From: a virus | IMG/VR virus record: IMGVR_UViG_3300021091_000020 | Span: 1-64,000 of that record | Length of the DNA: 64,000 nucleotides | Reading direction: 5' to 3' (one strand) | Shown here: piece by piece, positions 1 through 64,000 of the stretch | How positions within the stretch are numbered: position 1 is the first letter of the stretch | Layout of the letters: the number at the start of each line of letters is the position of its first letter | Notes under the pieces: model-generated | The model's input: only the letters and a program-made list of their open reading frames with translations | What the model was told of the DNA's origin: nothing | Database searches by the model: none | Made by a program: the position numbers and the translations under genes

Positions 1-449
1 TGAATAAATTATTGTTGATACCGTTGTTCCTTTACACCGTTGGTTGTCAGTTATCACAATCGGATGCCATCCCAATTGAACCAGTCAAAGTTGTTCATGT
101 AGGTAAGCCGTTTGTTTTTACAAGGGTAGTAAAAAGACTGGTGACCAACGGCGTATCAACAATCCGTTACAAGTCTCCTGATGGTATTCACATCAACGGT
201 GATGTTGTTTGTGATATTACAGTTAGGTTTATACACAATAGAAATAACAAGTATGCCATCCGAGTAAATGGTAAACCGATTGGTTCACTACCTTATACCA
301 ATCAACCGCACAGAATACATAAACAATTTTATACATACCGTTACCAATTCCGTGATGCAGTTTACTATGAGTTTGAGATAGTAAATGCAGATGGTAAAGG
401 AATGAACAACTTGTTTATAGATAGTATAAGAATAGAAAGATATAAATAA
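1..449 (+). CDS. Putative lipoprotein, hypothetical (5' end probably 1 nt outside the window)
   Basis: The frame is open back to the window edge: (a)tg aat aaa tta ttg reads MNKLLLIPLFLYTVGC, a hydrophobic signal with a lipobox-like VGC. Confidence 0.6.
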   Translation, partial: NKLLLIPLFLYTVGCQLSQSDAIPIEPVKVVHVGKPFVFTRVVKRLVTNGVSTIRYKSPDGIHINGDVVCDITVRFIHNRNNKYAIRVNGKPIGSLPYTNQPHRIHKQFYTYRYQFRDAVYYEFEIVNADGKGMNNLFIDSIRIERYK

Positions 450-454
450 CAAAT

Positions 455-805
455 GGGGGCGAATAGGTCTCGACTGGTCATTGATAAAACAAATGGAGCA
501 TACCGAGCTACGCTGGTGGAGCTCGTTAATACAACTGGCGAACTGATAAGTGGCAACACTACATCTTACGCAATGGCCGCTTGAGCCATGCCGTCCACCT
601 AAAACCACAACCCTCTGGGTTTAGTATGGGCGTTGCAAATTAGGGTTATATCATACTGATGAAACTGTGGTATGATGAAATTTAGTTTCTCGTAGTGAGG
701 AGGATTGTCTATGTTCCAATTCACTATTAAACTTAAACATTGACTATGTATGTAGTGCCTTTGGTTTATATGGGCAGGACTCGGGTTCGACTCCCGGCGC
801 CTCCA
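455..805 (+). ncRNA. ssrA: tmRNA (transfer-messenger RNA)
   Basis: 5' GGGGGCG (455-461) pairs with CGCCTCC (798-804), with a G3.U alanine-identity pair and discriminator A805. T-arm TCGGG-TTCGACT-CCCGG. Internal tag frame 552-584 encodes GNTTSYAMAA*. CCA is not encoded. Confidence 0.95.
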
Positions 806-810
806 CAAAA

Positions 811-844
811 TGCTTTGATCTGAAGCATCGAATACTTATATTTG
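811..844 (+). promoter_or_regulatory. Bacteroidota-type primary-sigma promoter (-33 TTTG / -7 TAnnTTTG)
   Basis: TTTG 814-817, 19-nt spacer, TATATTTG 837-844. Same TGCTTTGATC context as the four copies in the early region. Confidence 0.8.
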
Positions 845-869
845 TTGTGTAATATAATTGGAGACACCG

Positions 870-1769
870 ATGAAGTTTTGGGAAGAAGTAGATACTACAA
901 ACAAGTATAAAGAATTATTTGAAAGGAACCTGGAAAGATTTCCGAAGCGTATTGATGAAACGGGAAACATTGTGGACGATACATCTATGATTGGTAGATT
1001 AGGATTTTTACCGTCAAGTCTTTGGAAGCCAGACTCCACCATAACAAAAGAACTCAAAAGAATAATAAACGATACAGCACAAGTTAGACCATCATTGAAC
1101 TCAAACCGTAGTGATAGAAGGCATGGAGTAAATGATGGGAAGGCAAGTGTATTCAATCCACACCTAACTCAAATGATAATTTCAGCATACTGTCCGCTTC
1201 AGGGTAGAATATATGATCCGTTTGGTGGTGGTGGAACGCGTGGATATATGGCTACTAAAATGGGGCACAAATATCATGGAGTAGAAATCCGAGAAGAAGA
1301 AGTAGAAAGAATAAAGGGAGAAATGAAAACTTGGGGAATAGAGTTTGATATGGTTCTCGGTGATAGTTCAGAATACAAACCAAAGGAAACATTCAACTTT
1401 GCATTGACTTGTCCGCCTTATTATGATTTAGAACTATATTCCAACATGGAAGAAGATTTAAGTAATGCAGCTTCATACGAAGAATTTTTGGGTATGTATA
1501 AAAAAGTTATCCAGAATGTGTATGATTGTCTTGAACCAAATTCATTTGCAGTATTCGTGGTTGGTAATTTCCGAGACGAGAGTGGTGAGTTAATTCACTT
1601 CAATGGTGACACCATCCGTATTGCAAAGGAAGTTGGTTTTATTCTATGGGATGAAATTATATGGCAAGGTGCTTCAAATGTTGCACTCACTCGTTGTGGT
1701 AAGTTTGAAGTAAATAGAAAGTCTGTTCGTATGCATGAATATGTTGTAATACTAAAAAAGGTTTCTTAA
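870..1769 (+). CDS. DNA amino-methyltransferase (N6-A/N4-C)
   Basis: Motif I YDPFGGGGTRG and motif IV LTCPPYY. Start placed at ATG 870 (GGAG upstream) rather than TTG 858. Confidence 0.85.
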   Translation: MKFWEEVDTTNKYKELFERNLERFPKRIDETGNIVDDTSMIGRLGFLPSSLWKPDSTITKELKRIINDTAQVRPSLNSNRSDRRHGVNDGKASVFNPHLTQMIISAYCPLQGRIYDPFGGGGTRGYMATKMGHKYHGVEIREEEVERIKGEMKTWGIEFDMVLGDSSEYKPKETFNFALTCPPYYDLELYSNMEEDLSNAASYEEFLGMYKKVIQNVYDCLEPNSFAVFVVGNFRDESGELIHFNGDTIRIAKEVGFILWDEIIWQGASNVALTRCGKFEVNRKSVRMHEYVVILKKVS

Positions 1770-1770
1770 T

Positions 1771-2454
1771 ATGCGGATAAACAAATACCTAAAAGAAAAA
1801 CTGACACCACTCATAGATGAAATAAGTGTGTCTATGACTGATAGTTTACAATTAAAGATTTTCGGAATAGAAGATGATAGTAAACAATCTATACTGATTC
1901 AAATGGGTAATGTTTGGGAAACATTTTGGAACACCGTCTTTTCGGAGTATGCAACGAATCTATTAGAGAATGGAAACCTGATAAAGGTAGATGGTAAGAA
2001 TAGACAGATAGACCATTTATTTTCAAGTAAACAAAACGGTGACATTCTTTATTACTTTGAATCAAAATGTAACCTAAACTTTGACTCCGAAAAAACACCG
2101 GCATCAAATAGAAAGGTAATGGAAGTATCGGAAACGATAGAGAAGGAAAATCCTAACAAGAAAACACTACATGGTTATTTCATACCATGTGTGATTGATG
2201 TTTCACCAGAAATGGTAAAGAGATATAAACATATAAAACTATATGGTGTTCGTGATCTTTTATCAATCATTGATGGCTTACCGTTTACTCTAAAAGAATT
2301 TGAATACTATTTACAAACCGAAGGTAGAAAGACATTCTATAAAAAATATAGATGGTTTTGGGAAACAAATGAAGGCAAACAGGAACTGATTGACTTCTTG
2401 GAAAAGAAGGGATATACTGTTTCAAAGAAGAAGAAACCAAAGATTAAGACATGA
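1771..2454 (+). CDS. Putative PD-(D/E)xK restriction endonuclease
   Basis: Spacing of GNVWE...QIDHLF...YFESK fits an E..D..ExK active site. The gene lies between two MTase genes. Confidence 0.6.
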   Translation: MRINKYLKEKLTPLIDEISVSMTDSLQLKIFGIEDDSKQSILIQMGNVWETFWNTVFSEYATNLLENGNLIKVDGKNRQIDHLFSSKQNGDILYYFESKCNLNFDSEKTPASNRKVMEVSETIEKENPNKKTLHGYFIPCVIDVSPEMVKRYKHIKLYGVRDLLSIIDGLPFTLKEFEYYLQTEGRKTFYKKYRWFWETNEGKQELIDFLEKKGYTVSKKKKPKIKT

Positions 2455-2465
2455 CAAAATGTCAT
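2449..2465. repeat. 17-bp palindromic element ACATGACAAAATGTCAT, copy 1
   Basis: Identical to 3607-3623. Core ATGACA-AAA-TGTCAT inverted repeat. Confidence 0.7.
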
Positions 2466-2467
2466 GT

Positions 2468-3346
2468 ATGATTTTGGAAATACCGAGAAAAGTTTTGGCA
2501 AGAACATTAAAAGATATATTCACTGTTCCACCAATATCCGTGCTTGACGTAAAGCAGAAGTATTGGAAAGACCGGCGCAAGTATTGGTTGAGTATGGGTA
2601 TTCAATCAGAATTAGGGCGTGAAGAAAATCTACTTTCCCTTTCAGAATTATTACAACTGAAACAAAAGTCCACATCCATATTTGATCCTGTATTATGTGA
2701 AGTTATGTATAGATGGTTCACTGGCGAAGGTGACACCATATTTGATCCATTTGCAGGTGGCTCTGTTAGAGGAATTGTTGCATCCAAAACAAATCGTAAC
2801 TACATTGGAACAGACATAAGAGAAGAACAAGTATTATCAAACACAGAACAATCAAAACAACTATGTGATAATTACATACCAGAATGGATATGTTCAGATG
2901 CTTTGGATTGGGATGGTGGTGAGTATGATTTTCTTTTTACTTGTCCGCCATATTATTCCCTTGAAGTTTATTCAGAGTTGGAAACAGATTTGTCCACAAT
3001 GACGGATGAACAGTTTGAAAAAACATATGATGCCATCCTAACTAAACATTTAACACAATTAAGGAATAATCGCTTCTGTGCAATAATCATTGGTGACACA
3101 AGAGACGATAAAGGAATGTATAGAAAGTTTACAAATAAAACTATTGATATATTTGAAAAGAACGGTTGTGGTTTATACAATGACTTAATTCTATTACAAG
3201 AACCAGCAACCGCTGCTATGAGGGCATTCAAGTATATGAACAGTAGTAGAAAGATAGCCAAGTGTCACCAGAATGTTTTAGTATTCGTTAAGGGTGATCC
3301 TAAATTGGCTACTGAAAGATTAAAACCATTCGAGGACATAACATGA
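2468..3346 (+). CDS. DNA amino-methyltransferase (N6-A/N4-C), paralog of 870-1769
   Basis: FDPFAGGSVRG and FTCPPYY motifs. Start moved downstream of the nuclease stop (ATG 2459 or 2468). Confidence 0.85.
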   Translation: MILEIPRKVLARTLKDIFTVPPISVLDVKQKYWKDRRKYWLSMGIQSELGREENLLSLSELLQLKQKSTSIFDPVLCEVMYRWFTGEGDTIFDPFAGGSVRGIVASKTNRNYIGTDIREEQVLSNTEQSKQLCDNYIPEWICSDALDWDGGEYDFLFTCPPYYSLEVYSELETDLSTMTDEQFEKTYDAILTKHLTQLRNNRFCAIIIGDTRDDKGMYRKFTNKTIDIFEKNGCGLYNDLILLQEPATAAMRAFKYMNSSRKIAKCHQNVLVFVKGDPKLATERLKPFEDIT

Positions 3347-3579
3347 CAACAGAAGTTACAATACACGAAGGTCTGAAATTGTGTGTCCATGATTACATTC
3401 AATGTATATGGGAAAACTCAAACAATTTCCGTAGGACATGGAAACTCATTCATATATCCGATATGAATTACTATTTCAGAGATACCGGCGATGGTTCCGT
3501 TGGTATTATGAACCGTGACAAATTTCATTCACAGATTGATACCGGCTACTATGGCATCATTCCGTCAGATAGAAGTTGA
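3343..3579 (+). CDS. Hypothetical protein
   Basis: Start overlaps the MTase stop (ATGA); 78 aa. Confidence 0.6.
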   Translation: MTTEVTIHEGLKLCVHDYIQCIWENSNNFRRTWKLIHISDMNYYFRDTGDGSVGIMNRDKFHSQIDTGYYGIIPSDRS

Positions 3580-3606
3580 TACATGAACTATAAGAAGATA
3601 TATGAT

Positions 3607-3623
3607 ACATGACAAAATGTCAT
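3607..3623. repeat. 17-bp palindromic element, copy 2
   Basis: Identical to 2449-2465. Confidence 0.7.
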
Positions 3624-3629
3624 AGCACT

Positions 3630-3967
3630 TAACTCCTTAAAAATCAACCACTTACGAACACTCCTAACTCCTTTATTTTCAAGGGGTTATACATATTTAT
3701 ATTTAGTCTAAATATAAATTTTACCTACCGAAAATAATGCTTTGATCTTTCATGCCAATGCCTTATATTTGTATTGTAAGTTAAGGTAAACAAATGAAAC
3801 AACTATTAAAATACTTCCCTCTGATGATAACCGTAGCCGTAACGGCTCTTGTTGTTTTTTCCTATCAAAAACACGAACTTCGTAACTTGTTGAGTATCAA
3901 CGACTTAAACATAAAACTCCGTGTCCTCCAATCAACTTCTCGTAAGTCATTGGTAGATAACGAGTTA
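3630..3967. repeat. Four 25-bp imperfect palindromes TAAST-nn-TT-N7-AA-nn-RSTTA
   Basis: Copies at 3630-3654, 3665-3689, 3883-3907 and 3943-3967, each exactly 25 bp from TAA to TTA. Confidence 0.7.
3738..3771 (+). promoter_or_regulatory. Early promoter, Bacteroidota-type
   Basis: TTTG 3741-3744, N19, TATATTTG 3764-3771. Confidence 0.85.
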
Positions 3968-4009
3968 GCGGAACAACTGGTAGAAGAAAAAAAATATGTA
4001 TCAAAGTAA
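3794..4009 (+). CDS. Hypothetical membrane-anchored protein (doubtful)
   Basis: AAGG RBS and an N-terminal hydrophobic segment. The ORF overlaps two of the palindromic elements. Confidence 0.45.
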   Translation: MKQLLKYFPLMITVAVTALVVFSYQKHELRNLLSINDLNIKLRVLQSTSRKSLVDNELAEQLVEEKKYVSK

Positions 4010-4014
4010 AATAA

Positions 4015-4048
4015 TGCTTTGATCTTTGATGTCAATGCCTTATATTTG
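4015..4048 (+). promoter_or_regulatory. Early promoter, Bacteroidota-type
   Basis: TTTG 4018-4021, N19, TATATTTG 4041-4048. Nearly identical to 3738-3771. Confidence 0.85.
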
Positions 4049-4085
4049 TATTGTAAGATAAACAATAACCACATAGGAAACAACC

Positions 4086-4298
4086 ATGACATCAACCTAT
4101 TATTATTGGAGCGTAACCGCAACCGGTGCAAAATACTGCGAGGACGGTCCCGTTCAAAAATCAACGAAGATTATTCAAGCCAGAAACAAAGATATGGCTA
4201 TCGAATTTATGAACACATATATTGCCCGCAAATTGAAATGGAAATTTCAGGCGGACATAACCGAAGATGATGTATTTTTACTTATGAAAGAAGGATGA
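4086..4298 (+). CDS. Hypothetical early protein
   Basis: Leader AGGAAACAACC-ATG directly after a promoter. Confidence 0.7.
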   Translation: MTSTYYYWSVTATGAKYCEDGPVQKSTKIIQARNKDMAIEFMNTYIARKLKWKFQADITEDDVFLLMKEG

Positions 4299-4308
4299 GG
4301 AAACAACT

Positions 4309-4575
4309 ATGGCAAAATCAACTGGCCTCAAAATAGGCGATAAAATTTTCTGGCGTAATAATGTGAAAAAAGACATAGGCGTTTTGTTTGCCATGTTTTG
4401 TCAGAACAGATGGATGTATGACTATGAATATAGTCTCGGTAAAAAAGATGTTGTCTTGACAATTACCGGTCTAACTCCGTCACTAATTGTTGCTATCAAT
4501 GACGATGGATATAACAGACGCCATACCTTTACCCGTAGAATGTTTAACTCTTGCCCAAATCTTTCAAAACTTTAA
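4309..4575 (+). CDS. Hypothetical early protein
   Basis: Leader GAGGAAACAACT-ATG; tight operon packing. Confidence 0.7.
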   Translation: MAKSTGLKIGDKIFWRNNVKKDIGVLFAMFCQNRWMYDYEYSLGKKDVVLTITGLTPSLIVAINDDGYNRRHTFTRRMFNSCPNLSKL

Positions 4576-4587
4576 TAGGAAACAATT

Positions 4588-4815
4588 ATGAAACTTCTCA
4601 AAATAGAAAAAGAAACCGGTGCTTTCAGTCTTTACCATGACACAGACTATATCAATATAGAATATATTGTAACCATAAACGAATACAAAATAGGCGAAAA
4701 AAAGTGGGGTAGTAAAATTCGCGTCAAAGGTGCAGAAAATACTTGGATATATGATGTAAGAACACCCGAAGAAATTGCAAAAGAAGTAGAACAAATGTTA
4801 ATTTATACTAGGTGA
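4588..4815 (+). CDS. Hypothetical early protein
   Basis: Leader AGGAAACAATT-ATG. Confidence 0.7.
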   Translation: MKLLKIEKETGAFSLYHDTDYINIEYIVTINEYKIGEKKWGSKIRVKGAENTWIYDVRTPEEIAKEVEQMLIYTR

Positions 4816-4820
4816 ATTGT

Positions 4821-4985
4821 ATGAAAAAATTTACAGAAACAGACAGATACCGTGAACTGAAAATGCTTTATGATGCAATGTGCTTTGCTGGGCAGTTTGG
4901 TGAAGCTCAAAAGGTATTTGACAGAACGGTGCAGGAACAAAAAGAATTTAATAACAAAGTAAAATTACAACAACAAGGACAATAA
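4821..4985 (+). CDS. Small hypothetical protein (54 aa, not in ORF track)
   Basis: Read manually as MKKFTETDRYRELKML...QQGQ*; fills a gap in the operon. Confidence 0.6.
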   Translation: MKKFTETDRYRELKMLYDAMCFAGQFGEAQKVFDRTVQEQKEFNNKVKLQQQGQ

Positions 4986-4986
4986 T

Positions 4987-5157
4987 ATGAGCACTTTTGA
5001 TGCAATTATGAATATCGAATGTAATGATGAATGCACAGAAGAACTGTATATCCAATCATTCCAAACTCTTATTGATAGTGGCGATGTTTGGACATTGCAA
5101 GGTTTCTATGGTAGAACTGCAATGGCATTGATTGAAGCCGGTTTGTGCACACGATAA
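4987..5157 (+). CDS. Small conserved phage protein (56 aa, not in ORF track)
   Basis: Read manually. The pattern FQTLIDSGDVWTLQGFYGRTAMALIEAG is recalled from phage early genes. Confidence 0.7.
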   Translation: MSTFDAIMNIECNDECTEELYIQSFQTLIDSGDVWTLQGFYGRTAMALIEAGLCTR

Positions 5158-5189
5158 TTTATTTTTTACTTTACCGAAAGGAAACTGTT

Positions 5190-5414
5190 ATGGAAATTGA
5201 TATGAACAAACATATATGGGAAGGTTGGACTGTGCAACAATTTGTAGATGAACTTGAACCCGCCTTCAATATGATAATGCGAGGTCAATCTTGGAAAAAC
5301 CCTTTCCAAACAAAAGAAGAATTAAAGGAATGGTGCAAATACGAACAACCATATTACAAGAAGCATATTCCAGGCGTCTATAATTACTTTCTCAAAAAAA
5401 CTAATTTGAAATAA
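5190..5414 (+). CDS. Conserved hypothetical phage protein
   Basis: AAGGAAAC RBS before MEIDMNKHIWEGWTV; contains ELKEWC..EQPYYKKHIP. Confidence 0.7.
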   Translation: MEIDMNKHIWEGWTVQQFVDELEPAFNMIMRGQSWKNPFQTKEELKEWCKYEQPYYKKHIPGVYNYFLKKTNLK

Positions 5415-5424
5415 GGAAACAACC

Positions 5425-5661
5425 ATGTTATATTCAAAAACAATCAACGATAAACTTGCAGATGCTTGGGGCGACTATTCAAAGCTCATCCGTGAACAGA
5501 GTGAGTGTATAAACACTAATAGACAAATGACCAAAAAACAATATCAAGACTTCACCAGACGAAAGGAAACCGTCTTATATCGTATTGCTTTGTATAGTGA
5601 CGCACTTGACCAGATGAAAATGGGTGAAGGTGTGCCAACCAAAAATCTTTTCGGTATCTAA
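5425..5661 (+). CDS. Hypothetical early protein
   Basis: Leader AAGGAAACAACC-ATG. Confidence 0.7.
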   Translation: MLYSKTINDKLADAWGDYSKLIREQSECINTNRQMTKKQYQDFTRRKETVLYRIALYSDALDQMKMGEGVPTKNLFGI

Positions 5662-5665
5662 ATAG

Positions 5666-5699
5666 TGCTTTGATCTTTCCCAAAAATGCCTTATATTTG
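5666..5699 (+). promoter_or_regulatory. Early promoter, Bacteroidota-type
   Basis: TTTG 5669-5672, N19, TATATTTG 5692-5699. Confidence 0.85.
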
Positions 5700-5732
5700 T
5701 AACATAATAAATAACCAACAAAGGAAACAACC

Positions 5733-6038
5733 ATGACGAAGAAACAGACGGCAAATGCAATGACAACCATCGAGAATTGTATTGGTGAATTGTCTTATGA
5801 TGAACTGGCAATTTTGCGTAGTATTGTGAACTCACGCATAGAATTTAAGCAACATGATAAGATGCTGACTATCAAAAACAAATTGCGTCCAGGTATGCCT
5901 TGCAAGGTAAACCACGCAAGAGTAGCCGGAAAGAAATTCACCGTTAAGAAAGTAAACAGAACAAAGGCGGTTCTAACTATGGAAGGAACAAAAGGAAACT
6001 GGACCGTTCCAATTTCACTAATTGAAATTATTAAATAA
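5733..6038 (+). CDS. Hypothetical protein with SH3/KOW-like C-terminus
   Basis: Same leader as neighbours; beta-rich LRPGMPCKV...KKVNRTKAVL...WTVPISLIE. Confidence 0.65.
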   Translation: MTKKQTANAMTTIENCIGELSYDELAILRSIVNSRIEFKQHDKMLTIKNKLRPGMPCKVNHARVAGKKFTVKKVNRTKAVLTMEGTKGNWTVPISLIEIIK

Positions 6039-6052
6039 TAAGGAAAACAACC

Positions 6053-6601
6053 ATGAGTAAAGAACAATTTTTTATCAATGCAAAATTGACCGTGCAAGGA
6101 TGTGTCTATGATTTCCAATTAGACTTGGAAGATGGGTGGGAACCCGAAGATCTAATAGATAGCATACAAGAACAATTTGATTGTGCTGTCCATGACGGCG
6201 ATATTGTATTGGCAGACTGGATTTCTGGCATACGTCCAGAGGACGTTGACCACATAGACATTACCGAAGACATGGTGGAATTTGATTTAAGCGAATTGCC
6301 TGATTTCTTGAATGGCGATTGGGATAAAATTTCAGAATTTGCAGAACACTACTATAGCAGTTATTATGATATAGATGTATTCGAGGCGGCAAGCAACCTT
6401 GGTATTCCATTCTCTGATGTAGATGAGGCGTATAATGGCGAACACCGTTCTGACGAGGAATTTGCTGAGAGTATATGTGCAGAGTTTGGGTATATTCCAA
6501 GGGACTTTCCAAGTTGGATTGCTATTGATTGGGAAGAAACTGCACGCTCAATTATGTATGACTACGAAGAAGATAACGGCCACTATTTCAGAAGATTTTA
6601 A
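6053..6601 (+). CDS. ardA: ArdA-like antirestriction (DNA-mimic) protein
   Basis: Extremely acidic. The C-terminus AYNGEH.SDEEFAE...IDWEETARSIMYDYEEDNGHYFR matches the ArdA C-terminal pattern. Confidence 0.75.
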   Translation: MSKEQFFINAKLTVQGCVYDFQLDLEDGWEPEDLIDSIQEQFDCAVHDGDIVLADWISGIRPEDVDHIDITEDMVEFDLSELPDFLNGDWDKISEFAEHYYSSYYDIDVFEAASNLGIPFSDVDEAYNGEHRSDEEFAESICAEFGYIPRDFPSWIAIDWEETARSIMYDYEEDNGHYFRRF

Positions 6602-6614
6602 TACGGAAACAACT

Positions 6615-6995
6615 ATGAACATAAAACCAAACACACCAGGAACACCAAGTCTCTTTCTAGCAATACATGAGCTTGCTCGTAAGAAACTACCAGAACTGGC
6701 AAAGAAGGTAGGTAACAATATCAATACAGACTGGACTATAAAATTTGGCAAAAAGTATGCAAAGATTACAAACGGTTATACCAGAAAAGACGGAATGAGA
6801 ACCGAATCCGTTTGGGGTTTCGTTGTCCTCAAAGAATGCACGGTAGATGGGATTGATTACAAACCCGGTGACTTGCTCAAAGCCGCTTCACACAAGGCAC
6901 CTGCAAAACACGCAAGAGGAAATATCATGGATGGCACAGCAGACTACGATATTTGGGGTCCAACTTATTTACCGAACAGGAGAACATCATGGTAG
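6615..6995 (+). CDS. Conserved hypothetical phage protein
   Basis: GKKYAKI...SVWGFV...GDLLKAAS.KAPAKHARGNI, a pattern common in phage early regions. Start placed after GGAAACAACT. Confidence 0.75.
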   Translation: MNIKPNTPGTPSLFLAIHELARKKLPELAKKVGNNINTDWTIKFGKKYAKITNGYTRKDGMRTESVWGFVVLKECTVDGIDYKPGDLLKAASHKAPAKHARGNIMDGTADYDIWGPTYLPNRRTSW

Positions 6996-7225
6996 GCAAA
7001 CCCGGCATCCGTGACCGCCGTTCACACCATGTAAAGCGTGGCACCAAATTCCAATGGTATTGCCCGAACCGTGGTAAGTGGATTGACTGCACGGTTACGG
7101 GAACCAACCGGGCTTGGGTTCGATATATTGAGAACCACAGAACCGGTGAAGCATTCAATGGTGAATTTAATTTCACCCGCAGAGACTTTAATCAATTTTC
7201 AAATATCAAAATTATTCAATGGTGA
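6989..7225 (+). CDS. Hypothetical protein
   Basis: AGGAG RBS; overlaps the previous stop. Confidence 0.6.
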   Translation: MVGKPGIRDRRSHHVKRGTKFQWYCPNRGKWIDCTVTGTNRAWVRYIENHRTGEAFNGEFNFTRRDFNQFSNIKIIQW

Positions 7226-7228
7226 ACT

Positions 7229-7474
7229 ATGTTGCTAGATGAAGAACAAGTAAATGATATATGTTGTAATGCTCTGATGAAGTTTCACGAAAGTCTGGAA
7301 GACTACCAACATTGGAAGGGTGTAGTGAATGGGTTTGAAAAAGACGGTTACTGTTATGAGGATTTCCGCCAACAGAAGTTACTAGCATACGAAAACCAAT
7401 TGTTGGCATTCGGTATGCTCAAAGCCCTAACCGAACAAACAGTTTCTTGCACACAAGATTATAGGTGGAACTGA
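7229..7474 (+). CDS. Hypothetical protein
   Basis: Tight operon packing. Confidence 0.6.
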   Translation: MLLDEEQVNDICCNALMKFHESLEDYQHWKGVVNGFEKDGYCYEDFRQQKLLAYENQLLAFGMLKALTEQTVSCTQDYRWN

Positions 7475-7689
7475 TGAACAACTATACTGCATATCAAGAG
7501 TGGATTGTTATTCTCGAAGGCGAGGATGGCAACATGGAAAGAATTGAAACATGGGAACAATCATCGGACATGGCCGTTGAGAGTGCTCTATACGAAACCA
7601 GTATGACCAGAATAAAGTCCGTGGATGCCATCCCAAAGGATGAATACCGTAAGTGGATGCGTCAGTTACAATGCCAACCGATAAGTTAA
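7474..7689 (+). CDS. Hypothetical protein
   Basis: TGATG stop/start overlap. Confidence 0.6.
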   Translation: MNNYTAYQEWIVILEGEDGNMERIETWEQSSDMAVESALYETSMTRIKSVDAIPKDEYRKWMRQLQCQPIS

Positions 7690-7693
7690 ATAG

Positions 7694-7727
7694 TGCTTTG
7701 CCGTTAGGCGAGAATGCCTTATATTTG
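7694..7727 (+). promoter_or_regulatory. Early promoter, Bacteroidota-type
   Basis: TTTG 7697-7700, N19, TATATTTG 7720-7727. Confidence 0.85.
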
Positions 7728-7762
7728 TATATCAATAAACAACTAACAAAAGGAATGACGAT

Positions 7763-7987
7763 ATGGATCAAGTCTATGTTCAAAAAGGTGAAGAATATAA
7801 CGGAAGATATATCCGTGAAGCCGAATGCCCACACTGCGGTAGCGATGATTGGCAAACTCTCGATCAAGGTATAGAAGATGACATATACTTCTATGAAATG
7901 GAATGTAACACCTGTGACGGTGAATGGGAAGACATTTACAGAATGACATTTTCAGCTATGCAAATAACCCCAAAGGAGACAGAATAA
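7763..7987 (+). CDS. Small acidic zinc-ribbon protein
   Basis: CPHCGS...CNTC; very acidic. Confidence 0.7.
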   Translation: MDQVYVQKGEEYNGRYIREAECPHCGSDDWQTLDQGIEDDIYFYEMECNTCDGEWEDIYRMTFSAMQITPKETE

Positions 7988-7988
7988 A

Positions 7989-8444
7989 ATGTGTTTGCTT
8001 GATTACAGAAAAACATTCGGAAACCCGTGGATTGATACACCCGAAGCGTATAGTGAATTAAATACAGTGCTTCGTGCAACGATTATTGCACGTATAAATT
8101 TTGAAATGCGTGAAGCCAATAATAGAAAAACCACTCCAAAGTTAGTATTACTCTTTCAAGAAGAATACCGCATTGTGTATGGTGACTTTGAAAATTATCC
8201 TGATGATGTTGAATTGAAATGGGTAGATAGAATTGTTTTTAATAACAAAGAAGAAATAGATAAGGAAACTTGGGTGTTCTCACACGAATACCTAGAATAC
8301 CAAGGATATGAGTCTTTTATACCTTGGCATTCTGTGAAGGATCAAATTCCAACTGATACCCTCATTGAAATACTGCGTGAATTACAACGATTGAATAATC
8401 ACCCTATTTCCGAAGTAGAAGAAGTGGAGGAAACCAATGATTGA
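7989..8444 (+). CDS. Hypothetical protein
   Basis: 151-aa ORF in the operon. Confidence 0.65.
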   Translation: MCLLDYRKTFGNPWIDTPEAYSELNTVLRATIIARINFEMREANNRKTTPKLVLLFQEEYRIVYGDFENYPDDVELKWVDRIVFNNKEEIDKETWVFSHEYLEYQGYESFIPWHSVKDQIPTDTLIEILRELQRLNNHPISEVEEVEETND

Positions 8445-8679
8445 TTACAGATATATGACCGGTGAAACGGAATATGAAAATGAAGGTGACTGGACAAAAG
8501 CTGAATTGGAAGCGATGCTAAATGATGCCGAGGATGACATTTATTATTACGAAGAAAAGATTTCGGAATTAGAAAGCGACCTTTGGAATGCTGAAGAACA
8601 ACACGAAATGGCAACATATTTACTTGACAATGAATTGTGGTATGTAGAAAATAACGAGGATGATAAAGATGAAAACTAA
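8437..8679 (+). CDS. Highly acidic coiled-coil hypothetical protein
   Basis: GGAGG RBS; D/E-rich. Confidence 0.65.
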   Translation: MIDYRYMTGETEYENEGDWTKAELEAMLNDAEDDIYYYEEKISELESDLWNAEEQHEMATYLLDNELWYVENNEDDKDEN

Positions 8680-8854
8680 CTACAAGAAAATGTATTCCGA
8701 TCAAACGGACAGATTGCTTGCTGAAATTTTAGACTTGTATATTGCAACACAATTCGATCAAACACCAGATAATCCAGATGTCCAGAGATTGATTGCCCTT
8801 GAAGATAAATTGAAACGAATAACCAGTAAACAACAAATAAAGGAGCCAACATGA
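8669..8854 (+). CDS. Hypothetical protein
   Basis: GAGGA RBS; overlaps both neighbours. Confidence 0.55.
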   Translation: MKTNYKKMYSDQTDRLLAEILDLYIATQFDQTPDNPDVQRLIALEDKLKRITSKQQIKEPT

Positions 8855-9147
8855 TACAGAATGAATTGCAAGAAACCTTTTTCCACGGTCTAACCAAACA
8901 AGAAGTGATAGACAGCATCATTGACTTTGAACTTGAACATGACATCATGCCAGATTGGCGTGAAGTGCTTGAGTATGGGTTCACTGGCTATCAAAATGTT
9001 GAAGATGAAGTGCTCAAGGAATTATATCTGGAGTATTTCACCAATGATGAATTGGAAGAAGATCCAGATTATCTTCCGGAAGATTATATCCCGATGGATG
9101 GACACGGAGACCATATCTCCAATGATTATGAAGGTGGTGCCCAATGA
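8851..9147 (+). CDS. Highly acidic hypothetical protein
   Basis: AAGGAG RBS, ATGA overlap, D/E-rich. Confidence 0.65.
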   Translation: MIQNELQETFFHGLTKQEVIDSIIDFELEHDIMPDWREVLEYGFTGYQNVEDEVLKELYLEYFTNDELEEDPDYLPEDYIPMDGHGDHISNDYEGGAQ

Positions 9148-9356
9148 GTAAATTGAGTGTAAAATATCTTATTGGGTTGCAGAACCTTCGCAACAAATCA
9201 TTCAACGATGCCATCCAACGCTTAGTTGATAGTCTTCCAGTCGATCAAAAGCCCATTCAAATGGTTTACAATGACGCCGGTGAATTGGTAGATGTGCGAG
9301 ATTATGTGAAGACAATGAACGAACCACAAACAAGACCTATCGGTTTTTTACAATAA
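9144..9356 (+). CDS. Hypothetical protein
   Basis: ATGA overlap; ends RPIGFLQ. Confidence 0.6.
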   Translation: MSKLSVKYLIGLQNLRNKSFNDAIQRLVDSLPVDQKPIQMVYNDAGELVDVRDYVKTMNEPQTRPIGFLQ

Positions 9357-9376
9357 CATTTTAAGGAATAAACAAC

Positions 9377-9589
9377 ATGACAATTCTAACGCCAATCATT
9401 CTCGGACTGCTTATTATATCTGCGGGTTCCGGTCTTATTTATCTGGCAATGCAAATCCAAACTATTTTGAACTGGACTGGTTTCACCAAACGGTTCATCG
9501 GTGAACAGATGCCAAGTTATATCGGAAACATTCATCTGGTATCAATCACTACTGCCATAATTCTCATGGTATTGGAGTTGTTTCTATGA
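9377..9589 (+). CDS. Small two-TM membrane protein
   Basis: Two hydrophobic segments; AAGGA RBS. Confidence 0.6.
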   Translation: MTILTPIILGLLIISAGSGLIYLAMQIQTILNWTGFTKRFIGEQMPSYIGNIHLVSITTAIILMVLELFL

Positions 9590-10105
9590 CCGATATTATT
9601 GGATCTATTCTAATCGGTATTGCACTTGTTCTGGTATGGGCAGTTGTGACCAATATATCAAATTGGACTTATGGAAAGTTAGAATCTTATCGGTATGCCA
9701 AATGGAACGATAAGGATTTGAAATTTATTGAACATATATTAAGGAGATATAGGCGATGAAAGTGTTTGTGCTTTACAATCAAAGATTTTGCGAAATTCGT
9801 GGAGTATTCACCACACACGAATTGGCAATGGAAAATGCGGAATACGGAACAGACTTTGTATTTGAATGCACTCTTGACGAGGTATTTGTATGATTCGTAA
9901 ACATTCAAGGTTATGGACTGATGATTCACCAAGAATGGTGGACTTTATATTGGATGTGGTGGTGTGGTTGATTGGATTAACTGTGCTGAATACTGTTCTG
10001 ATTGGGATGATACTGTGGATGTTGTTTAGCAAATAAGTGGTGAGGGATGTAACCAACTCAAACGAAGTTTGAAGTGGGAACATTCCGAACACAATAGGAG
10101 TTTAT

Positions 10106-10564
10106 ATGATGAAGTATATCATTATGGTATTGATGACTTGTGTTGTATCATTTGCACAACCTAATGGTCTGATGTTTCAAGTTACAAACGCACAATTCTC
10201 CGATGGAAATTTAAGGTTGGCGACTGTGTATAGAATTAGCAGTATCGCTTATGTGGGTATGGAAACAGAACTGTTGAGGATGGGTTCGACAAACATACAA
10301 AATACTGGTGTGGCCGTTCATTTGAGAACCAACTCAATAACCAATCGTGGTGCTGGTGGAACTTATTTCTTCGGCTCTGGATTTTGGGGAAGAAACATTC
10401 TCGGTGAAATGGGAAGAATCGGTGGTGGTATTCGGCTTGATATAACACAAAGAATGGGTTTCCATGTTTCCCTTGAAAGAACATGGAAGAACTTTGAATA
10501 CTTCGACAGAAACTATACCGATGAAAATGTGAACATTAGTTATGGATTAACATTTGGATTTTAA
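10106..10564 (+). CDS. Putative outer-membrane beta-barrel protein
   Basis: Signal peptide (..VVSFA|Q), alternating Gly/aromatic strands, and C-terminal ISYGLTFGF resembling a BAM signal. Confidence 0.65.
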   Translation: MMKYIIMVLMTCVVSFAQPNGLMFQVTNAQFSDGNLRLATVYRISSIAYVGMETELLRMGSTNIQNTGVAVHLRTNSITNRGAGGTYFFGSGFWGRNILGEMGRIGGGIRLDITQRMGFHVSLERTWKNFEYFDRNYTDENVNISYGLTFGF

Positions 10565-10566
10565 TT

Positions 10567-10719
10567 ATGAAAGAACCAAAACAAATTCTGGAATCCCGCG
10601 GCGAGCGACTGACGAATATATGGATTGGGGTTGGCATTTTCAACGCACTTATATTCATTTTTCTTGCCGGCGACTTTATGAGAGCGATAAAAGGTTTCCT
10701 AACTATATTCGGAGAATGA
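10567..10719 (+). CDS. Small membrane protein (50 aa, not in ORF track)
   Basis: Read manually as MKEPKQILESRGERLTNIWIGVGIFNALIFIFLAG... Confidence 0.5.
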   Translation: MKEPKQILESRGERLTNIWIGVGIFNALIFIFLAGDFMRAIKGFLTIFGE

Positions 10720-10720
10720 T

Positions 10721-11050
10721 ATGAATGGTATAAGTGAATTACAGATATTGGATTGGATTGACCAATGTGATGACGAACTCAAAAAATTACAGAACGCAAA
10801 AGATTTTTTATACCGTGCTTATTACGAAAGAAATTTAATAGATTATTCTGTTGAAGAAAATCTCCGCGACCGGTTTGGTGATAGAATACGAGAATTAAAA
10901 GCTAAGCGTGAACTATTGTGGAAAATGTTGGAACAATCAAAGACAGATGATTTGATAGTGATGTTCGACTATCAGTTTCCGGATACTCTGGTAAATCAAT
11001 TACCAGAAGGTATGAGAAACGAATTTTTCCGTTTCGTATATGAAATGTAA
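10721..11050 (+). CDS. Hypothetical coiled-coil protein
   Basis: GGAG RBS; 109 aa. Confidence 0.6.
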
Positions 11051-11055
11051 TTAGA

Positions 11056-11140
11056 AGTCCGGTGGCGAAATGGCAGACGCACAGGACTTAAAATCCTGAG
11101 AAGTGTAAACTTCGTGTGGGTTCGAGTCCCACCCGGACTA
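11056..11140 (+). tRNA. tRNA-Leu (anticodon UAA)
   Basis: Acceptor AGTCCGG/CCGGACT, D-loop TGGCGAAATGGCAGACGC, anticodon arm CAGGA-CTTAAAA-TCCTG, long variable arm, T-arm GTGGG-TTCGAGT-CCCAC. No encoded CCA. Confidence 0.95.
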
Positions 11141-11153
11141 CAAAATTATTTTG

Positions 11154-11185
11154 CTTGTTTGTTACAATCAATATATTTATATTTG
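11154..11185 (+). promoter_or_regulatory. Bacteroidota-type promoter
   Basis: CTTG 11154-11157, N20, TATATTTG 11178-11185. Confidence 0.65.
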
Positions 11186-11223
11186 TAAATGGTTATATGT
11201 TTAATTACCGTTAGGTAAAAGTT

Positions 11224-11772
11224 ATGTCACATCAAGCACAAAGAGATTTTTGTTCTAGAATTAAATCTTTATATCCCGAACATTTCAAAAACAGTAAAGT
11301 TTTGGATATTGGCTCCCTTGATATAAATGGAAACAACAAATTCCTATTCGATGATTGTGAATACATTGGATTGGATATTGCAGAAGGAAACAATGTTGAT
11401 GTTGTTTGTATAGGTCACGAATACGATGCACCAGATGAAACATTCGACACAATAATATCAACCGAAGCACTTGAACACGATATGTATTACGAGAAAACAA
11501 TACTTAATGCCATCCGTATGTTAAAGAAAGGTGGTGCATTTGTATTGACTTGTGCTAGCACGTTCAGACCAGAACATGGGACACCGAGAACTGACGGATC
11601 ATGGGCGGCTCCGCTATTGAAAGAAGTATCAGAAGAATGGAAAAACTATTACAAAAATTTGGATGAAGATGATTTGAAACAAATACCTGGTTTTGTTGAT
11701 ACATTTCCAGATGGTATCTATGAATATAATCATAATAAAATGGATATGTATTTCTTCGGTATTAAGAAGTAA
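11224..11772 (+). CDS. Class I SAM-dependent methyltransferase (glycan-associated type)
   Basis: VLDIGSLDING, YIGLD, FDTIISTEALEHD. Confidence 0.8.
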   Translation: MSHQAQRDFCSRIKSLYPEHFKNSKVLDIGSLDINGNNKFLFDDCEYIGLDIAEGNNVDVVCIGHEYDAPDETFDTIISTEALEHDMYYEKTILNAIRMLKKGGAFVLTCASTFRPEHGTPRTDGSWAAPLLKEVSEEWKNYYKNLDEDDLKQIPGFVDTFPDGIYEYNHNKMDMYFFGIKK

Positions 11773-11803
11773 TATACGACTATAAGAGAATACGAATACA
11801 TCA

Positions 11804-11833
11804 ATGGGTAGTGGTTTTTTAATCACTACCCAT
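11804..11833 (+). terminator. Stem-loop, possible terminator
   Basis: ATGGGTAGTG...CACTACCCAT followed by AT-rich sequence. Confidence 0.5.
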
Positions 11834-11878
11834 ATTTATTTATACAGTTAATTGTTTTATTATTATAGAGGTTTCATC

Positions 11879-12142
11879 ATGTTAGATACCTTAAAAACAT
11901 TTATTCCCCTTTTAGTTCTTTCCGTGATTGCTATTGGTGCAACATTTGGGGATGGTAATTTCAGCACATTTGCAGTAGGACTTTCAAAGTATGCACTTGC
12001 TGTTGGAGCTGCTTGGTTTGTTGATTCATACTTAATCAAGGAGGTAAGAACCCGTGAAATACTTGCAGAAAATCCTATCGCTTATGCTATTTGGTTGTTT
12101 GCTAACATCGTCACTGCCGCTCTCTGCTTCTCAAACAGTTAA
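11879..12142 (+). CDS. Putative holin / small membrane protein
   Basis: 87 aa with three hydrophobic segments; overlaps a lysin gene. Confidence 0.55.
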   Translation: MLDTLKTFIPLLVLSVIAIGATFGDGNFSTFAVGLSKYALAVGAAWFVDSYLIKEVRTREILAENPIAYAIWLFANIVTAALCFSNS

Positions 12143-12635
12143 TCAGACAGACGGTGAAAGAGTTAGAAAAATTGCGTATGGTTTTGTTGGAACAAAAGAA
12201 GTAGGAAACAACGGAGGATTTTGGGTTACAAAATTTTTGAAATCCGTAGGACTTCGACCAGGTAATCCTTGGTGTGCAGCATTTGTTTCATTCTGTCTTG
12301 ATAGTGCCGACATAAAAACAATGCGTGTTCGTTCTGGATTGGCAAGACATTTTATATCCAAGAACAAGACAATCAAAGCAACAAAAGTTTTACAATCCAA
12401 TATGAAGATACCGATGGGTTCGGTTGTAGTTTGGCGTAGAGGAACAACTACATTTGGTCATGTTGGTTTTGTAGACAAGTGGGAAGGTAAAAGTGGAACC
12501 ACAATAGAAGGTAACACTACTTCCGGTAAAGGTGGAAAAGAATGGGATGGCGGGGGCGTATGGTATCGTAAGAGAACGATAAATCCATATAACCATTTCC
12601 GAATTACAGACTTTGCTCTGTTAGACCAACGATAA
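12054..12635 (+). CDS. CHAP-domain peptidoglycan hydrolase with N-terminal signal peptide
   Basis: PWCAAFVS, GHVGFV and TIEGNT motifs. AAGGAGGT RBS at 12038-12045 before GTG. Confidence 0.85.
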   Translation: MKYLQKILSLMLFGCLLTSSLPLSASQTVNQTDGERVRKIAYGFVGTKEVGNNGGFWVTKFLKSVGLRPGNPWCAAFVSFCLDSADIKTMRVRSGLARHFISKNKTIKATKVLQSNMKIPMGSVVVWRRGTTTFGHVGFVDKWEGKSGTTIEGNTTSGKGGKEWDGGGVWYRKRTINPYNHFRITDFALLDQR

Positions 12636-12640
12636 AATTA

Positions 12641-12672
12641 AGGTGAGTTTCGGCTCACCTTTTTTATTTTTT
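12641..12672 (+). terminator. Rho-independent terminator
   Basis: AGGTGAGT-TTCG-GCTCACCT followed by a T-tract. Confidence 0.85.
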
Positions 12673-12673
12673 G

Positions 12674-12705
12674 CTTGGTATTTATGAATAGATTTCGTAT
12701 ATTTG
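12674..12705 (+). promoter_or_regulatory. Bacteroidota-type promoter
   Basis: CTTG, N20, TATATTTG 12698-12705. Confidence 0.65.
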
Positions 12706-12733
12706 TTACATTCACAAAAGTTATGTAAATAAA

Positions 12734-13537
12734 ATGATAGACTTATGTATCACACATCATAAAACCGAAGGTTTGATAGAAAAACTGTTAAAAGAATTAC
12801 ACGAAGATGTTTTTAAATTAAATGAAAATTGTAAAATATATTTGTATGATTCTGGCTCAGGTGAAAAGTTCAAACAATGGATTAAAAAAAATATAACCAA
12901 ATACATAATAGAAAAGGTTTATTTTAAAGAAAATAATGGATATGCATATGCATGTAATTATATGGCATTAAAAGGCAATTCTGAAATAATAGGATTTATT
13001 CATGGCGATGTTATTATATCGGCTAAAGATTTGGAACAAGTAAACCGTATTTTTTCAGAAAATCCTGGTATACACATCCTCGGTCCAAAAGTAATTACAG
13101 ACGATAATAAGATAGACTCTGCTGGTACATTTGGTTCAAATTTTAAACCGGAATTTCGTGGATTGAATGAAATTGATAAAAACAAAAACCTATACAGAGA
13201 CAGACAAAAATGTATAAATGTATCCGGCTGTGCTTATTTCATAAGAAGAAATGTGTGGAATGTTTTAACAAATCATCCAAAATATAGAAGATTATATCCA
13301 AACGCATTAGGTGCATTTTTAGAGACACCACATTTTTTTGAAGAAGTATGGTGTTCATACTTTGCAAGATTTCTTGGTTACAATGTTGTTTATGATGGGA
13401 GTATAACCGTAAAACACACGGTAAGATCATCATCAGTATTACCTGCCGAACATAAAAATTCAGTTGAAAATACGGCATATGAAATAAGTCAGAAGATATT
13501 TTTGTATACTTGCGATAAAATTAATATACCAATTTAA
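12734..13537 (+). CDS. Glycosyltransferase family 2
   Basis: YDSGS, NNGYAYACN, FIHGD, VSGCAYFIRR, FFEE motifs. Confidence 0.8.
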   Translation: MIDLCITHHKTEGLIEKLLKELHEDVFKLNENCKIYLYDSGSGEKFKQWIKKNITKYIIEKVYFKENNGYAYACNYMALKGNSEIIGFIHGDVIISAKDLEQVNRIFSENPGIHILGPKVITDDNKIDSAGTFGSNFKPEFRGLNEIDKNKNLYRDRQKCINVSGCAYFIRRNVWNVLTNHPKYRRLYPNALGAFLETPHFFEEVWCSYFARFLGYNVVYDGSITVKHTVRSSSVLPAEHKNSVENTAYEISQKIFLYTCDKINIPI

Positions 13538-13560
13538 TAAATAAAACAGGAGAATGTTAT

Positions 13561-13752
13561 ATGGAATTTCCATTGACTGCACAAGACAGAGATTATTTTG
13601 AAAAAAATATATCATCTAACAACAATTATCAATCAGAAACTATTAGTGATACAAAAAGAAATTTGATACGAATTGTATCGGAAATGGAAGTAGAAATGAG
13701 GATGCTTGAAAATAAAATTGAAGAAATTAAAACAATAATCTATCATTTGTGA
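13561..13752 (+). CDS. Hypothetical coiled-coil protein
   Basis: AGGAG RBS. Confidence 0.55.
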   Translation: MEFPLTAQDRDYFEKNISSNNNYQSETISDTKRNLIRIVSEMEVEMRMLENKIEEIKTIIYHL

Positions 13753-13804
13753 ATTTACCACATATTTATTAGTGTTATGTTTTAGTGTTATGAGTTAGTG
13801 TGTT

Positions 13805-14500
13805 ATGAATAAAAAGATGGGCAGACCACAACTAATACTTACCGAAGCACAAGTTAGATATGCAATGCAAAACAGTTTCGGTAATAAAGATGCTGCCAGA
13901 TTTCTCAAAGTAGATTACAGAACTTACAAACGATGGGCGCAACAGCACATTGATAGTGAGACAGGTAAAACTCTATTCCAATTACATTCAAAACTTGGTG
14001 TTCCACTTACGCGTGAAAAGAAAGATGATAAGTGGAATGGTAAATCGTTTGACTGTAATAAAGGTTACAAAGAAAAGTTAGAGGATATTCTTGACGGTAA
14101 ATATCCTGCATACGAAACAAAGAAGTTACGAAAAAGATTATTACTATCAGGATGGGTTCCGTGTGTTTGTGCCGCTTGTGGGTGGGATGAACCAAGAATG
14201 ACTGATGGTAATTATCCCCTTCTGATAGACTTCATAGATAATAACTGGCGTAATTGTAAGTTAGACAATCTGCGTCTGTTATGTTTTAATTGTTATTTCA
14301 ATCTTGTAAGGACACCATCAACGTCCTATCAAGGATGGACATACGGAACGGTATCAAAGACACCTTGGTATGGCGAGAAACGCCCAAGAGACGGCAGATA
14401 CCGTAGAAGATTGGAAGAACGCATCAAACAACAAGAACAAAAGAAAAAAGAAGAACAAGAAAAATTCTTTGATTGGGATGAAATTCCTGGCGAAGAATAG
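13805..14500 (+). CDS. HTH plus degenerate HNH zinc-finger protein
   Basis: N-terminal HTH (KDAARFLKVDYRTYKRW). CAAC...IDFIDNNWRNCKLDNLRLLCFNC, where the usual DHIDG His is replaced by Phe. Confidence 0.7.
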   Translation: MNKKMGRPQLILTEAQVRYAMQNSFGNKDAARFLKVDYRTYKRWAQQHIDSETGKTLFQLHSKLGVPLTREKKDDKWNGKSFDCNKGYKEKLEDILDGKYPAYETKKLRKRLLLSGWVPCVCAACGWDEPRMTDGNYPLLIDFIDNNWRNCKLDNLRLLCFNCYFNLVRTPSTSYQGWTYGTVSKTPWYGEKRPRDGRYRRRLEERIKQQEQKKKEEQEKFFDWDEIPGEE

Positions 14501-14545
14501 ATGTTATATGTATGTTACATTTTTTAATTTAATTTGGAGGTTTTT

Positions 14546-14839
14546 ATGAGATTGTTGCCATTAAGAGATGGTATATTGGTTAGACCAAGAAAATCCGAAG
14601 AAAGAACATCATCGGGAATTATTATACCCGATTCTGCACAAGAAAGACCAGTTCAGGGTATTGTACTATCAACTGGTGATGGAATTACTATGTTAAATGG
14701 TAATGTTGTTCCAACGAAAGTTCAAGCGAATGACGAAATCATTTACCGTAGAAATGCTGGCGTAGAAGTTACAATTGATGATGAAACATTATTGTTACTA
14801 AATGAAAGTGATGTTTTAGCAATTTTATATGTAGAATAA
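14546..14839 (+). CDS. groES: Co-chaperonin GroES
   Basis: LPLRDGILV, TSSGIIIPDSAQERP, ESDVLAI. Confidence 0.95.
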   Translation: MRLLPLRDGILVRPRKSEERTSSGIIIPDSAQERPVQGIVLSTGDGITMLNGNVVPTKVQANDEIIYRRNAGVEVTIDDETLLLLNESDVLAILYVE

Positions 14840-16507
<1,668 letters not shown>

Positions 16508-16520
16508 TTGAATTTTAAAC

Positions 16521-16553
16521 AAAACCTCCCATAAAATATGGGGGGTTTTTTTT
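16521..16553 (+). terminator. Rho-independent terminator
   Basis: AAAACCTCCCAT...ATGGGGGGTTTT followed by a T-tract. Confidence 0.8.
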
Positions 16554-16572
16554 ATACAATATATTTATATTT

Positions 16573-16803
16573 ATGATAAAATTAATGGATATATTGTTAG
16601 AAAAACGAGATACCATCCGAGATAGGAACGGTGAACTATTTGGTACAATAGAAACTACATCAAACGGTATACAGATATTCCGTGATAAGAACGGTAGAAG
16701 ACTCGGAATATACAATCCAGCTACAAATAAAACATTTTCACATACAGGTGCTTTAGTTGGTAGAGGAAATGTTTTAACGGCTTTAATAAGAATATACAAC
16801 TAA
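16573..16803 (+). CDS. Small beta-hairpin-repeat protein with MIKLMDILLE leader
   Basis: RDRNG / RDKNG / SHTG repeats; ATATTTAT motif upstream. Confidence 0.7.
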   Translation: MIKLMDILLEKRDTIRDRNGELFGTIETTSNGIQIFRDKNGRRLGIYNPATNKTFSHTGALVGRGNVLTALIRIYN

Positions 16804-16815
16804 CGGAATGTATCA

Positions 16816-17601
16816 ATGCCAATGCCACTATTAAAAGACTTAATAAAACGTAGAGACTTATCTGGAGTTGTTTACGATACTGTTTCTTATTTGGCATCCC
16901 AACCATCAAAGAAAGTTTTATTCATTACTACATCAACTCGCTATCCTTTCAATACACAATACGATAAGGGTGGTGTTGAAAATGAATTACCGAAATCAAC
17001 AGAACTTGCTCTATTCATAAAAGAAAATATAAAGAATAAATCAGAATGGATAGATGTTCCACAATTAAAGATAGTTCCATGTGAGGGCAATGTATCACAT
17101 AAAACTGGTAACAGTTGTGGTGTAATGGATGCGGTATTAAAAGATAAATCAAAAAATCCAAGTGGTAATCATAGATGTTGGGCATCAGTAAATGAAAAGT
17201 CAGACCAACTTTGGCAGATAAGTAAAGAGATATTCAAAGCAGATATTGTTCTTTTCTTTGCATCTATTCGATGGGGGCAAACAAATGCAGAGTATCAAAA
17301 GCTAATAGAAAGATTAACATGGATTGAAAACCGTCATAGCACTTTGGGCGAAGATAATTTACTACAAGGAAAACAAGCCGGTTTTATTTGTATAGGACAA
17401 AATTGGAATGGTGCAGATGTTACACAAACTCAAAAGAATGTTTTGAAATTCTTTGGATTTGATACACCTGACAATTTATTTTGGAACTGGCAATATACAA
17501 CAAATGCAGAAGATGAAACACAACAATCGTATGAGGCATCAGACAAACAGTTTCATTTGGATTTAGGAATACCATATATTGATCCGGAAAAATATGATTA
17601 A
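16816..17601 (+). CDS. Flavodoxin-fold NAD(P)H-dependent FMN reductase-like protein
   Basis: VLFITTS.R...KS.EL, CEGNVS, ADIVLFFASIRWG....YQKLIERL, GKQAGFI. Confidence 0.75.
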   Translation: MPMPLLKDLIKRRDLSGVVYDTVSYLASQPSKKVLFITTSTRYPFNTQYDKGGVENELPKSTELALFIKENIKNKSEWIDVPQLKIVPCEGNVSHKTGNSCGVMDAVLKDKSKNPSGNHRCWASVNEKSDQLWQISKEIFKADIVLFFASIRWGQTNAEYQKLIERLTWIENRHSTLGEDNLLQGKQAGFICIGQNWNGADVTQTQKNVLKFFGFDTPDNLFWNWQYTTNAEDETQQSYEASDKQFHLDLGIPYIDPEKYD

Positions 17602-18031
17602 ATTAAAAGACATATTGGAAGAAGCATTTGAGTTAACTTTTAGTGTAAACTTGAATGTGATAAAATTAGGAAGGTCTCCTTCTGGCAATATATTCTTAAA
17701 CTTCAATGATAATAGTATAAGAGAAGGTAGATCACCATCAGGAGATATTCTACTTAATATAGATCGAGACAAAATAAGATTGGGTAGATCGCCATCAGGA
17801 CAAATACTGGCAAGATTCATAAACCCTTTTGTAAGACTTGGTGAATCAAGAACAGGTAAAGTTATAGCAAATATAGATTCCTCAAATAGAGTAAGAGAAG
17901 GCAGGTCTCCATCGGGTGATATACTTGCCACAGTTGCAGTTGTTAAAAGAGAAAAGACAGATGCTAAAATGGCTGGAGCAGCAGCAGCTGTTTATTTGTA
18001 TACTAAAAATATGATAAGGATAATAGAATGA
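17594..18031 (+). CDS. Tandem-repeat protein (five ~19-aa GRSPSG repeats) with MIKLKDILEE leader
   Basis: (I/V)R(L/E)GRSPSG(D/N/Q)IL occurs four times plus one variant, VRLGESRTGKVI. Confidence 0.75.
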   Translation: MIKLKDILEEAFELTFSVNLNVIKLGRSPSGNIFLNFNDNSIREGRSPSGDILLNIDRDKIRLGRSPSGQILARFINPFVRLGESRTGKVIANIDSSNRVREGRSPSGDILATVAVVKREKTDAKMAGAAAAVYLYTKNMIRIIE

Positions 18032-19191
18032 TTAAATTAAGAAACATATTGAATGAAGATACAAAATGGGCAAAAGAAAGCCGTAAAAGATTTCGTATGG
18101 TAAATGAAGCAACCGGTGATATTGAAATACCATTAACTGGAAAACAACTTAAACAATTGGATACCATATTCACCGAATACGAATCGGATTTGGATCAAGT
18201 TGTTGATGTTAAACTTCAAGAAGCAGATGTTGATTATACAAAAATGTCTTCTGCTCAATTAGAAGAAGTTAAAGGTGTTCTCAAAGTAGATGGTTCAATT
18301 ATGGAAGGTATTGATGAATTGCTAGAGTTAGGCGGTGAAGCAAAGAATTGGTATGCTGAAATGAATAAAACTATATTGGATGCATTCGGAGATACCGAAG
18401 GAACTATGTTTCTCATTCTACTCGCAATCTTTTCACCAAGAAATACATTATCACAGAACTTCAAACTTGCTGCTCAAACATTTCGTGGTATTAAAAAGGA
18501 TTTATCAAATCCAGAAAGTAAAGAAAAGTTAGAAAAAATGATGGAGATAGAACCAACTAAACTTTACAACATGATGAAAACACAAGATGCTTACAAAGAC
18601 TTAGCAACTGTTCGTGGTATGATTAAAGGAAACATGGGCGTTAATACTTATCTACCAAACATTCTACGCTTCTTAAAACTATTGAAAGCAAATAGCTATG
18701 GATTAACTAGAGAAACTGCAGTAAAAGAAATAGCAAGACACATTAAACCAACCGGTGCTTTGGATGATACCACGGTTATATCTGCTGAAAAAGTATTCTC
18801 TTTTACTCTGAACTTACTTGATCCAAATTATACTTTCGAGGATTTAGGTTGGGTTCCTGTTACGATGGACACATGGATGGCATCATTTTTCTATCCACAG
18901 TTAGACAAGAAACAGAAATCAAAACTATTGGCAAAGACACCGAGTTATGTTTATATGGCAAGACTAACACAAGATATGGCATCAAAGTTTGGAATGACAC
19001 CACCAGAATTTCAAGCTGCCATTTGGGTTGGGAAGATAAAGAAAACAAAAGGCGAGGCATACGATAACACATTCCTAACGGCAATAGATAAGAACTTGAA
19101 GAAACTAAATGTGAAGATAGATGAAATGAAAAATGCAAATAACTTCTTCAAACAGGCAATAGCAATAGTTGGTGATAAAGGAATAAGATAA
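18028..19191 (+). CDS. Conserved phage protein, possibly HhH-glycosylase-like fold, with MIKLRNILNE leader
   Basis: NWY...LAIFSPR....N...A...KVFSF..NL...VTMDTWM...QAAIWV pattern. Confidence 0.6.
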   Translation: MIKLRNILNEDTKWAKESRKRFRMVNEATGDIEIPLTGKQLKQLDTIFTEYESDLDQVVDVKLQEADVDYTKMSSAQLEEVKGVLKVDGSIMEGIDELLELGGEAKNWYAEMNKTILDAFGDTEGTMFLILLAIFSPRNTLSQNFKLAAQTFRGIKKDLSNPESKEKLEKMMEIEPTKLYNMMKTQDAYKDLATVRGMIKGNMGVNTYLPNILRFLKLLKANSYGLTRETAVKEIARHIKPTGALDDTTVISAEKVFSFTLNLLDPNYTFEDLGWVPVTMDTWMASFFYPQLDKKQKSKLLAKTPSYVYMARLTQDMASKFGMTPPEFQAAIWVGKIKKTKGEAYDNTFLTAIDKNLKKLNVKIDEMKNANNFFKQAIAIVGDKGIR

Positions 19192-19195
19192 AAGT

Positions 19196-19223
19196 AAACC
19201 CCTCGAAATTCGAGGGGTTTTTT
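19196..19223. terminator. Bidirectional terminator at the convergence of the + and - gene blocks
   Basis: AAACCCCTCGAA-ATTCGAGGGGTTTTTT between convergent genes. Confidence 0.85.
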
Positions 19224-19224
19224 A

Positions 19225-19506
19225 TTAGAAGATGTCTTGTTTCAAATCTGTTGTTATTATGTTCAAAAATTCAACACCCTTTGTAGTTAATGAACAATCA
19301 TTAAATCGTATTCTATTTTTAATTCCCATTACAATATCATAATCATATTTACGCCTATCTTTAATCTTATGTAGTTTAACTAATACCCAATCTATCTTTT
19401 CCAAAACATCTTCTCTTTGTTCTTGTGAATTGTATGGAGTATATTCCGTATAATTCAAATCTGATACATCATCTATTTCCAAACTACTAAAAAACTGTTC
19501 TAACAT
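19225..19506 (-). CDS. Hypothetical protein
   Basis: 93-aa ORF, last gene of the - strand block. Confidence 0.65.
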   Translation of the reverse strand: MLEQFFSSLEIDDVSDLNYTEYTPYNSQEQREDVLEKIDWVLVKLHKIKDRRKYDYDIVMGIKNRIRFNDCSLTTKGVEFLNIITTDLKQDIF

Positions 19507-19511
19507 TTGTA

Positions 19512-21392
19512 TTAACCCATGAATATCTTTGTGACAGAAGCACCATCGGTTGTTCTATCAGCTTCAACTGCAAATGTAAATTCAGAACCACTATTACATT
19601 TGAAAGCAATTTCATTGTAAATGAAATCCGAATCCATCGGTTTCGATCCAACTGAACCTTTGTAATCAGAAAGACAGAAGATTGTTATATTGTAGTATGT
19701 TGCAATCTCACCACTCTTGCCTGCACTTGGAGTTATTTTCAAACCAATTATCGGGATTGTTTTTGCGGAGTTAAAGTAATCAACCATATTCTTTGTGTGA
19801 TTATCTTCATACTTATCACGTGAACCGTATTTGATAATTACTTTACCATTGTATTTTATTAGAGGAACATCTATTGCACCACCAAAAATTGCTTCCGCAT
19901 TTATTTGTGTTGCAAATTTTACCAAGTTTGTTATAGCTTGTTTTGTATTTCTCTTGTTAGTTTGTTTCAAATAATCTTCAACCATTCTATGTAACATACT
20001 AATTGCAATAAAGTTTGCATTTGACATCAACATATTTTTAAGTTCTTTACGCGTGAATGTTAGTGGTTTTGTTCCATCAAATAAAAGTTTACACTTTGAT
20101 TTGTTATTCGATGAACCACCGGATTTTTCCTTTGCATTTTTTACTCTCTTTATGATAGATTCTATTTCTCGCATCTTATTTTGGTAATCTCTATTCTTTG
20201 TTTGTATGGATTCAAACCTCAATCTAAAAAAGTTCTTGGTTGAGTATTCCGATACGGTCTTTTGAAAGTCAGTAAATACAGTATTATATTTCTTTGTATT
20301 GTTATTAAATTTTGAATACCAATTCAATATCTTATCTCTAAAGCAAACACTTACTTGTATTGGTTCATCTTCACTTGCTTCTGTTATTGGTTTACCTGAT
20401 ACATTGAAGTATTCTACAATTTCTTCATCAAATGCCTGTAAAACATCTTCTGCATCTTGTTCCAATTCTTTTACTTCAACTTGAGCATCGGCAACATATT
20501 CACTTGATGGTGCGAACACATCAGTTAATTCATCTTTGGCACCCTTAACCCATTCTGTAAAATCTGTTGCATATTCTTTTGCCTTCTTTATTACTACAGA
20601 TCCAGCATCTTTGACTTTCGATACTGCAGATTTGAATAAATCCATAACACCTTCATTTACTTGTTCAGAAAAGGATTCATTTGACAATTGGGATTCTTCA
20701 CCAAATTTATCTATGAATAAGGTTGTTACTTTACCAACACGACCTTCTAGTGCCTTCAAACTAACACAGGCCATTATTGTTTTACCGTCACTTAATTTAA
20801 TAAGAGAGTCTGCATCTGGTTTCATTCCTTTTAACAAATCACCTTGAAATGCATTTTGAACTTTACCGGGTCCCCAAAATAAAACAACATCTGCTGTAAA
20901 TGTTTTACTTTTCTCATTGTATTTGGAAACAGACTTTAACTTAGCATAAAACTTCGTTATATTAGCATGAATGAATCCTGATGCCGGTTTGCCATTATAC
21001 AGATCCTTTAACGATGGTGCACCAGGATCTATTGTTCCACCAATAACTATTTTGTTAAAGGTATCGAATGCCTTTTGATCATTCCGTATTTTTTTAAGAA
21101 CTTTCAATAACCACTCTTTGCCCTGTGAATCCCAATCATAAGGTTTATCAAGTAGGGTAATCATATCTTCAGCAGTTAAATTACTCTTTGATGAAACTGC
21201 AAATATCAATGGTATAGTCTCGAATACTTTTGTTTTGTTTGGTAGTGACTTCCACGACTGTTCTATGAATCTTTCATTTGCAGTCATTTTAACAGTTGCA
21301 GGTGCTTCCTTTAACTGACTTTCCTCTAATATTTTTCTAACTGATTGTATTATATTCTTTTTATTTTTCAATAGTCTATTGAAATTTTCCAT
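19512..21392 (-). CDS. Large hypothetical protein with possible PD-(D/E)xK-like domain
   Basis: TFTADVVL...ACVSLK motif; leader rich in (L/I)xE sites. Confidence 0.6.
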   Translation of the reverse strand: MENFNRLLKNKKNIIQSVRKILEESQLKEAPATVKMTANERFIEQSWKSLPNKTKVFETIPLIFAVSSKSNLTAEDMITLLDKPYDWDSQGKEWLLKVLKKIRNDQKAFDTFNKIVIGGTIDPGAPSLKDLYNGKPASGFIHANITKFYAKLKSVSKYNEKSKTFTADVVLFWGPGKVQNAFQGDLLKGMKPDADSLIKLSDGKTIMACVSLKALEGRVGKVTTLFIDKFGEESQLSNESFSEQVNEGVMDLFKSAVSKVKDAGSVVIKKAKEYATDFTEWVKGAKDELTDVFAPSSEYVADAQVEVKELEQDAEDVLQAFDEEIVEYFNVSGKPITEASEDEPIQVSVCFRDKILNWYSKFNNNTKKYNTVFTDFQKTVSEYSTKNFFRLRFESIQTKNRDYQNKMREIESIIKRVKNAKEKSGGSSNNKSKCKLLFDGTKPLTFTRKELKNMLMSNANFIAISMLHRMVEDYLKQTNKRNTKQAITNLVKFATQINAEAIFGGAIDVPLIKYNGKVIIKYGSRDKYEDNHTKNMVDYFNSAKTIPIIGLKITPSAGKSGEIATYYNITIFCLSDYKGSVGSKPMDSDFIYNEIAFKCNSGSEFTFAVEADRTTDGASVTKIFMG

Positions 21393-21393
21393 G

Positions 21394-22008
21394 TTAAATT
21401 ACTCCGAGTATCTTACCAAACTTTGTTGTGTATTTGATACGGTCTTGTAAACCATTTGTTCCACCGTTTATTCTCTTTGTTAATTCGAGTATAACCGTTT
21501 CAGCCAAACCTTTATCTGATATTGTATTTAGTTTGTTCTTGTGGAAAAACCAAGCGGCTGAAAGTAATGGATATTTTTTGGCTACCAAATCTGGTTCAAG
21601 TATAATGTTTTCATTCACAAACTTATCAAATGCAGTGTAATTACTTTTACCGGTTAATTGTATGTAACCTCTGCCTCTAAACTTCCAGCCTTCGTGTGTT
21701 CCTTCCGAACCATTACCCATTCTGTCTGCATACACTCTTGATGCAATACGTTCTGGATTTCTGGCATATGCTTCAGCAAGACCAGGTTGTTTAAAGTATT
21801 TTGGAAATGTTGCTAACAACCCTTTTGTAGAATAGTTTAGGTTTTCGGTAGTGAACTTAAAATTACCGCTTTCGTGTGCGCATTGTCCCAGGAAGTGTGC
21901 TAATCTTGTTGGGGTGTTTATCTGAAAGGTAATCCAAACAGACTGTATTTCACCGTAAACATTATCTGGTATTTGTCCTTTTAGTTTTGTAATATCCATT
22001 TGTATCAC
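21394..22008 (-). CDS. Glycoside hydrolase family 19 endolysin
   Basis: AHFLGQCAHESG, ENLNYS, RGRGYIQLTGK.NY, TKRINGG.NGL.DR. Confidence 0.92.
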   Translation of the reverse strand: MIQMDITKLKGQIPDNVYGEIQSVWITFQINTPTRLAHFLGQCAHESGNFKFTTENLNYSTKGLLATFPKYFKQPGLAEAYARNPERIASRVYADRMGNGSEGTHEGWKFRGRGYIQLTGKSNYTAFDKFVNENIILEPDLVAKKYPLLSAAWFFHKNKLNTISDKGLAETVILELTKRINGGTNGLQDRIKYTTKFGKILGVI

Positions 22009-22325
22009 TCCTTGTTAGCAAAAAACTCTGTTACATGAAGCTTTGCCCAATCCTCTGGTGTATTTTTCCAACTATCTTTTCTCAATCTTTCTAACATTGA
22101 AGCAACATCTTCTGTTTTTGCTTCCGTTTCATTTACGCTAAAAAAATCCCATTCATGTTGAACGGCTGCAGTGTATCGTGGATTATTAGCAAGTCTGTTA
22201 GTTAATACTTCTTCTTTTGCTTTTGGTGAAAGTTCTATACCTAAATCCTGAAATATATCTTCTTTCAATAAGACTTTCCGAAATGTATCTTGTAATTGTC
22301 TTCCTTCATTTACCAAATCTTTCAT
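22005..22325 (-). CDS. Hypothetical protein with MKDLVNEGR leader
   Basis: First ~22 aa shared with the adjacent gene. Confidence 0.7.
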   Translation of the reverse strand: MKDLVNEGRQLQDTFRKVLLKEDIFQDLGIELSPKAKEEVLTNRLANNPRYTAAVQHEWDFFSVNETEAKTEDVASMLERLRKDSWKNTPEDWAKLHVTEFFANKE

Positions 22326-22326
22326 A

Positions 22327-22734
22327 TCAATCACCTGTCCATGTTGTTACTTTAATTGGTATTATTATACTGCTTCCCTTTTGAGTTGGTCTACCTGGAT
22401 AATGATCGGTATTATAGTTGTCTAATAAATCACATATCATTTTAGCAATTTTACCAGCATCACGGAATAACATTTCTGGATCACTCATTGTGTTAATACC
22501 AGGAGACTTAAATCCGAATGTCATCATCATGGTGGACTGAGCGGAACTCATTGATTTCGATTCACCACCCGATTGTTGAATACTTAATAAAGTCAATACA
22601 GGATGATTTATCTTATAGTGTATATCCAATTTTGACTGCCCCTTTATGTTTGGATTAGCCATTGGATTTTCTTTAATGAGTTTGTTCTTAAACCCGTCTT
22701 GTAGTTTTCTACCTTCATTGACCAAATCTTTCAT
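22327..22734 (-). CDS. Hypothetical protein with MKDLVNEGR leader
   Basis: Leader paralogous to 22005-22325; ATATTTAT motif upstream. Confidence 0.7.
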   Translation of the reverse strand: MKDLVNEGRKLQDGFKNKLIKENPMANPNIKGQSKLDIHYKINHPVLTLLSIQQSGGESKSMSSAQSTMMMTFGFKSPGINTMSDPEMLFRDAGKIAKMICDLLDNYNTDHYPGRPTQKGSSIIIPIKVTTWTGD

Positions 22735-22788
22735 ATCATTCTCTTTATGAATAATAAATACCACATATAAATATGTATCAAAACCAAA

Positions 22789-23424
22789 TTACTCTACTTC
22801 ATGGTTGTAAAAATAATAAGCAGTATTACCATAACTTCTATCAATATCTTCACTTGATATTAGTGGATTGTTAATTTTTATTATTGGTGGTTTATCCTTA
22901 TCATATGGAATAATGAAATCAGGATTGTGCCACCTTAATAAATTGTTTGGATGAATACAAAAGTTACCGTCTTCCAATTCTATAAAGTGGTAACATTTAC
23001 TATCCATATCTTGTGAATAACCAACATGAATTTCATTTGGATCAGTATAGTAATCGTCTATTGTAAAATGATAGATACCAGTACGCCATTTCTTGTCTCT
23101 ACAAAATACATCCACCCGTTTGTGTTGAAGAAATTTGAAACAACAAACAGATATGGCAGTTGATTGACAGTCCCATGTTTGCAACAACTGTAATCTTTTC
23201 TTTTCATCAGTTGAAAGTATATCAAATTTTTCTGTGTGGAAGAATGCACTTATTGGCATATTCCAAAAATTAGCACCTATTTCGCTTTGAAAGTGAAACA
23301 ACATAGGATAATTCAACATAGATTTTACACCGAAAATATAACCGTGTAAGTGTTTATCATAACCTGTTATTTCTTTTCGTATGTAACATTGAATATACGG
23401 AGTATTAGCATTCAACTGTGCCAT
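22789..23424 (-). CDS. Conserved hypothetical phage protein
   Basis: MAQLNANTP.I.C.IRKE...LQ.WDC...Y.FTID...GNF...PNN pattern recalled from aquatic phages. Confidence 0.7.
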   Translation of the reverse strand: MAQLNANTPYIQCYIRKEITGYDKHLHGYIFGVKSMLNYPMLFHFQSEIGANFWNMPISAFFHTEKFDILSTDEKKRLQLLQTWDCQSTAISVCCFKFLQHKRVDVFCRDKKWRTGIYHFTIDDYYTDPNEIHVGYSQDMDSKCYHFIELEDGNFCIHPNNLLRWHNPDFIIPYDKDKPPIIKINNPLISSEDIDRSYGNTAYYFYNHEVE

Positions 23425-23474
23425 TGTTTTCTTCCATATTTAACATACATATAAATATGAAATTATTTGGTATA

Positions 23475-23503
23475 AACAGAAATCGCCAGACATAATCTGG
23501 CGA
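23475..23503 (-). terminator. Rho-independent terminator
   Basis: TCGCCAGA-N5-TCTGGCGA hairpin followed on the - strand by TTTCTGTTT. Confidence 0.65.
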
Positions 23504-23536
23504 CTTCGTAACTCCATTAACACATGGTTATTGAGA

Positions 23537-24712
23537 TTATTCTACTACAACCCATTTATTACCATTGAACCAAAGTGTTCTTGATTGATTTGGCAACAAT
23601 GTATAATCAAGTGCGGTATCTGTTCCCCAATCTATATTTTTAATTGTAACAGTATTTGCAGTTGAGCCATTGAAAACGGAAACGAGCTGACCCAGAGCCG
23701 GATTTGTAGGGGCGATAATGTTGTAATCCACCGCAACACGACTGACGATCCATCTTGTATCTCCAGAGATAAGTGTTGGTGCGACTGTATAAACTGCAAC
23801 ACTATTTGTTCTATGTTGTGGATTAACTTCCCATGTGATACCGTTTGTTCCTCTTGTTGCATACGAACCGACTGTTGCGGTCTCACCACCTTCGAGAGCA
23901 AATACATTGATTGCTCCTCTTTGGACATTGCGTGATGCCACCGTTGAATCCACCAGAAAGGTAGCGGTATCAGCTTTAACTGAACGAGCAGCGTTTGTTG
24001 CAAATGCTGATGTGGAAGCAAAGTCAGCATGGTTTGCATCATAAGCAAACACCGATGTATCTGCATCAAATGCATGAGCAGCGTCACGGGCAAATATACT
24101 TGTATCAGATTTAGCAGAATGAGCAGCAGTTGAGGCGTAGGTTGCCAAGTCTGACAGAGTTGCCTTACCAGCGGCACGAGCAGTATCTGCAAACGCCGAT
24201 GTGTTTGAATGATTACTTACTCTTGCAGAATCTGAATTAACAGATGTTAGTGAACTGTTTGCAGTTAAAGAATGTGCAGAAATCTTAGCACTATCTGCAA
24301 CCTTTGCCTTATTAGCAGTTCCAGCAACTTTTGCCTCAGCAGCTTCCAAAGAATATGTTGAGAGTAATGAATACGGAACTGAACGAATTTGTAATCTACC
24401 AAGTGAAACACCGTTCACATAAGCATAAACAAAAAGTTTCTTACCGTAGTTATCAATCAAGATGTTATCTGCAACATTCTCAATAAGATAATTGATGATA
24501 CCGTTATTCACTTCTACATCAACATTCTCACGATACCAAAGAGCACTTGTGTTAAGATGTGATGTTTCATCGAAAGTGCTATCTGCAATATAGATAGAGA
24601 ACTTCGAGTTAATGTCTGTTCCAGCAGGTGCGTGTGCCTGATACTGAATGTTTGTTCCTGCAAATGCATTGACTGCAATCAAAGTAAAGATTGCCAAAAA
24701 TACTTGTCTCAT
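23537..24712 (-). CDS. Secreted fibre-like protein with Ala/Ser triad repeats
   Basis: Signal peptide, NGIINY.I and RSVPYSL motifs, then ~140 aa with Ala/Ser at every third position and a C-terminal beta domain. Confidence 0.75.
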   Translation of the reverse strand: MRQVFLAIFTLIAVNAFAGTNIQYQAHAPAGTDINSKFSIYIADSTFDETSHLNTSALWYRENVDVEVNNGIINYLIENVADNILIDNYGKKLFVYAYVNGVSLGRLQIRSVPYSLLSTYSLEAAEAKVAGTANKAKVADSAKISAHSLTANSSLTSVNSDSARVSNHSNTSAFADTARAAGKATLSDLATYASTAAHSAKSDTSIFARDAAHAFDADTSVFAYDANHADFASTSAFATNAARSVKADTATFLVDSTVASRNVQRGAINVFALEGGETATVGSYATRGTNGITWEVNPQHRTNSVAVYTVAPTLISGDTRWIVSRVAVDYNIIAPTNPALGQLVSVFNGSTANTVTIKNIDWGTDTALDYTLLPNQSRTLWFNGNKWVVVE

Positions 24713-24726
24713 TTTTTCCTCATTGT

Positions 24727-25155
24727 TTAATTGAAAATAACTTTTGTTGAATAACTTTGTTTATCCCATGTTGTAATTCTGATGTAGAATACACCACGAT
24801 TTGGCAATGTAATTGTATTTGATACACCACCAATTGTTTCCATAACTACTCTACCATATACATCCGTTACTTGTATTGAAGCGATCCCATCAATACCGAA
24901 TGATACTACACCGTCATTCGTTGGGTTTGGATATGCCAACAACCCAATACTATTAGTTTCTTCTACGGACAACGCCACCCTTTTAGGAATACGAATACCC
25001 ACATGAAACTTATTCTTGTAACCAGCAACTACTTGACCGAGAGTTGCATTACCGTTACCACCACTTACTATTGACTTAAGCAAGAATGGTTTTGTGTCAC
25101 CAGCAGTCAATACGCCAACTGCTAGGAACATAGCAATGATATAATTCATTGACAT
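24727..25155 (-). CDS. T9SS (Por) type-A C-terminal sorting-domain protein
   Basis: Signal peptide, then SVEE...AYPNPT...IQVTDVYGRVV...GVFYIRI......TKVIF. Confidence 0.85.
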   Translation of the reverse strand: MSMNYIIAMFLAVGVLTAGDTKPFLLKSIVSGGNGNATLGQVVAGYKNKFHVGIRIPKRVALSVEETNSIGLLAYPNPTNDGVVSFGIDGIASIQVTDVYGRVVMETIGGVSNTITLPNRGVFYIRITTWDKQSYSTKVIFN

Positions 25156-25174
25156 AACTCCTTGAATAAAACTA

Positions 25175-25357
25175 TTAAAACTTTTGTATATGTTGTTCTC
25201 TCAATGCCTTATTGATGTCAAGATATACTGTATCTTTCTTTGGTTTCTCTTTCTTGCAACAAGAATTATTTTTCTTCATTTTCTTTGGCTTTACTTCTTC
25301 TGCAAGAAATGTGTATGTTACAAACATAAAGCCAACTATTAACATTAAAATCTTCAT
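25175..25357 (-). CDS. Small secreted or membrane-anchored basic protein
   Basis: N-terminal hydrophobic segment, Lys-rich with CC; AGGAG RBS. Confidence 0.6.
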   Translation of the reverse strand: MKILMLIVGFMFVTYTFLAEEVKPKKMKKNNSCCKKEKPKKDTVYLDINKALREQHIQKF

Positions 25358-25381
25358 AGCAATCTCCTATAAATTACAATA

Positions 25382-25412
25382 CTAATATATGAAATTTATT
25401 CATACGATCAAA
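25382..25412 (-). promoter_or_regulatory. Bacteroidota-type promoter (variant TATATTAG)
   Basis: On the - strand: TTTG, N19, TATATTAG. Confidence 0.6.
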
Positions 25413-25419
25413 ATAAAAA

Positions 25420-25752
25420 TTATCCCATTGGGTTGGCATCACGGATTTTTTCTTTAATCCATTCGTATACCTTTTCATCGTGAGCATTTACTTTCCACTC
25501 TTTAACCGTTCTGGTATCCATTTCGTGAAGTCCAAATGGACGGACATCGGATATTTTAGCAACATGACCAGTCTCAAATTCAATATGCCATGCCACCTTT
25601 TCTATTCCATCAAATTCATCACCCGATTCCGTGGAGAATGTTGGTTGTCCAAATGCCTTAAGCAGGTGTCTAAACTCACATTCCATAACGCCAACTTGTG
25701 GTGCAAGTCTTACCACAACATCTTTTCCCAATCTGTGTTTAGGATAATTCAT
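25420..25752 (-). CDS. Hypothetical protein
   Basis: GAGG RBS before MNYPKH; L.KAFGQP...KVAW.IEF pattern. Confidence 0.65.
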   Translation of the reverse strand: MNYPKHRLGKDVVVRLAPQVGVMECEFRHLLKAFGQPTFSTESGDEFDGIEKVAWHIEFETGHVAKISDVRPFGLHEMDTRTVKEWKVNAHDEKVYEWIKEKIRDANPMG

Positions 25753-25765
25753 AATATAACCTCTT

Positions 25766-25960
25766 TTATATTTTATCTTTGTAATCTGTTTCGTAAAAAC
25801 CATCACCTTTAAAAATTGGTTTAGATTTTCCGAATGTTTCTAATTTCTTTAATTTACATTTTTTTCCACACGAACATTTTTCAGGAACACTTGAAAAACT
25901 CTTGACATAATACTCTTTAATATCGCCACATTTTTTACATTCAAAATCATAAATTGGCAT
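25766..25960 (-). CDS. FmdB-family zinc-ribbon protein
   Basis: MPIYDFECKKCG...C.CG...FKGDGFYETDY. Confidence 0.85.
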   Translation of the reverse strand: MPIYDFECKKCGDIKEYYVKSFSSVPEKCSCGKKCKLKKLETFGKSKPIFKGDGFYETDYKDKI

Positions 25961-25961
25961 A

Positions 25962-26129
25962 TTAACCTCCTTGTAATAAAAACTTTATAGCGAGTTCAAT
26001 AAAATAACAACCAATTGCAATCGGTAAACCAATAACAAATGTAAAAAGTATTGTAACAACAGAATAACCCAAATATATTATTGGTGTGAGCAATCCAGTT
26101 GCTATAAATTCAAAAAACTTATTAGTCAT
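25962..26129 (-). CDS. Small membrane protein (55 aa, not in ORF track)
   Basis: Read manually as MTNKFFEFIATGLLTPIIYLG...; hydrophobic throughout. Confidence 0.5.
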   Translation of the reverse strand: MTNKFFEFIATGLLTPIIYLGYSVVTILFTFVIGLPIAIGCYFIELAIKFLLQGG

Positions 26130-26144
26130 AACAAAACCTTAAAA

Positions 26145-26495
26145 TTAATCTTTAATTGAAACATTAACAATATATCTATAATCAACATTATTTAAATTAA
26201 CAACTTCCTTCAAAACAGATAGCTCTATTTTGTTTAAGTTTTTTTTCATAAATGATTTTAAGCAATCTTTTATATCTGGTAAAACTGTATCCAAAATATC
26301 ATCAGTGATAAATTCATAATCATTTAGTATACTATTGATTGTATTTTTTTTAGAAATAAATTCTTCTTCTTGAATTATTGAGTTTATTTCAAATTTTAAA
26401 TCTTCATCTAAATGTATCAAATCATTTATTGTTCTTGTATCAAAATTAATCGTATTGATTTTTTTCATGTGAAAGTTTATTTGGTGATATATCAA
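26145..26495 (-). CDS. Hypothetical protein (start uncertain)
   Basis: ORF track; operon packing. Confidence 0.5.
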   Translation of the reverse strand: MIYHQINFHMKKINTINFDTRTINDLIHLDEDLKFEINSIIQEEEFISKKNTINSILNDYEFITDDILDTVLPDIKDCLKSFMKKNLNKIELSVLKEVVNLNNVDYRYIVNVSIKD

Positions 26496-26646
26496 TTAAA
26501 TAATAATATAACATAGATTTGATTTCTTCTTCCGTGAAATCATTTTCAATGTAATTTTCAATATCTTCTTTTGTTATCACAATAAATTTTCCACTTGAAG
26601 AATATATTATATTATCATCTATGAAAATAAAGGGAATATTTTTCAT
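26446..26646 (-). CDS. Hypothetical protein
   Basis: ATGA overlap with the upstream gene. Confidence 0.5.
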   Translation of the reverse strand: MKNIPFIFIDDNIIYSSSGKFIVITKEDIENYIENDFTEEEIKSMLYYYLIDISPNKLSHEKNQYD

Positions 26647-27239
26647 ACTCCAAATTCATCTGATTCTTCATCATCAAAGTCTTCATTGAAATCATCATCA
26701 AAGTCTTCAACGTCATAAAACTCTTCTTCATCAAAGTCTTCATCATCAAAGTCTTCTTCTTCAACATCATCCCATTCTAATTCATTTTCGATGTCATCTT
26801 CCATTTCGTTTTCCATATTATCTTCCATGTCTTCTTCTCCATTAAAGTATTTCATATATCCACGAACTGCATCCAAATAATTTTCTGCTATTGAAAGTTT
26901 ATATTGAACCCAATCTTCAAGTTGAATATTGTTTCCAATCATTCGATATAACTCTTTTGCGTTTTCCATTATGGAAAGTAATTGTGCCTTAGCCATTTCA
27001 CTTTCATCTTCTATTCCGTGATTTTCATTTACTTTACGAATTTGTTTTAAAAGATTTGCTTCAGTTATAGAAACTATTTTTTTTGCTACTTTATATTTTT
27101 TAGGATTATTTTTAACAATCTTTGATGTTTGAACTGCCTCATAAAGATCACGAGTTAAATTTTGAATATCTTTTTCTTGTTTCATTTCTCGCAAAACATT
27201 AGCAGTTTCTTCAATTATCATTTTCTTTATAGGGTGCAT
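26643..27239 (-). CDS. Conserved phage protein with acidic low-complexity tail
   Basis: EMAKAQL...LEDWVQYKLSIAENYLDAV motif; (D/E)xDF repeats in the tail. Confidence 0.7.
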   Translation of the reverse strand: MHPIKKMIIEETANVLREMKQEKDIQNLTRDLYEAVQTSKIVKNNPKKYKVAKKIVSITEANLLKQIRKVNENHGIEDESEMAKAQLLSIMENAKELYRMIGNNIQLEDWVQYKLSIAENYLDAVRGYMKYFNGEEDMEDNMENEMEDDIENELEWDDVEEEDFDDEDFDEEEFYDVEDFDDDFNEDFDDEESDEFGV

Positions 27240-27268
27240 TACAATCTCCAATATCATTTAAGTGTATA

Positions 27269-27301
27269 CAAATATACAAAAATTATTTTATATTACAAAG
27301 C
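27269..27301 (-). promoter_or_regulatory. Bacteroidota-type promoter
   Basis: On the - strand: GCTTTG, N19, TATATTTG. Confidence 0.7.
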
Positions 27302-27304
27302 AAA

Positions 27305-27769
27305 TTATTCTTCATCTATAATATCATCCATCCCACCAAAAAGATAATCCAATTCATCATCTTCTTCATCGTGAGAAATAAAATCACGTTGTCCAACTCT
27401 TGTATCTAAATCAACAAATGAATCCAGAAATACATCCTTATCTGGAGATATGTATGACTTTCTTTTCATAAGTGGTTCAACCATTGCTACGAACATTTCC
27501 TTTTCAGCATCGGTTGTTGGTTGAGATAGTTTGTTCTTCAAACGAAATGTATCTTTTGGAGAATACTGTGTAACACGATGTCCGAATACATCTTCTTTCA
27601 TCATGTCCATTATGTATCTCGCTTCTTCTATTTCTTTATACATTTTCTTTCTCTTTTTTCTACCAGCACAATGAGCCTTCTGACTAAATCCCTTTGGTCT
27701 GGAACAATTTATGGACTTCTTATATTTTCTAGACCACTTCTCTAATATGTTTTCTATTTTAGTTTCCAT
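27305..27769 (-). CDS. Conserved phage protein
   Basis: KWS.KYKKSINC..PKGFSQKAHCAGRKK motif recalled from large-phage proteins. Confidence 0.7.
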   Translation of the reverse strand: METKIENILEKWSRKYKKSINCSRPKGFSQKAHCAGRKKRKKMYKEIEEARYIMDMMKEDVFGHRVTQYSPKDTFRLKNKLSQPTTDAEKEMFVAMVEPLMKRKSYISPDKDVFLDSFVDLDTRVGQRDFISHDEEDDELDYLFGGMDDIIDEE

Positions 27770-27780
27770 GATAATAAATA

Positions 27781-28212
27781 TCAAACTCTTTGTATTGCAT
27801 CATAAATTTGTGAAGATATTGGTTGTGGTAGATTATCTTTTGTGAACCAATTAACATCTTCGTGTTCCCAATCTATCTTAACAAAGAAACGTTTTTTGAC
27901 TGTATACAAAAAGAGAAAATACATTCTATTATCTGCAAAGTATCGATCTATACAAACCAATTTAGCATCTGGTGGTATTTGATGTGTTGTTTCCTCAAAG
28001 AACTCTCTACGAGCACAATTTTCCATAGATTCTAAATTATTGACATTTGCTTCGCCGGATGGAACTGACCAATATCCACCGAGATAATGTGCTTTTAATG
28101 TTCTCTTTGTTAAAAGAAATTCACCAGAAGTGGTCATGGTAAGAATACCAGCTGCTCCCGGCTTTATTATTTTTGATAGTTCCTCTGGTGATATATGATT
28201 TATATTAGGCAT
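27781..28212 (-). CDS. NUDIX hydrolase
   Basis: WSVPSG......ESMENCARREFFEET Nudix box. Confidence 0.9.
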   Translation of the reverse strand: MPNINHISPEELSKIIKPGAAGILTMTTSGEFLLTKRTLKAHYLGGYWSVPSGEANVNNLESMENCARREFFEETTHQIPPDAKLVCIDRYFADNRMYFLFLYTVKKRFFVKIDWEHEDVNWFTKDNLPQPISSQIYDAIQRV

Positions 28213-28399
28213 CCGTGTTCAACTCGGTTGGGTATTTACCGTTTTTTATTCTATTGTATACCATAATTAGTTCTACCTCTGACATATCATCAAGGTGTCT
28301 TTTACCCACAACCTGTTGGCACCATGACATGAAGTTTTTATCTCCATCCCAAGATACACCCATCTTATCTGCAATCTTATGTACGTCTTTCGGTATCAT
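28205..28399 (-). CDS. Hypothetical protein
   Basis: Overlaps neighbours; GKRHLDDMS motif. Confidence 0.6.
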   Translation of the reverse strand: MIPKDVHKIADKMGVSWDGDKNFMSWCQQVVGKRHLDDMSEVELIMVYNRIKNGKYPTELNTDA

Positions 28400-28593
28400 T
28401 TATTGTATGGAAACATATCATTTAATTTTTGTTGTCTTTTACTACAACCACAATCCTCTTTACCAGCAGCTTTAGCAACTGCTTCAGCAACCTTGTCCAA
28501 ACCAACAGCGTGTGTAACCTTTGCAATAGTGTCACCAAGGCCTTTTGATTTTTGATTTTCGTTTAGTTGTGTTTGTTCACTCATAGTAACCAC
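28396..28593 (-). CDS. Conserved small phage protein
   Basis: SKGLGDTIAK.T...DCGC..RQ.KLN..FPY. Confidence 0.7.
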   Translation of the reverse strand: MVTMSEQTQLNENQKSKGLGDTIAKVTHAVGLDKVAEAVAKAAGKEDCGCSKRQQKLNDMFPYNK

Positions 28594-28606
28594 CTTTAAA
28601 TTAGTT

Positions 28607-28963
28607 TTACTTTAATGTAATTAAATAACGAAGTTTATTAAATTGTGCTAACATTTCATCACGGATGTTAAGCAAGTCTGTATCAGTCTGTCCGTTAAGA
28701 ACATTATCCAAATTCAAAAGATACGATACGGTTTCGTCTATAAAAGACATAATATCTTTTTCATTTCTATTGTACAGTTTGAATGGCATAGCAGGAACTC
28801 TACCGTATTTCCCCATTAAAACCTCAACAAAATTGTCAATCAAACCATCCATTGCACTATATGTCCCCCCATATGCTTGATGGCGTGCGTATGATTTAGT
28901 CTGCCAATGAAAGAAACGAAGTTGTGTTTGGATAGCAACAAGTGTACTTGCTATTTCATGCAT
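28607..28963 (-). CDS. Ferritin/Dps-like four-helix protein
   Basis: FHWQT.SYARHQA....Y......D.FVE...G, LLNIRDE. Confidence 0.75.
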   Translation of the reverse strand: MHEIASTLVAIQTQLRFFHWQTKSYARHQAYGGTYSAMDGLIDNFVEVLMGKYGRVPAMPFKLYNRNEKDIMSFIDETVSYLLNLDNVLNGQTDTDLLNIRDEMLAQFNKLRYLITLK

Positions 28964-29021
28964 ATCAATCTCCCAAAATTAAAATTTATATTCCATGTAT
29001 AAATATGTAGTTAATTTTGTT

Positions 29022-29858
29022 TTATTCATCCGATACCGCTCTTCCTTTCATATTTTCCCAATTTCTATTTGTTCTTATCCTATCATTGACTTTTATCGCA
29101 CTATCAATCAATAGTGGATAATAACCAAGAGTGGATGCGTAATAAACAAGTGCCTTCATATCTTTTGGAAAACAATGACCACCATATCCTCTGTCACCAT
29201 CTGGACCTGGAACCATCCAGTGACTATTACCAACTCTATCATCGTATTTTACAATATCTACCATTTTATTGTAATCAACATTAGATTTTTTACAAATATC
29301 ATAAATGTTATTGGCAAAAGAAACTTTGGTTGCAAGAAAACAATTTGTAACGTATTTAACCATTTCAGCAGTTTTTCTATCGGTTTTTAATATAGGAATA
29401 CCCTTAAAAGATATATTGAATATTTCTTCAACAATATACAAAACCTCTTCAGATCCACCACCCAAAACTATCCTGTCTTGATTGATGAAATCATCAACTG
29501 CATTCGCTTCTGTTAAAAACTCTGGATTAAATACAATATGCAAATTAGTATATTTTTCAGAAAACTTATCACAAGTTCCAGGAGGAACTGTTGATTTCAA
29601 TATGACTATCTTATTACCATAAGAGTTTAATTCATTCAAAACAATTTCAACTATACTGGTATCACATTCACCTGATTCTCTCATTGGTGTTGGCAAACAA
29701 ATAAACATAATATCTGATTTAGTAAACAGTTCATCCAAATTCTTTACTGTTCTTTTCTTTTCAATAATATCGTATGTTTCTATATTGAAGTATTTTTTAA
29801 GTCCTTCTTTAACAGAATTACCAACGAAACCTTGCCCAACTATACCTATTGTTTTCAT
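29022..29858 (-). CDS. UDP-glucose/GDP-mannose dehydrogenase family (lacks C-terminal domain)
   Basis: GQGFVG, CLPTP, KSTVPPG, NPEFL, GYGGHCFPKD. Confidence 0.9.
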   Translation of the reverse strand: MKTIGIVGQGFVGNSVKEGLKKYFNIETYDIIEKKRTVKNLDELFTKSDIMFICLPTPMRESGECDTSIVEIVLNELNSYGNKIVILKSTVPPGTCDKFSEKYTNLHIVFNPEFLTEANAVDDFINQDRIVLGGGSEEVLYIVEEIFNISFKGIPILKTDRKTAEMVKYVTNCFLATKVSFANNIYDICKKSNVDYNKMVDIVKYDDRVGNSHWMVPGPDGDRGYGGHCFPKDMKALVYYASTLGYYPLLIDSAIKVNDRIRTNRNWENMKGRAVSDE

Positions 29859-29867
29859 AATGCCTCT

Positions 29868-30872
29868 TTAATTATTTTTCCAAAAAGAATATATGCCCTT
29901 ATCCAATTCATAGTTTTCCCAAATGAATTGTTCTCGCATGGGTTGAGTTTTTGCCCACTCCCACATTTGTTTCAAACCTTCGTCAAGAAGTGTCTTGTCT
30001 TGATAATCTAATAGTCTAACGGACTTATCCCATGTTGGATGAGCATATTTTACCTCATGTCTTGGTTCAAGGTAAACGGTATCGTAATATCCAGTAACCG
30101 AAGATAATACTTGATTTGCGAAGTTAATACTTTGTTCATGGGTTCCACCAACGTTTATTATCTGTTTTGATGCTCTGTCATCAACGGCGGCTTTCCAAAG
30201 AGGTTCAAGACAATCATCTATGTAACTAAATGATCGAACTTGATTACCGTCACCATATATGGTCATTGGTTTATTGTTGAGTATTTGATGCATCCATATA
30301 CCCAACACATTTCTATACTTGTCCCAAATGTTTTGTTTGATACCGTAAACATTGTGTGGTCTTATTATGCACCAATCCAATCCATGTTGTTCACCTGCAA
30401 TTTGTATGTCTTGTTCACATGCAAACTTAGCAACACCATACGGATCTATTGGAACTGGTTGATGGTCTTCATCAAATGGTGGCGTTCCATGACCATATAC
30501 TGCCATTGTTGATGTGAACACCAATCTCTTTATATCATGTTTAATACAGTTGTTTACAATGTTGGCAGTTGCTAATAGATTATTCTCGTAGTTGAAACAC
30601 CTAATAAACGGAGACAACCCTTCGGCTGCGTAAGCTGCCATGTGATACACATAAGTTGGTTTGTGTTTATCAAATATATCATCTATACCTTTTCTATCAA
30701 CACAATCTACTTCATAGAAGGTTGCATCCTTATTTACATTTTCGATATAACCACCGGATAGGTTATCCACAATAACAACATTGTATTCTGGTTTATTCTC
30801 TATTATCCAATCTGCAAGTCTTGAACCAATTAGACCTGCACCACCAGTTATCAATATAGTTTCTTTATTCAT
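29868..30872 (-). CDS. NAD-dependent nucleotide-sugar epimerase/dehydratase
   Basis: ITGGAGLIG, YGVAK, RPHNVYG. Start corrected to MNKETIL. Confidence 0.9.
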   Translation of the reverse strand: MNKETILITGGAGLIGSRLADWIIENKPEYNVVIVDNLSGGYIENVNKDATFYEVDCVDRKGIDDIFDKHKPTYVYHMAAYAAEGLSPFIRCFNYENNLLATANIVNNCIKHDIKRLVFTSTMAVYGHGTPPFDEDHQPVPIDPYGVAKFACEQDIQIAGEQHGLDWCIIRPHNVYGIKQNIWDKYRNVLGIWMHQILNNKPMTIYGDGNQVRSFSYIDDCLEPLWKAAVDDRASKQIINVGGTHEQSINFANQVLSSVTGYYDTVYLEPRHEVKYAHPTWDKSVRLLDYQDKTLLDEGLKQMWEWAKTQPMREQFIWENYELDKGIYSFWKNN

Positions 30873-31653
30873 ATCGTATTCCTTTAATTGTATTTCCTTT
30901 GGGTGAATGTGAGTTTTCTTTTGTTCTGAATGGATTGAAACCCCATTTGTATGTGAATGTTTCAGCAGCATCCCGCTCACTTTCCTTGAACCGTTCTCCT
31001 TCTGATCCATTCTTTGTTGCCATACTTCCGAAGTGATAGAAGTTTAGTTTTCTACTTCTTAAAAAGTTACACCCAATCAGTTCCAATTTTAGAAAGAAAT
31101 CCCAATCACAAATGAATGGTGAATTGTATATCGTATCAAAGCCACCAACTGCCATATAGTATTTCTTTTGTATGATGAAAGGAAATATCTCACCATCGTT
31201 TGTTAGTTTATTCTCTCTATGATTTTGTTCTTCATTTGTGTATCGTTTGAAATCAAAATCATCTACACCACCAAAATTAAGAGTAACGAAATTAAATATA
31301 CTTGGAGTTCTTTCAATTTGATTTGGTGTTATGATTAACTTATCTTGAAAATCCTTTTCGAGTACAGTGTCCCAATCTTTCGGAAAAATATTGTCATCAT
31401 TTACAATCAACACCCATTCATTTGTTGAATTATACACACCAAGATTTAGAGCATATTGCATACCAGAGTTTTGTTCCAATGGTATGAAAGAAACTCTGTT
31501 ACTATATTCATCAATGATATGTTGTGTTTCTTCAACGAAACCATCTATCACAACTATTATTTCATTCTCATACTTTTGATTTTCCAATGCAGACTTCAAA
31601 CAAATATCCAAACACTTCGGATTTCTGTATGACGGTATTATTACTGAAATCAT
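30865..31653 (-). CDS. Glycosyltransferase family 2
   Basis: ISVIIPSY, VIDG, VNDD, GGFD. Confidence 0.85.
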   Translation of the reverse strand: MISVIIPSYRNPKCLDICLKSALENQKYENEIIVVIDGFVEETQHIIDEYSNRVSFIPLEQNSGMQYALNLGVYNSTNEWVLIVNDDNIFPKDWDTVLEKDFQDKLIITPNQIERTPSIFNFVTLNFGGVDDFDFKRYTNEEQNHRENKLTNDGEIFPFIIQKKYYMAVGGFDTIYNSPFICDWDFFLKLELIGCNFLRSRKLNFYHFGSMATKNGSEGERFKESERDAAETFTYKWGFNPFRTKENSHSPKGNTIKGIRYE

Positions 31654-32339
31654 ATTTTACTCCAATCTGTTAGTGGTGATAACCAAGCAGTTTCACCATG
31701 AGTTGAATAACCCGGAACCGAAGTTACTAATATACGATTTTTTTCTCTCAATTCCAAGAACATTTTATAGTCGTCTGGATAGTGACCTCTGTTTGTCCAC
31801 TTTCTCAAAACTTCTTCATCTTCTTTTAATACCTTAACAGTAGATGCAAATGTCATCGTTGTGCTGTTGGTTATTTTCCAATGGCATGATTTTGATAAAA
31901 ATAGTTTTGTATATTCGCCACCATCATCATCTATCTGTGGATTTCCACCACGACTTGCTGGGATGTATTTATCCGGATGGTCATACAGACTCAAATACTC
32001 TGCACCCAAATCAATACCTTCAACCAGGATGTTTTCGGAACCTGGTCTATGTAAATAATCATTTTCCAAAAAGTATATTATATCATCTTCATTTTGTTTC
32101 AATGCCCAATCTAGTGCAAGATTGAATGTTCCTGCACCATGACCAATGGAAACCTTTTGAATACCATCAACATATTTCAGTATCGTTTGTTCTGTGGTAT
32201 CTGAAACATTATCCGCAATAATATGAAAGTTATCTCTACCAAATACTTGAACTGCATTTCTTAAACAGTTTTCATTTGTTATGTATTCTGGTTTAACCTT
32301 GTTGTAACCAGCATCTGATATTCTATAAACTATTTTCAT
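31650..32339 (-). CDS. Putative GT-A glycosyltransferase
   Basis: YFLENDYLH (DxD-like motif); cluster context. Confidence 0.65.
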   Translation of the reverse strand: MKIVYRISDAGYNKVKPEYITNENCLRNAVQVFGRDNFHIIADNVSDTTEQTILKYVDGIQKVSIGHGAGTFNLALDWALKQNEDDIIYFLENDYLHRPGSENILVEGIDLGAEYLSLYDHPDKYIPASRGGNPQIDDDGGEYTKLFLSKSCHWKITNSTTMTFASTVKVLKEDEEVLRKWTNRGHYPDDYKMFLELREKNRILVTSVPGYSTHGETAWLSPLTDWSKI

Positions 32340-32354
32340 TTAGTTAATTTTATT

Positions 32355-33320
32355 TTATTTAACATGACTTAATACATATTTAGCGAGTTTAGTTGTAGTT
32401 AGTTCTGATTTTGTATATGATACTAACTTATCAATATAATGTGAATACAAATTGTAAAAGTCATCATCTATTGGTAAATTGTTTATCAAATTTAAATCTC
32501 TATTCATTATCATAGTATTCCTATCATCATATTGAAACTCACCACCCATATTAAATAAATCGTATATGCCTGATTTTTTATAGTATTCAATCAGAATTTC
32601 TTTTGGGTAAGTTGTACAAATAGTTGGTGGACATTTTTCAATATCCAAAAATAAAGGCATACAACCTGTTGAAATGATTTCATAATGGCGAAGACAATCC
32701 CAACCAGATTTTTTCCAAGTAAATCCAAATAAAGAAACTGCATAATCTGTAAAGTATTCGTTTTCATCATTGAATATAAAAGTTTCTGCAACACCAGGAA
32801 TTACATGAGCAACTAACTTTTCTTTTTGTAATACACCGCGAACAATTTTATTATCTGGCTGTGCAAATGATATTGGCTTTATGAATGGATATTTGTAATA
32901 ATCATCTAATAAAAATTCACGTTTGAAATATATTGTGTTTAATATGTATTCACTTGCCAAATCTGTTTCGTCTTGACCATCCAATACAATTATATTATCT
33001 TCATTGTAATAATGGAATACAATATCTTTTAGATCTGAATTTCTTTGTATGTTACCGTAAATAACCGCATCAAAGTATTTGTTTTTTATTTTATTCTCTA
33101 TGTCACTTCTATCAGAATTATTAGGTGGCAATGAAGCGTAATATGTAAACCCTCTACCATGAAATCTATTAACAAGCATATTCTTATCAATATCATCATA
33201 CATATACCACAAAGGATTGTAGTCTACAACTTCAACACCGTCTATATTTAAAAGTCCATGAAAAACTGCATCGGACAGAAAATCATTTTGTGAATTATTT
33301 GCAATAAAAAGTATTTTCAT
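32355..33320 (-). CDS. Putative GT-B glycosyltransferase
   Basis: LDGQD..YFKRE...GWDCLRHYEI..GCMP. Confidence 0.65.
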   Translation of the reverse strand: MKILFIANNSQNDFLSDAVFHGLLNIDGVEVVDYNPLWYMYDDIDKNMLVNRFHGRGFTYYASLPPNNSDRSDIENKIKNKYFDAVIYGNIQRNSDLKDIVFHYYNEDNIIVLDGQDETDLASEYILNTIYFKREFLLDDYYKYPFIKPISFAQPDNKIVRGVLQKEKLVAHVIPGVAETFIFNDENEYFTDYAVSLFGFTWKKSGWDCLRHYEIISTGCMPLFLDIEKCPPTICTTYPKEILIEYYKKSGIYDLFNMGGEFQYDDRNTMIMNRDLNLINNLPIDDDFYNLYSHYIDKLVSYTKSELTTTKLAKYVLSHVK

Positions 33321-33330
33321 TTTAATAAAC

Positions 33331-33948
33331 CTATCGTGTAAACAAAACATCTTTCTGCATTATTTTACCATTAATCACGTGATCATATATTGGTGTATTG
33401 TTTTCAAAACCAATACTATTCATGTAATCAATTACATCATCAATCTTCGGAGAATTTTTATTATATTCTACAACAGAACATTCCATTAAAATATAATCGG
33501 CGAATTGTAGTAAACTCGAACCACCTTTGATAATATCAATTTCAGAACCCTGCGTATCAAGTTTTATGAAATTGAAACGCATATTTGGTAACAAAGTATC
33601 AAGTGTTTTTGCATTTACCATGACTTCAATTACATTATCATCATTGAAGTGTTCGGTCAATTCTCTATAATAAGAATTACCAGTAGAAGTTAAATCATTT
33701 TTATTCATATAGTAACAAACATCACGTTCAATATCAGACAACAATGTTATATCATAGGTTGCAAACTCAATGCCTTTTAGTGATTGTTCACAATTGACAT
33801 TCGCCTCTATCATATGATATTTAGCATTCGGAAACAACTCATACATTGATAAAGTAAATTCGCCAAGATGAGCACCAATATCTAATACACTCTCTACATT
33901 TAATTCGGACAACTTTCTTAAATAAGCAAAATGATTTAACATGATCAA
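33331..33948 (-). CDS. FkbM-family methyltransferase
   Basis: LDIGAHLG, IEAN, TLD, IKLDTQGSE. Confidence 0.9.
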   Translation of the reverse strand: MIMLNHFAYLRKLSELNVESVLDIGAHLGEFTLSMYELFPNAKYHMIEANVNCEQSLKGIEFATYDITLLSDIERDVCYYMNKNDLTSTGNSYYRELTEHFNDDNVIEVMVNAKTLDTLLPNMRFNFIKLDTQGSEIDIIKGGSSLLQFADYILMECSVVEYNKNSPKIDDVIDYMNSIGFENNTPIYDHVINGKIMQKDVLFTR

Positions 33949-34904
33949 CCTAAATAAACATTCTTAAATATATTCATAACATTCTCTGGTGTATATTGAG
34001 TATATGCATTCCAATCATTTTTTGATGAAATTATTTCTTTTGCGTTTAATATCTTTTCAATTAAATCATCATAGTCTGAATATAATACACATTTATCTCC
34101 CAACATTTCAAGGTGAGCACCATCACATAATGCATCAGTACAATATGTTGTTGTAAATACTGGTTTATTTTTAACAGAAAATTCTGCAACCGTCAATCCA
34201 AAACTTTCACCACCATTTCTAGCATGAAGACAGGCATCACAAGTATTTATGAAACCAACTTTTCTTTCCATGTCAGTTGTTGCATCAAGGAATATAATAT
34301 TATCTATTCCTTCACAAAAAGGTTCAGAGTTCATAAATAAAAAGTAAATGTCTTTATATTTTTGAGCAACATCAATTACTGCCTTCTTTGCAAAATCTAT
34401 ATTAAAAGAAGTTGGTCCACCGTAATAACCAAATACAGTTGCGTCCTTTGGTATGTTCAAAAAATCTCGGTAATTCATATTGTGATCGTGTTTTAATATG
34501 TCTATCATGTGTGGAACATATGGCAATTCACCATCACTTGCTTTTTCTGATAACCACTTCGATACATAAGCATATACATCGCCATGTGGTTGTCTATATT
34601 GAAAAACAGAATGAACTACATTCTTTATTCCAGGAACAAGTAATCCGTCATTTGATCCACCCTTAATGTAATATATCAAATCTATTTTATTTTTACCAAC
34701 TATATTATTTACTTCAGAAAAGTTATCATAGAGTATTACTTCAAATTCACGATTGAATTTTTCGTAAGCAGACATATCGGCATTTCTATCTGAAACTATT
34801 ATTGATTTGTTACCAAGAATTTCTCTATTGTAATAGGCATAATCATATAAAGAAATTTCTGTTCCTCTAACACCAAGTTGGTTACTGTGAAATGCTATCT
34901 TCAT
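33945..34904 (-). CDS. GT-B (GT4-like) glycosyltransferase
   Basis: RGTEISLYDYA, HARNGGESFGL..AEF...KPV. Confidence 0.8.
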   Translation of the reverse strand: MKIAFHSNQLGVRGTEISLYDYAYYNREILGNKSIIVSDRNADMSAYEKFNREFEVILYDNFSEVNNIVGKNKIDLIYYIKGGSNDGLLVPGIKNVVHSVFQYRQPHGDVYAYVSKWLSEKASDGELPYVPHMIDILKHDHNMNYRDFLNIPKDATVFGYYGGPTSFNIDFAKKAVIDVAQKYKDIYFLFMNSEPFCEGIDNIIFLDATTDMERKVGFINTCDACLHARNGGESFGLTVAEFSVKNKPVFTTTYCTDALCDGAHLEMLGDKCVLYSDYDDLIEKILNAKEIISSKNDWNAYTQYTPENVMNIFKNVYLG

Positions 34905-35482
34905 AACAAACTAATCTCCACATCATCTGAAAAGAAGATTATTCCTGTTCCAGTTATGTGTCCATAATCTGTTACATCCATTTTATTTTGTTCTACACCA
35001 TACCAAAATATTTCCATTCCTTCATTCAAATGTATATCATCCCAAATAGTAATACCTTTGTAATTATTATCAACTAACCAATCATAACACATTTGTTCAA
35101 ATTCACCAGTATGTGGTGCATCTATGAATATCATTTTTGAGTTTAGGATTTTTTCTTTGTATTCATCATCACCATTAAATTCGCATAACCTAAACGATAA
35201 GTTTTTTATATGAGACAAATCATTTTCTTTTACATCAACAATATCGTATGTAATAACATCATGGTTAGTTGCGGTTGCCAGTGCAACTGCAGATGTTCCA
35301 CAATGTGTTCCTATTTCAATGATAGGTCCATCTATGTTTTTTGCGAAGTATTTTAATAAACGATAATGTTCTTGTCCACTTGGTTTGTCATAGTAATCTT
35401 GATAACAACCTATAACTTTCATATCATCAGACATATCTATATCGTCTAATGTTTCATTGTCTAAATAAATAATTCTTGACAT
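34901..35482 (-). CDS. Class I SAM methyltransferase (Methyltransf_24-like)
   Basis: IEIGTHCGTS, IFIDAPH, IWDDI. Confidence 0.8.
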   Translation of the reverse strand: MSRIIYLDNETLDDIDMSDDMKVIGCYQDYYDKPSGQEHYRLLKYFAKNIDGPIIEIGTHCGTSAVALATATNHDVITYDIVDVKENDLSHIKNLSFRLCEFNGDDEYKEKILNSKMIFIDAPHTGEFEQMCYDWLVDNNYKGITIWDDIHLNEGMEIFWYGVEQNKMDVTDYGHITGTGIIFFSDDVEISLL

Positions 35483-35483
35483 A

Positions 35484-36200
35484 TCACACCTTTCCTTTTA
35501 AAAATAATTTATATTCAGTTTCACTTGGCCACTCATTTGGATTACCGTATAATTTTGTAAACCATTCACTATATTTAGGAACATCTATTCCATTGAAAGC
35601 AGTTTCATATGTATATCCACCCCATTTTTTATCAACATAATTTGCATTAGCAGGTGAAGTCTCTGGTGGTTTAACATCATCGTTATTAGCAATACTGCAA
35701 TTAAATGCATTTGATATTCCTAATGTTTTTACTTCTATACCATTTAATTCACATCTATATTGATAATCATTATCTTCACATCCACCATAAACTATATTCT
35801 CATCAAATCTACCAACCTTTTCAAATGTATCTCTGTGTATTGCAAACGTTGAAAATGTAAAGCCGTTATTAAATGTACCACACAAGGTATTTGGATTGCA
35901 TTCTTTAAGCAGAACATCAAATATTTCTTCCGATATTCTTGCGTCTTCTTGTCCTATTATTATTTTTTCAAATCCATAATATTTAAAACCAATATCGCAT
36001 ATTAAATTCCATCCCCCAGCACATCCAACATTTTGTTTATTGGTGTGGATGATATATGGATTTATTTTATTTGATGATGTCTGTCTACCATTATCTATTA
36101 TTCTTAAATTGGTATTTGTGAACTGATTGAAGTCATACCATTGCTCGAAATAATTTATTGCGTTATATCCCAAAACAAAATAGTTATACATTAAATTCAT
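35484..36200 (-). CDS. GT2-like glycosyltransferase
   Basis: IIDNG, N.GCAGGWN, QED, VGRFDE....EDND. Confidence 0.75.
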   Translation of the reverse strand: MNLMYNYFVLGYNAINYFEQWYDFNQFTNTNLRIIDNGRQTSSNKINPYIIHTNKQNVGCAGGWNLICDIGFKYYGFEKIIIGQEDARISEEIFDVLLKECNPNTLCGTFNNGFTFSTFAIHRDTFEKVGRFDENIVYGGCEDNDYQYRCELNGIEVKTLGISNAFNCSIANNDDVKPPETSPANANYVDKKWGGYTYETAFNGIDVPKYSEWFTKLYGNPNEWPSETEYKLFLKGKV

Positions 36201-37108
36201 TATTCCAATTCCTTAATAATATGTTCAATAACTTCTTCATCGGTTAAAAAAGGATCTAATACAACATGATCTGAGTTTGGAAAGTAATATTTTGGTCCTA
36301 ATTTTGGTTCATCTATTTGTTTCAAAACTCCTTTTGGTCCATAAAGTTGATGGATAAAATCTCCTGTTAGTATTGTTTTTGTACCAACACCTGCAGCTAA
36401 ATTCGCTAAACCACCTTCTGTCCCAACAAATGCATGACACATTTTAATAACTGACGCCTGGAATAATAGTGATAATGGCGATTCATCTTCAATATATTGT
36501 GTTTGATATTGACTAATTTCTTGCTCAAATCCAACAAATATGACATTAAATTTTTCTTCAAGTTTATCAACTATGTATTCAACATTTCGGTGTTTACCAC
36601 CATAGCCACGTAGTGGTATATCCACGGCATTCTCATATTGTTCTGGTGTAAATCTATACGTTTTTTCTTTCCAATTACGCATCACTGCTATAAATTTTTT
36701 ATTAGGATCAAACGGATGTTCTCCGGAACTCATTTGAGCTTCAAAGAAAACATCATAATCAAAATCTGTGTATACTTTATATCCAGAAGATGGATTCCTA
36801 ACTCCAGCAAATTTTTGAAACTCAATAGTTGGTGGTTCTAAAAATGATAATGGTTCCAATTTTACAATCTTGTCATACTTTGATGCGTCTATTTTACTAT
36901 GGGTAGGTGACGCTAACGGTATCTCTGAAACATATACATTATTTACGTATGGATTATTTTTTAAAAGTCTTGCAACTTGTGGAAACCCTATTAAATAATC
37001 AACATTTACAAATTGATTTTCTTGTTTTAACTTTTTAGCAATTGAAGATGCAAAAAGTATATCACCAAAAAATCCATGTGTTACTATTAAACAATTAGTA
37101 TTTATCAT
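36200..37108 (-). CDS. GT9 (heptosyltransferase)-like glycosyltransferase
   Basis: FGDILFASS...LLKNNPYV...FVGTEGGLANLAAGVG. Confidence 0.75.
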   Translation of the reverse strand: MINTNCLIVTHGFFGDILFASSIAKKLKQENQFVNVDYLIGFPQVARLLKNNPYVNNVYVSEIPLASPTHSKIDASKYDKIVKLEPLSFLEPPTIEFQKFAGVRNPSSGYKVYTDFDYDVFFEAQMSSGEHPFDPNKKFIAVMRNWKEKTYRFTPEQYENAVDIPLRGYGGKHRNVEYIVDKLEEKFNVIFVGFEQEISQYQTQYIEDESPLSLLFQASVIKMCHAFVGTEGGLANLAAGVGTKTILTGDFIHQLYGPKGVLKQIDEPKLGPKYYFPNSDHVVLDPFLTDEEVIEHIIKELE

Positions 37109-37472
37109 ACGACTTTTCCTCTACAAAATTTGAATTTGTTTTTTCGTTTATTTCTTTTTTTATAGTAAATCTTAAATCATTTGTAATATACACATTTCTT
37201 GCGTAAAAAACAAATTCTTTATCAAATTGTTTTAATTTTTCTTTACCGCGAATTAAATCTTCTGTTTTCCATAATTCCACATTAATGTCATACAGTTTGT
37301 TAAATAAATCAGCTATGCCATCTATTGATAACAAATTTTTTGATAAACGATTTAATTCTCTGTATTCCTTGAATATATTTACTAGCTTCGTTTCATCTGA
37401 TATGTTTTCCATTTTTATCTTCAATATAGAAAGTTTATCCAGAAGTTCACCATTTGATATTTCTACCATCAT
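37095..37472 (-). CDS. DUF6165-like protein (glycan-cluster associated)
   Basis: EIS.GELLDK.SIL.IK...LW..ED.IR...AR.VY.TND.R...K..IN....S...EEKSY. Confidence 0.75.
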   Translation of the reverse strand: MMVEISNGELLDKLSILKIKMENISDETKLVNIFKEYRELNRLSKNLLSIDGIADLFNKLYDINVELWKTEDLIRGKEKLKQFDKEFVFYARNVYITNDLRFTIKKEINEKTNSNFVEEKSYDKY

Positions 37473-38200
37473 AGACGTATCTCATAATTTATTTCACTAC
37501 CATCCAACATTTTTAATTCTTCTTTTTTCAAAAATGGAATCATCTGTGGATATATGCCAAAACCATTTGATGATCCATACAAACCTGCAAACGGGATAAT
37601 ATCCGTTTCATCATTATCTACTAAATCTATACAATAAAATTTATCAAAATTATTAGAACTCATCCCCTCAAATTTCCAAGGAGTAACATTCATGTCCCCA
37701 TCCAATAGTTCAAGAAATGTACTTTTTTTCCAAATGGCAGTCATCAAACTTGTTCTCCATTTTTGTTCTTTTGTTATCTCTCGTATAAAAACATTATCAT
37801 TTACTTCAAGAGAAATTCCATTTCCAGGAGGAGAAGTTATGAACCTAACATAATCTATTTTGTTTTCAATGACATAATCTATTAAAGAACTTAATTGATT
37901 TTGATCAACATAATCAATCAATGCATAATCTTCTTGCATATAGATGAAGTAATCACAATCAATACCATTCAAAAATGTTTTAATCATATACGACCAATCG
38001 GTTGGACCGTTTGACTCCATATTGAACTTTACATTCTTTAATTTAAGTGATGTTTCAAACTTTGGAAATTCTGAATTTTCTGACAAATAATATATTGGAT
38101 ATGGACAATCTTTCCAATACTTATTAAATAATTGTAGTTGTATATCCCATAGGTATCTATACTTATCACAACTACTAACAATAACAGGTATATTATTCAT
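37469..38200 (-). CDS. Putative GT-A glycosyltransferase
   Basis: SSCDKY..LW, YMQEDY, AIWKK..., PW.FE. Confidence 0.65.
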   Translation of the reverse strand: MNNIPVIVSSCDKYRYLWDIQLQLFNKYWKDCPYPIYYLSENSEFPKFETSLKLKNVKFNMESNGPTDWSYMIKTFLNGIDCDYFIYMQEDYALIDYVDQNQLSSLIDYVIENKIDYVRFITSPPGNGISLEVNDNVFIREITKEQKWRTSLMTAIWKKSTFLELLDGDMNVTPWKFEGMSSNNFDKFYCIDLVDNDETDIIPFAGLYGSSNGFGIYPQMIPFLKKEELKMLDGSEINYEIRL

Positions 38201-38203
38201 TTC

Positions 38204-38839
38204 TTATCTCCTAACATATAAACCATCACCCCAGCCATTACCTGTATCAAAATATTTTACAAGTTCAAAACCGAGTGACTTCATATAATTGGTAAATTCT
38301 GGTTCAAGCATACAACCTTTATACATACTATCAAAATTCAATTCCGTATAAATGTAATCAATATATTGTATGTTTTTTAAGAAACCTTTTATGGCAAAAA
38401 CTTCAGCACCTTGAATGTCTAACATCAAAACATTATATTTATTCATATCAATTTTTTCTCTTTCAATGAGAGTGTCAATCGTTATACTTCTTAATTTAAG
38501 AACATCAATAACATCAGACATCGTTGGATAGTAATATGAATGTCTATCAAATTGTAGCATTGAAGATGATTGTAAATGATTTGATATATTAAAATCATAT
38601 TCAATCCCATCAACATCTGATACAAGTTCATTAAAAATTAAACACCCACTATCAACATTATTTTTAAGTTCAGAAATGATATTTGGATTTGCTTCCACAA
38701 ATATAAAATCCGATATACCAATTTGTTTGAGTTTCAAAAATTCTTTGGAAATAAAACTTCCAATTTGTATCAGACCTTTAAAATTTAAATCAAACTCTAA
38801 TTTCAATTCATTCAAATCTAATTCTTTTAACATTATCAC
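38204..38839 (-). CDS. FkbM-family methyltransferase
   Basis: VEANP, SSSML, LDIQGAE, GWGDGLY. Confidence 0.85.
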   Translation of the reverse strand: MIMLKELDLNELKLEFDLNFKGLIQIGSFISKEFLKLKQIGISDFIFVEANPNIISELKNNVDSGCLIFNELVSDVDGIEYDFNISNHLQSSSMLQFDRHSYYYPTMSDVIDVLKLRSITIDTLIEREKIDMNKYNVLMLDIQGAEVFAIKGFLKNIQYIDYIYTELNFDSMYKGCMLEPEFTNYMKSLGFELVKYFDTGNGWGDGLYVRR

Positions 38840-39798
38840 AATTCCAATATATCAATAATTTTATTAGTTATATTCGGACCAGACGCGTTTTTAATATACC
38901 ACTCTCTCGCATTATTTGATATAAAATTTAAATAGTCATCATCGTTTATCACTTGATTGTATCTATCTATTATTTTATCTGCAAGTAATTGTGGATTTTT
39001 ATATCTATAAATTTCATCGAAATCGCAATCAACCGATATGTAATGGAAATCTGGAATAAGTTCATCGCTAGATTTAACTGCATATTTCGGTCTTATAGTT
39101 GGTATTCCCATCCCATACATTTCTATATCTCTAAAACAAAAATCGCCACATACATAACCACCACCAACTCCAAAACATAATGCAAGTTTAAATTGTATTG
39201 ATTCTTGAATGTAATCATCAAACAATAATGGACTATCACCGAAATAAAAACTATCCAATTTACTGTTTAAAATTTGTATAGACAATCTTCTATTAAATTC
39301 TACCATATTAGGATTACGATATATGCTACCACGCCAATATAATCTTTTGTCCAATTCTATTGAATTTCTATATTCTTTTATTGTTTCATAATTTTCTATT
39401 CCAAAATTCCAACAACTTTCTGGATAAACACTTGGTTTTATTTTATCAAGTAATTCTTTATTTTCTATTATTTGATTCCATAGTTGTTGATTATATTGTC
39501 CTATTGCTGCTCCAATGAAATTTTTAGATTTAGATAATTCAACAGTTAATGTTGGTGCATCACCGAAATCAAAAGTCTTAAATTTTTTTGTATCATCAAA
39601 TTCAAATATAATAATAGATCCTTGATTTATTAAGACATTACAATCGTTTTGATAATAAAACTTATCATCGCCATTCATATCATGGTGATTTATTTCATAT
39701 CTGTTCCCTAATATTTTTTTCAATTCATTTGTATTATGTGCATCAAATCTATGATTTGGAATACCTCTATGAAATGTGTATATGTTTAGTTTTTGCAT
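38836..39798 (-). CDS. Putative glycosyltransferase
   Basis: LYWRGS...LCFG.GG...CFRDIE..GMGIP.I; cluster context. Confidence 0.55.
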   Translation of the reverse strand: MQKLNIYTFHRGIPNHRFDAHNTNELKKILGNRYEINHHDMNGDDKFYYQNDCNVLINQGSIIIFEFDDTKKFKTFDFGDAPTLTVELSKSKNFIGAAIGQYNQQLWNQIIENKELLDKIKPSVYPESCWNFGIENYETIKEYRNSIELDKRLYWRGSIYRNPNMVEFNRRLSIQILNSKLDSFYFGDSPLLFDDYIQESIQFKLALCFGVGGGYVCGDFCFRDIEMYGMGIPTIRPKYAVKSSDELIPDFHYISVDCDFDEIYRYKNPQLLADKIIDRYNQVINDDDYLNFISNNAREWYIKNASGPNITNKIIDILEL

Positions 39799-39799
39799 A

Positions 39800-40537
39800 T
39801 CAATCCATAACAATGTAATTTTTACTTTTCAACCATCTAACATTTGCAAATTCAGTTTGAAATTCAGTAACATCAGCTTTCATATTTTTATAGCCGATGT
39901 GTCTTTCTTTGAAAGCATTTTCTATGTAGTATTTTTTTCCATCAAAGAAATCTTTTCTACCGTCATCATCTTTTTTATTCATATCACCATTGTCTTCGTG
40001 ATATAAACAATAGAATGTTCCGAGTTCATTTCTTTTTACGGGTATATTTGCCCAAACAAATCGTTCACGCAAATCTTCATCTTCATTACCCCAACCACGA
40101 TACTTTGGGTTGAACCCATTGATAGTTTCAAAGTGTTCTCGCTTCATACAAATAACTCCACCGTAAAATCTACTATCAATTTCATTTGACCATTTACGAT
40201 AACCGGCAGGTATGTCTGTATATTCTCTTGGAGACTTATTATCTTTGTCTAAAAATATACCAACTCTTGCAGGAAGAACTGGAATATCATCAACTTCATA
40301 TGAAACATCATCTGCAGGAACATAATCTACTTGATGAAATATAACAATATCGCCAGTTGATTTTCCGTATCCTACATTCTGAACACATGATATTTGAAAG
40401 TTATCGTTATTATTTTGTTCAGAAATTATTATCTCATAATCTTTACCGGAAAATACTTCTTGTAATCTTGGTAACAATACACTTAAATTATCTTCTCGGT
40501 TTCTATATGGTATTATTATTGAGTATTTCACAATCAA
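39800..40537 (-). CDS. GT7-like galactosyltransferase
   Basis: IIIPYRNRE, FHQVD, YGGV....F..INGF...Y.GWGNEDEDL. Confidence 0.85.
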   Translation of the reverse strand: MIVKYSIIIPYRNREDNLSVLLPRLQEVFSGKDYEIIISEQNNNDNFQISCVQNVGYGKSTGDIVIFHQVDYVPADDVSYEVDDIPVLPARVGIFLDKDNKSPREYTDIPAGYRKWSNEIDSRFYGGVICMKREHFETINGFNPKYRGWGNEDEDLRERFVWANIPVKRNELGTFYCLYHEDNGDMNKKDDDGRKDFFDGKKYYIENAFKERHIGYKNMKADVTEFQTEFANVRWLKSKNYIVMD

Positions 40538-41169
40538 ACTCTCTTATATGATGCCTTTTTTCCATCATTTTCAATTAACTGAAACTTATTGTCTTTTAAT
40601 AATTTGTTTTGTATTTTCGATAAATCATAATAAGTAACATCATCGAATACAATATACCCACCAATAGAAATCCTATCCATAAAGAAATCAACTTCTGCCA
40701 TAACTTCGGATAGTGAATGTGGACCGTCAAGATGAACCAATGCATAGTTTGTATACATTGTTTTATCAATATCGTATATTGGAACACCGTCTTTATATTT
40801 ATCAAAAAATTCAGTATCTTCCAAACATATCAAATCAAATAATATGTTTTTTTCCATTGCAAGTTTGTAGAGTTTTATCATTGTATCATATTTCATTTGA
40901 TTGGTATAATCAAATCTAACTCTCGCCCCTTCCATAGAACTGTATATCAAGTTACCATACGGATCTATCGCAATGAATGGCCTTTTTGTATTATCGGTGT
41001 CCATACATCCTATCATCATAACGCCCATACCACCACCTTGTCTTAAACCAACTTCACAAACTATTCCGTCAACACCAACAATATCTTTTGCCGCATTATA
41101 CAAAACATTGTGATCATTATGATCAAACTCTAATCCAAACTGTTTTGCTCTTAAAACTATTGAACTCAT
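40534..41169 (-). CDS. Class I SAM O-methyltransferase (Methyltransf_24/TylF-like)
   Basis: CEVGLRQGG, IDPY, VHLDGPH, GGYIVFDD. Confidence 0.8.
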   Translation of the reverse strand: MSSIVLRAKQFGLEFDHNDHNVLYNAAKDIVGVDGIVCEVGLRQGGGMGVMMIGCMDTDNTKRPFIAIDPYGNLIYSSMEGARVRFDYTNQMKYDTMIKLYKLAMEKNILFDLICLEDTEFFDKYKDGVPIYDIDKTMYTNYALVHLDGPHSLSEVMAEVDFFMDRISIGGYIVFDDVTYYDLSKIQNKLLKDNKFQLIENDGKKASYKRV

Positions 41170-41193
41170 ATAAACTCCAATTAAAATTTAAAA

Positions 41194-41955
41194 TCATAAC
41201 CTATCATACTGATGTACTATTGTATATTCACCAACTTTATTTATATCAAATTTAACATGACCACTTGCAATTACGTGAAGATGTACACCAAACTTATCAT
41301 TTAAATCCGTGAACATTACATCATCTTTATATGATGTTTGTATCAAATAATTAAATGATGTTTGATCAGCAACAAGTTTTTTACCAACAGACATAAGATA
41401 AATGTCTTTACATATATTCTTTACATAGTGACCACCACCACCGAAAACACCAACATTGTAAACTTCTTTGTCCATCAATGTGTCAGTTCCTATTCCACCT
41501 AAATTAACAAACAAGTGCCGTTTATTCCAATCTTCGTTTTCATATTTAACAACTTCACTTGAAGCAATTATCAAATTATGTGGTATCTGGTGAAAAGGAT
41601 CTCTATTGAAATATACGTCCCTAACATCAGTTATCAAAACTTTTTCATAATCATTATCATTTAAAAATTGCCATATATGAAAGAAACGAACATTGTGAAC
41701 AAGATTGTATGATGTTTCAATATCCATCTGTCCGGTGTCTGTTAAAAATTCATTTACAATATCACCGTAAATATTATGTTCCGGCAAAATAACTTCTACT
41801 TTATTTTCTTTTAGATACGATATAATATCTAGATTGGAATTGTTATACAGTAATAATACACGATCACATTCTATTGAGTTTGATGTTTCAACCCACTTTT
41901 GAATATCACTTACTTTATAGTTTCCACTTATTGCACCGATAATTAAATTATCCAT
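41194..41955 (-). CDS. Putative GT-A glycosyltransferase
   Basis: ITDVRDVYF..DPF, NVGVFGG, ADQ..FN, VHQYDR. Confidence 0.65.
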   Translation of the reverse strand: MDNLIIGAISGNYKVSDIQKWVETSNSIECDRVLLLYNNSNLDIISYLKENKVEVILPEHNIYGDIVNEFLTDTGQMDIETSYNLVHNVRFFHIWQFLNDNDYEKVLITDVRDVYFNRDPFHQIPHNLIIASSEVVKYENEDWNKRHLFVNLGGIGTDTLMDKEVYNVGVFGGGGHYVKNICKDIYLMSVGKKLVADQTSFNYLIQTSYKDDVMFTDLNDKFGVHLHVIASGHVKFDINKVGEYTIVHQYDRL

Positions 41956-41966
41956 TTAATATCACT

Positions 41967-42590
41967 TTACATTTTTGAATAAAAATCATTTTGTTTTTCT
42001 TGACGTTCTATTGTTTTCGGATGATAAAAACAAAAATCATCTTCTGCGGGTAATGATGTATGTGATGTATATCCAGACAATCTTTCATGTACTTTATTTT
42101 TCCAAACAATTTCTTTTTTGTTTCTGTATATGCGTGTTTGATAATCTGGCCAATTTATTCTTCCATGTTCATCATACACCCATCCCCACTTATCAATATG
42201 TTCCTGAGTTATATTATCAACTGTATTCCATCTTGGGACTAAAAACATTTCAACTTCTGAATTGTCTTTTAATATAGTGTATATGTTTCTTATCAAAAAG
42301 TCCGATGGTATTTCATCTGCATCTATATTGAATATCCATTCTTTTTTACAATGTTTCTTCAAATTGTTCTTAAATTTTGAGAAATTATTATTTAATGGAA
42401 ACTCAACAACTGTTAGGTTTTTTATTAAATGTTTATTATTTTCTATCAAATTTTTAACTTCATCCGTAACGGTATCTTTATCCATTTGAATAACAATTTC
42501 ATCTGCATCTGTTATTTTATTTTTCAAATAATAAATTAATCGCAATAATTCATCATGTTCATTGCAAACTGTTATAGTATATGAAATCAT
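41967..42590 (-). CDS. Glycosyltransferase family 2
   Basis: ISYTITVCNE, WIFNIDADE, WPDYQ.R, VHE. Confidence 0.85.
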   Translation of the reverse strand: MISYTITVCNEHDELLRLIYYLKNKITDADEIVIQMDKDTVTDEVKNLIENNKHLIKNLTVVEFPLNNNFSKFKNNLKKHCKKEWIFNIDADEIPSDFLIRNIYTILKDNSEVEMFLVPRWNTVDNITQEHIDKWGWVYDEHGRINWPDYQTRIYRNKKEIVWKNKVHERLSGYTSHTSLPAEDDFCFYHPKTIERQEKQNDFYSKM

Positions 42591-43909
42591 ATTTTTTCTC
42601 CATTGAGATCTATTTTTTTAAGAGTTGGTAATTTTTTAAGTTGAGGTAAATTTAAGTCTAATTTTTTAGAGAATATAGGCAAATTACTTTCAAGTATGCC
42701 AATAAATTTCTGATGCATTGCATCAAATGACCACAACTTTTCCAATTCTCTAATAGATCTCTTTGAACTTATCAAATACTTTTGATAATTTTTATGCACC
42801 TTATCCAATTCAATTGCTGCAGATTGATAGTTTACATTAAACCAAGACGATCCATCGTTGATAATTCCTTCCCACACTGCACTTTTATGCACAGGTTTAA
42901 CTTCACCTTTTAACAATACATGGAAATTTTTATTAACAAAATCAGTATGCCCACTCCAATCCGAAACAAGAACAGGTTTTCCAGAAGTGATAAATTCAGC
43001 AATTGGTCTACCATAACCTTCACCCTTTGTAAAAGAAACAAGTGCCTTTATTTTTTCGTGATTGTAAAGAGTATTCATTTCAGGATCTGTTAAATCACCA
43101 TGTAACAAATAAACATTTGGTAAATCCGTTTTATTAGTCATTGTTTTTATCAAATTTATTTTTTCTATTATTCTACTCTTATCCGTAACAGAAAATGTAC
43201 CCGAAGAAGATTTTAATAACAATGCAGGTTTGTTTGGTTTGTTTGCAAATGTTTCCAAGAAAGTGTATATCATTCCAGAAATATCTTTTCGGTCTTGACC
43301 GAAATCGCCTTTCAACCAATGACCAACGAAAAGATAAACAAATTTTTCATCAATTTCATTTATGGTTTTAGTTATACCTTCATCCATAGTGTTTGATTTA
43401 CCATATATTTCAAGTCTAACTCCTTCATGTAAAATTTCAATTGGAACATTAACTGAAAGATTACCAACCGCCTGATTAGTATGTTTATCTCTCTTTTCGT
43501 ATGATGTATTTAGGAATACATTTTTTGCATGTTTTGATGGAACAATTACTAAATCCATTCTATTACAACCTTCAATCCATTCGTGAGAACATATGTCAGT
43601 TTCTACACCTGCTGTTATTCCGATATTATATTTACCAACTTTTTGAAATTCATTTGGTATAGTACATTGCATCCAAATATCTGGTTGTGATGTGAGTGAT
43701 CCATTATGTATTAAATCCAATATAAGTTTGTGTTCTGGATTATTTTCATCCAAAGCATTCATTGGAGTTTCCCCCCAATTTATAGACATAACTTTTATAT
43801 CAAACTTATCCATTTTTATTAAAGATAAAAGTATATCTCTTGCATGTGCGCCATATCCACTAACAGTAGTAACCGGAGCACAAAAAGCTAATTGTGGTCT
43901 ATAATTCAT
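42587..43909 (-). CDS. GT4-like glycosyltransferase
   Basis: SGYG.HARD, FVGHW, RK, GEGYGRP..E....KPV....WSGH.DF. Confidence 0.85.
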   Translation of the reverse strand: MNYRPQLAFCAPVTTVSGYGAHARDILLSLIKMDKFDIKVMSINWGETPMNALDENNPEHKLILDLIHNGSLTSQPDIWMQCTIPNEFQKVGKYNIGITAGVETDICSHEWIEGCNRMDLVIVPSKHAKNVFLNTSYEKRDKHTNQAVGNLSVNVPIEILHEGVRLEIYGKSNTMDEGITKTINEIDEKFVYLFVGHWLKGDFGQDRKDISGMIYTFLETFANKPNKPALLLKSSSGTFSVTDKSRIIEKINLIKTMTNKTDLPNVYLLHGDLTDPEMNTLYNHEKIKALVSFTKGEGYGRPIAEFITSGKPVLVSDWSGHTDFVNKNFHVLLKGEVKPVHKSAVWEGIINDGSSWFNVNYQSAAIELDKVHKNYQKYLISSKRSIRELEKLWSFDAMHQKFIGILESNLPIFSKKLDLNLPQLKKLPTLKKIDLNGEKI

Positions 43910-43916
43910 ATCATCC

Positions 43917-45341
43917 TCATGTTAAGTATAATTCAAAACGATTTTTTGGTTTAAAGTTTTCCAACACGGCATTTATATCAACAATGATTCTATTAGCCAT
44001 ATTGTCTCTTGACATTCCAACTGCCTCATTCATCAGAAACTCTCTACCCTTTAAACCAGCAGAAGTTCTTTCTTGTTTTGGTGTCTTATACCATTCATAT
44101 AAAGCATTACCAATATCTCTGAAATCGGCACGGTCATCAAAAATATATGGTGTTGGGACTGAACCTTGTAATGATATATTTGATGGCCAAACTGGCTTAA
44201 CCCATTCACCATGTTTCAAATGTCCCCATTCATCTTTTCTATGTAAAGTGTGTATTTCAATATAGTCATCAGCAGTAAAATAATCATTTGTTTCTGGATT
44301 GATAAAACCACATTGGTCTTGCATACCACCTGTTACATTAACAACAATAGGAGTTCCGGCAGAAACAGCTTCTGCTGTTCCCAATCCAAATCCTTCATTT
44401 GATGCCATATTAACAACAACATCTGCATTGTTGTAAAGTATATTCAATTGATTTCCAGAAATTACTTTTTCATCAAACAATACGGAATATTCATTACATA
44501 ATTCTCCAACTAAAGCAACCAAATCAGTTCCATTTGGATCGATAGGTTGCGTGTGCATGAATAACACACAATTGTTTTTAGCATCACCGCCATTCTTATC
44601 AATTAACTGACACATATGTTTGTAAGCAAGAACAACATCACCGGGATGTTTACGATGAATATTTCTGTTATTCCACATTACTACAAATTTATCTGGATTG
44701 TTTCCTCGAATTTTTTTACTTTCATCTTCCATTTTTTGAAAATCAGGATGTCCTTCATTTATTGGAAAAAATATTCCAGTATCAATTCCGTGTGGAACAT
44801 AAGTTATTCTATAACTTGGCGCCGGTTCATTTATTCTAGAGAATATTCTTTTATTTATGCCATATGTTTGTTTTGAAATTGCCATCAATAAATCACAACT
44901 CGCATAAGCTTCTTTGTTCCACATTGGATCCGTTGCGGTATCTCCAATCAAACCAGCACCATCCCAAATGTTCAAATACATTAGTGGTATCTTTTGGCGT
45001 ATTTCATGTTCCATATTATACAACCATCCCCAAAATCTTGGATCTGTAAAGTGAAGAATTGCATCTGGTTTTTCAATTTCAATAAGTCTCCTCAATAAAA
45101 ATGAATCACCATACCCATCATTACAATATACTTTTACATACGCATCTTTTACTCCAGTCATGTTTTTAGTATCTTCACATAAATCCATAACCTTACCTTT
45201 ATCTGGATGATTTATAGCCGCACCAACTTGAACCCAATCAAATTCTCTTGCAGTTCCAATTACTATATCTCTTGATACAGTTGCAATGCCGGATGTTAGT
45301 CTCAAATCATCTGACAACAATAATATCTTTTTCTTTGCCAT
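43917..45341 (-). CDS. GT4-like glycosyltransferase
   Basis: SGIATV, VPHGID, NRN..RK, NEGFGL...EA...GTPIV...TGG. Confidence 0.85.
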   Translation of the reverse strand: MAKKKILLLSDDLRLTSGIATVSRDIVIGTAREFDWVQVGAAINHPDKGKVMDLCEDTKNMTGVKDAYVKVYCNDGYGDSFLLRRLIEIEKPDAILHFTDPRFWGWLYNMEHEIRQKIPLMYLNIWDGAGLIGDTATDPMWNKEAYASCDLLMAISKQTYGINKRIFSRINEPAPSYRITYVPHGIDTGIFFPINEGHPDFQKMEDESKKIRGNNPDKFVVMWNNRNIHRKHPGDVVLAYKHMCQLIDKNGGDAKNNCVLFMHTQPIDPNGTDLVALVGELCNEYSVLFDEKVISGNQLNILYNNADVVVNMASNEGFGLGTAEAVSAGTPIVVNVTGGMQDQCGFINPETNDYFTADDYIEIHTLHRKDEWGHLKHGEWVKPVWPSNISLQGSVPTPYIFDDRADFRDIGNALYEWYKTPKQERTSAGLKGREFLMNEAVGMSRDNMANRIIVDINAVLENFKPKNRFELYLT

Positions 45342-45350
45342 GTGAAACCT

Positions 45351-46736
45351 TTATATGTTAAAAAACTTCTGTGTTGTGTTTGTGGAAACGGTTTGCATAT
45401 TCAATAACATCTTACGATACGGTTTGAATTTGTAACCCATCTGTTCCAATGAAGAATTAAACCAATCTTCCGAATAATTATCTTTATTTCGTTTACCATT
45501 TGAAACTATCGTTTGCATATCACGAATAAAGTTATCAAGTTTATTCATGTCTCTGGTCAATCTTATCAATCTCAATCTTCTTCTGTTATATTCTTCTTCA
45601 TCTTGTTCTAATCTTTGTATCTCCAATATAAGACTTTTTAACGAATTTTCCAAATCATTTATATCATAAGACAAAACTAATTCAGCAAATTCTGTTCCTT
45701 TGAACAAGTCAATATATGTTTTATCATAAATTGGAATAGTCATCAAGTTCTTTTCTATCTGAGCATATTCAAATCTTGGTGTGATGAACATTCCGAAGAA
45801 AGGCACTTTGGTGTTTGTTGTTGATATACTAAATCTACAACCAGTTAAAAAGTTCATCATACTTTCCATCGTGTATGTTCCGGCGAGTATCATTGGTTTA
45901 TCGTTATCAAAAACTTTGAACACAGTTGGATCCAAATCAAAGTCTGGTAGAAATGTATCACTAAAAGTTTTACGAGAAACATTTGCGTGTTCTGCTAATA
46001 TCTTTACATGATTGAAATAATTTTCGGGCGAGTAAGTGTTTCCGATGTGAACCAATTTCTTACCTGAAAGGTCTTTCAATCCTAAATTGCCCATTGTTTC
46101 TACTATCGGTTTGAAGTTCCCATGACCTTTGAATTTAGCATAGTATGCACATTCTGAAATATATGGTAATTCTTTTTTATCTATCCATGATTTTTCAATC
46201 CACTTGTCATAGATACTCATGTCAATGTAACCACCGACTTGAAAAGTATATGCAGAAGTTCCTCTCATTCCAATATACTCTTTGAGTGCATCCACAAAAA
46301 ACGGTGTGTATGTTAAATAATAATCACTATATTTTATGAAAGCAGGAACACAAATAGTATTGAAGTGCATGCCCTCATACGGGTATATCTCATGGTCAAA
46401 GAATGCAGTTATAGTATTCAACTTACAATACATCTTTGCCAAGTCAATCAATTTTTGTTTGTGTTCTGGTTTTCTTTTTTCTATACCATCAACATCATAG
46501 ATAAATTTGTTGAGGTTCAAAACAACAATATCATAACCTTCCAATTTGTTTTTCAGTTCTGTCATTTCCATTTCGGAAATATCTACACAGTTCTGATATT
46601 CAGATTTGAAATTATTTGTTTCGCTAGGATTAAAGTAAAAGGTATCAACACTATCCAGTGATGATATATTTTTTGTAAAGGTATGTATGCCCCTATAAAC
46701 CGAAAGGTCAATAATTGCTAATTGAGCTATTTTCAC
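45351..46736 (-). CDS. T4 alpha-glucosyltransferase-like DNA glycosyltransferase
   Basis: Collinear resemblance to the T4 Agt sequence as recalled: YDIVVLN, FDHE, YTFQ..., SW.D..E, G...SP, Y....MM..L....F, EY...E....TIPIY, YD.ND.E, Y.RRR. C-terminus QKFFNI. Confidence 0.65.
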   Translation of the reverse strand: MKIAQLAIIDLSVYRGIHTFTKNISSLDSVDTFYFNPSETNNFKSEYQNCVDISEMEMTELKNKLEGYDIVVLNLNKFIYDVDGIEKRKPEHKQKLIDLAKMYCKLNTITAFFDHEIYPYEGMHFNTICVPAFIKYSDYYLTYTPFFVDALKEYIGMRGTSAYTFQVGGYIDMSIYDKWIEKSWIDKKELPYISECAYYAKFKGHGNFKPIVETMGNLGLKDLSGKKLVHIGNTYSPENYFNHVKILAEHANVSRKTFSDTFLPDFDLDPTVFKVFDNDKPMILAGTYTMESMMNFLTGCRFSISTTNTKVPFFGMFITPRFEYAQIEKNLMTIPIYDKTYIDLFKGTEFAELVLSYDINDLENSLKSLILEIQRLEQDEEEYNRRRLRLIRLTRDMNKLDNFIRDMQTIVSNGKRNKDNYSEDWFNSSLEQMGYKFKPYRKMLLNMQTVSTNTTQKFFNI

Positions 46737-46796
46737 GAAACACCTAATGATATTAGTTTACTATAAATATCTAGTATTTTTACAAAACATTAAATT

Positions 46797-47708
46797 TTAG
46801 AATGGCATTATGTTTCTTTTTTCTTTCGGACAAAGTTCTTCGTTAGTATTAAATTCACAATACTTACAGTTTGAATAATTGTTACCGCCTTCGGCAGGAT
46901 ATATTACATCCAATTTATATTCACCGTCTTCGGTAAATACAGTTGTAATAAATTCAGCAATTTCTTTCTTTATATTGTTTTGAGAAACTTTGCCGTTCGA
47001 TGGTTCAAATCTTTGAACTCTTTGTTTCATTGCTTCGTATTCTGCATCTTCAATAATCTTTCTACGCAGAATTAAATACTCAACATTTATTTCTTCTGGA
47101 CTAACACCATATTGTTTTGCATAATATGTTTTGTATAGAACAAGTTGTGATGTCTTTACCTTATCTGCCTTTGCATATTTGTTCCAACCGTTTGTGCTGG
47201 TTTTGAAATCATATATGTATATCTCACCAGTCTTTGTATTCTTAATAACCAAATCCAAAAATCCAACAAGTTTAACTGTTGGATGTGTTTCGAGTGGAAC
47301 AATGTTTATAGGCATTTCAATACCAACCAATTCATAATCTTTCTTTTGAAAGAAATCTGCTCTATGTGCCTTAAACCAATGAAGAATTTGAACACCGTCT
47401 GAATAGTATTCTTTAAGTTCTTTATCACTTGAAAAGTGAACATCTTTATTTTCGGTGAGTAATTTTTTATATTCATCACGAATACCACTCTGTAACATTT
47501 CATTGAGATCAAGTTTATTTGCCTCAACAATTGATTTCTCATAGATGGTCTTAACATACTCTTGCAACACTTCATGCATTACTGTTCCGAATAGAGCAGC
47601 AGTTGATGGTTGATAAGTTGCGAGTTTATCTATGTATGCGAGTTTCCATCTATGAGGACAACCTTTCCATATTTGATATTGTGAAAAAGATACCTTTTTG
47701 TTAGGCAT
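46797..47708 (-). CDS. PD-(D/E)xK RecB/Cas4-like exonuclease
   Basis: SFSQ....CP, FGTVMHE, GFLDL...IYDFKTS, QL..Y, C.YC.F...C. Confidence 0.85.
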   Translation of the reverse strand: MPNKKVSFSQYQIWKGCPHRWKLAYIDKLATYQPSTAALFGTVMHEVLQEYVKTIYEKSIVEANKLDLNEMLQSGIRDEYKKLLTENKDVHFSSDKELKEYYSDGVQILHWFKAHRADFFQKKDYELVGIEMPINIVPLETHPTVKLVGFLDLVIKNTKTGEIYIYDFKTSTNGWNKYAKADKVKTSQLVLYKTYYAKQYGVSPEEINVEYLILRRKIIEDAEYEAMKQRVQRFEPSNGKVSQNNIKKEIAEFITTVFTEDGEYKLDVIYPAEGGNNYSNCKYCEFNTNEELCPKEKRNIMPF

Positions 47709-48079
47709 TATTTACCCCACTTACCTGACTGAACAAGTTGTGCAATGATACCATATACCGAAATATCTTTGAATGTATCATCCAAACATTCACCGACTGC
47801 ATCTTTTGAACCAAACATAATCATTTGTTTGTAACGATTTACTTTATCATTTATACGAAAGAAAAGACCCTGTAAAGAAAGTTTACGGTCTTCTTCTCTT
47901 TCCAATGATGATCCCATAGAGATATTATCAGGACCATAATTAGACTGTTTTGCACAAAATAATTCATATTGTGCCTGTTGTATTCTCTTAAACTCGGCAG
48001 TCATCACCGGAAATTTCTTTTCCATTTCAGTAACAACATCGGGCTGTTTCCTACCCAAATCAATTTCTTTTATTGACAT
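47708..48079 (-). CDS. DUF1599-like (nucleotide-modification-associated) protein
   Basis: F..KQ.NYG..N...GL..R..DK..R...E...DTF.D...YGII pattern. Confidence 0.75.
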   Translation of the reverse strand: MSIKEIDLGRKQPDVVTEMEKKFPVMTAEFKRIQQAQYELFCAKQSNYGPDNISMGSSLEREEDRKLSLQGLFFRINDKVNRYKQMIMFGSKDAVGECLDDTFKDISVYGIIAQLVQSGKWGK

Positions 48080-48090
48080 TTTATTATTCC

Positions 48091-48543
48091 TCATTTTATA
48101 TTCTTTAATTGTTTTTCAAATTTAGTAATATCTGCTTCCGGCGTTCCATATTGTTTCAATATATCAATAAGTTCATCTTGGTTATTCTCTTTCAGAAATC
48201 TGATGTATGCATATACTTCATTTTTTCCCAACTCAAAGTGGTTACAAAGTGTAGATAGAATTTCTGGTTCTATTTCCATTTTGTGTTTAGACTTTATGTA
48301 TTTCAGGAAAATGGATTTCTTTGGGAGAATATCTAGCAAAAGTTTATAGTAATCCTTTGAAGATAGTATTCCATTTGAATATGTTTGAAACTCATTTATG
48401 ACTTCAACAAATTCCGGCTCCATTGAAAAGAAACGAGCAATCATATAATTGCTCCATGATTTTGTATCTTCTTCTGAAAGTTCTTCCCATTTTGTTTTAC
48501 GGAAAGTAACTCCTTTAATATGATCAAATAAACTTTTTGCCAT
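48091..48543 (-). CDS. Clamp-loader small subunit (T4 gp62-like)
   Basis: SLFDHI...YMI.RFFSM....N..Q...LPKK..FLKY.K; next to the clamp-loader ATPase. Confidence 0.7.
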   Translation of the reverse strand: MAKSLFDHIKGVTFRKTKWEELSEEDTKSWSNYMIARFFSMEPEFVEVINEFQTYSNGILSSKDYYKLLLDILPKKSIFLKYIKSKHKMEIEPEILSTLCNHFELGKNEVYAYIRFLKENNQDELIDILKQYGTPEADITKFEKQLKNIK

Positions 48544-48551
48544 GATAATCC

Positions 48552-48821
48552 TTAATCGTTTAGTTGTTGTCTTTTTGTTGGCATAAATTCGTCATTGATA
48601 TGACCACATTGCAAACAAGCATAAGTTGGAATTGGAACAATACCTTCCTGTCCGTTTGGCGAAATCAATGCCGAAATCTTTTTGAAGAAAGTTACTTCGT
48701 GAAAAAATTTGTGTCCACATTTTGCACATGCAATATCTGATGCTTGGTTTAGATCAAAACTAATTCTTTGTTGATCTTGTGGTGGTTGTCCACCACCATT
48801 GATGTCATAAATACCCATCAT
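48552..48821 (-). CDS. Zinc-ribbon protein
   Basis: CAKCG...KKISAL.SP.G...P.Y.C..CGH. Confidence 0.7.
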   Translation of the reverse strand: MMGIYDINGGGQPPQDQQRISFDLNQASDIACAKCGHKFFHEVTFFKKISALISPNGQEGIVPIPTYACLQCGHINDEFMPTKRQQLND

Positions 48822-49759
48822 TTTCTCCTTTGGTCAATTTCCATAATAATTTGAATAAACATAGCCATGGCATTTATTTCATGGTCTACAACAAAACTAT
48901 CTTTGTATTGTGCTTCAGCAATAATCAAAATAATAGTTGATACGAAACCATTAGCGAATGTATCAACAGTATCGTAAAGATGTCTGAACATTTGATTGAA
49001 GTCACGAACATGATTGTCAGCAAGTAACTGACGAATACCATCAAACTTTTCTTTTTTGTTTTTATTTGATTTGAGAATATCAACAATTGAAGAAAGATAA
49101 TTGTGTTCTACCAAAGTTGTTTCATCTAATTTCAAAACACCACCAATAACACATCGTTGAGTTGTGTTAATTACACGGCGAATATCTGGATATGATTGAT
49201 TGATAATCGTTGCAAGATTATCCTTTTCATACTTTATATTCTCACCATCAAGAATTTTTACAAGATGTTGTGCAACTTCTTTTTTTGACGGTGGAACTAT
49301 GTTAAAGATTTGACAACGAGATTGAATTGGATCAATAATCTTATCTACATAGTTACAAGTCAAAATAAAACGAGTTGTCTTACTGAATGTTTCAATTACA
49401 TTACGAAGTGCCGCCTGAGCATTTGGCGTCATGTAATCACATTCATCCAATATAATTAGTTTCAATCCACCAAAACCAATCGAAGAAGCAAACTGTTTGA
49501 TTTTATCACGAACAGTATCTACTGAATTTTCATCTGAAGCATTGATGTAAATATAATTATCTTTTGCAATAGTATTTGCAACAATCTTAGCAAGGGTAGT
49601 TTTACCACTACCGGCATCGCCATACAAAAGAAGATGTGGAACATCACTTGTATCAATATACTGTTGGAATGTTGCCTTTACAGTTTCATTGCCAACATAA
49701 GTGTCAAGTGTCTGTGGACGATACTTTTCATTCCAAATTGTGTGTGAAGCGTTAAACAT
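48818..49759 (-). CDS. Clamp-loader AAA+ subunit (RFC/gp44-like)
   Basis: W.EKYRPQ, GDAGSGKTT, NASD, LDECD, SRC. Confidence 0.93.
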   Translation of the reverse strand: MFNASHTIWNEKYRPQTLDTYVGNETVKATFQQYIDTSDVPHLLLYGDAGSGKTTLAKIVANTIAKDNYIYINASDENSVDTVRDKIKQFASSIGFGGLKLIILDECDYMTPNAQAALRNVIETFSKTTRFILTCNYVDKIIDPIQSRCQIFNIVPPSKKEVAQHLVKILDGENIKYEKDNLATIINQSYPDIRRVINTTQRCVIGGVLKLDETTLVEHNYLSSIVDILKSNKNKKEKFDGIRQLLADNHVRDFNQMFRHLYDTVDTFANGFVSTIILIIAEAQYKDSFVVDHEINAMAMFIQIIMEIDQRRK

Positions 49760-49818
49760 AACATACCTTATTGGTTAATAAATTCATCTACTAATATATG
49801 TAATTTTCGCCTAATATC

Positions 49819-50889
49819 CTAGCGATTTTTTTGAAATACGAAGATTGGCTCTCTTTTATAGCCAGCCCCCATAACAGCGGACAGTATCAGTTGTAGAGTA
49901 TCGGTGTGATCGAAACCAACTAGGTTGGCATACTTTATAGTCATTTCTTCCAAATCTTTATACTTTGGTGTGTTGGCTATGTTTATTAGCATATAGCCAC
50001 CCATTTTCAATCCGTGATAACAATTACGGAAAGTTGATTGAAGAAAACCAGAACCCCAAGTTTCACGGGTTGGAAATTTATTATACGATTGAGTTTCTTC
50101 ATCTGCATATTTTTCAGTATCGAAATATGGTGGCGATGTAAAACATAAATCTAAACTATCTTTTTCGGGAAGATAATCTTCCGAACCCATCATATTCAAT
50201 TGAATATCTTTACCGAGATAATCAAAATCATCGCGTAATTTACACAGACCTTCAAATGTTTTCGTTGATGGTTCTGTTCCAATATAAGTTTTAATATGAG
50301 GGGAAGCAAGAGCACCAACCAATCTTCCACCCCAACCACAAGACATATCCCACATCACACCGTCACCACCATACTTTTTATAGATAACACCAGCAGCAGT
50401 TGGTCTAAAATTGGAAACACCTTGAACACCAGAATATATTTTAAGTGATTGACGAAGACGGTTCTCTTGAAAGGAACTACCCCAATGTTTTGACAACCAC
50501 TTCAAACATTTGCGTATTGTCATTTTGAATGTTTGGTCATTCAAAAAATTATCGATTGGAGACATCTTTGAGTTTCCGCATTTAACTTCCATCGCGTGCG
50601 GAAAGTATGACCACGCTAACCGAAGTCCGTTCATGGTTTGAATTATATCACCGTCTTTGAAAATACTATCATAATCAAACTGTTGTAGTTTTCTCATGTG
50701 TTCATGTTTTTCGTGTTCAGTAATTTTCATATATGGATAACCGTGTTTGCGGTAATACTGAAAGATACAATCTATTGTATCATCCAATTCTCTTTTACCT
50801 GCAAAAAATTCACCGGTCTCTTTCCACAAACGAACTTCTAGCGGATCAACATCAAAGAATTTACTTAAACTATCGCCGTTAGGTTTCAT
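49819..50889 (-). CDS. DNA amino-methyltransferase (GWGGR/SPPY type)
   Basis: WDMSCGWGGRLVGA, FTSPPYF..EKY, C-terminal EPIFVF. Start corrected to MKPNGDSLSKFF. Confidence 0.85.
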   Translation of the reverse strand: MKPNGDSLSKFFDVDPLEVRLWKETGEFFAGKRELDDTIDCIFQYYRKHGYPYMKITEHEKHEHMRKLQQFDYDSIFKDGDIIQTMNGLRLAWSYFPHAMEVKCGNSKMSPIDNFLNDQTFKMTIRKCLKWLSKHWGSSFQENRLRQSLKIYSGVQGVSNFRPTAAGVIYKKYGGDGVMWDMSCGWGGRLVGALASPHIKTYIGTEPSTKTFEGLCKLRDDFDYLGKDIQLNMMGSEDYLPEKDSLDLCFTSPPYFDTEKYADEETQSYNKFPTRETWGSGFLQSTFRNCYHGLKMGGYMLINIANTPKYKDLEEMTIKYANLVGFDHTDTLQLILSAVMGAGYKREPIFVFQKNR

Positions 50890-50890
50890 G

Positions 50891-52516
50891 TTAGGGTTTA
50901 TAGAAAACAAAAATTGGTTCGTGCTTAAACCATTCACCATTGTATAAAACTTTATTTGCTAATCGTTCTGGATCGGAATTACCAATCATCTTTGTCATAA
51001 GCATACACATTTTACCTTTGTATTCCATTCCCAAAGATTTTAATATATCAATAGAATCTTGTTCAAGATTTATTGTTTTGGTTGCAGATACTTTGATATT
51101 TGCAATGTTCCAACAAATATATCTATCATTTTTCAAATAAGCAACAGCAGTTTCCAATGTTGGTTTCAAAAAGTTATCACGCCAATCTGCGTATTCTCCG
51201 TGTGCCTTATATGATTGTGTATCATCATCAGAATACATTTCACGATTGAAATACGGCGGTGATGTGAAAACAAAATCCAATTTACCTTTATACTTTTGAA
51301 AATCAGGATTGAATTGTATTGTTTCAGAACCATCTTGGAAAACTTCGTATGTATGGTCTTCTCTTACATCAAAGAACTTCGATGAAAGTGAACTACCTTT
51401 CTCACCAATAGACTTCAAATAAAAGTCTGCAAGATATTCATAACGAGTAATTCCCAAATCAGGAATTGAATTGTCTGTGTTTGGATCCGTTCCAACATAA
51501 TGTATCGGCCTACTCACCGACATTGCTCCTAAAATTCTTCCACCCCAACCGGCACTTGGATCATATACCGTAACCATTTCACTTGCTGGAATATGTTTTG
51601 TAAAATGTTCATACAAAAACTTTGCAGTCATTGGTGGAAAGTTTACAGCAGGTTGTGAGAAAGAAATACGGAATATCTGAAATGCTTGTGGAAATAATTT
51701 TGCACTCTTTTCATATACTCTTACCAAGAAAACATTTACTCTTGGTTCTTCACCGTCTTTTTTTATCATAAAATTATCAGACAGTTCTTCTATATCACCT
51801 AAATAAAATATCATACTCACATCAAGTATTCCATCCTTAACAAACTCACGGATTTGGTCTGCCTTTATAGTCAAATACTTTGTATATTTTTTATTGTAGG
51901 TTTCAAGTGTGCAAGATATTTTTGATATACGCAAACCTTGTCCATCAAATCTACCATCACCATTCTTAAATGCAAGAAAGAAATCGCGTAGAGTTTCACC
52001 TTCTCGGAAATAAGGGTTCTTGATTTGATTTGATGAAATAGATTTACTATAAAGATACATCGAGTCATTGTAAAGAGTTCTACGCATAACATGATGAAAA
52101 GTATCTTTCATTTCATCGGTAAAGAAATCATAGATTGATCTAGATGTCTCACCACTTGTTCCACTCGCAATCTTTGTTTTCAGCATCGTTGGAAAGAATT
52201 GATTAGCAGCAGAACCATTTTTAGAGAAATTGGCAATGACGCCGATTATATCTTTGTCATTGCCTTTATCTGGATTATGAAAAACTTTTGATGAATTGAA
52301 TTGACGGAGCTTTGAAAACGATTGAACAATCTCCTCTTCGGATCTGCCAACGAGTGGTGGTTTACCGTTTTCATCCCAATCTTTCAAAAACCTCATTCGT
52401 AAATCTTCTACCCATTCGGAAAACTTTTTATCATCATAAGTTACCAATTCACCGTATGTAATATTACACGGCCAAGATAGAACATTACCCTTTTCATAAA
52501 AATATTTTTTCATCAA
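50891..52516 (-). CDS. DNA amino-methyltransferase (GWGGR/SPPY type), large
   Basis: YDPSAGWGGRILGA, FTSPPYFNRE.Y, C-terminal EPIFVF. Confidence 0.85.
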   Translation of the reverse strand: MMKKYFYEKGNVLSWPCNITYGELVTYDDKKFSEWVEDLRMRFLKDWDENGKPPLVGRSEEEIVQSFSKLRQFNSSKVFHNPDKGNDKDIIGVIANFSKNGSAANQFFPTMLKTKIASGTSGETSRSIYDFFTDEMKDTFHHVMRRTLYNDSMYLYSKSISSNQIKNPYFREGETLRDFFLAFKNGDGRFDGQGLRISKISCTLETYNKKYTKYLTIKADQIREFVKDGILDVSMIFYLGDIEELSDNFMIKKDGEEPRVNVFLVRVYEKSAKLFPQAFQIFRISFSQPAVNFPPMTAKFLYEHFTKHIPASEMVTVYDPSAGWGGRILGAMSVSRPIHYVGTDPNTDNSIPDLGITRYEYLADFYLKSIGEKGSSLSSKFFDVREDHTYEVFQDGSETIQFNPDFQKYKGKLDFVFTSPPYFNREMYSDDDTQSYKAHGEYADWRDNFLKPTLETAVAYLKNDRYICWNIANIKVSATKTINLEQDSIDILKSLGMEYKGKMCMLMTKMIGNSDPERLANKVLYNGEWFKHEPIFVFYKP

Positions 52517-53232
52517 TTGTTATCCAATTTTACTAAATAATATTTTGCATCATAGTCATCAATATCAAATTCAACTTTTGCCAAACCTTCTGATGAAACT
52601 TTGAGTGTTCCACCATTCAAATCTTTATTAGCAGCAAGAATACCATTGAAGTATTTAGCAGAGAAACTAATTGGTTCAATATCATCACTAGCATTACAAT
52701 CAATATCAATTGAGATACGATTTGAATTTGTATTTGAATAACCGAGAACAATTTGATACTTATTCAGTTTATCATTTTTTAATACCGTAAACTTTTCAAT
52801 ATCCGATAGAGCAGACTTTGCCTTGATGAATTTATCAATAAATTCTTTTGTAATTGTAATATCCAACTCAAACTTTGGCAATTCTTTCAAGTCTGGTGCA
52901 GGTGGAATAACTGCAAGGTCAGCCAACATATAATTTACAGTAGTTGATTTATCATCAATAGTCAATGAGAATGCCTTATCACCAGCACCATTCACTTGAA
53001 AGTTTACTGTGTTACCAAGAACACCAAGAAGACTTACAAGCAAGTCTGTGTTATACACACCAAACTTCCAATCATCACCTTGAAAACTTTTCAACTTAAC
53101 TTCGCCAACTACACATTTATCATCAGAAATAAAACGAGTGGAAAGCCCACCATTTGCATTCCAAGCAACAGACTGTATCAGCTTACCCAAATGATACTTA
53201 CTGATAAAGTTCAACAACTTTGATTTTTCCAT
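52513..53232 (-). CDS. Sliding clamp (gp45/PCNA-like)
   Basis: 239-aa two-lobed alpha/beta pattern (FGVYNT..L..LL; L.VSSEGL..VEF.....Y.LV); lies between the polymerase and clamp loader. Confidence 0.75.
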   Translation of the reverse strand: MEKSKLLNFISKYHLGKLIQSVAWNANGGLSTRFISDDKCVVGEVKLKSFQGDDWKFGVYNTDLLVSLLGVLGNTVNFQVNGAGDKAFSLTIDDKSTTVNYMLADLAVIPPAPDLKELPKFELDITITKEFIDKFIKAKSALSDIEKFTVLKNDKLNKYQIVLGYSNTNSNRISIDIDCNASDDIEPISFSAKYFNGILAANKDLNGGTLKVSSEGLAKVEFDIDDYDAKYYLVKLDNN

Positions 53233-53267
53233 AACAACAATCCTTAATGAATAGTAAATAATTTATG

Positions 53268-53298
53268 CTAATATATGAAATTTTTGCGTAATTTCAAA
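53268..53298 (-). promoter_or_regulatory. Bacteroidota-type promoter (variant TATATTAG)
   Basis: On the - strand: TTTG, N19, TATATTAG, upstream of the clamp gene. Confidence 0.6.
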
Positions 53299-55810
53299 AC
53301 GAAAAAAACTTTTGTGCAACTTTTTTATTCTCGGTTGGGAAATCCCACTGCATTGCCTCATAGAAATTTTTTAACTTGCCATCCAATTCCGAAACAAATA
53401 ATTCATTGGCATCAAAATAATCCTTGACAAATTGTATAATTTCTTCTGGATCCGAATCACCACGAAATGCCAACTCTTCCAATCCGTATTTGTTTGATTT
53501 CAAATAAGCAATCTTAACCTTATCACCATTTTTAATTGGCGGATATTTAGGAGGACAACCAAATATAGTCAATAACTTATTATAGTTTATAGCCGCCTTG
53601 ATATGTGATGGCGTTCCCTTTGCATACTTACCGAGAACATCATCTTTAACGGGAGTAGCATACTTTTTAATATCTTTTATTGAAGAAGTTTTTGCAACCT
53701 CGTTTATCAAAACATCATTCAAATTCTTTTTGAAAGTCAATATGTATTCATCAATTTCATTTTTATCTTTACCTTTGAGAATATCAATCATCACATCCTT
53801 CATACATTTTTGAAATGATTTGGGAAAAGATGAACGAACAATATCCAAACCTTTAACTTCCAACTTATCCATTGGAACACCGTTATCAGAAATAATCCAA
53901 AGTGCATATCTCTTTTTCTTTTGCCAGAATCCTGTTCTACCAATCATTTCTTGTTTGATTTCCAAACGATGTTTGTCAGTATTGAATATCTTTTTGGCAA
54001 AAACATCATAAAATTGATTGACATAATCTTGAACTTCCGTTGCAATCTCATAAATCTTCGGCGTCATTGTTTCAATATCGTTTGTATCAATATCCGGAAA
54101 TCTATTATTCACCAAAGGTAAACACGAAACAAACACAGAGTCAGTATCAACATACTGCACATAATCAATATCATCGGTTTTCAATTCTTTATTGTATTTC
54201 ATATTGATAGCAGCTTCTGTTTTCTTGATAACCGTTTGACCAGAAAGTGTAACTGCTTCTGCATTGTCAATATCATAAAAACGAAATGCAGGTAATCCCA
54301 AGATACCATACATACTATTCAAAAGAATTTTCTGAACAAGTTGTCTTTTCTTGTAAAACTCATACTTTTCTGTATTTCCAGCTTTACCCCACTTCTTCAT
54401 TTCATTTTTATATTCCACCCGTTTATCAAACCAATCTGAAAGAATTGCTGGAATAAGTCCTGTTTTATCTGAACTATACATGACACCATTTGATGAAACT
54501 GTATACTTGTATTTATCAAGAAATGCTTTTAATTTTTCTTTTGATATACGGTCATTGCCAACAATATATTCATCTTTTTTTCCACGAAGAAAATCCTCAG
54601 CATTCCAATCTTCAATCTTAGCAATCTTTGTTTCTGGAGAAATGTTTAGTGTCATAATGATTGACGGATATAGTGATGTCAAATCCAAGTCATACATCCA
54701 ATCATATCTACCCGGAACAGGATCCTTAACAAATGCACCGATAAATCCTTTCTCACCGCTCTCTTTCAATTCTTGCATCTTTTCTTGTCTATCAGCAGGT
54801 TTGTTCGGAGCAACAACACCGCCAATATGTTTAAGATAAGTAAGCATAGCACCTTCCAAATACTTTGATGAATATACAAAGTCTTCATAAGGAACATGGC
54901 CAACATGAGCGATACCACGAACTAAATCAATATACTGTAACTTCTTGTCCAATTCGATAACCAACTCAACGTCAGTAATGTTGTATTCTATAAATGTATC
55001 AATATCATTTTCCATCAAGTCATCAAGGTTGCCTTCATACTCAACCTTACCACGACCAAGTTCGGTCATACAAACTGCGTTTAGAGCATAAGATGGTAAT
55101 TCTTTATATGAGAATTTTTTATACACGGTCATATAATCTAACACGGATGTTCCACCGATTGTATAACGATTACGATATGGTGAATAAAACATTTCACCAA
55201 TTACTGAAAGACTATTTGCTTGTTTTTTACCAAGAACTCTTTTGATACGATTATACAAATATGGAATATCGAATGCATCACAATTCCATCCAGTCATAAT
55301 ATGGGGTTGGATTTCTTGAATAGCATCTATGAATTTAAGCAACAAAGTTTTTTCATCTGGACAAGGAATTACTTTTTTGTTTTCCGTAGTTTTATTTTCC
55401 AATTTTCTTTTCTTGTCCAATACAAGAATTGTATATTGGTTTGTTGCGGAATCATGGTAAGCAATAGATGTAACTTCGTTATTACCTTGTGTTGGATCAG
55501 GAATACCGGTAATCATTTCAACCTCAATATCAAATGTCATTGTAACAATTCCTTTCGAGGGCATATCGGAATCACTATACATATCAACAAGAATACGAGT
55601 TGTCTCTGCAATATCCGATTCAAATAGGTCAGGATCATTCTTTACAAAGTTTGTAACCTTTGAAAGTTTATCACCGTATAGAGAAATATATTTACCGTTA
55701 GGATCTTTCTTGTAAGCATAAGGCGTGTATTCAAAATGCATCAAACCTTTGGCATCATCCCACACCCATGCTTCTTTTGTATTTGTTTTAACAAAAATGT
55801 TTTGATACAT
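53294..55810 (-). CDS. Family B DNA polymerase
   Basis: Exonuclease motifs FDIE, GWN...FD, YN..D. Polymerase motifs DLTSLYPS, KILLNSMYG, YVDTDS, KKRY. Start corrected to MYQNIF. Confidence 0.97.
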   Translation of the reverse strand: MYQNIFVKTNTKEAWVWDDAKGLMHFEYTPYAYKKDPNGKYISLYGDKLSKVTNFVKNDPDLFESDIAETTRILVDMYSDSDMPSKGIVTMTFDIEVEMITGIPDPTQGNNEVTSIAYHDSATNQYTILVLDKKRKLENKTTENKKVIPCPDEKTLLLKFIDAIQEIQPHIMTGWNCDAFDIPYLYNRIKRVLGKKQANSLSVIGEMFYSPYRNRYTIGGTSVLDYMTVYKKFSYKELPSYALNAVCMTELGRGKVEYEGNLDDLMENDIDTFIEYNITDVELVIELDKKLQYIDLVRGIAHVGHVPYEDFVYSSKYLEGAMLTYLKHIGGVVAPNKPADRQEKMQELKESGEKGFIGAFVKDPVPGRYDWMYDLDLTSLYPSIIMTLNISPETKIAKIEDWNAEDFLRGKKDEYIVGNDRISKEKLKAFLDKYKYTVSSNGVMYSSDKTGLIPAILSDWFDKRVEYKNEMKKWGKAGNTEKYEFYKKRQLVQKILLNSMYGILGLPAFRFYDIDNAEAVTLSGQTVIKKTEAAINMKYNKELKTDDIDYVQYVDTDSVFVSCLPLVNNRFPDIDTNDIETMTPKIYEIATEVQDYVNQFYDVFAKKIFNTDKHRLEIKQEMIGRTGFWQKKKRYALWIISDNGVPMDKLEVKGLDIVRSSFPKSFQKCMKDVMIDILKGKDKNEIDEYILTFKKNLNDVLINEVAKTSSIKDIKKYATPVKDDVLGKYAKGTPSHIKAAINYNKLLTIFGCPPKYPPIKNGDKVKIAYLKSNKYGLEELAFRGDSDPEEIIQFVKDYFDANELFVSELDGKLKNFYEAMQWDFPTENKKVAQKFFSF

Positions 55811-55811
55811 A

Positions 55812-57038
55812 TTATACCTTTTTGAACATCCATATTGGTTCACAAAACTTTTTATCTTTATTCTCTTGAGCAAACTGAACACTATCATCAAGAAAGTGTC
55901 CGTCTCTTGTAGCTGTTCCTGCACCGGCAGAGTTAGGTCTTTTGGACATTTCCATTCCGATACATCCCAAGTATTCCATTCCACTCTCTACAAGAAAATC
56001 ATTCATCGGGTTTGTTATCTCTAACCATTGTCTACCCGTAGACCATGCGGAATTTGTGTAAACATCTGCAATGTTTATTGCCATGACACCACCAACTCGC
56101 AATGATGGTATAATATTTCCTAGTGTCTTTTGTAGAAAATCTTTATTCCACATATCAATTCCTTTATATCGAACCCAACTCTGTGTATCTGATTGTGAAT
56201 ACTTCTCAACATTGAAATACGGTGGTGATGTAAACACCAAATCAAAATGTTCTGGATATTGTGAGAAATCAAAATCTTCTGCTGGTGATTGATAGAAATT
56301 TGTTTTCTTCTTACCTTCAAAGAAACCTAAATTCTTTTCATAGAACTGGACTTGTTCATCATATATCGGATGGTTTTCTACTCTTGGATCCAATCCAACA
56401 TAATGTTCGGTGCAAGAGGCAGCGTAAAATCCCGCAAGTCTGTCACCCCATCCCATAGAAAAGTCTAATACATTTTTTGCACCTAACATTTCGTACATAC
56501 ACTTTGCAACATTAGGTTTGAACTGTGAACAAATGTATTTACGCAATCCTAACATTGTTCTCAATTCTGATTTACCGATTGTTTCCATTTTAAGAGAATA
56601 CATAGAACCCATAAGTGACTTCATAAACTTATGGTTTTGCCATGTTCTAGCAGGACCTGGTGATACGGATGCATCAACTTCCCAACGGTTCTTTTGTTGG
56701 AAATAGTTTGATGCATCGTTACCAGTATTAAGACGACTGAAATATAACTGTTTTCCACCATAAGTCAAAGCATATTTTGGTTCGGATGCTTTTCTTGGAA
56801 ACCACTCACCTTCTTTTAGAATTTCATTCCAACGAATACCTTTCAATTTTAGAAACTCGCTTTGAGCACTTTCGATTGTAATATCCGCATACGGTAGTGG
56901 ATATGTCATTGCTATTTCAGCCAGACGGTCTTTGACATATTCTTTATCAAAGTTTTCTTTTATGTATGTTATTTGTTCAGCAGTTATGGATAGATACGGA
57001 TTCATTCCGTAAAATTGTTGGAAATAATCTTCTTCCAC
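55812..57038 (-). CDS. DNA amino-methyltransferase (GWGDR/SPPY type)
   Basis: LDFSMGWGDRLAG, FTSPPYFN.EKY, C-terminal EPIWMF. GTG start. Confidence 0.85.
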   Translation of the reverse strand: MEEDYFQQFYGMNPYLSITAEQITYIKENFDKEYVKDRLAEIAMTYPLPYADITIESAQSEFLKLKGIRWNEILKEGEWFPRKASEPKYALTYGGKQLYFSRLNTGNDASNYFQQKNRWEVDASVSPGPARTWQNHKFMKSLMGSMYSLKMETIGKSELRTMLGLRKYICSQFKPNVAKCMYEMLGAKNVLDFSMGWGDRLAGFYAASCTEHYVGLDPRVENHPIYDEQVQFYEKNLGFFEGKKKTNFYQSPAEDFDFSQYPEHFDLVFTSPPYFNVEKYSQSDTQSWVRYKGIDMWNKDFLQKTLGNIIPSLRVGGVMAINIADVYTNSAWSTGRQWLEITNPMNDFLVESGMEYLGCIGMEMSKRPNSAGAGTATRDGHFLDDSVQFAQENKDKKFCEPIWMFKKV

Positions 57039-57051
57039 AAAACACCTTTTG

Positions 57052-57348
57052 TTAATCTATTGAATAAAAAGCACCTATACGGTCACGAAGGTCATATACT
57101 ATTTGATATTTTCTAATAAATTCCTCTTGTGAATACACAATAGGTTTATTTTCTTCAACTACAATATAAGAATTTGGAAAACATTTTTGACCATCACCGA
57201 ATGTAATTACATATTTGTTTTCAAAGTTTTCATTCCTACCTATAATACATTCCCATTTTTCAGATGCTTCTTTTGCAGATTGTTCGCTACCATTAAAATG
57301 ATAGGCACCGAATTTACTGCGTTTTGGTTCGACCATAACAAAATCCAT
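57052..57348 (-). CDS. Hypothetical protein
   Basis: Operon packing. Confidence 0.65.
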   Translation of the reverse strand: MDFVMVEPKRSKFGAYHFNGSEQSAKEASEKWECIIGRNENFENKYVITFGDGQKCFPNSYIVVEENKPIVYSQEEFIRKYQIVYDLRDRIGAFYSID

Positions 57349-57353
57349 AACAA

Positions 57354-57638
57354 TTATTTCCTCATAATTTTTGTTTTAACTTCTTTCATAAATTCTGTAT
57401 CATTATCGCGTATTACCGGATCAATATAAGTCTTTCCGTCTTTTGATGATGTCCAAGGATCAGAAATTTCATCTTCCTCCGGCATCATTATTTCTTCCAA
57501 TAATTCCAAATCACCATGAGTTGCGGTGATGTGATCTTTAATTTGTTTTCTACTCTTACGATGTGCATGGACTTTATCATATTTTTCAGAAATTCCAGCA
57601 TTGCCTATTATAGGATTTTTTCTATATGAACGGCTCAT
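57354..57638 (-). CDS. Conserved basic phage protein
   Basis: MSRSYRKNP....SEK.DK..AHR..R...DPW...KDGK.Y. Confidence 0.7.
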   Translation of the reverse strand: MSRSYRKNPIIGNAGISEKYDKVHAHRKSRKQIKDHITATHGDLELLEEIMMPEEDEISDPWTSSKDGKTYIDPVIRDNDTEFMKEVKTKIMRK

Positions 57639-57658
57639 AATAATACCTTTAATAAAAA

Positions 57659-58306
57659 TTAAATGTCAATATCTTTCCAATCACCATTTGCAATAGTTTT
57701 TGTTGCCCATTTACCCATTATGTTTGCGTGTTTGTAGTAGTTATCTTCTATTATCGTTTCAAGTAATGTGGTTTCAAACATGAATGGTCTACCACTAACC
57801 TTTGTCATAAACTCACCACCTTGCCCCATCTTTCTATCTTTGAACTTAACTTCTTTACCAAAACCAGGATACGAACTTTCACAATCACTTGTTCCAATTA
57901 GTGTAGAACCATCGCCGTCTTTTGGAATATAGAGAATAGAATCCTGTTGATACTTACCGCCAAGATTTATCAAGTCTTCTCGCAATTTTCCTTTGTCTTT
58001 CAAATCAACAACAAAGTAAACATTTTCTTTAACTTCTTTTGCATCAGGTGTTCCGTAGTTTTCAATATAAGCACCTTGAACTGCAGTAACACCGTAACCC
58101 ATCATTTGAAGATTGGCATATAATTGTCTGTTTCTTTTTTGATTGTCACCTTTTGAATATGGTTTATCTTCAGCTGTAGCACAACCTTCTTTGGAACGAA
58201 ATGCAGTTATTGTGCCACAATCATGTTCTTCCATATGTTTTGACAATCGAGCAAGCCCACTCTCGTTTAATTGTTTATCTGGTAATAAATGTTTTAACTT
58301 TGCCAT
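57659..58306 (-). CDS. Conserved phage protein with LKHLL..QLNE leader
   Basis: NES.L.R...ITAFR...N..RN..L...G.Y.E...E..YFV...LG.KY.QDS.L; ATATTTAT motif upstream. Confidence 0.7.
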   Translation of the reverse strand: MAKLKHLLPDKQLNESGLARLSKHMEEHDCGTITAFRSKEGCATAEDKPYSKGDNQKRNRQLYANLQMMGYGVTAVQGAYIENYGTPDAKEVKENVYFVVDLKDKGKLREDLINLGGKYQQDSILYIPKDGDGSTLIGTSDCESSYPGFGKEVKFKDRKMGQGGEFMTKVSGRPFMFETTLLETIIEDNYYKHANIMGKWATKTIANGDWKDIDI

Positions 58307-58349
58307 TGTTTCTCTCTGTTATGTAAACTGTTTACAATAAATATCAAAA

Positions 58350-58844
58350 TTATTTCTTATCTGTTGAACCAAAACCACCATCACCTCTATTACTATCGGA
58401 CAATTCTTTTACTTCTTCCAAGTGAACTTTTGGATATGGTATGATTACCAATTGAGCAACTTTGTCACCAATAACTGGAATTATTCCTTCGTTTACGCCT
58501 GAATATGGTAACTCAAATCTTACAAGAATTTCACCACGATAATTTGAATCAATAACACCTACTGAATTTTTAAGTGAGACACCTGGTGCCGATTTTGTAA
58601 TTGAACTTCTTGGAAATAGAAGTCCAACATGGCCATGTGGAATTTCTACAGCAATACCAGTTCCAAATTCCATAAAGGTATCTGATACTCTAAATGATGT
58701 TGCTGTCAAATCCATACCAGCATCACCATCTTGAGCATATTGTGGTGTTACTGCTTCTGAAACTAATTTACGAAATTTTACGGTTAGATCAAAATCATTT
58801 TTATATTCTACCGTAACATTAGGATTCGATGTATGCCAACCCAT
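58350..58844 (-). CDS. dut: dUTPase (trimeric)
   Basis: AGMDL, PRSS, GVIDSNYRGEI, AQL, RGDGGFGST. Confidence 0.95.
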   Translation of the reverse strand: MGWHTSNPNVTVEYKNDFDLTVKFRKLVSEAVTPQYAQDGDAGMDLTATSFRVSDTFMEFGTGIAVEIPHGHVGLLFPRSSITKSAPGVSLKNSVGVIDSNYRGEILVRFELPYSGVNEGIIPVIGDKVAQLVIIPYPKVHLEEVKELSDSNRGDGGFGSTDKK

Positions 58845-58845
58845 T

Positions 58846-59595
58846 TTAACCTCCTACATTCCAAAATAATGCATCTTCCGATGCGTGTTCTTTAATAAAT
58901 GACCAAACTTTTGAGTCATAGTAATCCGAAGAAGGAAATGGTGGCTTCTCTGCCGGTTTACATTTTTGTTCAAATTTATATTTCGATATGAATACTTCTG
59001 CCCTACCCCTCTCTCTGTCTGTTGTATTATGGCCAACCCTAACACCATAGACTTTTGCATCTGGCCATGCCCTCTGTAATCCTCTTGAAAGAACTCCCGA
59101 ACTTATACAAGACCAAACTTCTTTTGGTTTGATTGGCAACTGACTAGCAATTCTGGCAACTTCATCAATAACAACAGGATGATCAAGACCGAATGGCAAC
59201 AATTGTGTATCGGGTGTTTCAAGGGCATACTTTTTAGCAACACTTTGGATGTGTGTTAGAAACCCCATAGGAACTTCTATGATGTTTGCACCAATAGATA
59301 TTGCTTCTTCGGTTAGTGGTAAGTGTTTTCCTTTTGGAATAACAACGGTTGCCTTCAATCCTAAATCTTTACAAGCATAAGCAAGTGCTACTTGAGCATA
59401 GCCAACTCTTGGAGACGCATATACCCATTCACGAACATGGGATTGTGATTGAAGATAACGATAAAGGAAACGTCTTTTTGTTCCACCCGGAAGCAAATCA
59501 TCACGGACTACCCAAATGTTTTCGTGTTTTTCGATAACAATTTCAGGTAAAGTTATAGTGACATCTTTCGTGGGATATTGAAAGAAGTCTGTCAT
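58846..59595 (-). CDS. PLP-dependent enzyme, fold type II (TrpB/ACC-deaminase-like)
   Basis: VVRDDLLPGGTKRR (PLP lysine), GYAQVALA, SSGVL, YDSKVW, LFWNVG. Confidence 0.8.
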   Translation of the reverse strand: MTDFFQYPTKDVTITLPEIVIEKHENIWVVRDDLLPGGTKRRFLYRYLQSQSHVREWVYASPRVGYAQVALAYACKDLGLKATVVIPKGKHLPLTEEAISIGANIIEVPMGFLTHIQSVAKKYALETPDTQLLPFGLDHPVVIDEVARIASQLPIKPKEVWSCISSGVLSRGLQRAWPDAKVYGVRVGHNTTDRERGRAEVFISKYKFEQKCKPAEKPPFPSSDYYDSKVWSFIKEHASEDALFWNVGG

Positions 59596-59603
59596 GTGTC
59601 ACC

Positions 59604-59861
59604 TTAAAGACTATTGATAATTTGTTCGTAATATGACATTGGTTTTAATCCAACAACTTGCTGAACTACTTTACCATGTTTTTCAAACAAAACAGTTGGA
59701 ACTGCACGAACACCATATTGTTGTGCTATTTCTGAATTTTGATCAATATCTATTTTTTGATAGCCAATCATTGGATATTCCCCAACTATTTTTTGTATGA
59801 TTGGCGTTAATTGTTTACACGGTTGGCACCATGCTGCTGTGAAATGTTTTATTGTAATCAT
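59604..59861 (-). CDS. Thioredoxin
   Basis: FTAAWCQPCK, VRAVPT. Confidence 0.9.
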   Translation of the reverse strand: MITIKHFTAAWCQPCKQLTPIIQKIVGEYPMIGYQKIDIDQNSEIAQQYGVRAVPTVLFEKHGKVVQQVVGLKPMSYYEQIINSL

Positions 59862-59892
59862 AATATATTACATATTGTTAAAAATGTATAAT

Positions 59893-59924
59893 CAAATATA
59901 TGAATTTTTGAAATAAAAAGCAAG
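59893..59924 (-). promoter_or_regulatory. Bacteroidota-type promoter heading the replication/modification operon
   Basis: On the - strand: CTTG, N20, TATATTTG. Confidence 0.7.
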
Positions 59925-59935
59925 CAAATACTTTA

Positions 59936-60247
59936 TTAAAATTCATCACCTTCTATTTGTATGTCTTTTATACTTGAGAATATGGATGATAAAGAAAACC
60001 CACTATTTGAGTCCATCCCAGCAAAAAAGTTAGTGTCAGGCATATTTTCTCTATCATCTGTTTCTTCCAGAGGAATTGCTTCTTCGTCTGGTTCATTCAA
60101 TTCACCGAAAGAATTACATAATATTTGGTATATTTTATTGTCATACTCTACTATATGAGACATATCTGTAAAATCTTCGGTATCAAAGTTGTAATATGGT
60201 GCAGTTTCAAGTATGATACCTTTTTTATAGACATGTAAATTTTTCAT
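59936..60247 (-). CDS. Acidic hypothetical protein
   Basis: GGAGG RBS. Confidence 0.6.
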   Translation of the reverse strand: MKNLHVYKKGIILETAPYYNFDTEDFTDMSHIVEYDNKIYQILCNSFGELNEPDEEAIPLEETDDRENMPDTNFFAGMDSNSGFSLSSIFSSIKDIQIEGDEF

Positions 60248-60262
60248 AAAAAACCTCCAATT

Positions 60263-63200
60263 CTATGTTGATATTGCAATTTTTAAATATACTTCATCAT
60301 TTGGTGTTTTAATAATTGGTTTACTTGGTTTAGCTATAGCAACCAATTCATTTTGATCACTGTAAAATCCTATTGCTGTAATATATGTAATCGGTTCATT
60401 ATCAAAACACTCATTCTTTATTTTTCCTTTCTGTGATAGTGCATTGTCAGAAACAACAAATGTGGGATTATTACTATAATTTGCTTCCATGTGTTTTATC
60501 TTTAAAAGGTATTCTGTTCTTATTTTCTTATGGGCTTTTCTAGCTCTAATAGGATTATTCAAAGAAGCGGCACCACTTATTGATGTAAATATTTTACTGG
60601 AATTATCACCATTTATATTACTGCCGGTTACGGTATTAAAGCTCAATTCATTACGCAATTTTTTTCCATCCAATACAACTAAATTTAATAAAGGATATAT
60701 TGTTCCATAAGTATGCAATGAACTTGTATTATAGTATCCGTTTACTAAACTACCACTAACAATATCAAATGATGTATACGGTGATGTTGAACAAAATTCT
60801 TCATTTCTTAAATCATTTGAAGTATCTATCAAAGTTATTATTTTTTTCGATGAACTGACTTGAACATTACTACCAGTAAATACATTGTTGGCATAAGTAC
60901 CACCATTTAATTCTGCCAAACTTAATTCAAAGTTTCCAGGATCTATACCATCTTTTGCATATTCACTATAAAAGTTAATAGTATAAATTTCATCAACATT
61001 TTGGTCAATCACGCCATTTGTGTAGAAACTAAATTTAGTTGTTGGTGATTCTTGTGTTATCAATCTGTATCTCGAATAAACAGCGCGTGATGGTGAATCA
61101 TTTGACTCAAATGAACTCTGAACTGATCCTGAACCATTAAAGTTACCATAACTAACTGCAAAATATGGAGAGTATGTTTCACATTGATGACAACCTACAA
61201 CGTCTCTATGATATTCATATGAGGAACTTCTTTGCATAGAAGAAGTGAAATAACAATCAGGACTATCTGAATTATTGAACATCGGATAATTTTCTATTAT
61301 TTCTTTTGCATATAAAATATCCGTTTCAGGATTTATCTTATGATGAACTTTAACATCAACTTTACCACAATCAATGCTAACCGAATATCTAGTTTCTGTT
61401 TTCTTTGGTAATTTGTTTGGTGGAATTATTTGATTATCATAATAATAAAGACCATCATCCAAACAAATTTCATAAACATTATCTATGTATATTTCTCTGC
61501 ATCCACATGGATCATCGGGATCAATAACTGGTGTTCCAGCAACTTTTATTTCTATACAATCACACATTATTTTTTCGGGTTTTTCCCAAACTGTTTGTGT
61601 AGTTGTGATATACTCTATACTTCCGCTAAAAAATCCATTGTAACGCTTCCAAGCAAAACCATCGAATATAACATTTTCTTCTCCCTCATTCAACGGCGAT
61701 GCATCTGTCCAGCAATCTTTACTATGAGTCACTTCATAGTATTCTGTAATATCGTATACCGTTTTATATCCCTGATAACATGGAGATTGAGGATCTCTTG
61801 TTTTTATAGTTTCTGTTAATTCCTCATTTCTTATTTTTGTTATTTTAGGAACAAAACCAATTATTTTTGGTAATTTTTCTTCAGGAACTTCATCTATTCC
61901 TACTACGAATTGAAACGAAGGATCTACAAATTCTTTTGCTTCTAAAAATGGATTACTACTGTATGGAATCCACACGGCATCTTCACAATTTACATATTCT
62001 GGTTTAACATCGGCTGCAAGATCCGAACCGGGTGCCTTTGGATATTCGTCTCTAAAATCCCATCTATATGAACTTTGAGTGCAAGGAGTTTCACCTATTA
62101 CTTTATTTTTGAAACGAGTTATGTCATAAGGAATAACATATTTATCAACCGCATCTTTTAATACCAATTTACCAAAAACTCCTTTAGGTTCTTGATCAAT
62201 CAATATAGGAAGATTACCAAACGAATAACTGTAATATTTTTCATTTTCTTGAAGATATGGTTGCCAATGTCTATTATTCATCTCCTCATATGCATTTTGT
62301 TTCAATATATGATTCAAGAGAGTTATTCTTGTTTCTCCGTTAATAAAAGAAAGTTCATAATCTTTCATTCTATCTAACGTGACTGGATCTCCAGGTTTTA
62401 ATCCCGGTAAACCCATTTTGTATTTTCTATTTCTATCTGCACCAGTTAGAGCGGATCTTATATTATTTGCATGGTGATTATACCCTTGACTTAATGGAAA
62501 TAACGAATTAATTTGACTAACACTAAATCTGTATTCATATTTAACAGAGTTCCAATCAAATAAATCTTCACAATCTTGATTTATGCTAGTTACTAATTGA
62601 CCTCTTGCTAAAATATAATCTGGATAAAGAATACCAACAAACATACGTACTGTGCCAAATGATGGATTTTGTATATCTCTGTAAGTTGGAATATACATAT
62701 ACAAATCTGCAATTAGATTGAAAACTCCTGGAATTACTCTATTATTTACTTCCGCAATAGTTCGGGTTCTCTTTTTTACTCTACCACGTGAATCTCTTTC
62801 AATATCGTATGTTGGAACAAATCGTATATCTCTAAAAAAGTAATTTGCAAATTGTGGATTTGGTCCGTTTGGAACATAATACTTTCTATCATCTTCGTAA
62901 TTATCAACAGGAATTATGTATGCCGGATTCAAAGAATGAAAACCATCAATAGTATTTCCACTCAAAGTATTTCGTGCTCTTTCATTTTCTATTTCCAAAT
63001 AAGAACGTGTACTGGCATAAACATCATTTGCATATCCAGTTGTTCCGAATCTAAATGTTGGTGCAAGAATCAATCCTTTTGATGTCTCTATCCACATATC
63101 TTTCGCATCAAATGATAATGGAGGACATCCGGATGAACCCATGAGCAATGCTTTATCGGTAACAAAACTTAAAGATCTCCTGTTTCCTAAAAAATAATCA

Positions 63201-64000
63201 GGTATAGGTTTTAATATATTACCATCTTTATCTAATTGAGTTCCAATTGGTAAATTTTTTGGTCCGGTATAATTTGGTGGGTATCCTGCGTCATTTTGCA
63301 AAATTGTGTATGGATTTACAAAAAGTGTTGCTCTTCCAGGATATAAACCATTGAATGTATTTGGAACATTTCTTAAACATATCCAAGGACTACGATAAAA
63401 TCCTTCACGGCCAATTTCAACTCCTGGTGGTATTTGACCAAATTTATTTTGATCCCATTGACCACCGTACCATAGAACCATTCCTTTTGCCACTTGTGTA
63501 GCATCAAGTGGCTTAACGTATTCGGTTGGCCTATAAAATGCATTTGCTGGTGGAATAACGGCTGCGGATGATGCATTTGTTAGACCAGCAAGATTTGTTG
63601 TTGAAGTGATATTACCTGAATTTACAAGTGAAATGTTTCCCGATTTAAAAATTTCATCTTGGTATCTGGATGTTCTATAAAATGGTCCAGATCTAGTACC
63701 ATCTGGATTATCTACCCAATATTTTTCAGCTTGATATGCAAAACTTGGACTTCCCCATTCGGGTATCCATTCCCAGTCTATGAATTTTACATACATTCCA
63801 AAAAAATCAAGAAAGCCCTTATCGTTTTTTTGAAAATTTTCTCGGCCTGCGGGTGGATTGTTAAAATTTAACCAATTCATATCTAATTTTTCATCACTAG
63901 AATTTTCATCAAGTGCCACCGTTCTAGCAACTAGTATGTTATCATTTCCTCTTGCCGGCGGTTTTGATAACCCGTAATATATGTATAGTTTATCCAGCGT
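60263..64000 (-). CDS. Large virion structural protein, probably tail/baseplate-associated (5' end outside the window)
   Basis: The frame is open from 64000. The C-terminal F.VSYG...GSGS...IDPGN.EL...N.S.NPTF...YIT.IG.Y....EL.AIAK.SKP..K pattern is recalled from virion proteins of large aquatic phages. Confidence 0.7.
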   Translation of the reverse strand, partial: TLDKLYIYYGLSKPPARGNDNILVARTVALDENSSDEKLDMNWLNFNNPPAGRENFQKNDKGFLDFFGMYVKFIDWEWIPEWGSPSFAYQAEKYWVDNPDGTRSGPFYRTSRYQDEIFKSGNISLVNSGNITSTTNLAGLTNASSAAVIPPANAFYRPTEYVKPLDATQVAKGMVLWYGGQWDQNKFGQIPPGVEIGREGFYRSPWICLRNVPNTFNGLYPGRATLFVNPYTILQNDAGYPPNYTGPKNLPIGTQLDKDGNILKPIPDYFLGNRRSLSFVTDKALLMGSSGCPPLSFDAKDMWIETSKGLILAPTFRFGTTGYANDVYASTRSYLEIENERARNTLSGNTIDGFHSLNPAYIIPVDNYEDDRKYYVPNGPNPQFANYFFRDIRFVPTYDIERDSRGRVKKRTRTIAEVNNRVIPGVFNLIADLYMYIPTYRDIQNPSFGTVRMFVGILYPDYILARGQLVTSINQDCEDLFDWNSVKYEYRFSVSQINSLFPLSQGYNHHANNIRSALTGADRNRKYKMGLPGLKPGDPVTLDRMKDYELSFINGETRITLLNHILKQNAYEEMNNRHWQPYLQENEKYYSYSFGNLPILIDQEPKGVFGKLVLKDAVDKYVIPYDITRFKNKVIGETPCTQSSYRWDFRDEYPKAPGSDLAADVKPEYVNCEDAVWIPYSSNPFLEAKEFVDPSFQFVVGIDEVPEEKLPKIIGFVPKITKIRNEELTETIKTRDPQSPCYQGYKTVYDITEYYEVTHSKDCWTDASPLNEGEENVIFDGFAWKRYNGFFSGSIEYITTTQTVWEKPEKIMCDCIEIKVAGTPVIDPDDPCGCREIYIDNVYEICLDDGLYYYDNQIIPPNKLPKKTETRYSVSIDCGKVDVKVHHKINPETDILYAKEIIENYPMFNNSDSPDCYFTSSMQRSSSYEYHRDVVGCHQCETYSPYFAVSYGNFNGSGSVQSSFESNDSPSRAVYSRYRLITQESPTTKFSFYTNGVIDQNVDEIYTINFYSEYAKDGIDPGNFELSLAELNGGTYANNVFTGSNVQVSSSKKIITLIDTSNDLRNEEFCSTSPYTSFDIVSGSLVNGYYNTSSLHTYGTIYPLLNLVVLDGKKLRNELSFNTVTGSNINGDNSSKIFTSISGAASLNNPIRARKAHKKIRTEYLLKIKHMEANYSNNPTFVVSDNALSQKGKIKNECFDNEPITYITAIGFYSDQNELVAIAKPSKPIIKTPNDEVYLKIAIST

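Follow-up and report, generated by a model that had tools for sequence, protein, structure and literature searches.

A remote relative of T4 DNA alpha-glucosyltransferase with a polymerase-like C-terminal tail in an uncultured phage

The protein encoded at 45351..46736 (minus strand) in the 64,000-nucleotide stretch of viral DNA analysed here (the window) is best explained as a nucleotide-sugar-dependent GT-B glycosyltransferase of the retaining type, from a small family that is sister to that of the T4 DNA alpha-glucosyltransferase (AGT). It is homologous to AGT and resembles it in fold, keeps the ribose-binding Glu along with the Glu five residues before it, and carries a C-terminal tail in common with the DNA polymerase (PolB) of the same phage. 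On balance, we lean towards reading it as a DNA glycosyltransferase tethered to the sliding clamp; that it acts on DNA, and when the modification takes place, is what we infer from these features. The full record that contains the window has 123,502 bases and is 70% complete.

The preliminary description of the window had taken the ORF for a genuine gene, and it is one. It encodes 461 aa on the minus strand, and its GTG start codon is preceded by a Shine-Dalgarno-like AGGTG (46741..46745, minus strand) located 4 nt 5' of it; homologues share that start position. The core domain (residues approximately 1-412), predicted to adopt the GT-B fold, was aligned to T4 AGT. The structural alignment stopped at about residue 412, and residues 413-461 (45354..45500, minus strand) form a C-terminal extension absent from T4 AGT. 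This 49-residue extension distinguishes the ORF from T4 AGT, as does its place at the head of a glycan operon. The extension ends in the peptide QKFFNI (45354..45371, minus strand), a candidate docking motif for the sliding clamp.

Relationship to T4 alpha-glucosyltransferase

The likeness to T4 Agt had originally been proposed with five motif pairs as examples. All five were found in T4 a-gt (AF158101) and were collinear with the ORF, so that the quoted T4 motifs were accurate. As judged by sequence comparison, the pairwise likeness to T4 a-gt is barely above chance, since BLASTP gave one HSP of 119 aa with 22% identity and an E-value of 0.006 as a single comparison, while the profile likeness is clearly above it. 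The Pfam search of the protein returned 0 families at E<=10. The AGT model PF11440 (25-bit cut-off), the T4 a-gt family (GT72 of CAZy), was not reached by the protein, and gave no match at E<=10 in the six frames of the record and none at E<=1 among eight remote relatives. The phmmer search of PDB returned no AGT, and the best match in PHROGs (E 0.0048) was of unknown function and not usable. The hhalign comparison of the 13-sequence alignment of the family (A2) with the 27-sequence AGT alignment (A3) resulted in a probability of 98.0 and an E-value of 2.9e-13 over 320 columns (Q55-411 against T68-404). As controls, the profile of the neighbouring GT4 family (A7) gave E-values of 0.2 with A2 and 0.32 with A3, and T4 b-gt gave 0.16 with A2 over 40 columns. 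On these profile comparisons, the homology to AGT members is detectable and specific, with the GT4 controls negative, even though the identity to T4 AGT is only about 15% (53 of the 352 aligned positions).

The AlphaFold model of the protein showed a pLDDT of 82.7 and a pTM of 0.85, with residues 451-461 below a pLDDT of 50; an earlier model built from seven near-identical rows (pLDDT 40.4) was too poor for use. In the VIA-align comparison, all five T4 AGT entries were superimposed on the model with Z of 25.3-25.9 and rmsd of 3.5-3.8 Å over 355-367 residues, and the next-best fold was that of TarM (Z 19.7). The retaining GT4-type enzymes TarM, PimA, HepE, BshA and MshA have the same overall fold (Z 17-19.7) but scored approximately 6 Z units lower than AGT against the model, and T4 BGT (PF09198), also of GT-B fold, gave Z 17.5 with no sequence signal. 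Foldseek placed AGT chains at all of ranks 1-9, the best match in BFVD was 'DNA alpha-GT [Cyanophage S-TIM5]', and the first match in the ESM Atlas was a PF11440 cluster (0.96). The assignment to the AGT type rather than to ordinary GT4 transferases, made in the preliminary description, was borne out by this structural comparison, as T4 AGT entries and not GT4 enzymes were the best matches both by Z and by Foldseek.

Two alignments agreed on residue pairs conserved in both families, which were (T4/ORF) H114/H115, G233/G232, E306/E323, E311/E328, P319/P335 and R374/R387. The E-x4-E donor motif of AGT (E306/E311) is thereby kept in its spacing as E323-x4-E328, which differs from the E-x7-E motif of GT4 enzymes, and the GT4 Pfam model (Glycos_transf_1, PF00534) gave no match at E<=10. 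Glu311 of AGT, a ribose-binding residue conserved in GT-B enzymes according to excerpts of PMC6024577 (citing Lariviere 2005), was aligned to E328 by both hhalign and MAFFT, and E328 is invariant in the 13-sequence family. Although members of the family have diverged to 18-26% identity, they show little or no variation at E328, E323, H115 and the R15-G16 pair. The other contacts are kept only in part. Arg204 of AGT, which contacts the beta-phosphate, is replaced by Y198 in the hhalign alignment and by E195 in the MAFFT alignment, and the counterpart of Gly15, another beta-phosphate contact, is uncertain, MAFFT placing G16 opposite G10 of the R-G pair. The EGCG loop of AGT has no clear counterpart, with R-G-x-E-G-C-G apparently shortened to R-G. 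One of the three glucose-contacting His residues is kept (H114 as H115), while H116 and H140 are replaced by I117 and Y143, respectively, and E232, R283 and H309 of AGT are also not kept. The loss of two glucose-contacting His residues and of Arg204 suggests that the donor or acceptor pocket has been remodelled.

Remote GT-B relatives of AGT recognised by profile methods only are described in excerpts of PMC6024577, namely gp306 of phage G and ORF003c of RB69, the latter a proposed arabinosyl-hmC transferase. Their sugar-contacting His residues are not conserved, from which the authors of that paper infer a different sugar. The phages encoding them make hmC via a gp42 homologue, whereas none was found in the present record (70% complete).

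The C-terminal tail and the sliding clamp

KFF is present within the last eight residues of only two of the 157 ORFs, the AGT-like protein and PolB (QKFFSF; 53297..53314, minus strand), with the K at position -5 in both. The form [QS]KFF occurs four times in the 157 ORFs (39,424 aa) against 0.8 expected, at these two C-termini and in two DNA-methylase-like paralogues. Of the 33 distinct PolB tails of relatives, 28 have retained KFF, down to 51% identity, as has PolB of Mel-JY01, and the methylase-like proteins likewise keep their KFF motif across clades. The homologue 61% identical to the AGT-like protein has the C-terminus SKFFSES, and among the four remote homologues with the extension, three end in KLF or GLF and the fourth in KVL.

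The gp43 polymerases of T4 and RB69 bind the clamp by a short hydrophobic/aromatic peptide with which their disordered C-terminal tail ends. The peptide here is likewise terminal and is common to PolB and the AGT-like protein; it differs from the clamp peptide of gp43 in its local consensus, xKFFx[FI]. By analogy, the C-terminal tail of PolB is probably a clamp-binding peptide, and that of the AGT-like protein is a candidate for the same binding. The proposed docking partner is the gp45-like sliding clamp encoded at 52513..53232 (minus strand; phrog_223, E 2.9e-9). When the clamp trimer was modelled together with residues 412-461, the predicted complex scored 0.36, compared with 0.00 for the best of three controls. 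This is weak support and was given little weight; by the calibration of the method, such passes are wrong more often than right unless docking was already likely on other grounds. The partner had a pLDDT of at least 42 in this model, and the runs agreed in at least 45% of contacts. Clamp binding has a precedent in T4, as excerpts of PMC13216743 report that T4 alpha-glucosyltransferase co-purifies with and binds the gp45 clamp, and that no binding of gp45 by T4 BGT was seen in the pull-down; if it does bind the clamp, the candidate peptide of the ORF would be a further likeness to T4 AGT.

We propose that the disordered C-terminal tail with QKFFNI mimics the polymerase C-terminus QKFFSF, and that this tail would hook the AGT-like enzyme to the sliding clamp. 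The tethered enzyme would then add its sugar to a base of freshly replicated phage DNA, ahead of packaging.

Genomic setting and distribution of the gene

The AGT-like gene lies 60 nt downstream of the PD-(D/E)XK exonuclease gene (46797..47708, minus strand), the last gene of the replication block, and is followed after 9 nt by the start of GT4a (43917..45341, minus strand), with which the ordinary genes of the glycan cluster begin. The dehydrogenase and epimerase genes of the cluster, which the preliminary description had named as a possible source of the sugar, lie approximately 15 kb away. The promoter-like motif GATATTTATAGTAAA (46757..46771, minus strand) is located 20 nt 5' of the AGT-like start. 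It is the only promoter-like motif of the junction with GT4a and one of three copies of GATATTTATWGTAAA in the record. Its core ATATTTATA is likewise present ahead of tail and portal genes, and the motif was found before the tape measure, baseplate hub, sheath, tube and portal genes, which are five of the ten motif-preceded genes scanned. The same 15-nt form is also present at the head of the methylase/polymerase block at 58331, so the motif is not restricted to structural genes. The scan for sigma-70 promoters and terminators detected sites no more numerous than in shuffles. Among nine AGT-less relatives checked, five had the same motif no more than about 340 nt before GT4a, and in three of these the distance was about 40 nt, indicating that the AGT-like gene was inserted at the head of the glycan operon. 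Neither this position behind a promoter-like motif nor the polymerase-like tail had been pointed out in the preliminary description. The corresponding slot in relatives is empty or is occupied by GuaB or by GT92-like and GT7-like transferases, these transferases being those of L072 and L082. All 13 slot-covered relatives without the AGT-like gene have GT4a and GT4b, with which the cluster begins, so the AGT-like gene is not a core step.

The family is tiny, with nine matches among 1.84 billion representatives, and falls outside PF11440. The tblastn search of 50,697 phage records with the protein and three remote relatives gave no match at E<=0.01, so that no cultured phage was found to carry the family, and neither the scans of viral, metagenome and genome contigs with the alignment of the remote relatives nor a scan with one of these alone gave a match. 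The remote relatives are singletons on contigs of 2.8-17 kb, and no description of this AGT-like family was found in the limited literature collection searched. The phyletic pattern is that of a single gain, a recent insertion that only one clade (clade A) has. A single gain gives no co-occurrence signal, and co-occurrence with the methylase-like genes is likewise uninformative because the gain is nested inside methylase-bearing clades. The T4 gene order (pol, clamp loader, clamp, nuclease, a-gt) resembles the order here; shared ancestry of the two was rejected, since the gene is a recent one-clade insertion and the nucleases are of different families. In 12 clade-A loci, the AGT-like gene is 93-99% identical to the reference, like the replication genes, whereas the adjacent GT4a is only 71-79% identical in 11 of them. 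The AGT-like gene was therefore not co-inherited with one allele of the glycan cluster. Net charge and pI did not serve as a discriminator (pI 6.0 for the AGT-like protein and 6.1 for T4 AGT).

Acceptor and alternative readings

To our knowledge, the only substrate on which AGT-type enzymes have been characterised is the hydroxymethylcytosine DNA of T-even-like phages. The preliminary description had seen no hydroxymethylase or TET/JBP gene in the window, and none was found in the full 123,502-base record (70% complete) either. The models PF00303, PF12851, PF20691, PF00145 and PF02511 gave no match in it at E<=1, and no TS-like hydroxymethylase, TET/JBP, TAGT or C5-methylase was found, so that the record, as far as it goes, differs from T4 in the dCMP hydroxymethylase. 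Acceptor-making enzymes were also not found in four other clade-A records. In the one complete relative (177 kb, clade B), the thioredoxin and dUTPase genes flank a TS-like gene and no AGT-like gene is present, and the thioredoxin-dUTPase junction of the present genome, unlike that of the relative, contains no TS-like gene. The undetected acceptor-making enzyme and the clade-B TS-like gene were both counted against action on DNA. A replisome-tethered DNA glycosyltransferase whose acceptor is made neither by a TS-like hydroxymethylase nor by TET/JBP is, in our estimate, unlikely when taken as a whole. Its acceptor could perhaps be a base altered by the three SPPY amino-methyltransferase-like paralogues bearing the clamp motif together with the PLP enzyme encoded in their block, or perhaps even an unmodified base.

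The setting of the gene would also agree with an AGT-derived GT-B enzyme recruited to add a sugar to the target of the 17-kb glycan cluster, a reading that we hold to be somewhat unlikely. That target would most likely be a virion protein or a cell-envelope glycan, the enzyme would be made together with the structural proteins, and the KFF tail would be fortuitous or serve another purpose. The gene is indeed the first behind a motif that stands before GT4a in relatives without it and before structural genes (5 of 10 scanned), only 9 nt separate it from GT4a, and its slot holds other transferases, GT92-like and GT7-like, in L072 and L082. The failure to find an acceptor-base enzyme in the record (70% complete) or in four clade-A records, and the partial loss of the glucose and phosphate contacts of AGT, point the same way. 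However, the same 15-nt motif heads the methylase/polymerase block at 58331, and GT4a/GT4b persist in all 13 slot-covered relatives that have no such gene. The conservation of the gene (93-99%) also departs from that of GT4a (71-79%) in 11 of the 12 loci, and the exact PolB-type C-terminal KFF, which only 2 of 157 ORFs have, is retained within the family. As far as the excerpts of PMC6024577 and PMC13216743 go, moreover, the characterised members of the nearest family all act on DNA.

The replacement of Arg204, Glu232, His116 and His140 of AGT and the apparent cut of the glycine-rich loop R-G-x-E-G-C-G to R-G would fit yet another possibility, that the protein acts on a different acceptor such as a free nucleotide or small molecule, or has lost catalysis and serves as a clamp- or DNA-binding factor keeping the AGT fold. 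We regard this as quite improbable. The (near-)invariance of E328, E323, H115 and R15-G16 at 18-26% identity argues that the active site is kept, and the strong conservation of the whole protein, with 85-99% identity in 33 homologues, also speaks against this reading.

The present results add to the AGT-type enzymes a small sister family that is undetectable by the Pfam model, with a remodelled sugar pocket and a polymerase-like tail, in a phage lineage where no known route to a hydroxylated base is seen. If the substrate of the enzyme is a glycan or protein, this would be the first recruitment of an AGT-type fold away from DNA. If the substrate is DNA, the enzyme would imply an unrecognised acceptor or a new sugar and be a candidate for an anti-restriction mark in abundant uncultured phages, and the tails would offer a handle for finding replisome-tethered DNA-modifying enzymes. 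Should the reading of a replisome-tethered enzyme with an acceptor from neither a TS-like hydroxymethylase nor TET/JBP be true, the protein would represent a new kind of DNA hypermodification and would be the first of the AGT type for which a polymerase-like clamp peptide is defined.

Kinship of the AGT-like protein with T4 alpha-glucosyltransferase

The AGT-like gene was called as an ORF of 461 codons with a GTG start (45351-46736, minus strand), preceded by AGGTG 4 nt upstream. It belongs to an IMG/VR record of 123,502 bases that CheckV estimated to be 70% complete; the window covers its first 64 kb. The family-B polymerase (PolB) of the record was 61.7% identical to its counterpart in Microcystis phage Mel-JY01, and its identity to that of every other cultured phage was near 30%.

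The preliminary description had paired five motifs of this ORF with segments of the T4 DNA alpha-glucosyltransferase (a-gt, AGT), and all five were found in the T4 sequence taken from AF158101, collinear with the ORF. The pairwise signal appeared marginal, with E 0.006 and 22% identity over 119 aa in BLASTP, and E 0.005 when the family was compared with the single T4 a-gt sequence by hhalign. AGT was not detected by Pfam or PDB sequence searches with the AGT-like protein, and the AGT family PF11440 had no match at E ≤ 10 in the whole record. With profiles on both sides, the alignments indicated clear homology: a 13-row alignment of the AGT-like family matched a 27-row AGT alignment (T4 together with 26 of 93 detected PF11440 homologues) with probability 98.0 and E 2.9e-13 over 320 columns. 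As controls, a seven-row profile of the adjacent GT4 gave E 0.2 with the AGT-like family and E 0.32 with the AGT alignment, and T4 b-gt gave E 0.16 with the AGT-like family. T4 a-gt and the AGT-like protein were identical at 53 of 352 aligned positions.

The AlphaFold2 model built from the 13-row alignment reached a pLDDT of 82.7 and a pTM of 0.85; an earlier run on seven near-identical rows had reached a pLDDT of 40.4. T4 AGT chains occupied ranks 1-9 in Foldseek (E 2.6e-11 to 1.2e-9), and VIA-align gave Z 25.3-25.9 for five of five AGT entries (rmsd 3.5-3.8 A, 355-367 residues), followed by TarM (Z 19.7) and T4 BGT (Z 17.5). The best BFVD match was annotated as 'DNA alpha-GT [Cyanophage S-TIM5]', and the first feature match in the ESM Atlas was a PF11440 cluster (0.96). 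The outcome that would have spoken against the preliminary description, structural matches to ordinary GT4 transferases alone, was not seen, because AGT entries topped both structural searches.

According to PMC6024577, which cites Lariviere 2005, Gly15 and Arg204 of T4 a-gt contact the beta-phosphate, Glu311 the ribose, and His114, His116 and His140 the glucose. Both hhalign and a joint MAFFT alignment placed Glu311 at an invariant E328, and Glu306, His114, Gly233, Pro319, Arg374 and the R9-G10 pair were also kept, as E323, H115, G232, P335, R387 and R15-G16, respectively. His116, His140 (Tyr in the AGT-like protein), Arg204, Glu232, Arg283 and His309 were lost. We read this pattern as a probably live nucleotide-sugar site in which the sugar or acceptor pocket has changed.

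The family is rare. The AGT-like protein had 34 relatives among 5.8 billion clustered proteins, 33 at 85-99% identity and one at 61%, all without a name or named 'hypothetical'. When 1.84 billion representatives were searched in full with a HMMER profile, nine proteins reached E ≤ 0.001, including seven full-length remote relatives with 18-26% identity; none of the eight matches outside the protein's own cluster was matched by a glycosyltransferase Pfam family at E ≤ 1. IMG/VR contained 37 loci with the gene, all 93-99% identical, and tblastn of the AGT-like protein and three remote relatives against cultured phages gave no match. Two remote members without a C-terminal extension, P0039 and P0041, each came from a contig 16,710 bases long and may be tandem paralogues of a single contig. 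A 189-aa protein of the representative library, P0037, matched residues 321-399 of the AGT-like protein (E 2.3e-28). As it additionally matched a tetrahydrofolate dehydrogenase/cyclohydrolase domain, P0037 may be chimeric or have arisen in assembly.

The KFF tail and the sliding clamp

The AGT-like protein ends in TQKFFNI and PolB in AQKFFSF. [QS]KFF occurred four times in the 157 ORFs of the record (0.8 expected), at these two C-termini and in two of three methylase-like paralogues; KFF within the last 8 residues was confined to PolB and the AGT-like protein (2/157), both with K at -5. Relatives had 33 distinct PolB tails, of which 28 kept KFF, down to 51% identity and including Mel-JY01; in the other five the best alignment ended early, which may reflect inserts. 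The 61% homologue of the AGT-like protein ends in SKFFSES. Among the seven remote members, four have a C-terminal extension (three ending in KLF or GLF, one in KVL) and three lack it.

The tail was disordered in the model (pLDDT <50 from residue 451). PMC13216743 reports that the T4 clamp gp45 co-purifies with alpha-GT, not with beta-GT; the AGT-like protein has a candidate clamp peptide. Complex prediction of residues 412-461 with the clamp trimer scored 0.36 (runs 0.40, 0.36 and 0.25), with 0.00 for the best of three controls, a partner pLDDT of at least 42 and at least 45% of contacts agreeing between runs. The predicted docking lends weak support to clamp binding; by the calibration of the tool, a pass of this kind is wrong more often than right if the guess was not already likely.

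The methylase-like motifs, an N-terminal SLSKFFDV and an internal SSKFFDV, are conserved in orthologues across clades. They lie in two of three paralogous SPPY amino-methyltransferase-like genes (49819-50940, 50891-52516 and 55812-57038, minus strand), which are interleaved with the PolB, clamp and clamp loader genes and, by their sequences, are candidates for clamp-tethered DNA methylases. A further clamp-motif candidate may be the 231-aa protein of unknown function at 13805-14500, which has EKFFDWDEIP at a distance of 12 residues from the C-terminus.

Gene order, promoter-like motif and insertion slot

The genes between about 59.9 and 29 kb are all encoded on the minus strand, and their transcription order is thioredoxin, PALP enzyme, dUTPase, S-AdoMet-lyase family protein, methylase-like gene, PolB, clamp, two methylase-like genes, clamp loader, a weak DUF1599 match, PD-(D/E)XK exonuclease and the AGT-like gene, followed by a 17-kb cluster of GT4/GT2/GT7-like transferases, FkbM/TylF methyltransferases, an epimerase and a UDP-glucose dehydrogenase. 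The S-AdoMet-lyase family protein (57659-58306, minus strand; PF23780, E 3.2e-13) heads a block encoding three SAM-dependent methylase-like enzymes. The PolB ORF as listed (53294-55984) overlaps the upstream methylase-like gene (55812-57038) by 173 nt, and its real start is probably further in, since the Mel-JY01 match begins at residue 59. GT4a (43917-45341), the first gene of the glycan cluster, matched both Glycos_transf_1 and PF20706 'GT4 in conflict systems' (E 6.1e-7, 29.2 bits, cut-off 26).

The most enriched 8-mer upstream of genes was ATATTTATA, with 19 copies in the record; in 15 cases a gene on the same strand starts no more than 70 nt downstream, which suggests a phage-specific promoter-like element. 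Five of the ten motif-preceded genes scanned encode the tape measure, baseplate hub, sheath, tube and portal, and we infer a 'late' class for the motif. It stands 25 nt before the GTG of the AGT-like gene. The 15-nt form GATATTTATWGTAAA has three copies, before the AGT-like gene (46757-46771), before gene 57659 at the head of the methylase/polymerase block (58331-58345), and before a gene of unknown function at 103907 (105290-105304 of the record). The AGT-like stop is 9 nt from GT4a. As the motif precedes the AGT-like gene and clade A has no copy between that gene and GT4a, the AGT-like gene appears to open a transcription unit running on into the glycan cluster. Among nine relatives without the AGT-like gene, five had the motif at most about 340 nt before GT4a (L072, L080, L090, L084 and L107; at about 40 nt in L080, L090 and L084), and no exact copy was found in the nuclease-GT4a gap of the other four (L069, L063, L068 and L082).

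Eighty IMG/VR loci around clamp homologues were each scored for 16 window proteins. In clade A (clamp at least 95% identical; 25 loci), the AGT-like gene was present in 15/15 loci that extend 7.1 kb or more downstream from the clamp; in two more its start lies at the contig end, and the other eight are too short to tell. It occurred in one of the 55 other loci, L070 (clamp 80%), as a partial copy 95% identical over 152 aa, and in 0/13 among the other loci with the nuclease-GT4a slot fully covered. This slot (45342-46796 in the window; 12148-14502, 9737-11392 and 11936-12994 in L072, L082 and L090) is a variable insertion hot spot whose content differs by clade: empty in L069, L063 and L068 (gap of about 268-273 nt), occupied by GuaB in L090 and Mel-JY01 (L084 has the same 1.1-kb gap), and by GT92-like and GT7-like transferases in L072 and L082 (Pfam on the L072 pair). 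GT4a and the next cluster gene, GT4b, were found in every clade, and the methylase-like genes in clades A, B and D. The AGT-like gene is a single recent insertion, and therefore no argument from co-occurrence is possible. In 12 clade-A loci it was 93-99% identical to that of the window, versus 71-79% for GT4a in 11 of the 12; this places a recombination boundary immediately downstream of the AGT-like gene, and the glycan cluster allele has been swapped.

Acceptor base and target

The absence of a dCMP hydroxymethylase or TET/JBP gene, reported for the window in the preliminary description, extended to the whole 70%-complete record, where thymidylate synthase (TS), Tet_JBP, TAGT, C5 DNA methylase and ThyX had no match at E ≤ 1. 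Thymidylate-synthase and TET matches were likewise absent from four other clade-A records (28-65% complete). One TS-like gene (232 aa; PF00303, 26.7 bits, cut-off 24.3) occurs in the complete 177-kb clade-B genome, in which the AGT-like gene is absent. There the TS-like gene is followed by a PALP enzyme (279 aa) and an asparagine-synthase-like amidotransferase (501 aa), in a cassette between thioredoxin and dUTPase (L069 1408-4443) that could encode a pyrimidine hypermodification pathway. In the window, the PALP gene (58846-59595) comes directly after thioredoxin (59604-59861), and the TS-like cassette is therefore absent from its genome; the window's clade has a different PALP gene at the cassette site.

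We slightly favor a clamp-tethered DNA glycosyltransferase, since the protein shows specific kinship with a family known from DNA glycosylation alone and combines a polymerase-type tail with its conservation pattern. Against DNA as the target stand the acceptor pathway not found in the record and the partly remodelled pocket, and the gene belongs to an operon whose slot is used by relatives for glycan transferases; an enzyme of the glycan operon is a clearly less probable reading. Use of another acceptor, or loss of catalysis, appears improbable, and a small remainder of probability goes to none of these readings. The AGT-like proteins are a new sister family of AGT, invisible to Pfam, with a defined candidate clamp peptide.

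Follow-up and report, generated by a model that had tools for sequence, protein, structure and literature searches.

A contact between the T4 α-glucosyltransferase and the sliding clamp gp45 was reportedly described by Sommer et al. in 2004, and binding of DNMT1 to PCNA is said to go back to Iida in 2002. The T4 contact was contested in 2026, when it was not reproduced with C-terminally His-tagged GTs (NAR 2026, PMC13216743). A solved precedent for clamp docking through an added peptide is T4 DNA ligase, where a flexible loop inserted in the catalytic domain (EPEGLDFLFD, to be compared with EKASLDFLFG in gp43) binds the gp45 clamp pocket with a Kd of ~10.7 μM (PMC6212786). The T4 proteins gp55 and gp33 carry short hydrophobic C-terminal epitopes that follow variable linkers, are nearly identical to the gp43 tail and are interchangeable with it (PMC2988020). 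DNMT1 has its clamp-binding motif in the N-terminal region and methylates newly replicated DNA together with PCNA, while the table of bacterial clamp partners in the same 2022 review lists no methyltransferase (PMC9690074); bacterial β-clamp ligands follow the consensus QL[S/D]LF (PMC3716654). Our full-text literature search brought up no paper on a DNA methyltransferase, phage or bacterial, that carries a clamp-binding motif. The original prediction, that methyl and sugar writers of a phage dock on its clamp through a peptide shared with its polymerase, nevertheless overreached in presenting such a system as undescribed, given the α-glucosyltransferase report, the ligase loop and DNMT1–PCNA as close precedents. 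A phage must have its DNA modified by the time host nucleases reach it, and little is understood of how this modification is kept up when replication runs very fast.

The stretch analysed here (the window, 64,000 nucleotides, positions 1 to 64,000 of IMG/VR record IMGVR_UViG_3300021091_000020) belongs to a 123.5-kb phage record of 33% GC that is 70% complete, and it carries the T4-type replication module of this phage. The gene order is MT408–PolB–clamp–MT541–MT356–gp44–zinc ribbon–gp62, all on the minus strand, where the MT genes encode three paralogous methyltransferases. The predicted interleaving of methyltransferase genes with those of the polymerase, clamp and clamp loader was confirmed: relatives at ~80% PolB identity have the same layout, which is also kept in G001, a relative at 45% PolB identity. 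The phage encodes its own gp45-type clamp and gp44/62-type loader (phrog_223, phrog_225, Pfam AAA, Gp44_lid, ESM Atlas), the latter consisting of a gp44-like AAA+ large subunit (48,818–49,759; Pfam AAA, DNA_pol3_delta2 and Gp44_lid) and a gp62-like small subunit (48,091–48,543; phrog_225 clamp loader, 3.6e-12). Between the two loader genes lies a zinc-ribbon protein (48,552–48,821; weak Zn_ribbon matches) that contains CGHKFFHEVTFFKK; its KFF is retained in the Microcystis phage Mel-JY01, and because G001 reads YNF at the same place we dropped this KFF as a docking motif and regard it as probably part of the fold. No homologues of gp55 or gp33 were identified in the record. A PHROG scan of ten proteins, other KFF- and FF-bearing ones included, named two, both of them tail proteins.

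PolB (53,294–55,810, minus strand) is a family B DNA polymerase of the T4/RB69 gp43 type (Pfam DNA_pol_B, 5e-40; RB69 gp43 in the PDB, 1.7e-77). Its ORF was listed as 53,294–55,984, and the true start is most likely the ATG at 55,810 (MYQNIF), as in Mel-JY01 and G001. PolB ends, as had been claimed, in KVAQKFFSF (motif at 53,297–53,314), and each of the 50 true PolB C-termini from relatives has an FF tail, which reads NLSKFFNFK in Mel-JY01 and DTIERFF in G001 (45% identity). The tail of the gp43-like polymerase is accordingly a short, conserved hydrophobic peptide with the core KFF, which by analogy with T4 is presumably its clamp-binding peptide. The clamp itself (52,513–53,232, minus strand, 239 aa) is encoded between PolB and the clamp loader and was recognized from this position, from a match to the phrog_223 processivity factor (2.9e-9) and from ESM Atlas sliding-clamp clusters with PF09116 (scores 0.95–0.96); its trimer was modelled at pLDDT 91–92. 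A search of the clamp sequence against the PDB gave no match, and hhalign of the clamp family with T4 gp45 was weak (E 0.038).

MT356 (49,819–50,889), MT541 (50,891–52,516) and MT408 (55,812–57,038, directly upstream of PolB), all on the minus strand, are by sequence N6/N4 amino-methyltransferases of the SPPY type (PF01555). All three share TSPPYF, a motif IV of the (D/N/S)PPY type, and GWGGR; hhalign relates MT541 to MT356 at 5e-29 and to MT408 at 4e-24, and their PF01555 scores lie near the cut-off of 26.7 bits (27.3 for MT356, 25.0 by hmmscan and 28.3 for MT541, and 21.5 and 22.2, below the cut-off, for MT408). Their family and their position inside the replication module suggest that their substrate is DNA. 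The fold of the MT541 model matched only generic class I SAM methyltransferases in the PDB, the best matches including the tRNA m2G methyltransferase Trm11, and its sequence retrieved nothing useful there. KFF is absent from MT408, where the equivalent loop is NLGFFEG and the N-terminus (M)EEDYFQQF (MYL[DK]YFDKF at the start of its orthologues), and from two further PF01555 methyltransferases at 858–1,769 and 2,390–3,346.

In MT356 the predicted SLSKFFDV is present at residues 7–14 (50,848–50,871), within the N-terminal peptide MKPNGDSLSKFFDV. The start at 50,889 is correct, because a stop codon lies immediately upstream in four relatives, and the motif is retained in every MT356 orthologue whose N-terminus was recovered. 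LSKF[FV]D[VI]D forms a conserved island: G001 has LSKFVDID, after which ~24 residues have diverged (3 of 24 identical). The G001 motif stays LSKFV although the PolB tail there became ERFF, so that the two show no clear co-variation. The peptides of MT356 (SLSKFFDV) and MT541 (SLSSKFFDV) are close to the Mel-JY01 PolB tail NLSKFFNF and occupy non-homologous positions of the two paralogues; their codons differ (Ser AGT as against TCA/TCG, Leu TTA as against CTT), and we therefore rejected a recent DNA duplication as the origin of both.

SLSSKFFDV was likewise confirmed in MT541 (residues 376–384, 51,365–51,391), where the loop GEKGSSLSSKFFDVR is placed between motif II and strand β-3. The original description of this loop as an insertion that the paralogues lack holds for GSSLSSK, which is inserted relative to MT356 and MT408, but not for FF itself: MT408 has GFFEG at the aligned position and distant MT541 orthologues (45–48% identity) have NPFFG or NPFWG, short loops that have FF or FW without the SLS extension. 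The FF is ancestral and predates the extension. Since F381 is invariant in 24 of 24 homologues and FF/FW already stands in the short loops, the FF may be a structural or substrate-binding element, and clamp tethering is weakest for this loop; some orthologues have R or N instead of K. In the AF2 model of MT541 (mean pLDDT 73) residues 371–385 are coil with pLDDT <50. Other invariant loops of the same model likewise have low pLDDT. With SLSSKFFDV to set against the PolB-type tails QKFFSF and LSKFFNF, the MT541 loop is laid out like the ligase loop of T4. Unlike the ligase, a replication or repair enzyme, MT541 would be a DNA-modifying methyltransferase, its core is KFF rather than LDFLF, and its FF predates the extension.

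GT461 (45,351–46,736, minus strand, 461 aa) belongs to a small family that is possibly GT-B/AGT-like and lies at the edge of a ~17-kb glycan-synthesis island. As claimed, it ends in TTQKFFNI (45,354–45,371), which closes a C-terminal extension of ~45 residues. All 45 complete close relatives end in [QKH]KFFNI after a linker that varies, an orthologue at 61% identity ends in ITSKFFSES after a diverged linker, and homologues of ~400 aa are without the whole extension. A conserved core behind a variable linker recalls gp55 and gp33; those proteins couple late transcription to replication, whereas the clients here would be DNA modifiers. The label "Agt-like glycosyltransferase" was upheld only as a lead: PF11440 AGT ranks first among the ESM Atlas clusters (score 0.96, 175 shared features), and hhalign of the family with T4 a-gt is collinear (266–387 on 267–386) but weak (E 0.055, probability 1%). 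GT461 and three relatives gave no match in Pfam, PF11440 included, even at E ≤ 10, and GT461 gave none in PHROG or, also with a family profile, in the PDB; an AF2 model from 11 close sequences (pLDDT 42) was unusable. The record, 70% complete, yielded neither a hydroxymethylase nor ThyA. A sugar transferase on a phage clamp that modifies DNA during replication is the same concept as that reported for T4 α-glucosyltransferase. The T4 a-gt tail, unlike the PolB-like tail of GT461, shows no gp43-like peptide; kinship of GT461 with AGT is only a lead.

The frequency of KFF in the phage proteome, a check proposed with the original prediction, gave a divided answer. Raw KFF is not enriched (11 in 159 ORFs totalling 39,285 aa, against 8.2 expected; 10 against 10.3 in Mel-JY01). 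SKFFDV was rejected as a significant shared 6-mer, given 56 shared 6-mers against 31 ± 5 in 200 shuffles; such sharing between unrelated proteins is common and SKFFDV is ordinary. Terminal KFF is enriched, standing at most 15 residues from either end in 5 of 160 proteins against 1.0 ± 1.0 in 400 shuffles, a number attained in 0.25% of them. KFF falls within the last six residues of two proteins, against a shuffled mean of 0.15; two were attained in 0.75% and one in 14% of shuffles. The probability of KFF there in at least one protein besides PolB is ~14%. The suggested likeness to the PCNA motif Qxx(L/I)xxFF was not borne out, since the peptides lack canonical PIP spacing (Qxx[LIM]xx[FY][FY]): in VAQKFFSF of PolB and TTQKFFNI of GT461 the Q stands at −2 relative to FF and the residue at −3 is not aliphatic, and MT356 (LSKFF), the Mel-JY01 PolB (LSKFF) and a Mel-JY01 methyltransferase (IAKFF) have just the h-x-x-F-F core. 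Conservation in orthologues, also proposed as a check, came out in favour of the prediction, the PolB, GT461 and MT356 peptides being kept while neighbouring residues drift.

The predicted-complex check was run for one peptide, the MT356 N-terminus. Docking of MT356 residues 1–40 on the clamp trimer scored 0.58, against 0.00 for the best control, in which the clamp was swapped for an unrelated protein; runs agreed in at least 68% of contacts and partner pLDDT was at least 46. Among 80 solved complexes 58 reach the mark that applies here, and so do 2 of 110 mismatched pairs; only 7 of the 80 complexes, but both passing mismatches, reach it with a score of 0.60 or under. The outcome counts as weak support.

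We give a probability of about 0.55 to the reading that best accounts for these observations, namely that DNA modifiers are tethered to the clamp through polymerase-tail look-alikes, with binding predicted. Two methyltransferases and GT461 probably ride the clamp because they carry PolB's end peptide. By analogy with T4 gp43, the KFF tail of PolB would dock on the gp45-like trimeric clamp, and at least some neighbouring modifiers would have acquired look-alikes on flexible parts: at the MT356 N-terminus, at the end of the GT461 C-terminal extension and, less certainly, in the lengthened loop of MT541. In each case the look-alike sits on a terminus or flexible loop with a variable linker (the GT461 tail, the MT356 N-terminal island, the MT541 loop). 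These peptides would use the same clamp pocket as the PolB tail, so that the enzymes could settle in unoccupied pockets of clamps that stay behind on freshly replicated DNA and methylate, perhaps also glycosylate, nascent DNA just behind the fork, ahead of cleavage by host nucleases; both DNA as the substrate and protection from restriction as the benefit are suppositions of this scheme. Docking of the modifiers, the core of the original prediction, gains from motif conservation in orthologues, from the different codons in the two methyltransferases, from the flexible MT541 loop in the model and from the methyltransferase tails of other phages described below; the docking lends it weak support, and terminal KFF enrichment speaks for it as well. 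Against it stand the ancestral, maybe structural FF of MT541, the replacement of its K in some orthologues, the unenriched raw KFF count, the ~14% chance of a further C-terminal KFF, the PolB and MT356 peptides of G001 that do not clearly co-vary, the lack of a family assignment for GT461, the two KFF-free PF01555 methyltransferases outside the module and the failure to reproduce the one published GT–clamp contact, that of T4. If the tethering holds, copies of the polymerase tail would tie modification physically to the fork, much as happens with DNMT1 in eukaryotes (where, unlike the methyltransferases of the window, it serves maintenance methylation), and a tail matched to the resident clamp would become a sequence rule for replication-coupled modifiers. 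The idea offers a testable reason for methyltransferase genes inside replication modules and makes the disputed T4 α-glucosyltransferase–gp45 question worth revisiting where tail resemblance is explicit.

Only the PolB tail might bind the clamp, with the KFF of the methyltransferases serving their own fold or substrate site and the GT461 tail a chance resemblance; the ancestral FF loop would persist in MT541 and MT408 and would in MT356 have moved to the N-terminus, packing back in cis. The FF/FW that MT408 and the 45–48% MT541 orthologues have at this point of the loop, together with invariant F381, speaks for this, and all three paralogues begin with a [KD][YF]F-type sequence, which suggests family-specific aromatic elements. 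Raw KFF without enrichment, the 14% chance of a second C-terminal KFF and the weak MT356 docking point the same way. We nevertheless consider this account less likely than tethering. It leaves unexplained why the only clade to have gained SLS ahead of FF is the one whose relatives have a PolB tail reading LSKFF, why the GT461 KFF persists at 61% identity despite a diverged linker, and why an unrelated β-class methyltransferase of Mel-JY01 bears a KFF tail beyond its Pfam domain and homologues of that enzyme bear QLKLF. Far less probable still is that KFF docks to another partner (the clamp loader, an SSB/helicase hub or a host protein) that recruits polymerase and modifiers to a common compartment. 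Peptide conservation and terminal placement would fit such a partner equally, and two different gp45 sites have been described for T4 gp43 (PMC2988020), but the gp43 C-terminal tail is an established clamp ligand in T4-type phages (PMC2988020, PMC6212786), the MT356 peptide scored on the clamp and not on the unrelated protein, if weakly, and QLKLF in homologous methyltransferases points specifically to clamps.

In Mel-JY01, KFF occurs in the last 12 residues of only 2 of 232 ORFs, PolB and the β-class DNA methyltransferase (PF01555, 126 bits, domain residues 26–403), which ends in NIAKFFNMDKKEN. Its KFF tail lies beyond the Pfam domain, and its gene adjoins a primase-like gene. Of 79 homologues from other phages whose C-termini are complete, not one carries FF within its last 15 residues, and 23 (9 of 60 distinct tails) end in Q..LF, mostly QLKLF, as against 3 of 420 other frames. 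These QLKLF and QQKLF tails fit the bacterial β-clamp motif, which addresses the host DnaN clamp, whereas the phage of the window encodes a gp45-type clamp and uses KFF. In five phages with Q..LF-tailed methyltransferases (91–100% complete) neither clamp type was found in a search run with a positive control. We tentatively suggest, at somewhat less than even odds, that phage DNA modifiers commonly carry a docking peptide suited to the clamp with which the phage is replicated, with QLKLF-type tails for the host β clamp and polymerase-tail mimics such as KFF for a gp45-like clamp of their own. Replication-coupled self-marking of nascent DNA would then be a widespread, undescribed anti-restriction strategy, with the window as its richest case, several writers on one clamp. 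In G001 the β-class methyltransferase adjoining PolB (ERFF) has an RFI tail, which is no more than suggestive because [KR]F[hydrophobic] stands in the last eight residues of 4 of 168 ORFs there, by estimate about the chance frequency.

The putative mechanism for clamp-coupled DNA modification in this phage requires that the C-terminal tail of its DNA polymerase PolB (KVAQKFFSF) bind the gp45-type sliding clamp, that look-alike peptides dock MT356, GT461 and, less surely, MT541 in the free pockets of the clamp trimer, and that the docked enzymes then modify nascent DNA. MT356 and MT541, together with MT408, are paralogous SPPY amino-methyltransferases named by length, and GT461 is a 461-aa putative glycosyltransferase. 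We give the binding and docking steps a probability of roughly 0.55. Judged roughly and peptide by peptide, that of PolB is a very probable clamp ligand and that of GT461 a somewhat favored one, whereas the odds are even for MT356 and the MT541 peptide is a tentative candidate.

The window covers the opening 64 kb of a phage record of 123.5 kb (33% GC; completeness estimated by CheckV at 70%), whose closest named relative, Microcystis phage Mel-JY01, has a PolB identity of 62%. The replication module lies on the minus strand and comprises, in order, MT408 (55812-57038), PolB (53294-55810; RB69 gp43 match 1.7e-77; start most likely the ATG at 55810), the clamp (52513-53232), MT541 (50891-52516), MT356 (49819-50889, where stop codons lying upstream in four relatives confirm the start at 50889), a gp44-like loader (48818-49759), a zinc-ribbon protein (48552-48821), a gp62-like loader (48091-48543), a 128-aa protein, a PD-(D/E)XK nuclease (46797-47708) and GT461 (45351-46736). 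The clamp gave no sequence match in Pfam or the PDB; it was recognized through phrog_223 (2.9e-9) and gp45-type sliding-clamp clusters from a language model, and its trimer model is confident (pLDDT 91-92). In the more distant relative G001 the order is beta-MTase, PolB, clamp, two MT408-like genes, gp44, zinc ribbon, gp62, ClpP and an MT356-like gene, an arrangement that shows the association of methyltransferases with the replication module to be an apparently old one. There (locus L120, 7451-8080 and 9834-12256) the ClpP-family protease separates gp62 from the MT356-like gene, and the two MT408-like paralogues stand in tandem beyond the clamp. The small zinc-ribbon protein, flanked by both clamp-loader genes, holds the same place in Mel-JY01 and G001, and T4 has no counterpart at that position. 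PolB is split in some relatives (L076, 5468-9210; L029) into ORFs of ~596 and ~298 aa with a gap of roughly 1 kb, which could reflect an inserted intron, homing endonuclease or intein-like element. A few hundred bases upstream of the three SAM-dependent methyltransferases lies an S-adenosylmethionine lyase family protein (57659-58306, minus strand; PF23780, 3e-13); a SAM-degrading enzyme adjoining SAM users is puzzling, and the Mel-JY01 replication module has a SAM synthase instead.

All four peptides, namely the PolB tail, the GT461 tail TTQKFFNI, SLSKFFDV of MT356 and SLSSKFFDV in a loop of MT541, were found as originally described. When KFF was counted against expectation, its number and its placement gave different answers. 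Over the 39,285 residues of the whole proteome KFF occurs 11 times where 8.2 occurrences would be expected, exact 6-mers common to unrelated proteins numbered 31 ± 5 in shuffles, and these simple counts are no more than chance. The placement at termini is more than chance: KFF falls within 15 residues of a terminus in 5 of 160 proteins, compared with 1.0 ± 1.0 in 400 shuffles, of which 0.25% reach five. It lies in the last six residues of two proteins, PolB and GT461 (shuffle mean 0.15; at least one such protein arises by chance in 14% of shuffles). The other terminal cases include the small membrane ORF already named in the original prediction and an HNH endonuclease (13805-14500, plus strand; phrog_14736) with the acidic C-terminal tail EQEKFFDWDEIPGEE, which could be a further clamp client or a chance occurrence.

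The main alternative, which we consider unlikely, treats the methyltransferase peptides as structural or substrate elements peculiar to their family and the GT461 tail as a product of chance. For MT541, the claim that the peptide sits in an insertion peculiar to this paralogue holds for the GSSLSSK part, whereas FF lines up with GFFEG in MT408 and, in distant orthologues of MT541, with NPFFG or NPFWG; the five-residue lengthening that yields SLS-S-KFF occurs only in the clade of this phage. Its AF2 model, a generic class I SAM methyltransferase fold with a mean pLDDT of 73, places the KFF loop (residues 371-385) in coil at pLDDT <50, and confidence is low in other invariant loops too.

The expected conservation in orthologues was borne out, with PolB FF, GT461 KFF, MT356 LSKF[FV]D[VI]D and MT541 FF all retained. 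The MT541 FF is invariant, K changing to R or N in some relatives, and the MT356 peptide persists in every orthologue with a recovered N-terminus, including that of G001 (59% identity), where it is followed by ~24 residues with only 3 identities and then by the conserved domain. This succession of conserved peptide, drifting stretch and domain is the pattern of a putative short linear motif. The MT356 and MT541 peptides differ in their codons, serine being drawn from both of its unlinked codon families, which rules out recent copying as DNA; their identity has been kept, or arose, in the protein sequence. The GT461 family is small (34 word-index matches; 8 full-library representatives), yet the tail reads [QKH]KFFNI in 45 of 45 complete close relatives with substituted linkers, and the sole 61% orthologue ends in ITSKFFSES beyond a diverged linker; homologues of ~400 aa lack the entire ~45-residue extension. 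PolB ends in FF in all 50 true C-termini retrieved from IMG/VR relatives (four more rows contain the N-terminal half of a split gene and stand outside the 50), the tail being NLSKFFNFK in Mel-JY01 and ERFF in G001 (45% identity).

A minor alternative, that the KFF peptides bind some common partner other than the clamp, seems improbable to us. Docking on the clamp, as the original prediction had it, received weak support when the clamp trimer was modeled with MT356 residues 1-40: three runs (0.45, 0.58 and 0.65) shared at least 68% of contacts with a partner pLDDT of at least 46, and the score was 0.58 against 0.00 for the best control. Of 80 solved complexes 58 reach the mark, as do 2 of 110 mismatched pairs, but among scores reaching it at 0.60 or below are only 7 of the 80 solved complexes together with both passing mismatches, and this modeled result shifts the odds for clamp binding only slightly.

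The strongest new evidence here is a comparison of tails between a Mel-JY01 methyltransferase and its homologues. With about 94% of Mel-JY01 scanned, only 2 of 232 ORFs carry KFF in the last 12 residues, PolB and a 434-aa protein that adjoins primase-like and AAA genes. The latter is a beta-class DNA methyltransferase (PF01555, 126 bits; domain residues 26-403), from a family unrelated to the SPPY enzymes of the window, and its C-terminus is NIAKFFNMDKKEN. Alignments to its best 80 IMG/VR homologues (41-52% identity) stop by residue 431 in all 80 and by residue 423 in 78, and FF is absent from the last 15 residues of all 79 among them with complete C-termini. Q..LF, mostly QLKLF, terminates 23 of these 79 proteins (9 of 60 distinct tails) on dissimilar linkers, compared with only 3 of 420 ends in other frames of the same loci. 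The QLKLF tail agrees with the consensus QL[S/D]LF of bacterial beta-clamp binders (PMC3716654). Five phages with such tails (91-100% complete) encode no gp45-like clamp of this family and no DnaN-type clamp, and the clamp profile recovers those of G001 and Mel-JY01. Taken with the KFF tail of Mel-JY01, this suggests a tail that varies with the available clamp within one methyltransferase family.

T4 provides the template for reading these proteins as clamp clients. An interaction between T4 alpha-GT and gp45 was reportedly observed in a 2004 study. Work in 2026 with glucosyltransferases tagged at the C-terminus did not reproduce it (PMC13216743). T4 gp55 and gp33, whose C-terminal tails we inspected directly, end in epitopes resembling that of gp43, borne on variable linkers (PMC2988020), and T4 ligase binds gp45 through a gp43-like peptide within an inserted loop (PMC6212786). 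DNMT1-PCNA offers a eukaryotic analogue (PMC9690074). The peptides of this phage do not have canonical PIP spacing. New here are the kinds of putative client, DNA methyltransferases along with a putative sugar transferase and several of them to one clamp, and the apparent correspondence between the type of tail and the type of clamp among phages.

MT408, MT541 and MT356 all possess TSPPYF (motif IV) and GWGGR (motif I), with PF01555 scores around the cut-off, and we infer DNA as their substrate. GT461, originally called AGT-like, received no family assignment; a language-model first match (0.96) and a weak collinear hhalign alignment to T4 a-gt (E 0.055) are the basis of the label. Because it adjoins a glycan-synthesis island, its place allows a target other than DNA, and only its polymerase-like tail argues for DNA. 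The island occupies ~17 kb downstream of GT461 (span 29022-46736, minus strand), encodes UDP-glucose dehydrogenase, an NAD epimerase/dehydratase, three GT2, a GT7-like and two GT4 enzymes and FkbM- and TylF-type methyltransferases, and could act on virion proteins, DNA or the host surface. Two more PF01555 DNA methyltransferases on the plus strand (858-1769 and 2390-3346; 61 and 43 bits; motif IV TCPPYY), neither with KFF, bring the window to five amino-methyltransferases; the former begins MKFWEE if the first ATG is the start. Beta-class phage methyltransferases ending in QLKLF or QQKLF occur, for example, at IMG/VR loci L132, L142, L148, L156, L184, L194 and L200, on linkers that are proline- and acid-rich or otherwise dissimilar. 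The phage also encodes a GroEL-type chaperonin (14861-16507, plus strand; Cpn60_TCP1 1e-75; phrog_5725 2e-169), and two adjacent small minus-strand ORFs (22005-22334 and 22327-22764) have the exact 10-residue string DMKDLVNEGR in common and may be paralogues or a local duplication.

Follow-up and report, generated by a model that had tools for sequence, protein, structure and literature searches.

A PLP enzyme linked to methyltransferase-like proteins in a marine phage points to a possible DNA-modification module working without 5-hydroxymethyluracil

Among known systems, those nearest to the locus analysed here include the pathways by which phages M6 and ViI hypermodify thymidine, which combine a kinase (5-HMUDK), a transferase (aGPT-Pplase2) and a PLP decarboxylase (gp52 and gp226, respectively) and are both set among phage DNA-metabolism genes. 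According to the available text of PMC8989533, M6 gp52 and ViI gp226 decarboxylate base-attached amino acids in DNA and require a free alpha-amine, K36 is the Schiff-base lysine of gp52, and the PLP enzyme of these pathways also occurs fused to the amino-acid:DNA transferase and to the kinase. In Synechococcus phage S-B43, CmoX, a homologue of C5-cytosine methyltransferases, uses carboxy-SAM made by CmoA to produce 5-carboxymethylcytosine, a handle for further modification, and a PLP enzyme plays no part in the system as presented in the available portion of that paper (PMC12783734). Phages also carry anti-restriction sets of several paralogous PF01555 methyltransferases, which have motif I, an SPPY or CPPY motif IV, a Rossmann fold and differing putative specificity domains. 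On the RNA side, the 3-amino-3-carboxypropyl (acp) transferases TYW2, Tsr3 and TapT demonstrate that a SAM-binding enzyme can pass the amino-acid arm of its cofactor to a nucleobase, and TYW2, a paralogue of Trm5, provides a precedent for a switch from methyl to acp transfer. We know of no PLP partner for any of these three RNA enzymes.

The window studied here is a stretch of 64,000 nucleotides (positions 1 to 64,000) of IMG/VR record IMGVR_UViG_3300021091_000020, a marine phage record of 123.5 kb that is ~70% complete. Between 46.8 and 59.9 kb, the minus strand encodes a thioredoxin, a PLP enzyme, a dUTPase, an S-AdoMet-lyase-like protein, three methyltransferase-like paralogues (MT1-3), PolB, a clamp, a clamp loader and a DUF1599-like protein, placing the PLP and MT genes among replication genes (Table 1). 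Every gene named in a preliminary description of this DNA was found on the minus strand at the coordinates given, although that description had left out the thioredoxin, PolB, clamp, clamp loader and S-AdoMet-lyase-like genes, and its three paralogous SAM enzymes, which do lie in this run as MT1-3, are part of a window total of five MT-family genes.

Table 1. Features of the window considered in this study, with the evidence for each.
Feature	Coordinates	Strand	Evidence and remarks
PLP enzyme, 249 aa	58846..59595	-	PF00291, phrog_7093, AF2 model, Foldseek
dUTPase	58350..58844	-	PF00692, E 2.5e-16; adjoins PLP gene
S-AdoMet-lyase-like protein, 215 aa	57659..58306	-	PF23780, E 3.2e-13
MT1, methyltransferase-like, 408 aa	55812..57038	-	GWGDR 196-200, SPPY 271-274; N-terminal domain ~170 aa
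MT2, MT1 paralogue, 541 aa	50891..52516	-	GWGGR at 323, SPPY at 419; N-terminal region ~290 aa
MT3, MT1 paralogue, 373 aa	49819..50940	-	GWGGR at 202, SPPY at 269
DUF1599-like protein, 128 aa	47708..48094	-	PF07659 (weak), phrog_1485
CPPY-type N6_N4 methyltransferase, 318 aa	2390..3346	+	PF01555, 43.1 bits
Second CPPY-type N6_N4 methyltransferase, 303 aa	858..1769	+	PF01555, 61 bits
Promoter-like TTG-N-TAnnTTTG motif, upstream of thioredoxin	59893..59923	-	Sequence read

Sequence comparison places the PLP enzyme in the family of M6 gp52 and ViI gp226 (phrog_7093), in agreement with the kinship to M6-type decarboxylases proposed earlier. It matches phrog_7093 over residues 23-248 (E 6.7e-36) and PF00291 (E 4.2e-10, 39.9 bits, cut-off 35), shares 26.9% identity with M6 phage by tblastn (E 5e-7), and is recovered when M6 gp52 is used as the reverse query against the phage's own genome (E 4.5e-11). 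The AF2 model (pLDDT 91.7) has as its top PDB match in Foldseek an ACC-deaminase homologue, 1j0a (TMq 0.81), and the enzyme is therefore assigned to fold type II; the best structural matches are of the ACC-deaminase and D-cysteine-desulfhydrase types, with cysteine synthase and SbnA also among them. K40, which is invariant across 35 PLP-enzyme sequences and aligned to K36 of M6 gp52, is the candidate Schiff-base lysine, and the C-terminal residues P219/Y226/D227/K229/W231/W245/N246 (P..YD.K.W...WN motif) are common to both enzymes in the alignment. The family is essentially viral: the genomes of 185,579 species contain only 9 loci, each of which lies in a MAG or bin assembly.

MT1-3 combine a class-I Rossmann fold with motif I (GxG) and motif IV, (D/N/S)PP(Y/F). 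Their alignment bears out the common motifs and unusual motif order noted previously, with G196-W-G-x-R200, F269-T-S-P-P-Y-F275, N322-I-A and E400-P-I..F invariant, and with variable N-terminal regions of ~160-290 aa preceding motif I and then motif IV; pairwise BLASTP matches (E 3e-23 to 5e-24) cover the C-terminal catalytic part only. Similarity to PF01555 straddles the gathering cut-off of 26.7 bits, with MT1 (E 2.4e-4, 21.5 bits) and MT2 (E 2.1e-5, 25.0 bits) below it and MT3 (E 4.4e-6, 27.3 bits) narrowly above, whilst MT1 matches phrog_12517 with E 9.2e-13 and the MT-family HMM with E 2.5e-85. The AF2 model of MT1 (pLDDT 89.8) retrieves generic class-I methyltransferases at probability 1.0, but with TMq <=0.35 among the Foldseek matches listed, and these structural neighbours act on small molecules or RNA. 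No relative of the MT family emerged from a profile search of the PDB, and no acp transferase (the class of TYW2, Tsr3, TapT and BtaA) appeared either in that search or among the Foldseek matches listed; this lowers the likelihood of membership in the acp transferase class, but leaves unaffected the claim that the enzymes may work like acp transferases, which themselves act on RNA. MT1-3 share motifs, fold and the presence of several paralogues with differing putative specificity domains with the anti-restriction sets of other phages, and differ from them in that MT1 and MT2 fall under the Pfam cut-off, no PDB relative is found by sequence, the variable domain is N-terminal, and fusion or adjacency to a PLP enzyme is recurrent.

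The default reaction of the family is methyl transfer. Its neighbours in the Atlas are viral N6_N4_Mtase clusters, one of which is automatically named a cytosine-N4 methyltransferase, and cultured Bacteroides and Staphylococcus phages, none of which is among the 46 records matching the PLP enzyme, encode homologues that retain G(W/F)GxR, SPPYF, NI and E.I..F. Since PLP-free homologues keep the same motifs, the PLP-linked members carry no sequence mark of a different chemistry. The two CPPY-type genes resemble each other (BLASTP E 4e-30) and match the MT-family HMM, with E 2.6e-15 for the gene at 2390-3346 and E 9.9e-14 for the second. The former has, by eye, the STSIFDPVLCE..., DPFAGGSVRG and CPPY...LEVYS blocks of the PLP-carrying methyltransferase in gp1 of Erythrobacter phage R6L, as well as 47% identity to a methyltransferase beside the PLP gene in another locus (L079), and may be one more client of the PLP enzyme.

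The new result is the tight link between the PLP enzyme and this MT family. An MT-family frame occurs in 53 of 80 IMG/VR PLP loci and abuts the PLP gene in 17; where at least 5 kb is available on either side of the PLP gene (n = 20), an MT-family gene is present in 19 loci and abuts in 7. The linkage persists across different gene orders, with relatives of MT2 abutting the PLP gene in three loci (L041, L046 and L054) and MT-family frames doing so in others too. From the MT side, a PLP gene lies within 22 of 80 MT1-like loci and was not seen in the other 58. Of five long MT records (50-170 kb) searched over their whole length, the four of at least 61 kb contain a PLP gene; none was found in the fifth, a 50-kb record, or in any of five fragments of 37-50 kb. 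Both genes are present in all seven records of at least 61 kb.

Fusions carry the association further. An MT-family domain sits on the same polypeptide in 24 of the 150 best PLP cluster representatives, in four architectures: 11 carry the PLP domain as an insert within the methyltransferase, and three other fusion orders account for 13 more. R6L gp1, for example, consists of ParB, a first methyltransferase half, the PLP insert and a second methyltransferase half, and in proteins of this type the insert falls between motifs II and III, in the cofactor-binding half. The GWGDR/SPPY family itself is carried by 8 of 16 longer PLP homologues. Abutting genes and repeated fusions together support a functional tie between the PLP enzyme and the methyltransferase-like genes that is far stronger than could be read from the sequence alone. 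ParB and HTH domains are also fused to PLP and MT domains, which suggests that DNA is the substrate. Four fused proteins begin with ~35 hydrophobic residues resembling a membrane anchor, something that is odd in a DNA enzyme.

Other neighbouring genes follow the PLP gene less closely. The dUTPase and the DUF1599-like protein, both previously counted as pathway members, are encoded in only 24 and 3 of the 80 PLP loci, respectively, and the latter matches phrog_1485 (E 2.7e-10) but does not reach the cut-off for PF07659, nucleotide modification associated domain 1 (E 9.6e-4, 19.9 bits, cut-off 25), so neither assignment is supported. The S-AdoMet-lyase-like protein (PF23780, 50.2 bits, cut-off 28), for which sequence searching of the PDB gave no relative, is encoded in 20 of the 80 loci and is regarded here as context for the module. 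Nearly all ORFs from ~19.5 kb to the record end are on the minus strand, and shared orientation therefore does not establish the single operon originally described. As for the promoter assigned to it, a promoter-like TTG-N17-21-TAnnTTTG motif is present upstream of thioredoxin, has a second copy at 58345-58372(-) and is enriched in the genome (37 against 15.4 +/- 3.4 in mononucleotide shuffles), but it was not picked up as a sigma-70 site in a scan that found no enrichment of such sites (71 against 69.4).

The comparison with M6 and ViI shows the same PLP family, the aligned lysine, the C-terminal motif, a position amid DNA-metabolism genes and, as in the available text of PMC8989533, fusion of the PLP enzyme to what may be a group-installing enzyme. 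What differs is the company of the PLP enzyme, whose identity to gp52 is only ~27%. No match to PF00303 and no homologue of M6 gp51, gp53, gp54 or gp58 was found in the phage's own 123.5-kb record, where, as this is ~70% complete, partners could sit in the absent part; the complete genomes of R6L and Microcystis phage Mae-JY30, which carry the same PLP clade, likewise have no PF00303 match and no homologue of gp51 or gp54, whereas the M6 control matches. Homologues of the dUMP hydroxymethylase, the 5-hmU kinase and the amino-acid:DNA transferase were found in none of the three, and a radical-SAM isomerase was not found in the own record either. This agrees with the earlier remark that the usual partners are not recognisable. 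The partner here is instead an N6/N4-methyltransferase-like enzyme, which makes C or A, modified at an exocyclic nitrogen, a more probable target than C5 of T.

These observations would best be explained by a single DNA-modification module, independent of 5-hydroxymethyluracil, in which the PLP enzyme acts together with the MT-family enzymes (MT1-3, and perhaps the products of the two CPPY genes). By analogy with the fusions of the thymidine pathways, the fusion partner of the PLP enzyme would be the installer of the amino acid, and SAM is, to our knowledge, the sole amino-acid-bearing substrate of the methyltransferase fold. We tentatively propose, at a rough probability of 40%, that an exocyclic base nitrogen receives the amino-acid arm of SAM from the MT-like enzyme, and that the PLP enzyme then decarboxylates this arm. 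The MT-like enzyme would bind SAM, its N-terminal domain would pick the DNA site, and the base would be flipped out into the SPPY pocket; we take the motif to suggest cytosine N4 as the target, adenine N6 being possible too. The 3-amino-3-carboxypropyl arm, and not the methyl group, would be moved to this nitrogen, presumably with release of methylthioadenosine. The gp52-like PLP enzyme, judging by homology, would then form a Schiff base via K40 with the free alpha-amine of the DNA-borne amino acid, and removal of CO2 would yield a cationic 3-aminopropyl group that could shield the DNA against host nucleases. Such a scheme would resemble CmoA/CmoX, as far as the available text of PMC12783734 describes it, in that a group other than methyl is moved onto DNA by a phage-encoded homologue of DNA methyltransferases, which has another phage enzyme as its partner, there one that handles the cofactor.

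A conceivable but rather unlikely alternative is that the MT family consists of ordinary m4C/m6A DNA methyltransferases of differing specificity that provide anti-restriction camouflage, with the PLP enzyme coupled in some other way (e.g., clearing or reshaping a SAM-derived by-product) or an independent DNA-acting fellow traveller. The PF01555 similarity, SPPY motif IV and class-I fold agree with this, as do the viral N6_N4_Mtase neighbours, the intact catalytic motifs of PLP-free homologues in cultured phages and the 58 of 80 MT1-like loci with no nearby PLP gene. A methyl group, however, would give the PLP enzyme nothing to act on, the 11 insertions and 13 other fusions are hard to explain without shared chemistry, and the 5-hmU partners that would supply an independent PLP substrate were not found in the two complete genomes. 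The position of the R6L-type insert within the cofactor-binding half would also suit a PLP enzyme that decarboxylates free SAM, the MT-like enzymes then using the product as an aminopropyl donor or a lyase-proof methyl donor. The S-AdoMet lyase reaction depends on the SAM carboxylate, so a decarboxylated cofactor would be useful to a phage that also encodes an S-AdoMet-lyase-like protein. A phage methyltransferase homologue working with a phage-made SAM analogue has a precedent in the available text of PMC12783734, but we consider this route improbable, as the substrates of the characterised relatives are amino acids carried on DNA and not free SAM (PMC8989533, available text), no more than 20 of 80 PLP loci encode the lyase-like protein, and the cofactor motifs are unchanged in PLP-free homologues.

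There is very little to recommend the idea of the PLP enzyme as the installer, adding an amino acid to a flipped base by beta- or gamma-replacement, with the MT-like protein giving site recognition and base flipping or methylating the product. Beta-replacement enzymes (cysteine synthase, SbnA) are among the fold-II matches and fusion brings both active sites into one protein, but the top structural matches are of other types, the nearest characterised relatives are decarboxylases in the available text of PMC8989533, and the invariant SAM-binding motifs of the MT-like proteins argue for catalytic use of SAM. It is just as hard to credit that the module targets RNA, protein, lipid or a small molecule; the hydrophobic N-termini of four fused proteins and the small-molecule and RNA methyltransferases around MT1 would fit such a target, whereas the ParB and HTH fusions, the position amid replication genes, the essentially viral distribution of the PLP family and its known DNA substrates (PMC8989533, available text) speak for DNA.

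Transfer of the SAM amino-acid arm followed by decarboxylation thus remains the preferred reading, and two cultured phages make the proposed module testable. The fusion of PLP and MT domains in other viruses suggests that viral DNA may be decorated in a manner not described so far.

The partnership between the PLP enzyme, a 249-aa fold-II protein, and the three paralogous methyltransferase-like proteins MT1, MT2 and MT3 is strongly supported by comparative genomics. A frame belonging to the MT family was found in 53 of 80 IMG/VR loci carrying the PLP gene and abutted it in 17 of the 80, bearing out the co-occurrence that the preliminary description had put forward as a check; with at least 5 kb available on both sides, the figures are 19/20 and 7/20. 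Stop and start codons overlap in several of the abutting pairs. The pairing is kept across phage groups whose neighboring genes are otherwise different, an MT2-like gene preceding the PLP gene in loci L041, L046 and L054, and the PLP gene preceding an MT1-like gene in L075 and L076. Approached from the other side, only 22 of 80 MT1-like loci include a PLP gene. Five records of 50–170 kb seemed to lack one, and whole-record searching recovered it in four of these (61–170 kb), the 50-kb record being negative; the same search found none in five fragments of 37–50 kb that are 16–27% complete (0/5). In records of at least 61 kb, PLP and MT genes occur together in 7/7. The MT-like protein has the appearance of an obligate partner of the PLP enzyme. 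The predicted complex of MT1 with the PLP enzyme scored 0.22 against a mark of 0.32, which counts neither for nor against the pairing.

The two activities are also found within single chains. Gp1 of Erythrobacter phage R6L (810 aa) consists of a ParB domain, methyltransferase motifs X, I and II, the PLP domain, and then the methyltransferase from motifs III and IV (FSCPPY) onward, while in Microcystis phage Mae-JY30 the R6L-type methyltransferase is intact and overlaps a separate PLP gene. Of the longer PLP-enzyme homologues, 8 out of 16 have the GWGDR/SPPY family of MT1–3 in the same chain. Among the best 150 of 2,511 PLP cluster representatives, 41 are at least 350 aa long, and 24 of these hold an MT-family domain in one of four architectures: an SPPY domain at the N-terminus (n = 10) or at the C-terminus (n = 1), or a CPPY enzyme that is split by the PLP domain (n = 11) or N-terminal to it (n = 2). 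The second commonest fusion partner of the PLP family is a YunG-like domain of ∼130 aa (PF24585, weak matches; P0122, P0123, P0180, P0183, P0192, P0217, P0262 and others), of which no homologue was found in the genome studied here. Four fused MT-like and PLP proteins (P0133–P0136) begin with ∼35 hydrophobic residues resembling a membrane anchor, which is odd for a DNA-modifying enzyme. On a 253-kb Actinomycetota MAG contig (L166:6547-8741), a ParB_N and N6_N4_Mtase frame overlaps, in another reading frame, a frame ending in the PLP domain; a frameshift or an assembly error in a fusion gene, or a prophage copy, could account for this.

Other genes recur around the pair. In 47 loci (L025–L072 and others; e.g., L052:5161-5901), a HD-like protein of 215–257 aa is encoded no more than 4 kb from the PLP gene; the 123.5-kb record has no homologue of it, and there the dUTPase gene adjoins the PLP gene instead. 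In a divergent phage group (L054:10735-15428 and related loci), the genes that follow the MT2-like and PLP pair encode a glycosyltransferase-like protein, a protein resembling TET-associated glycosyltransferases (PF20691, E 1.8e-9), a GmrSD_N/HNH protein, a HD-like protein and two MT1-like proteins, and the whole looks like a larger DNA-modification island.

The whole record (123.5 kb, 33% G+C), of which the window makes up the first 64 kb, is ∼70% complete according to CheckV, and no end repeats were found in it. From ∼19.5 kb to the record end nearly every ORF lies on the same strand as the PLP and MT genes (see table). GT4 glycosyltransferases and a sugar-metabolism island at 29–45 kb lie downstream of the run, and genes for a class II ribonucleotide reductase, DnaB, a 5′-3′ exonuclease, RecA and gp32 lie upstream, at 64–82 kb; the PLP and MT genes are thus embedded in a module for replication and nucleotide metabolism. 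No cultured phage matched the region by megablast.

Features of the PLP/MT gene run and of other regions of the record discussed in the text
Feature	Position	Strand	Remarks
TTG-N17-21-TAnnTTTG motif	59893-59923	-	
Thioredoxin	59604-59861	-	
PLP enzyme	58846-59595	-	249-aa PALP-domain protein
dUTPase	58350-58844	-	
S-AdoMet-lyase-family protein	57659-58306	-	215 aa; PF23780, 50.2 bits, cut-off 28
Two small ORFs	between S-AdoMet-lyase-family gene and MT1	-	
MT1	55812-57038	-	
Family-B DNA polymerase	53294 to about 55810	-	
Sliding-clamp-like protein	52513-53232	-	
MT2	50891-52516	-	
MT3	49819-50940	-	
RFC-like clamp loader, zinc-ribbon protein, 150-aa protein	in this order after MT3	-	
DUF1599-like protein	47708-48094	-	128 aa
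PD-(D/E)XK nuclease	last of the run from 59.9 to 46.8 kb	-	
CPPY-type N6_N4_Mtase	858-1769	+	PF01555 above Pfam cut-off; family HMM
CPPY-type N6_N4_Mtase	2390-3346	+	PF01555 above Pfam cut-off; family HMM
Sugar island	29022-45341	-	UDP-glucose dehydrogenase, NAD epimerase/dehydratase, GT2, GT7, GT4, FkbM/TylF-type methyltransferases
Glycosyltransferase	43917-45341	-	474 aa; PF20706 "GT4 in conflict systems", 29.2 bits, cut-off 26
GroEL/Cpn60-type chaperonin	14861-16507	+	PF00118, E 1e-75

The preliminary description had joined the three SPPY enzymes, the PLP enzyme, the dUTPase and the DUF1599-like protein into a single-operon pathway. Its observations are confirmed and its interpretation is supported in part: the PLP-MT partnership stands, whilst the remaining members are not counted in the pathway and a single operon is not supported. 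The S-AdoMet-lyase-family gene was missing from its list. The dUTPase is present in 24 of 80 PLP loci and DUF1599 in 3 of 80, neither showing a specific link, and the DUF1599 match itself reaches 19.9 bits against a Pfam cut-off of 25. The proposed promoter corresponds to a TTG-N17-21-TAnnTTTG motif that is enriched genome-wide (37 observed, 15.4 ± 3.4 expected); a second copy precedes the S-AdoMet-lyase-like gene. A scan for sigma-70 promoters showed no enrichment (71, with 69.4 expected).

The assignment of the PLP enzyme to fold II holds, with an AF2 model of pLDDT 91.7 whose PDB matches are headed by 1j0a, a homologue of ACC deaminase (TMq 0.81); PDB searching by sequence gave weak serine-dehydratase matches only. 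The protein matches phrog_7093 (E 6.7e-36) and 46 of 50,697 cultured-phage records, 42 of the 46 being M6-type Pseudomonas phages with ∼27% identity. M6 gp52 and ViI gp226 are described as PLP-dependent decarboxylases whose substrates are amino acids already joined to the thymines of polymeric DNA and which require a free alpha-amine, with K36 of gp52 proposed as the internal-aldimine lysine (PMC8989533). K40, the candidate Schiff-base lysine of the PLP enzyme, aligns with gp52 K36, and the alignment places P219, Y226, D227, K229, W231, W245 and N246 of the C-terminus in common between the two proteins. The family is large, taking in 2,511 of 1.84 billion cluster representatives at E ≤ 1e-3. 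Among the collected genomes of 185,579 species it turned up at nine loci only, each in a MAG or bin assembly; it is essentially viral.

MT1–3 are paralogues, as first described, with G196-W-G-x-R200, F269-T-S-P-P-Y-F275, N322-I-A and E400-P-I invariant in their alignment; most of these positions (GWG.R, F269, SPPY, N322-I and E400-P) are also invariant across 44 sequences. Pairwise BLASTP (E 3e-23 to 5e-24) covers the C-terminal catalytic part only, and the unusual domain order was likewise confirmed, the 160–290 dissimilar N-terminal residues preceding motif I, which in turn precedes motif IV. The enzymes match phrog_12517 and, weakly, PF01555 (21.5, 25.0 and 27.3 bits, cut-off 26.7); their profile found no relative in the PDB by sequence, in NCBIfam none of ten key proteins, these included, scored above a cut-off, and their Atlas neighbors are viral N6_N4_Mtase clusters only. 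Among the structural matches listed, the confident MT1 model (pLDDT 89.8) resembles only generic class-I methyltransferases, Trm11 being one of them (TMq ≤ 0.35). The three genes originally listed proved to be an undercount, as the family HMM adds two CPPY-type genes, making five in the record. The second of these shares with the R6L gp1 methyltransferase, as read by eye, the blocks STSIFDPVLCE..., DPFAGGSVRG and CPPY...LEVYS; it is also 47% identical to a methyltransferase adjoining the PLP gene in locus L079. Longer relatives of the MT-like enzymes carry HTH fusions which, together with the ParB fusions, suggest that the substrate is DNA. An Asp/Asn beta-hydroxylase-type domain (PF05118; P0153) and helix-turn-helix domains (P0157–P0159, P0165) are also seen fused to the catalytic domain of the family.

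The usual partners of such PLP enzymes were not found, in line with the preliminary description: tblastn found no homologue of M6 gp51, gp53, gp54 or gp58 in the ∼70% complete record, which also has no thymidylate-synthase-like gene. Because that record is incomplete, the complete R6L and Mae-JY30 genomes were also searched, and neither has a PF00303, gp51 or gp54 homologue, the M6 control matching each time. Two further routes were rejected: one of the TET/JBP type, suggested by the TAGT-like glycosyltransferase of L054, as the record has no PF12851, and one in which the PLP enzyme is a desulfhydrase feeding a PAPS-reductase-like enzyme, suggested by R6L gp7, as it has no PF01507.

The chemistry that we infer is coherent and would proceed in two steps, the MT-like enzyme moving the 3-amino-3-carboxypropyl (acp) arm of SAM to the exocyclic nitrogen of a flipped base, and the PLP enzyme then decarboxylating it to an aminopropyl group. 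We put the probability of acp transfer followed by decarboxylation at about 0.4. It is favored because the PLP family requires an alpha-amino acid on its substrate, and the SAM arm is the one amino acid that the partner methyltransferase fold already binds. It agrees with what the preliminary description had suggested. A switch from methyl to acp transfer has a precedent in TYW2/Trm5. The scheme parallels the thymidine pathways of M6 and ViI, where the installing amino-acid:DNA transferase and the PLP enzyme are joined in a fusion (PMC8989533), and in the phage CmoA/CmoX system a methyltransferase homologue is reported to move a non-methyl group onto DNA (PMC12783734).

The default expectation is nevertheless that the MT-like enzymes transfer methyl groups, and it stands, since the full set of catalytic motifs is present in PLP-free homologues from Bacteroides phage DAC16 and Staphylococcus phage Alsa_4; no residues were seen that distinguish PLP-linked from PLP-free homologues. 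The 58 of 80 MT1-like loci with no PLP gene nearby also count against the acp scheme, as do the hydrophobic N-termini of the four fused proteins. An order in which the PLP enzyme makes decarboxylated SAM ahead of the MT-like step would also fit two observations, namely that the PLP domain is inserted within the cofactor-binding half of the methyltransferase and that the phage has a SAM-lyase-like gene, although no more than 20 of 80 PLP loci include such a gene. The lyase-like protein, for which a PDB search by sequence found no relative, presents a paradox of its own, being encoded by a phage that also has five SAM-type DNA methyltransferase-like genes and several sugar methyltransferases, so that SAM would be both destroyed and needed. 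Under the acp scheme, it might starve host SAM-dependent defenses whilst the phage chemistry proceeds.

To our knowledge, all phage hypermodifications involving a PLP decarboxylase begin from 5-hydroxymethyluracil. Here the same PLP family is tied, through gene adjacency and four kinds of fusion, to N6/N4-methyltransferase-like enzymes in genomes with no detected 5-hmU route, among them those of the cultured phages Erythrobacter phage vB_EliS_R6L and Microcystis phage Mae-JY30. Searching the main full texts of the literature for acp or aminopropyl DNA modification and for phage PLP-methyltransferase fusions turned up no description of such a system, and for R6L and its gp1 only papers citing the phage. 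It is possible, and on present evidence rather doubtful, that a widespread and almost exclusively viral system of PLP and MT-like enzymes modifies phage DNA with a SAM-derived amino-acid or aminopropyl group, placed on N4 of cytosine or N6 of adenine. Its acp transferase would have derived from ordinary amino-methyltransferases and been paired with, or fused to, a gp52-like PLP decarboxylase, and in the present phage a single PLP enzyme would serve three (perhaps five) site-specific paralogues. If true, this chemistry would bring a novel class of base modification to DNA, put SAM to a new use there and supply the first DNA aminocarboxypropyl transferase, and would bear on restriction evasion, on marine virome sequencing and on enzyme tools placing primary amines on DNA at defined sites.
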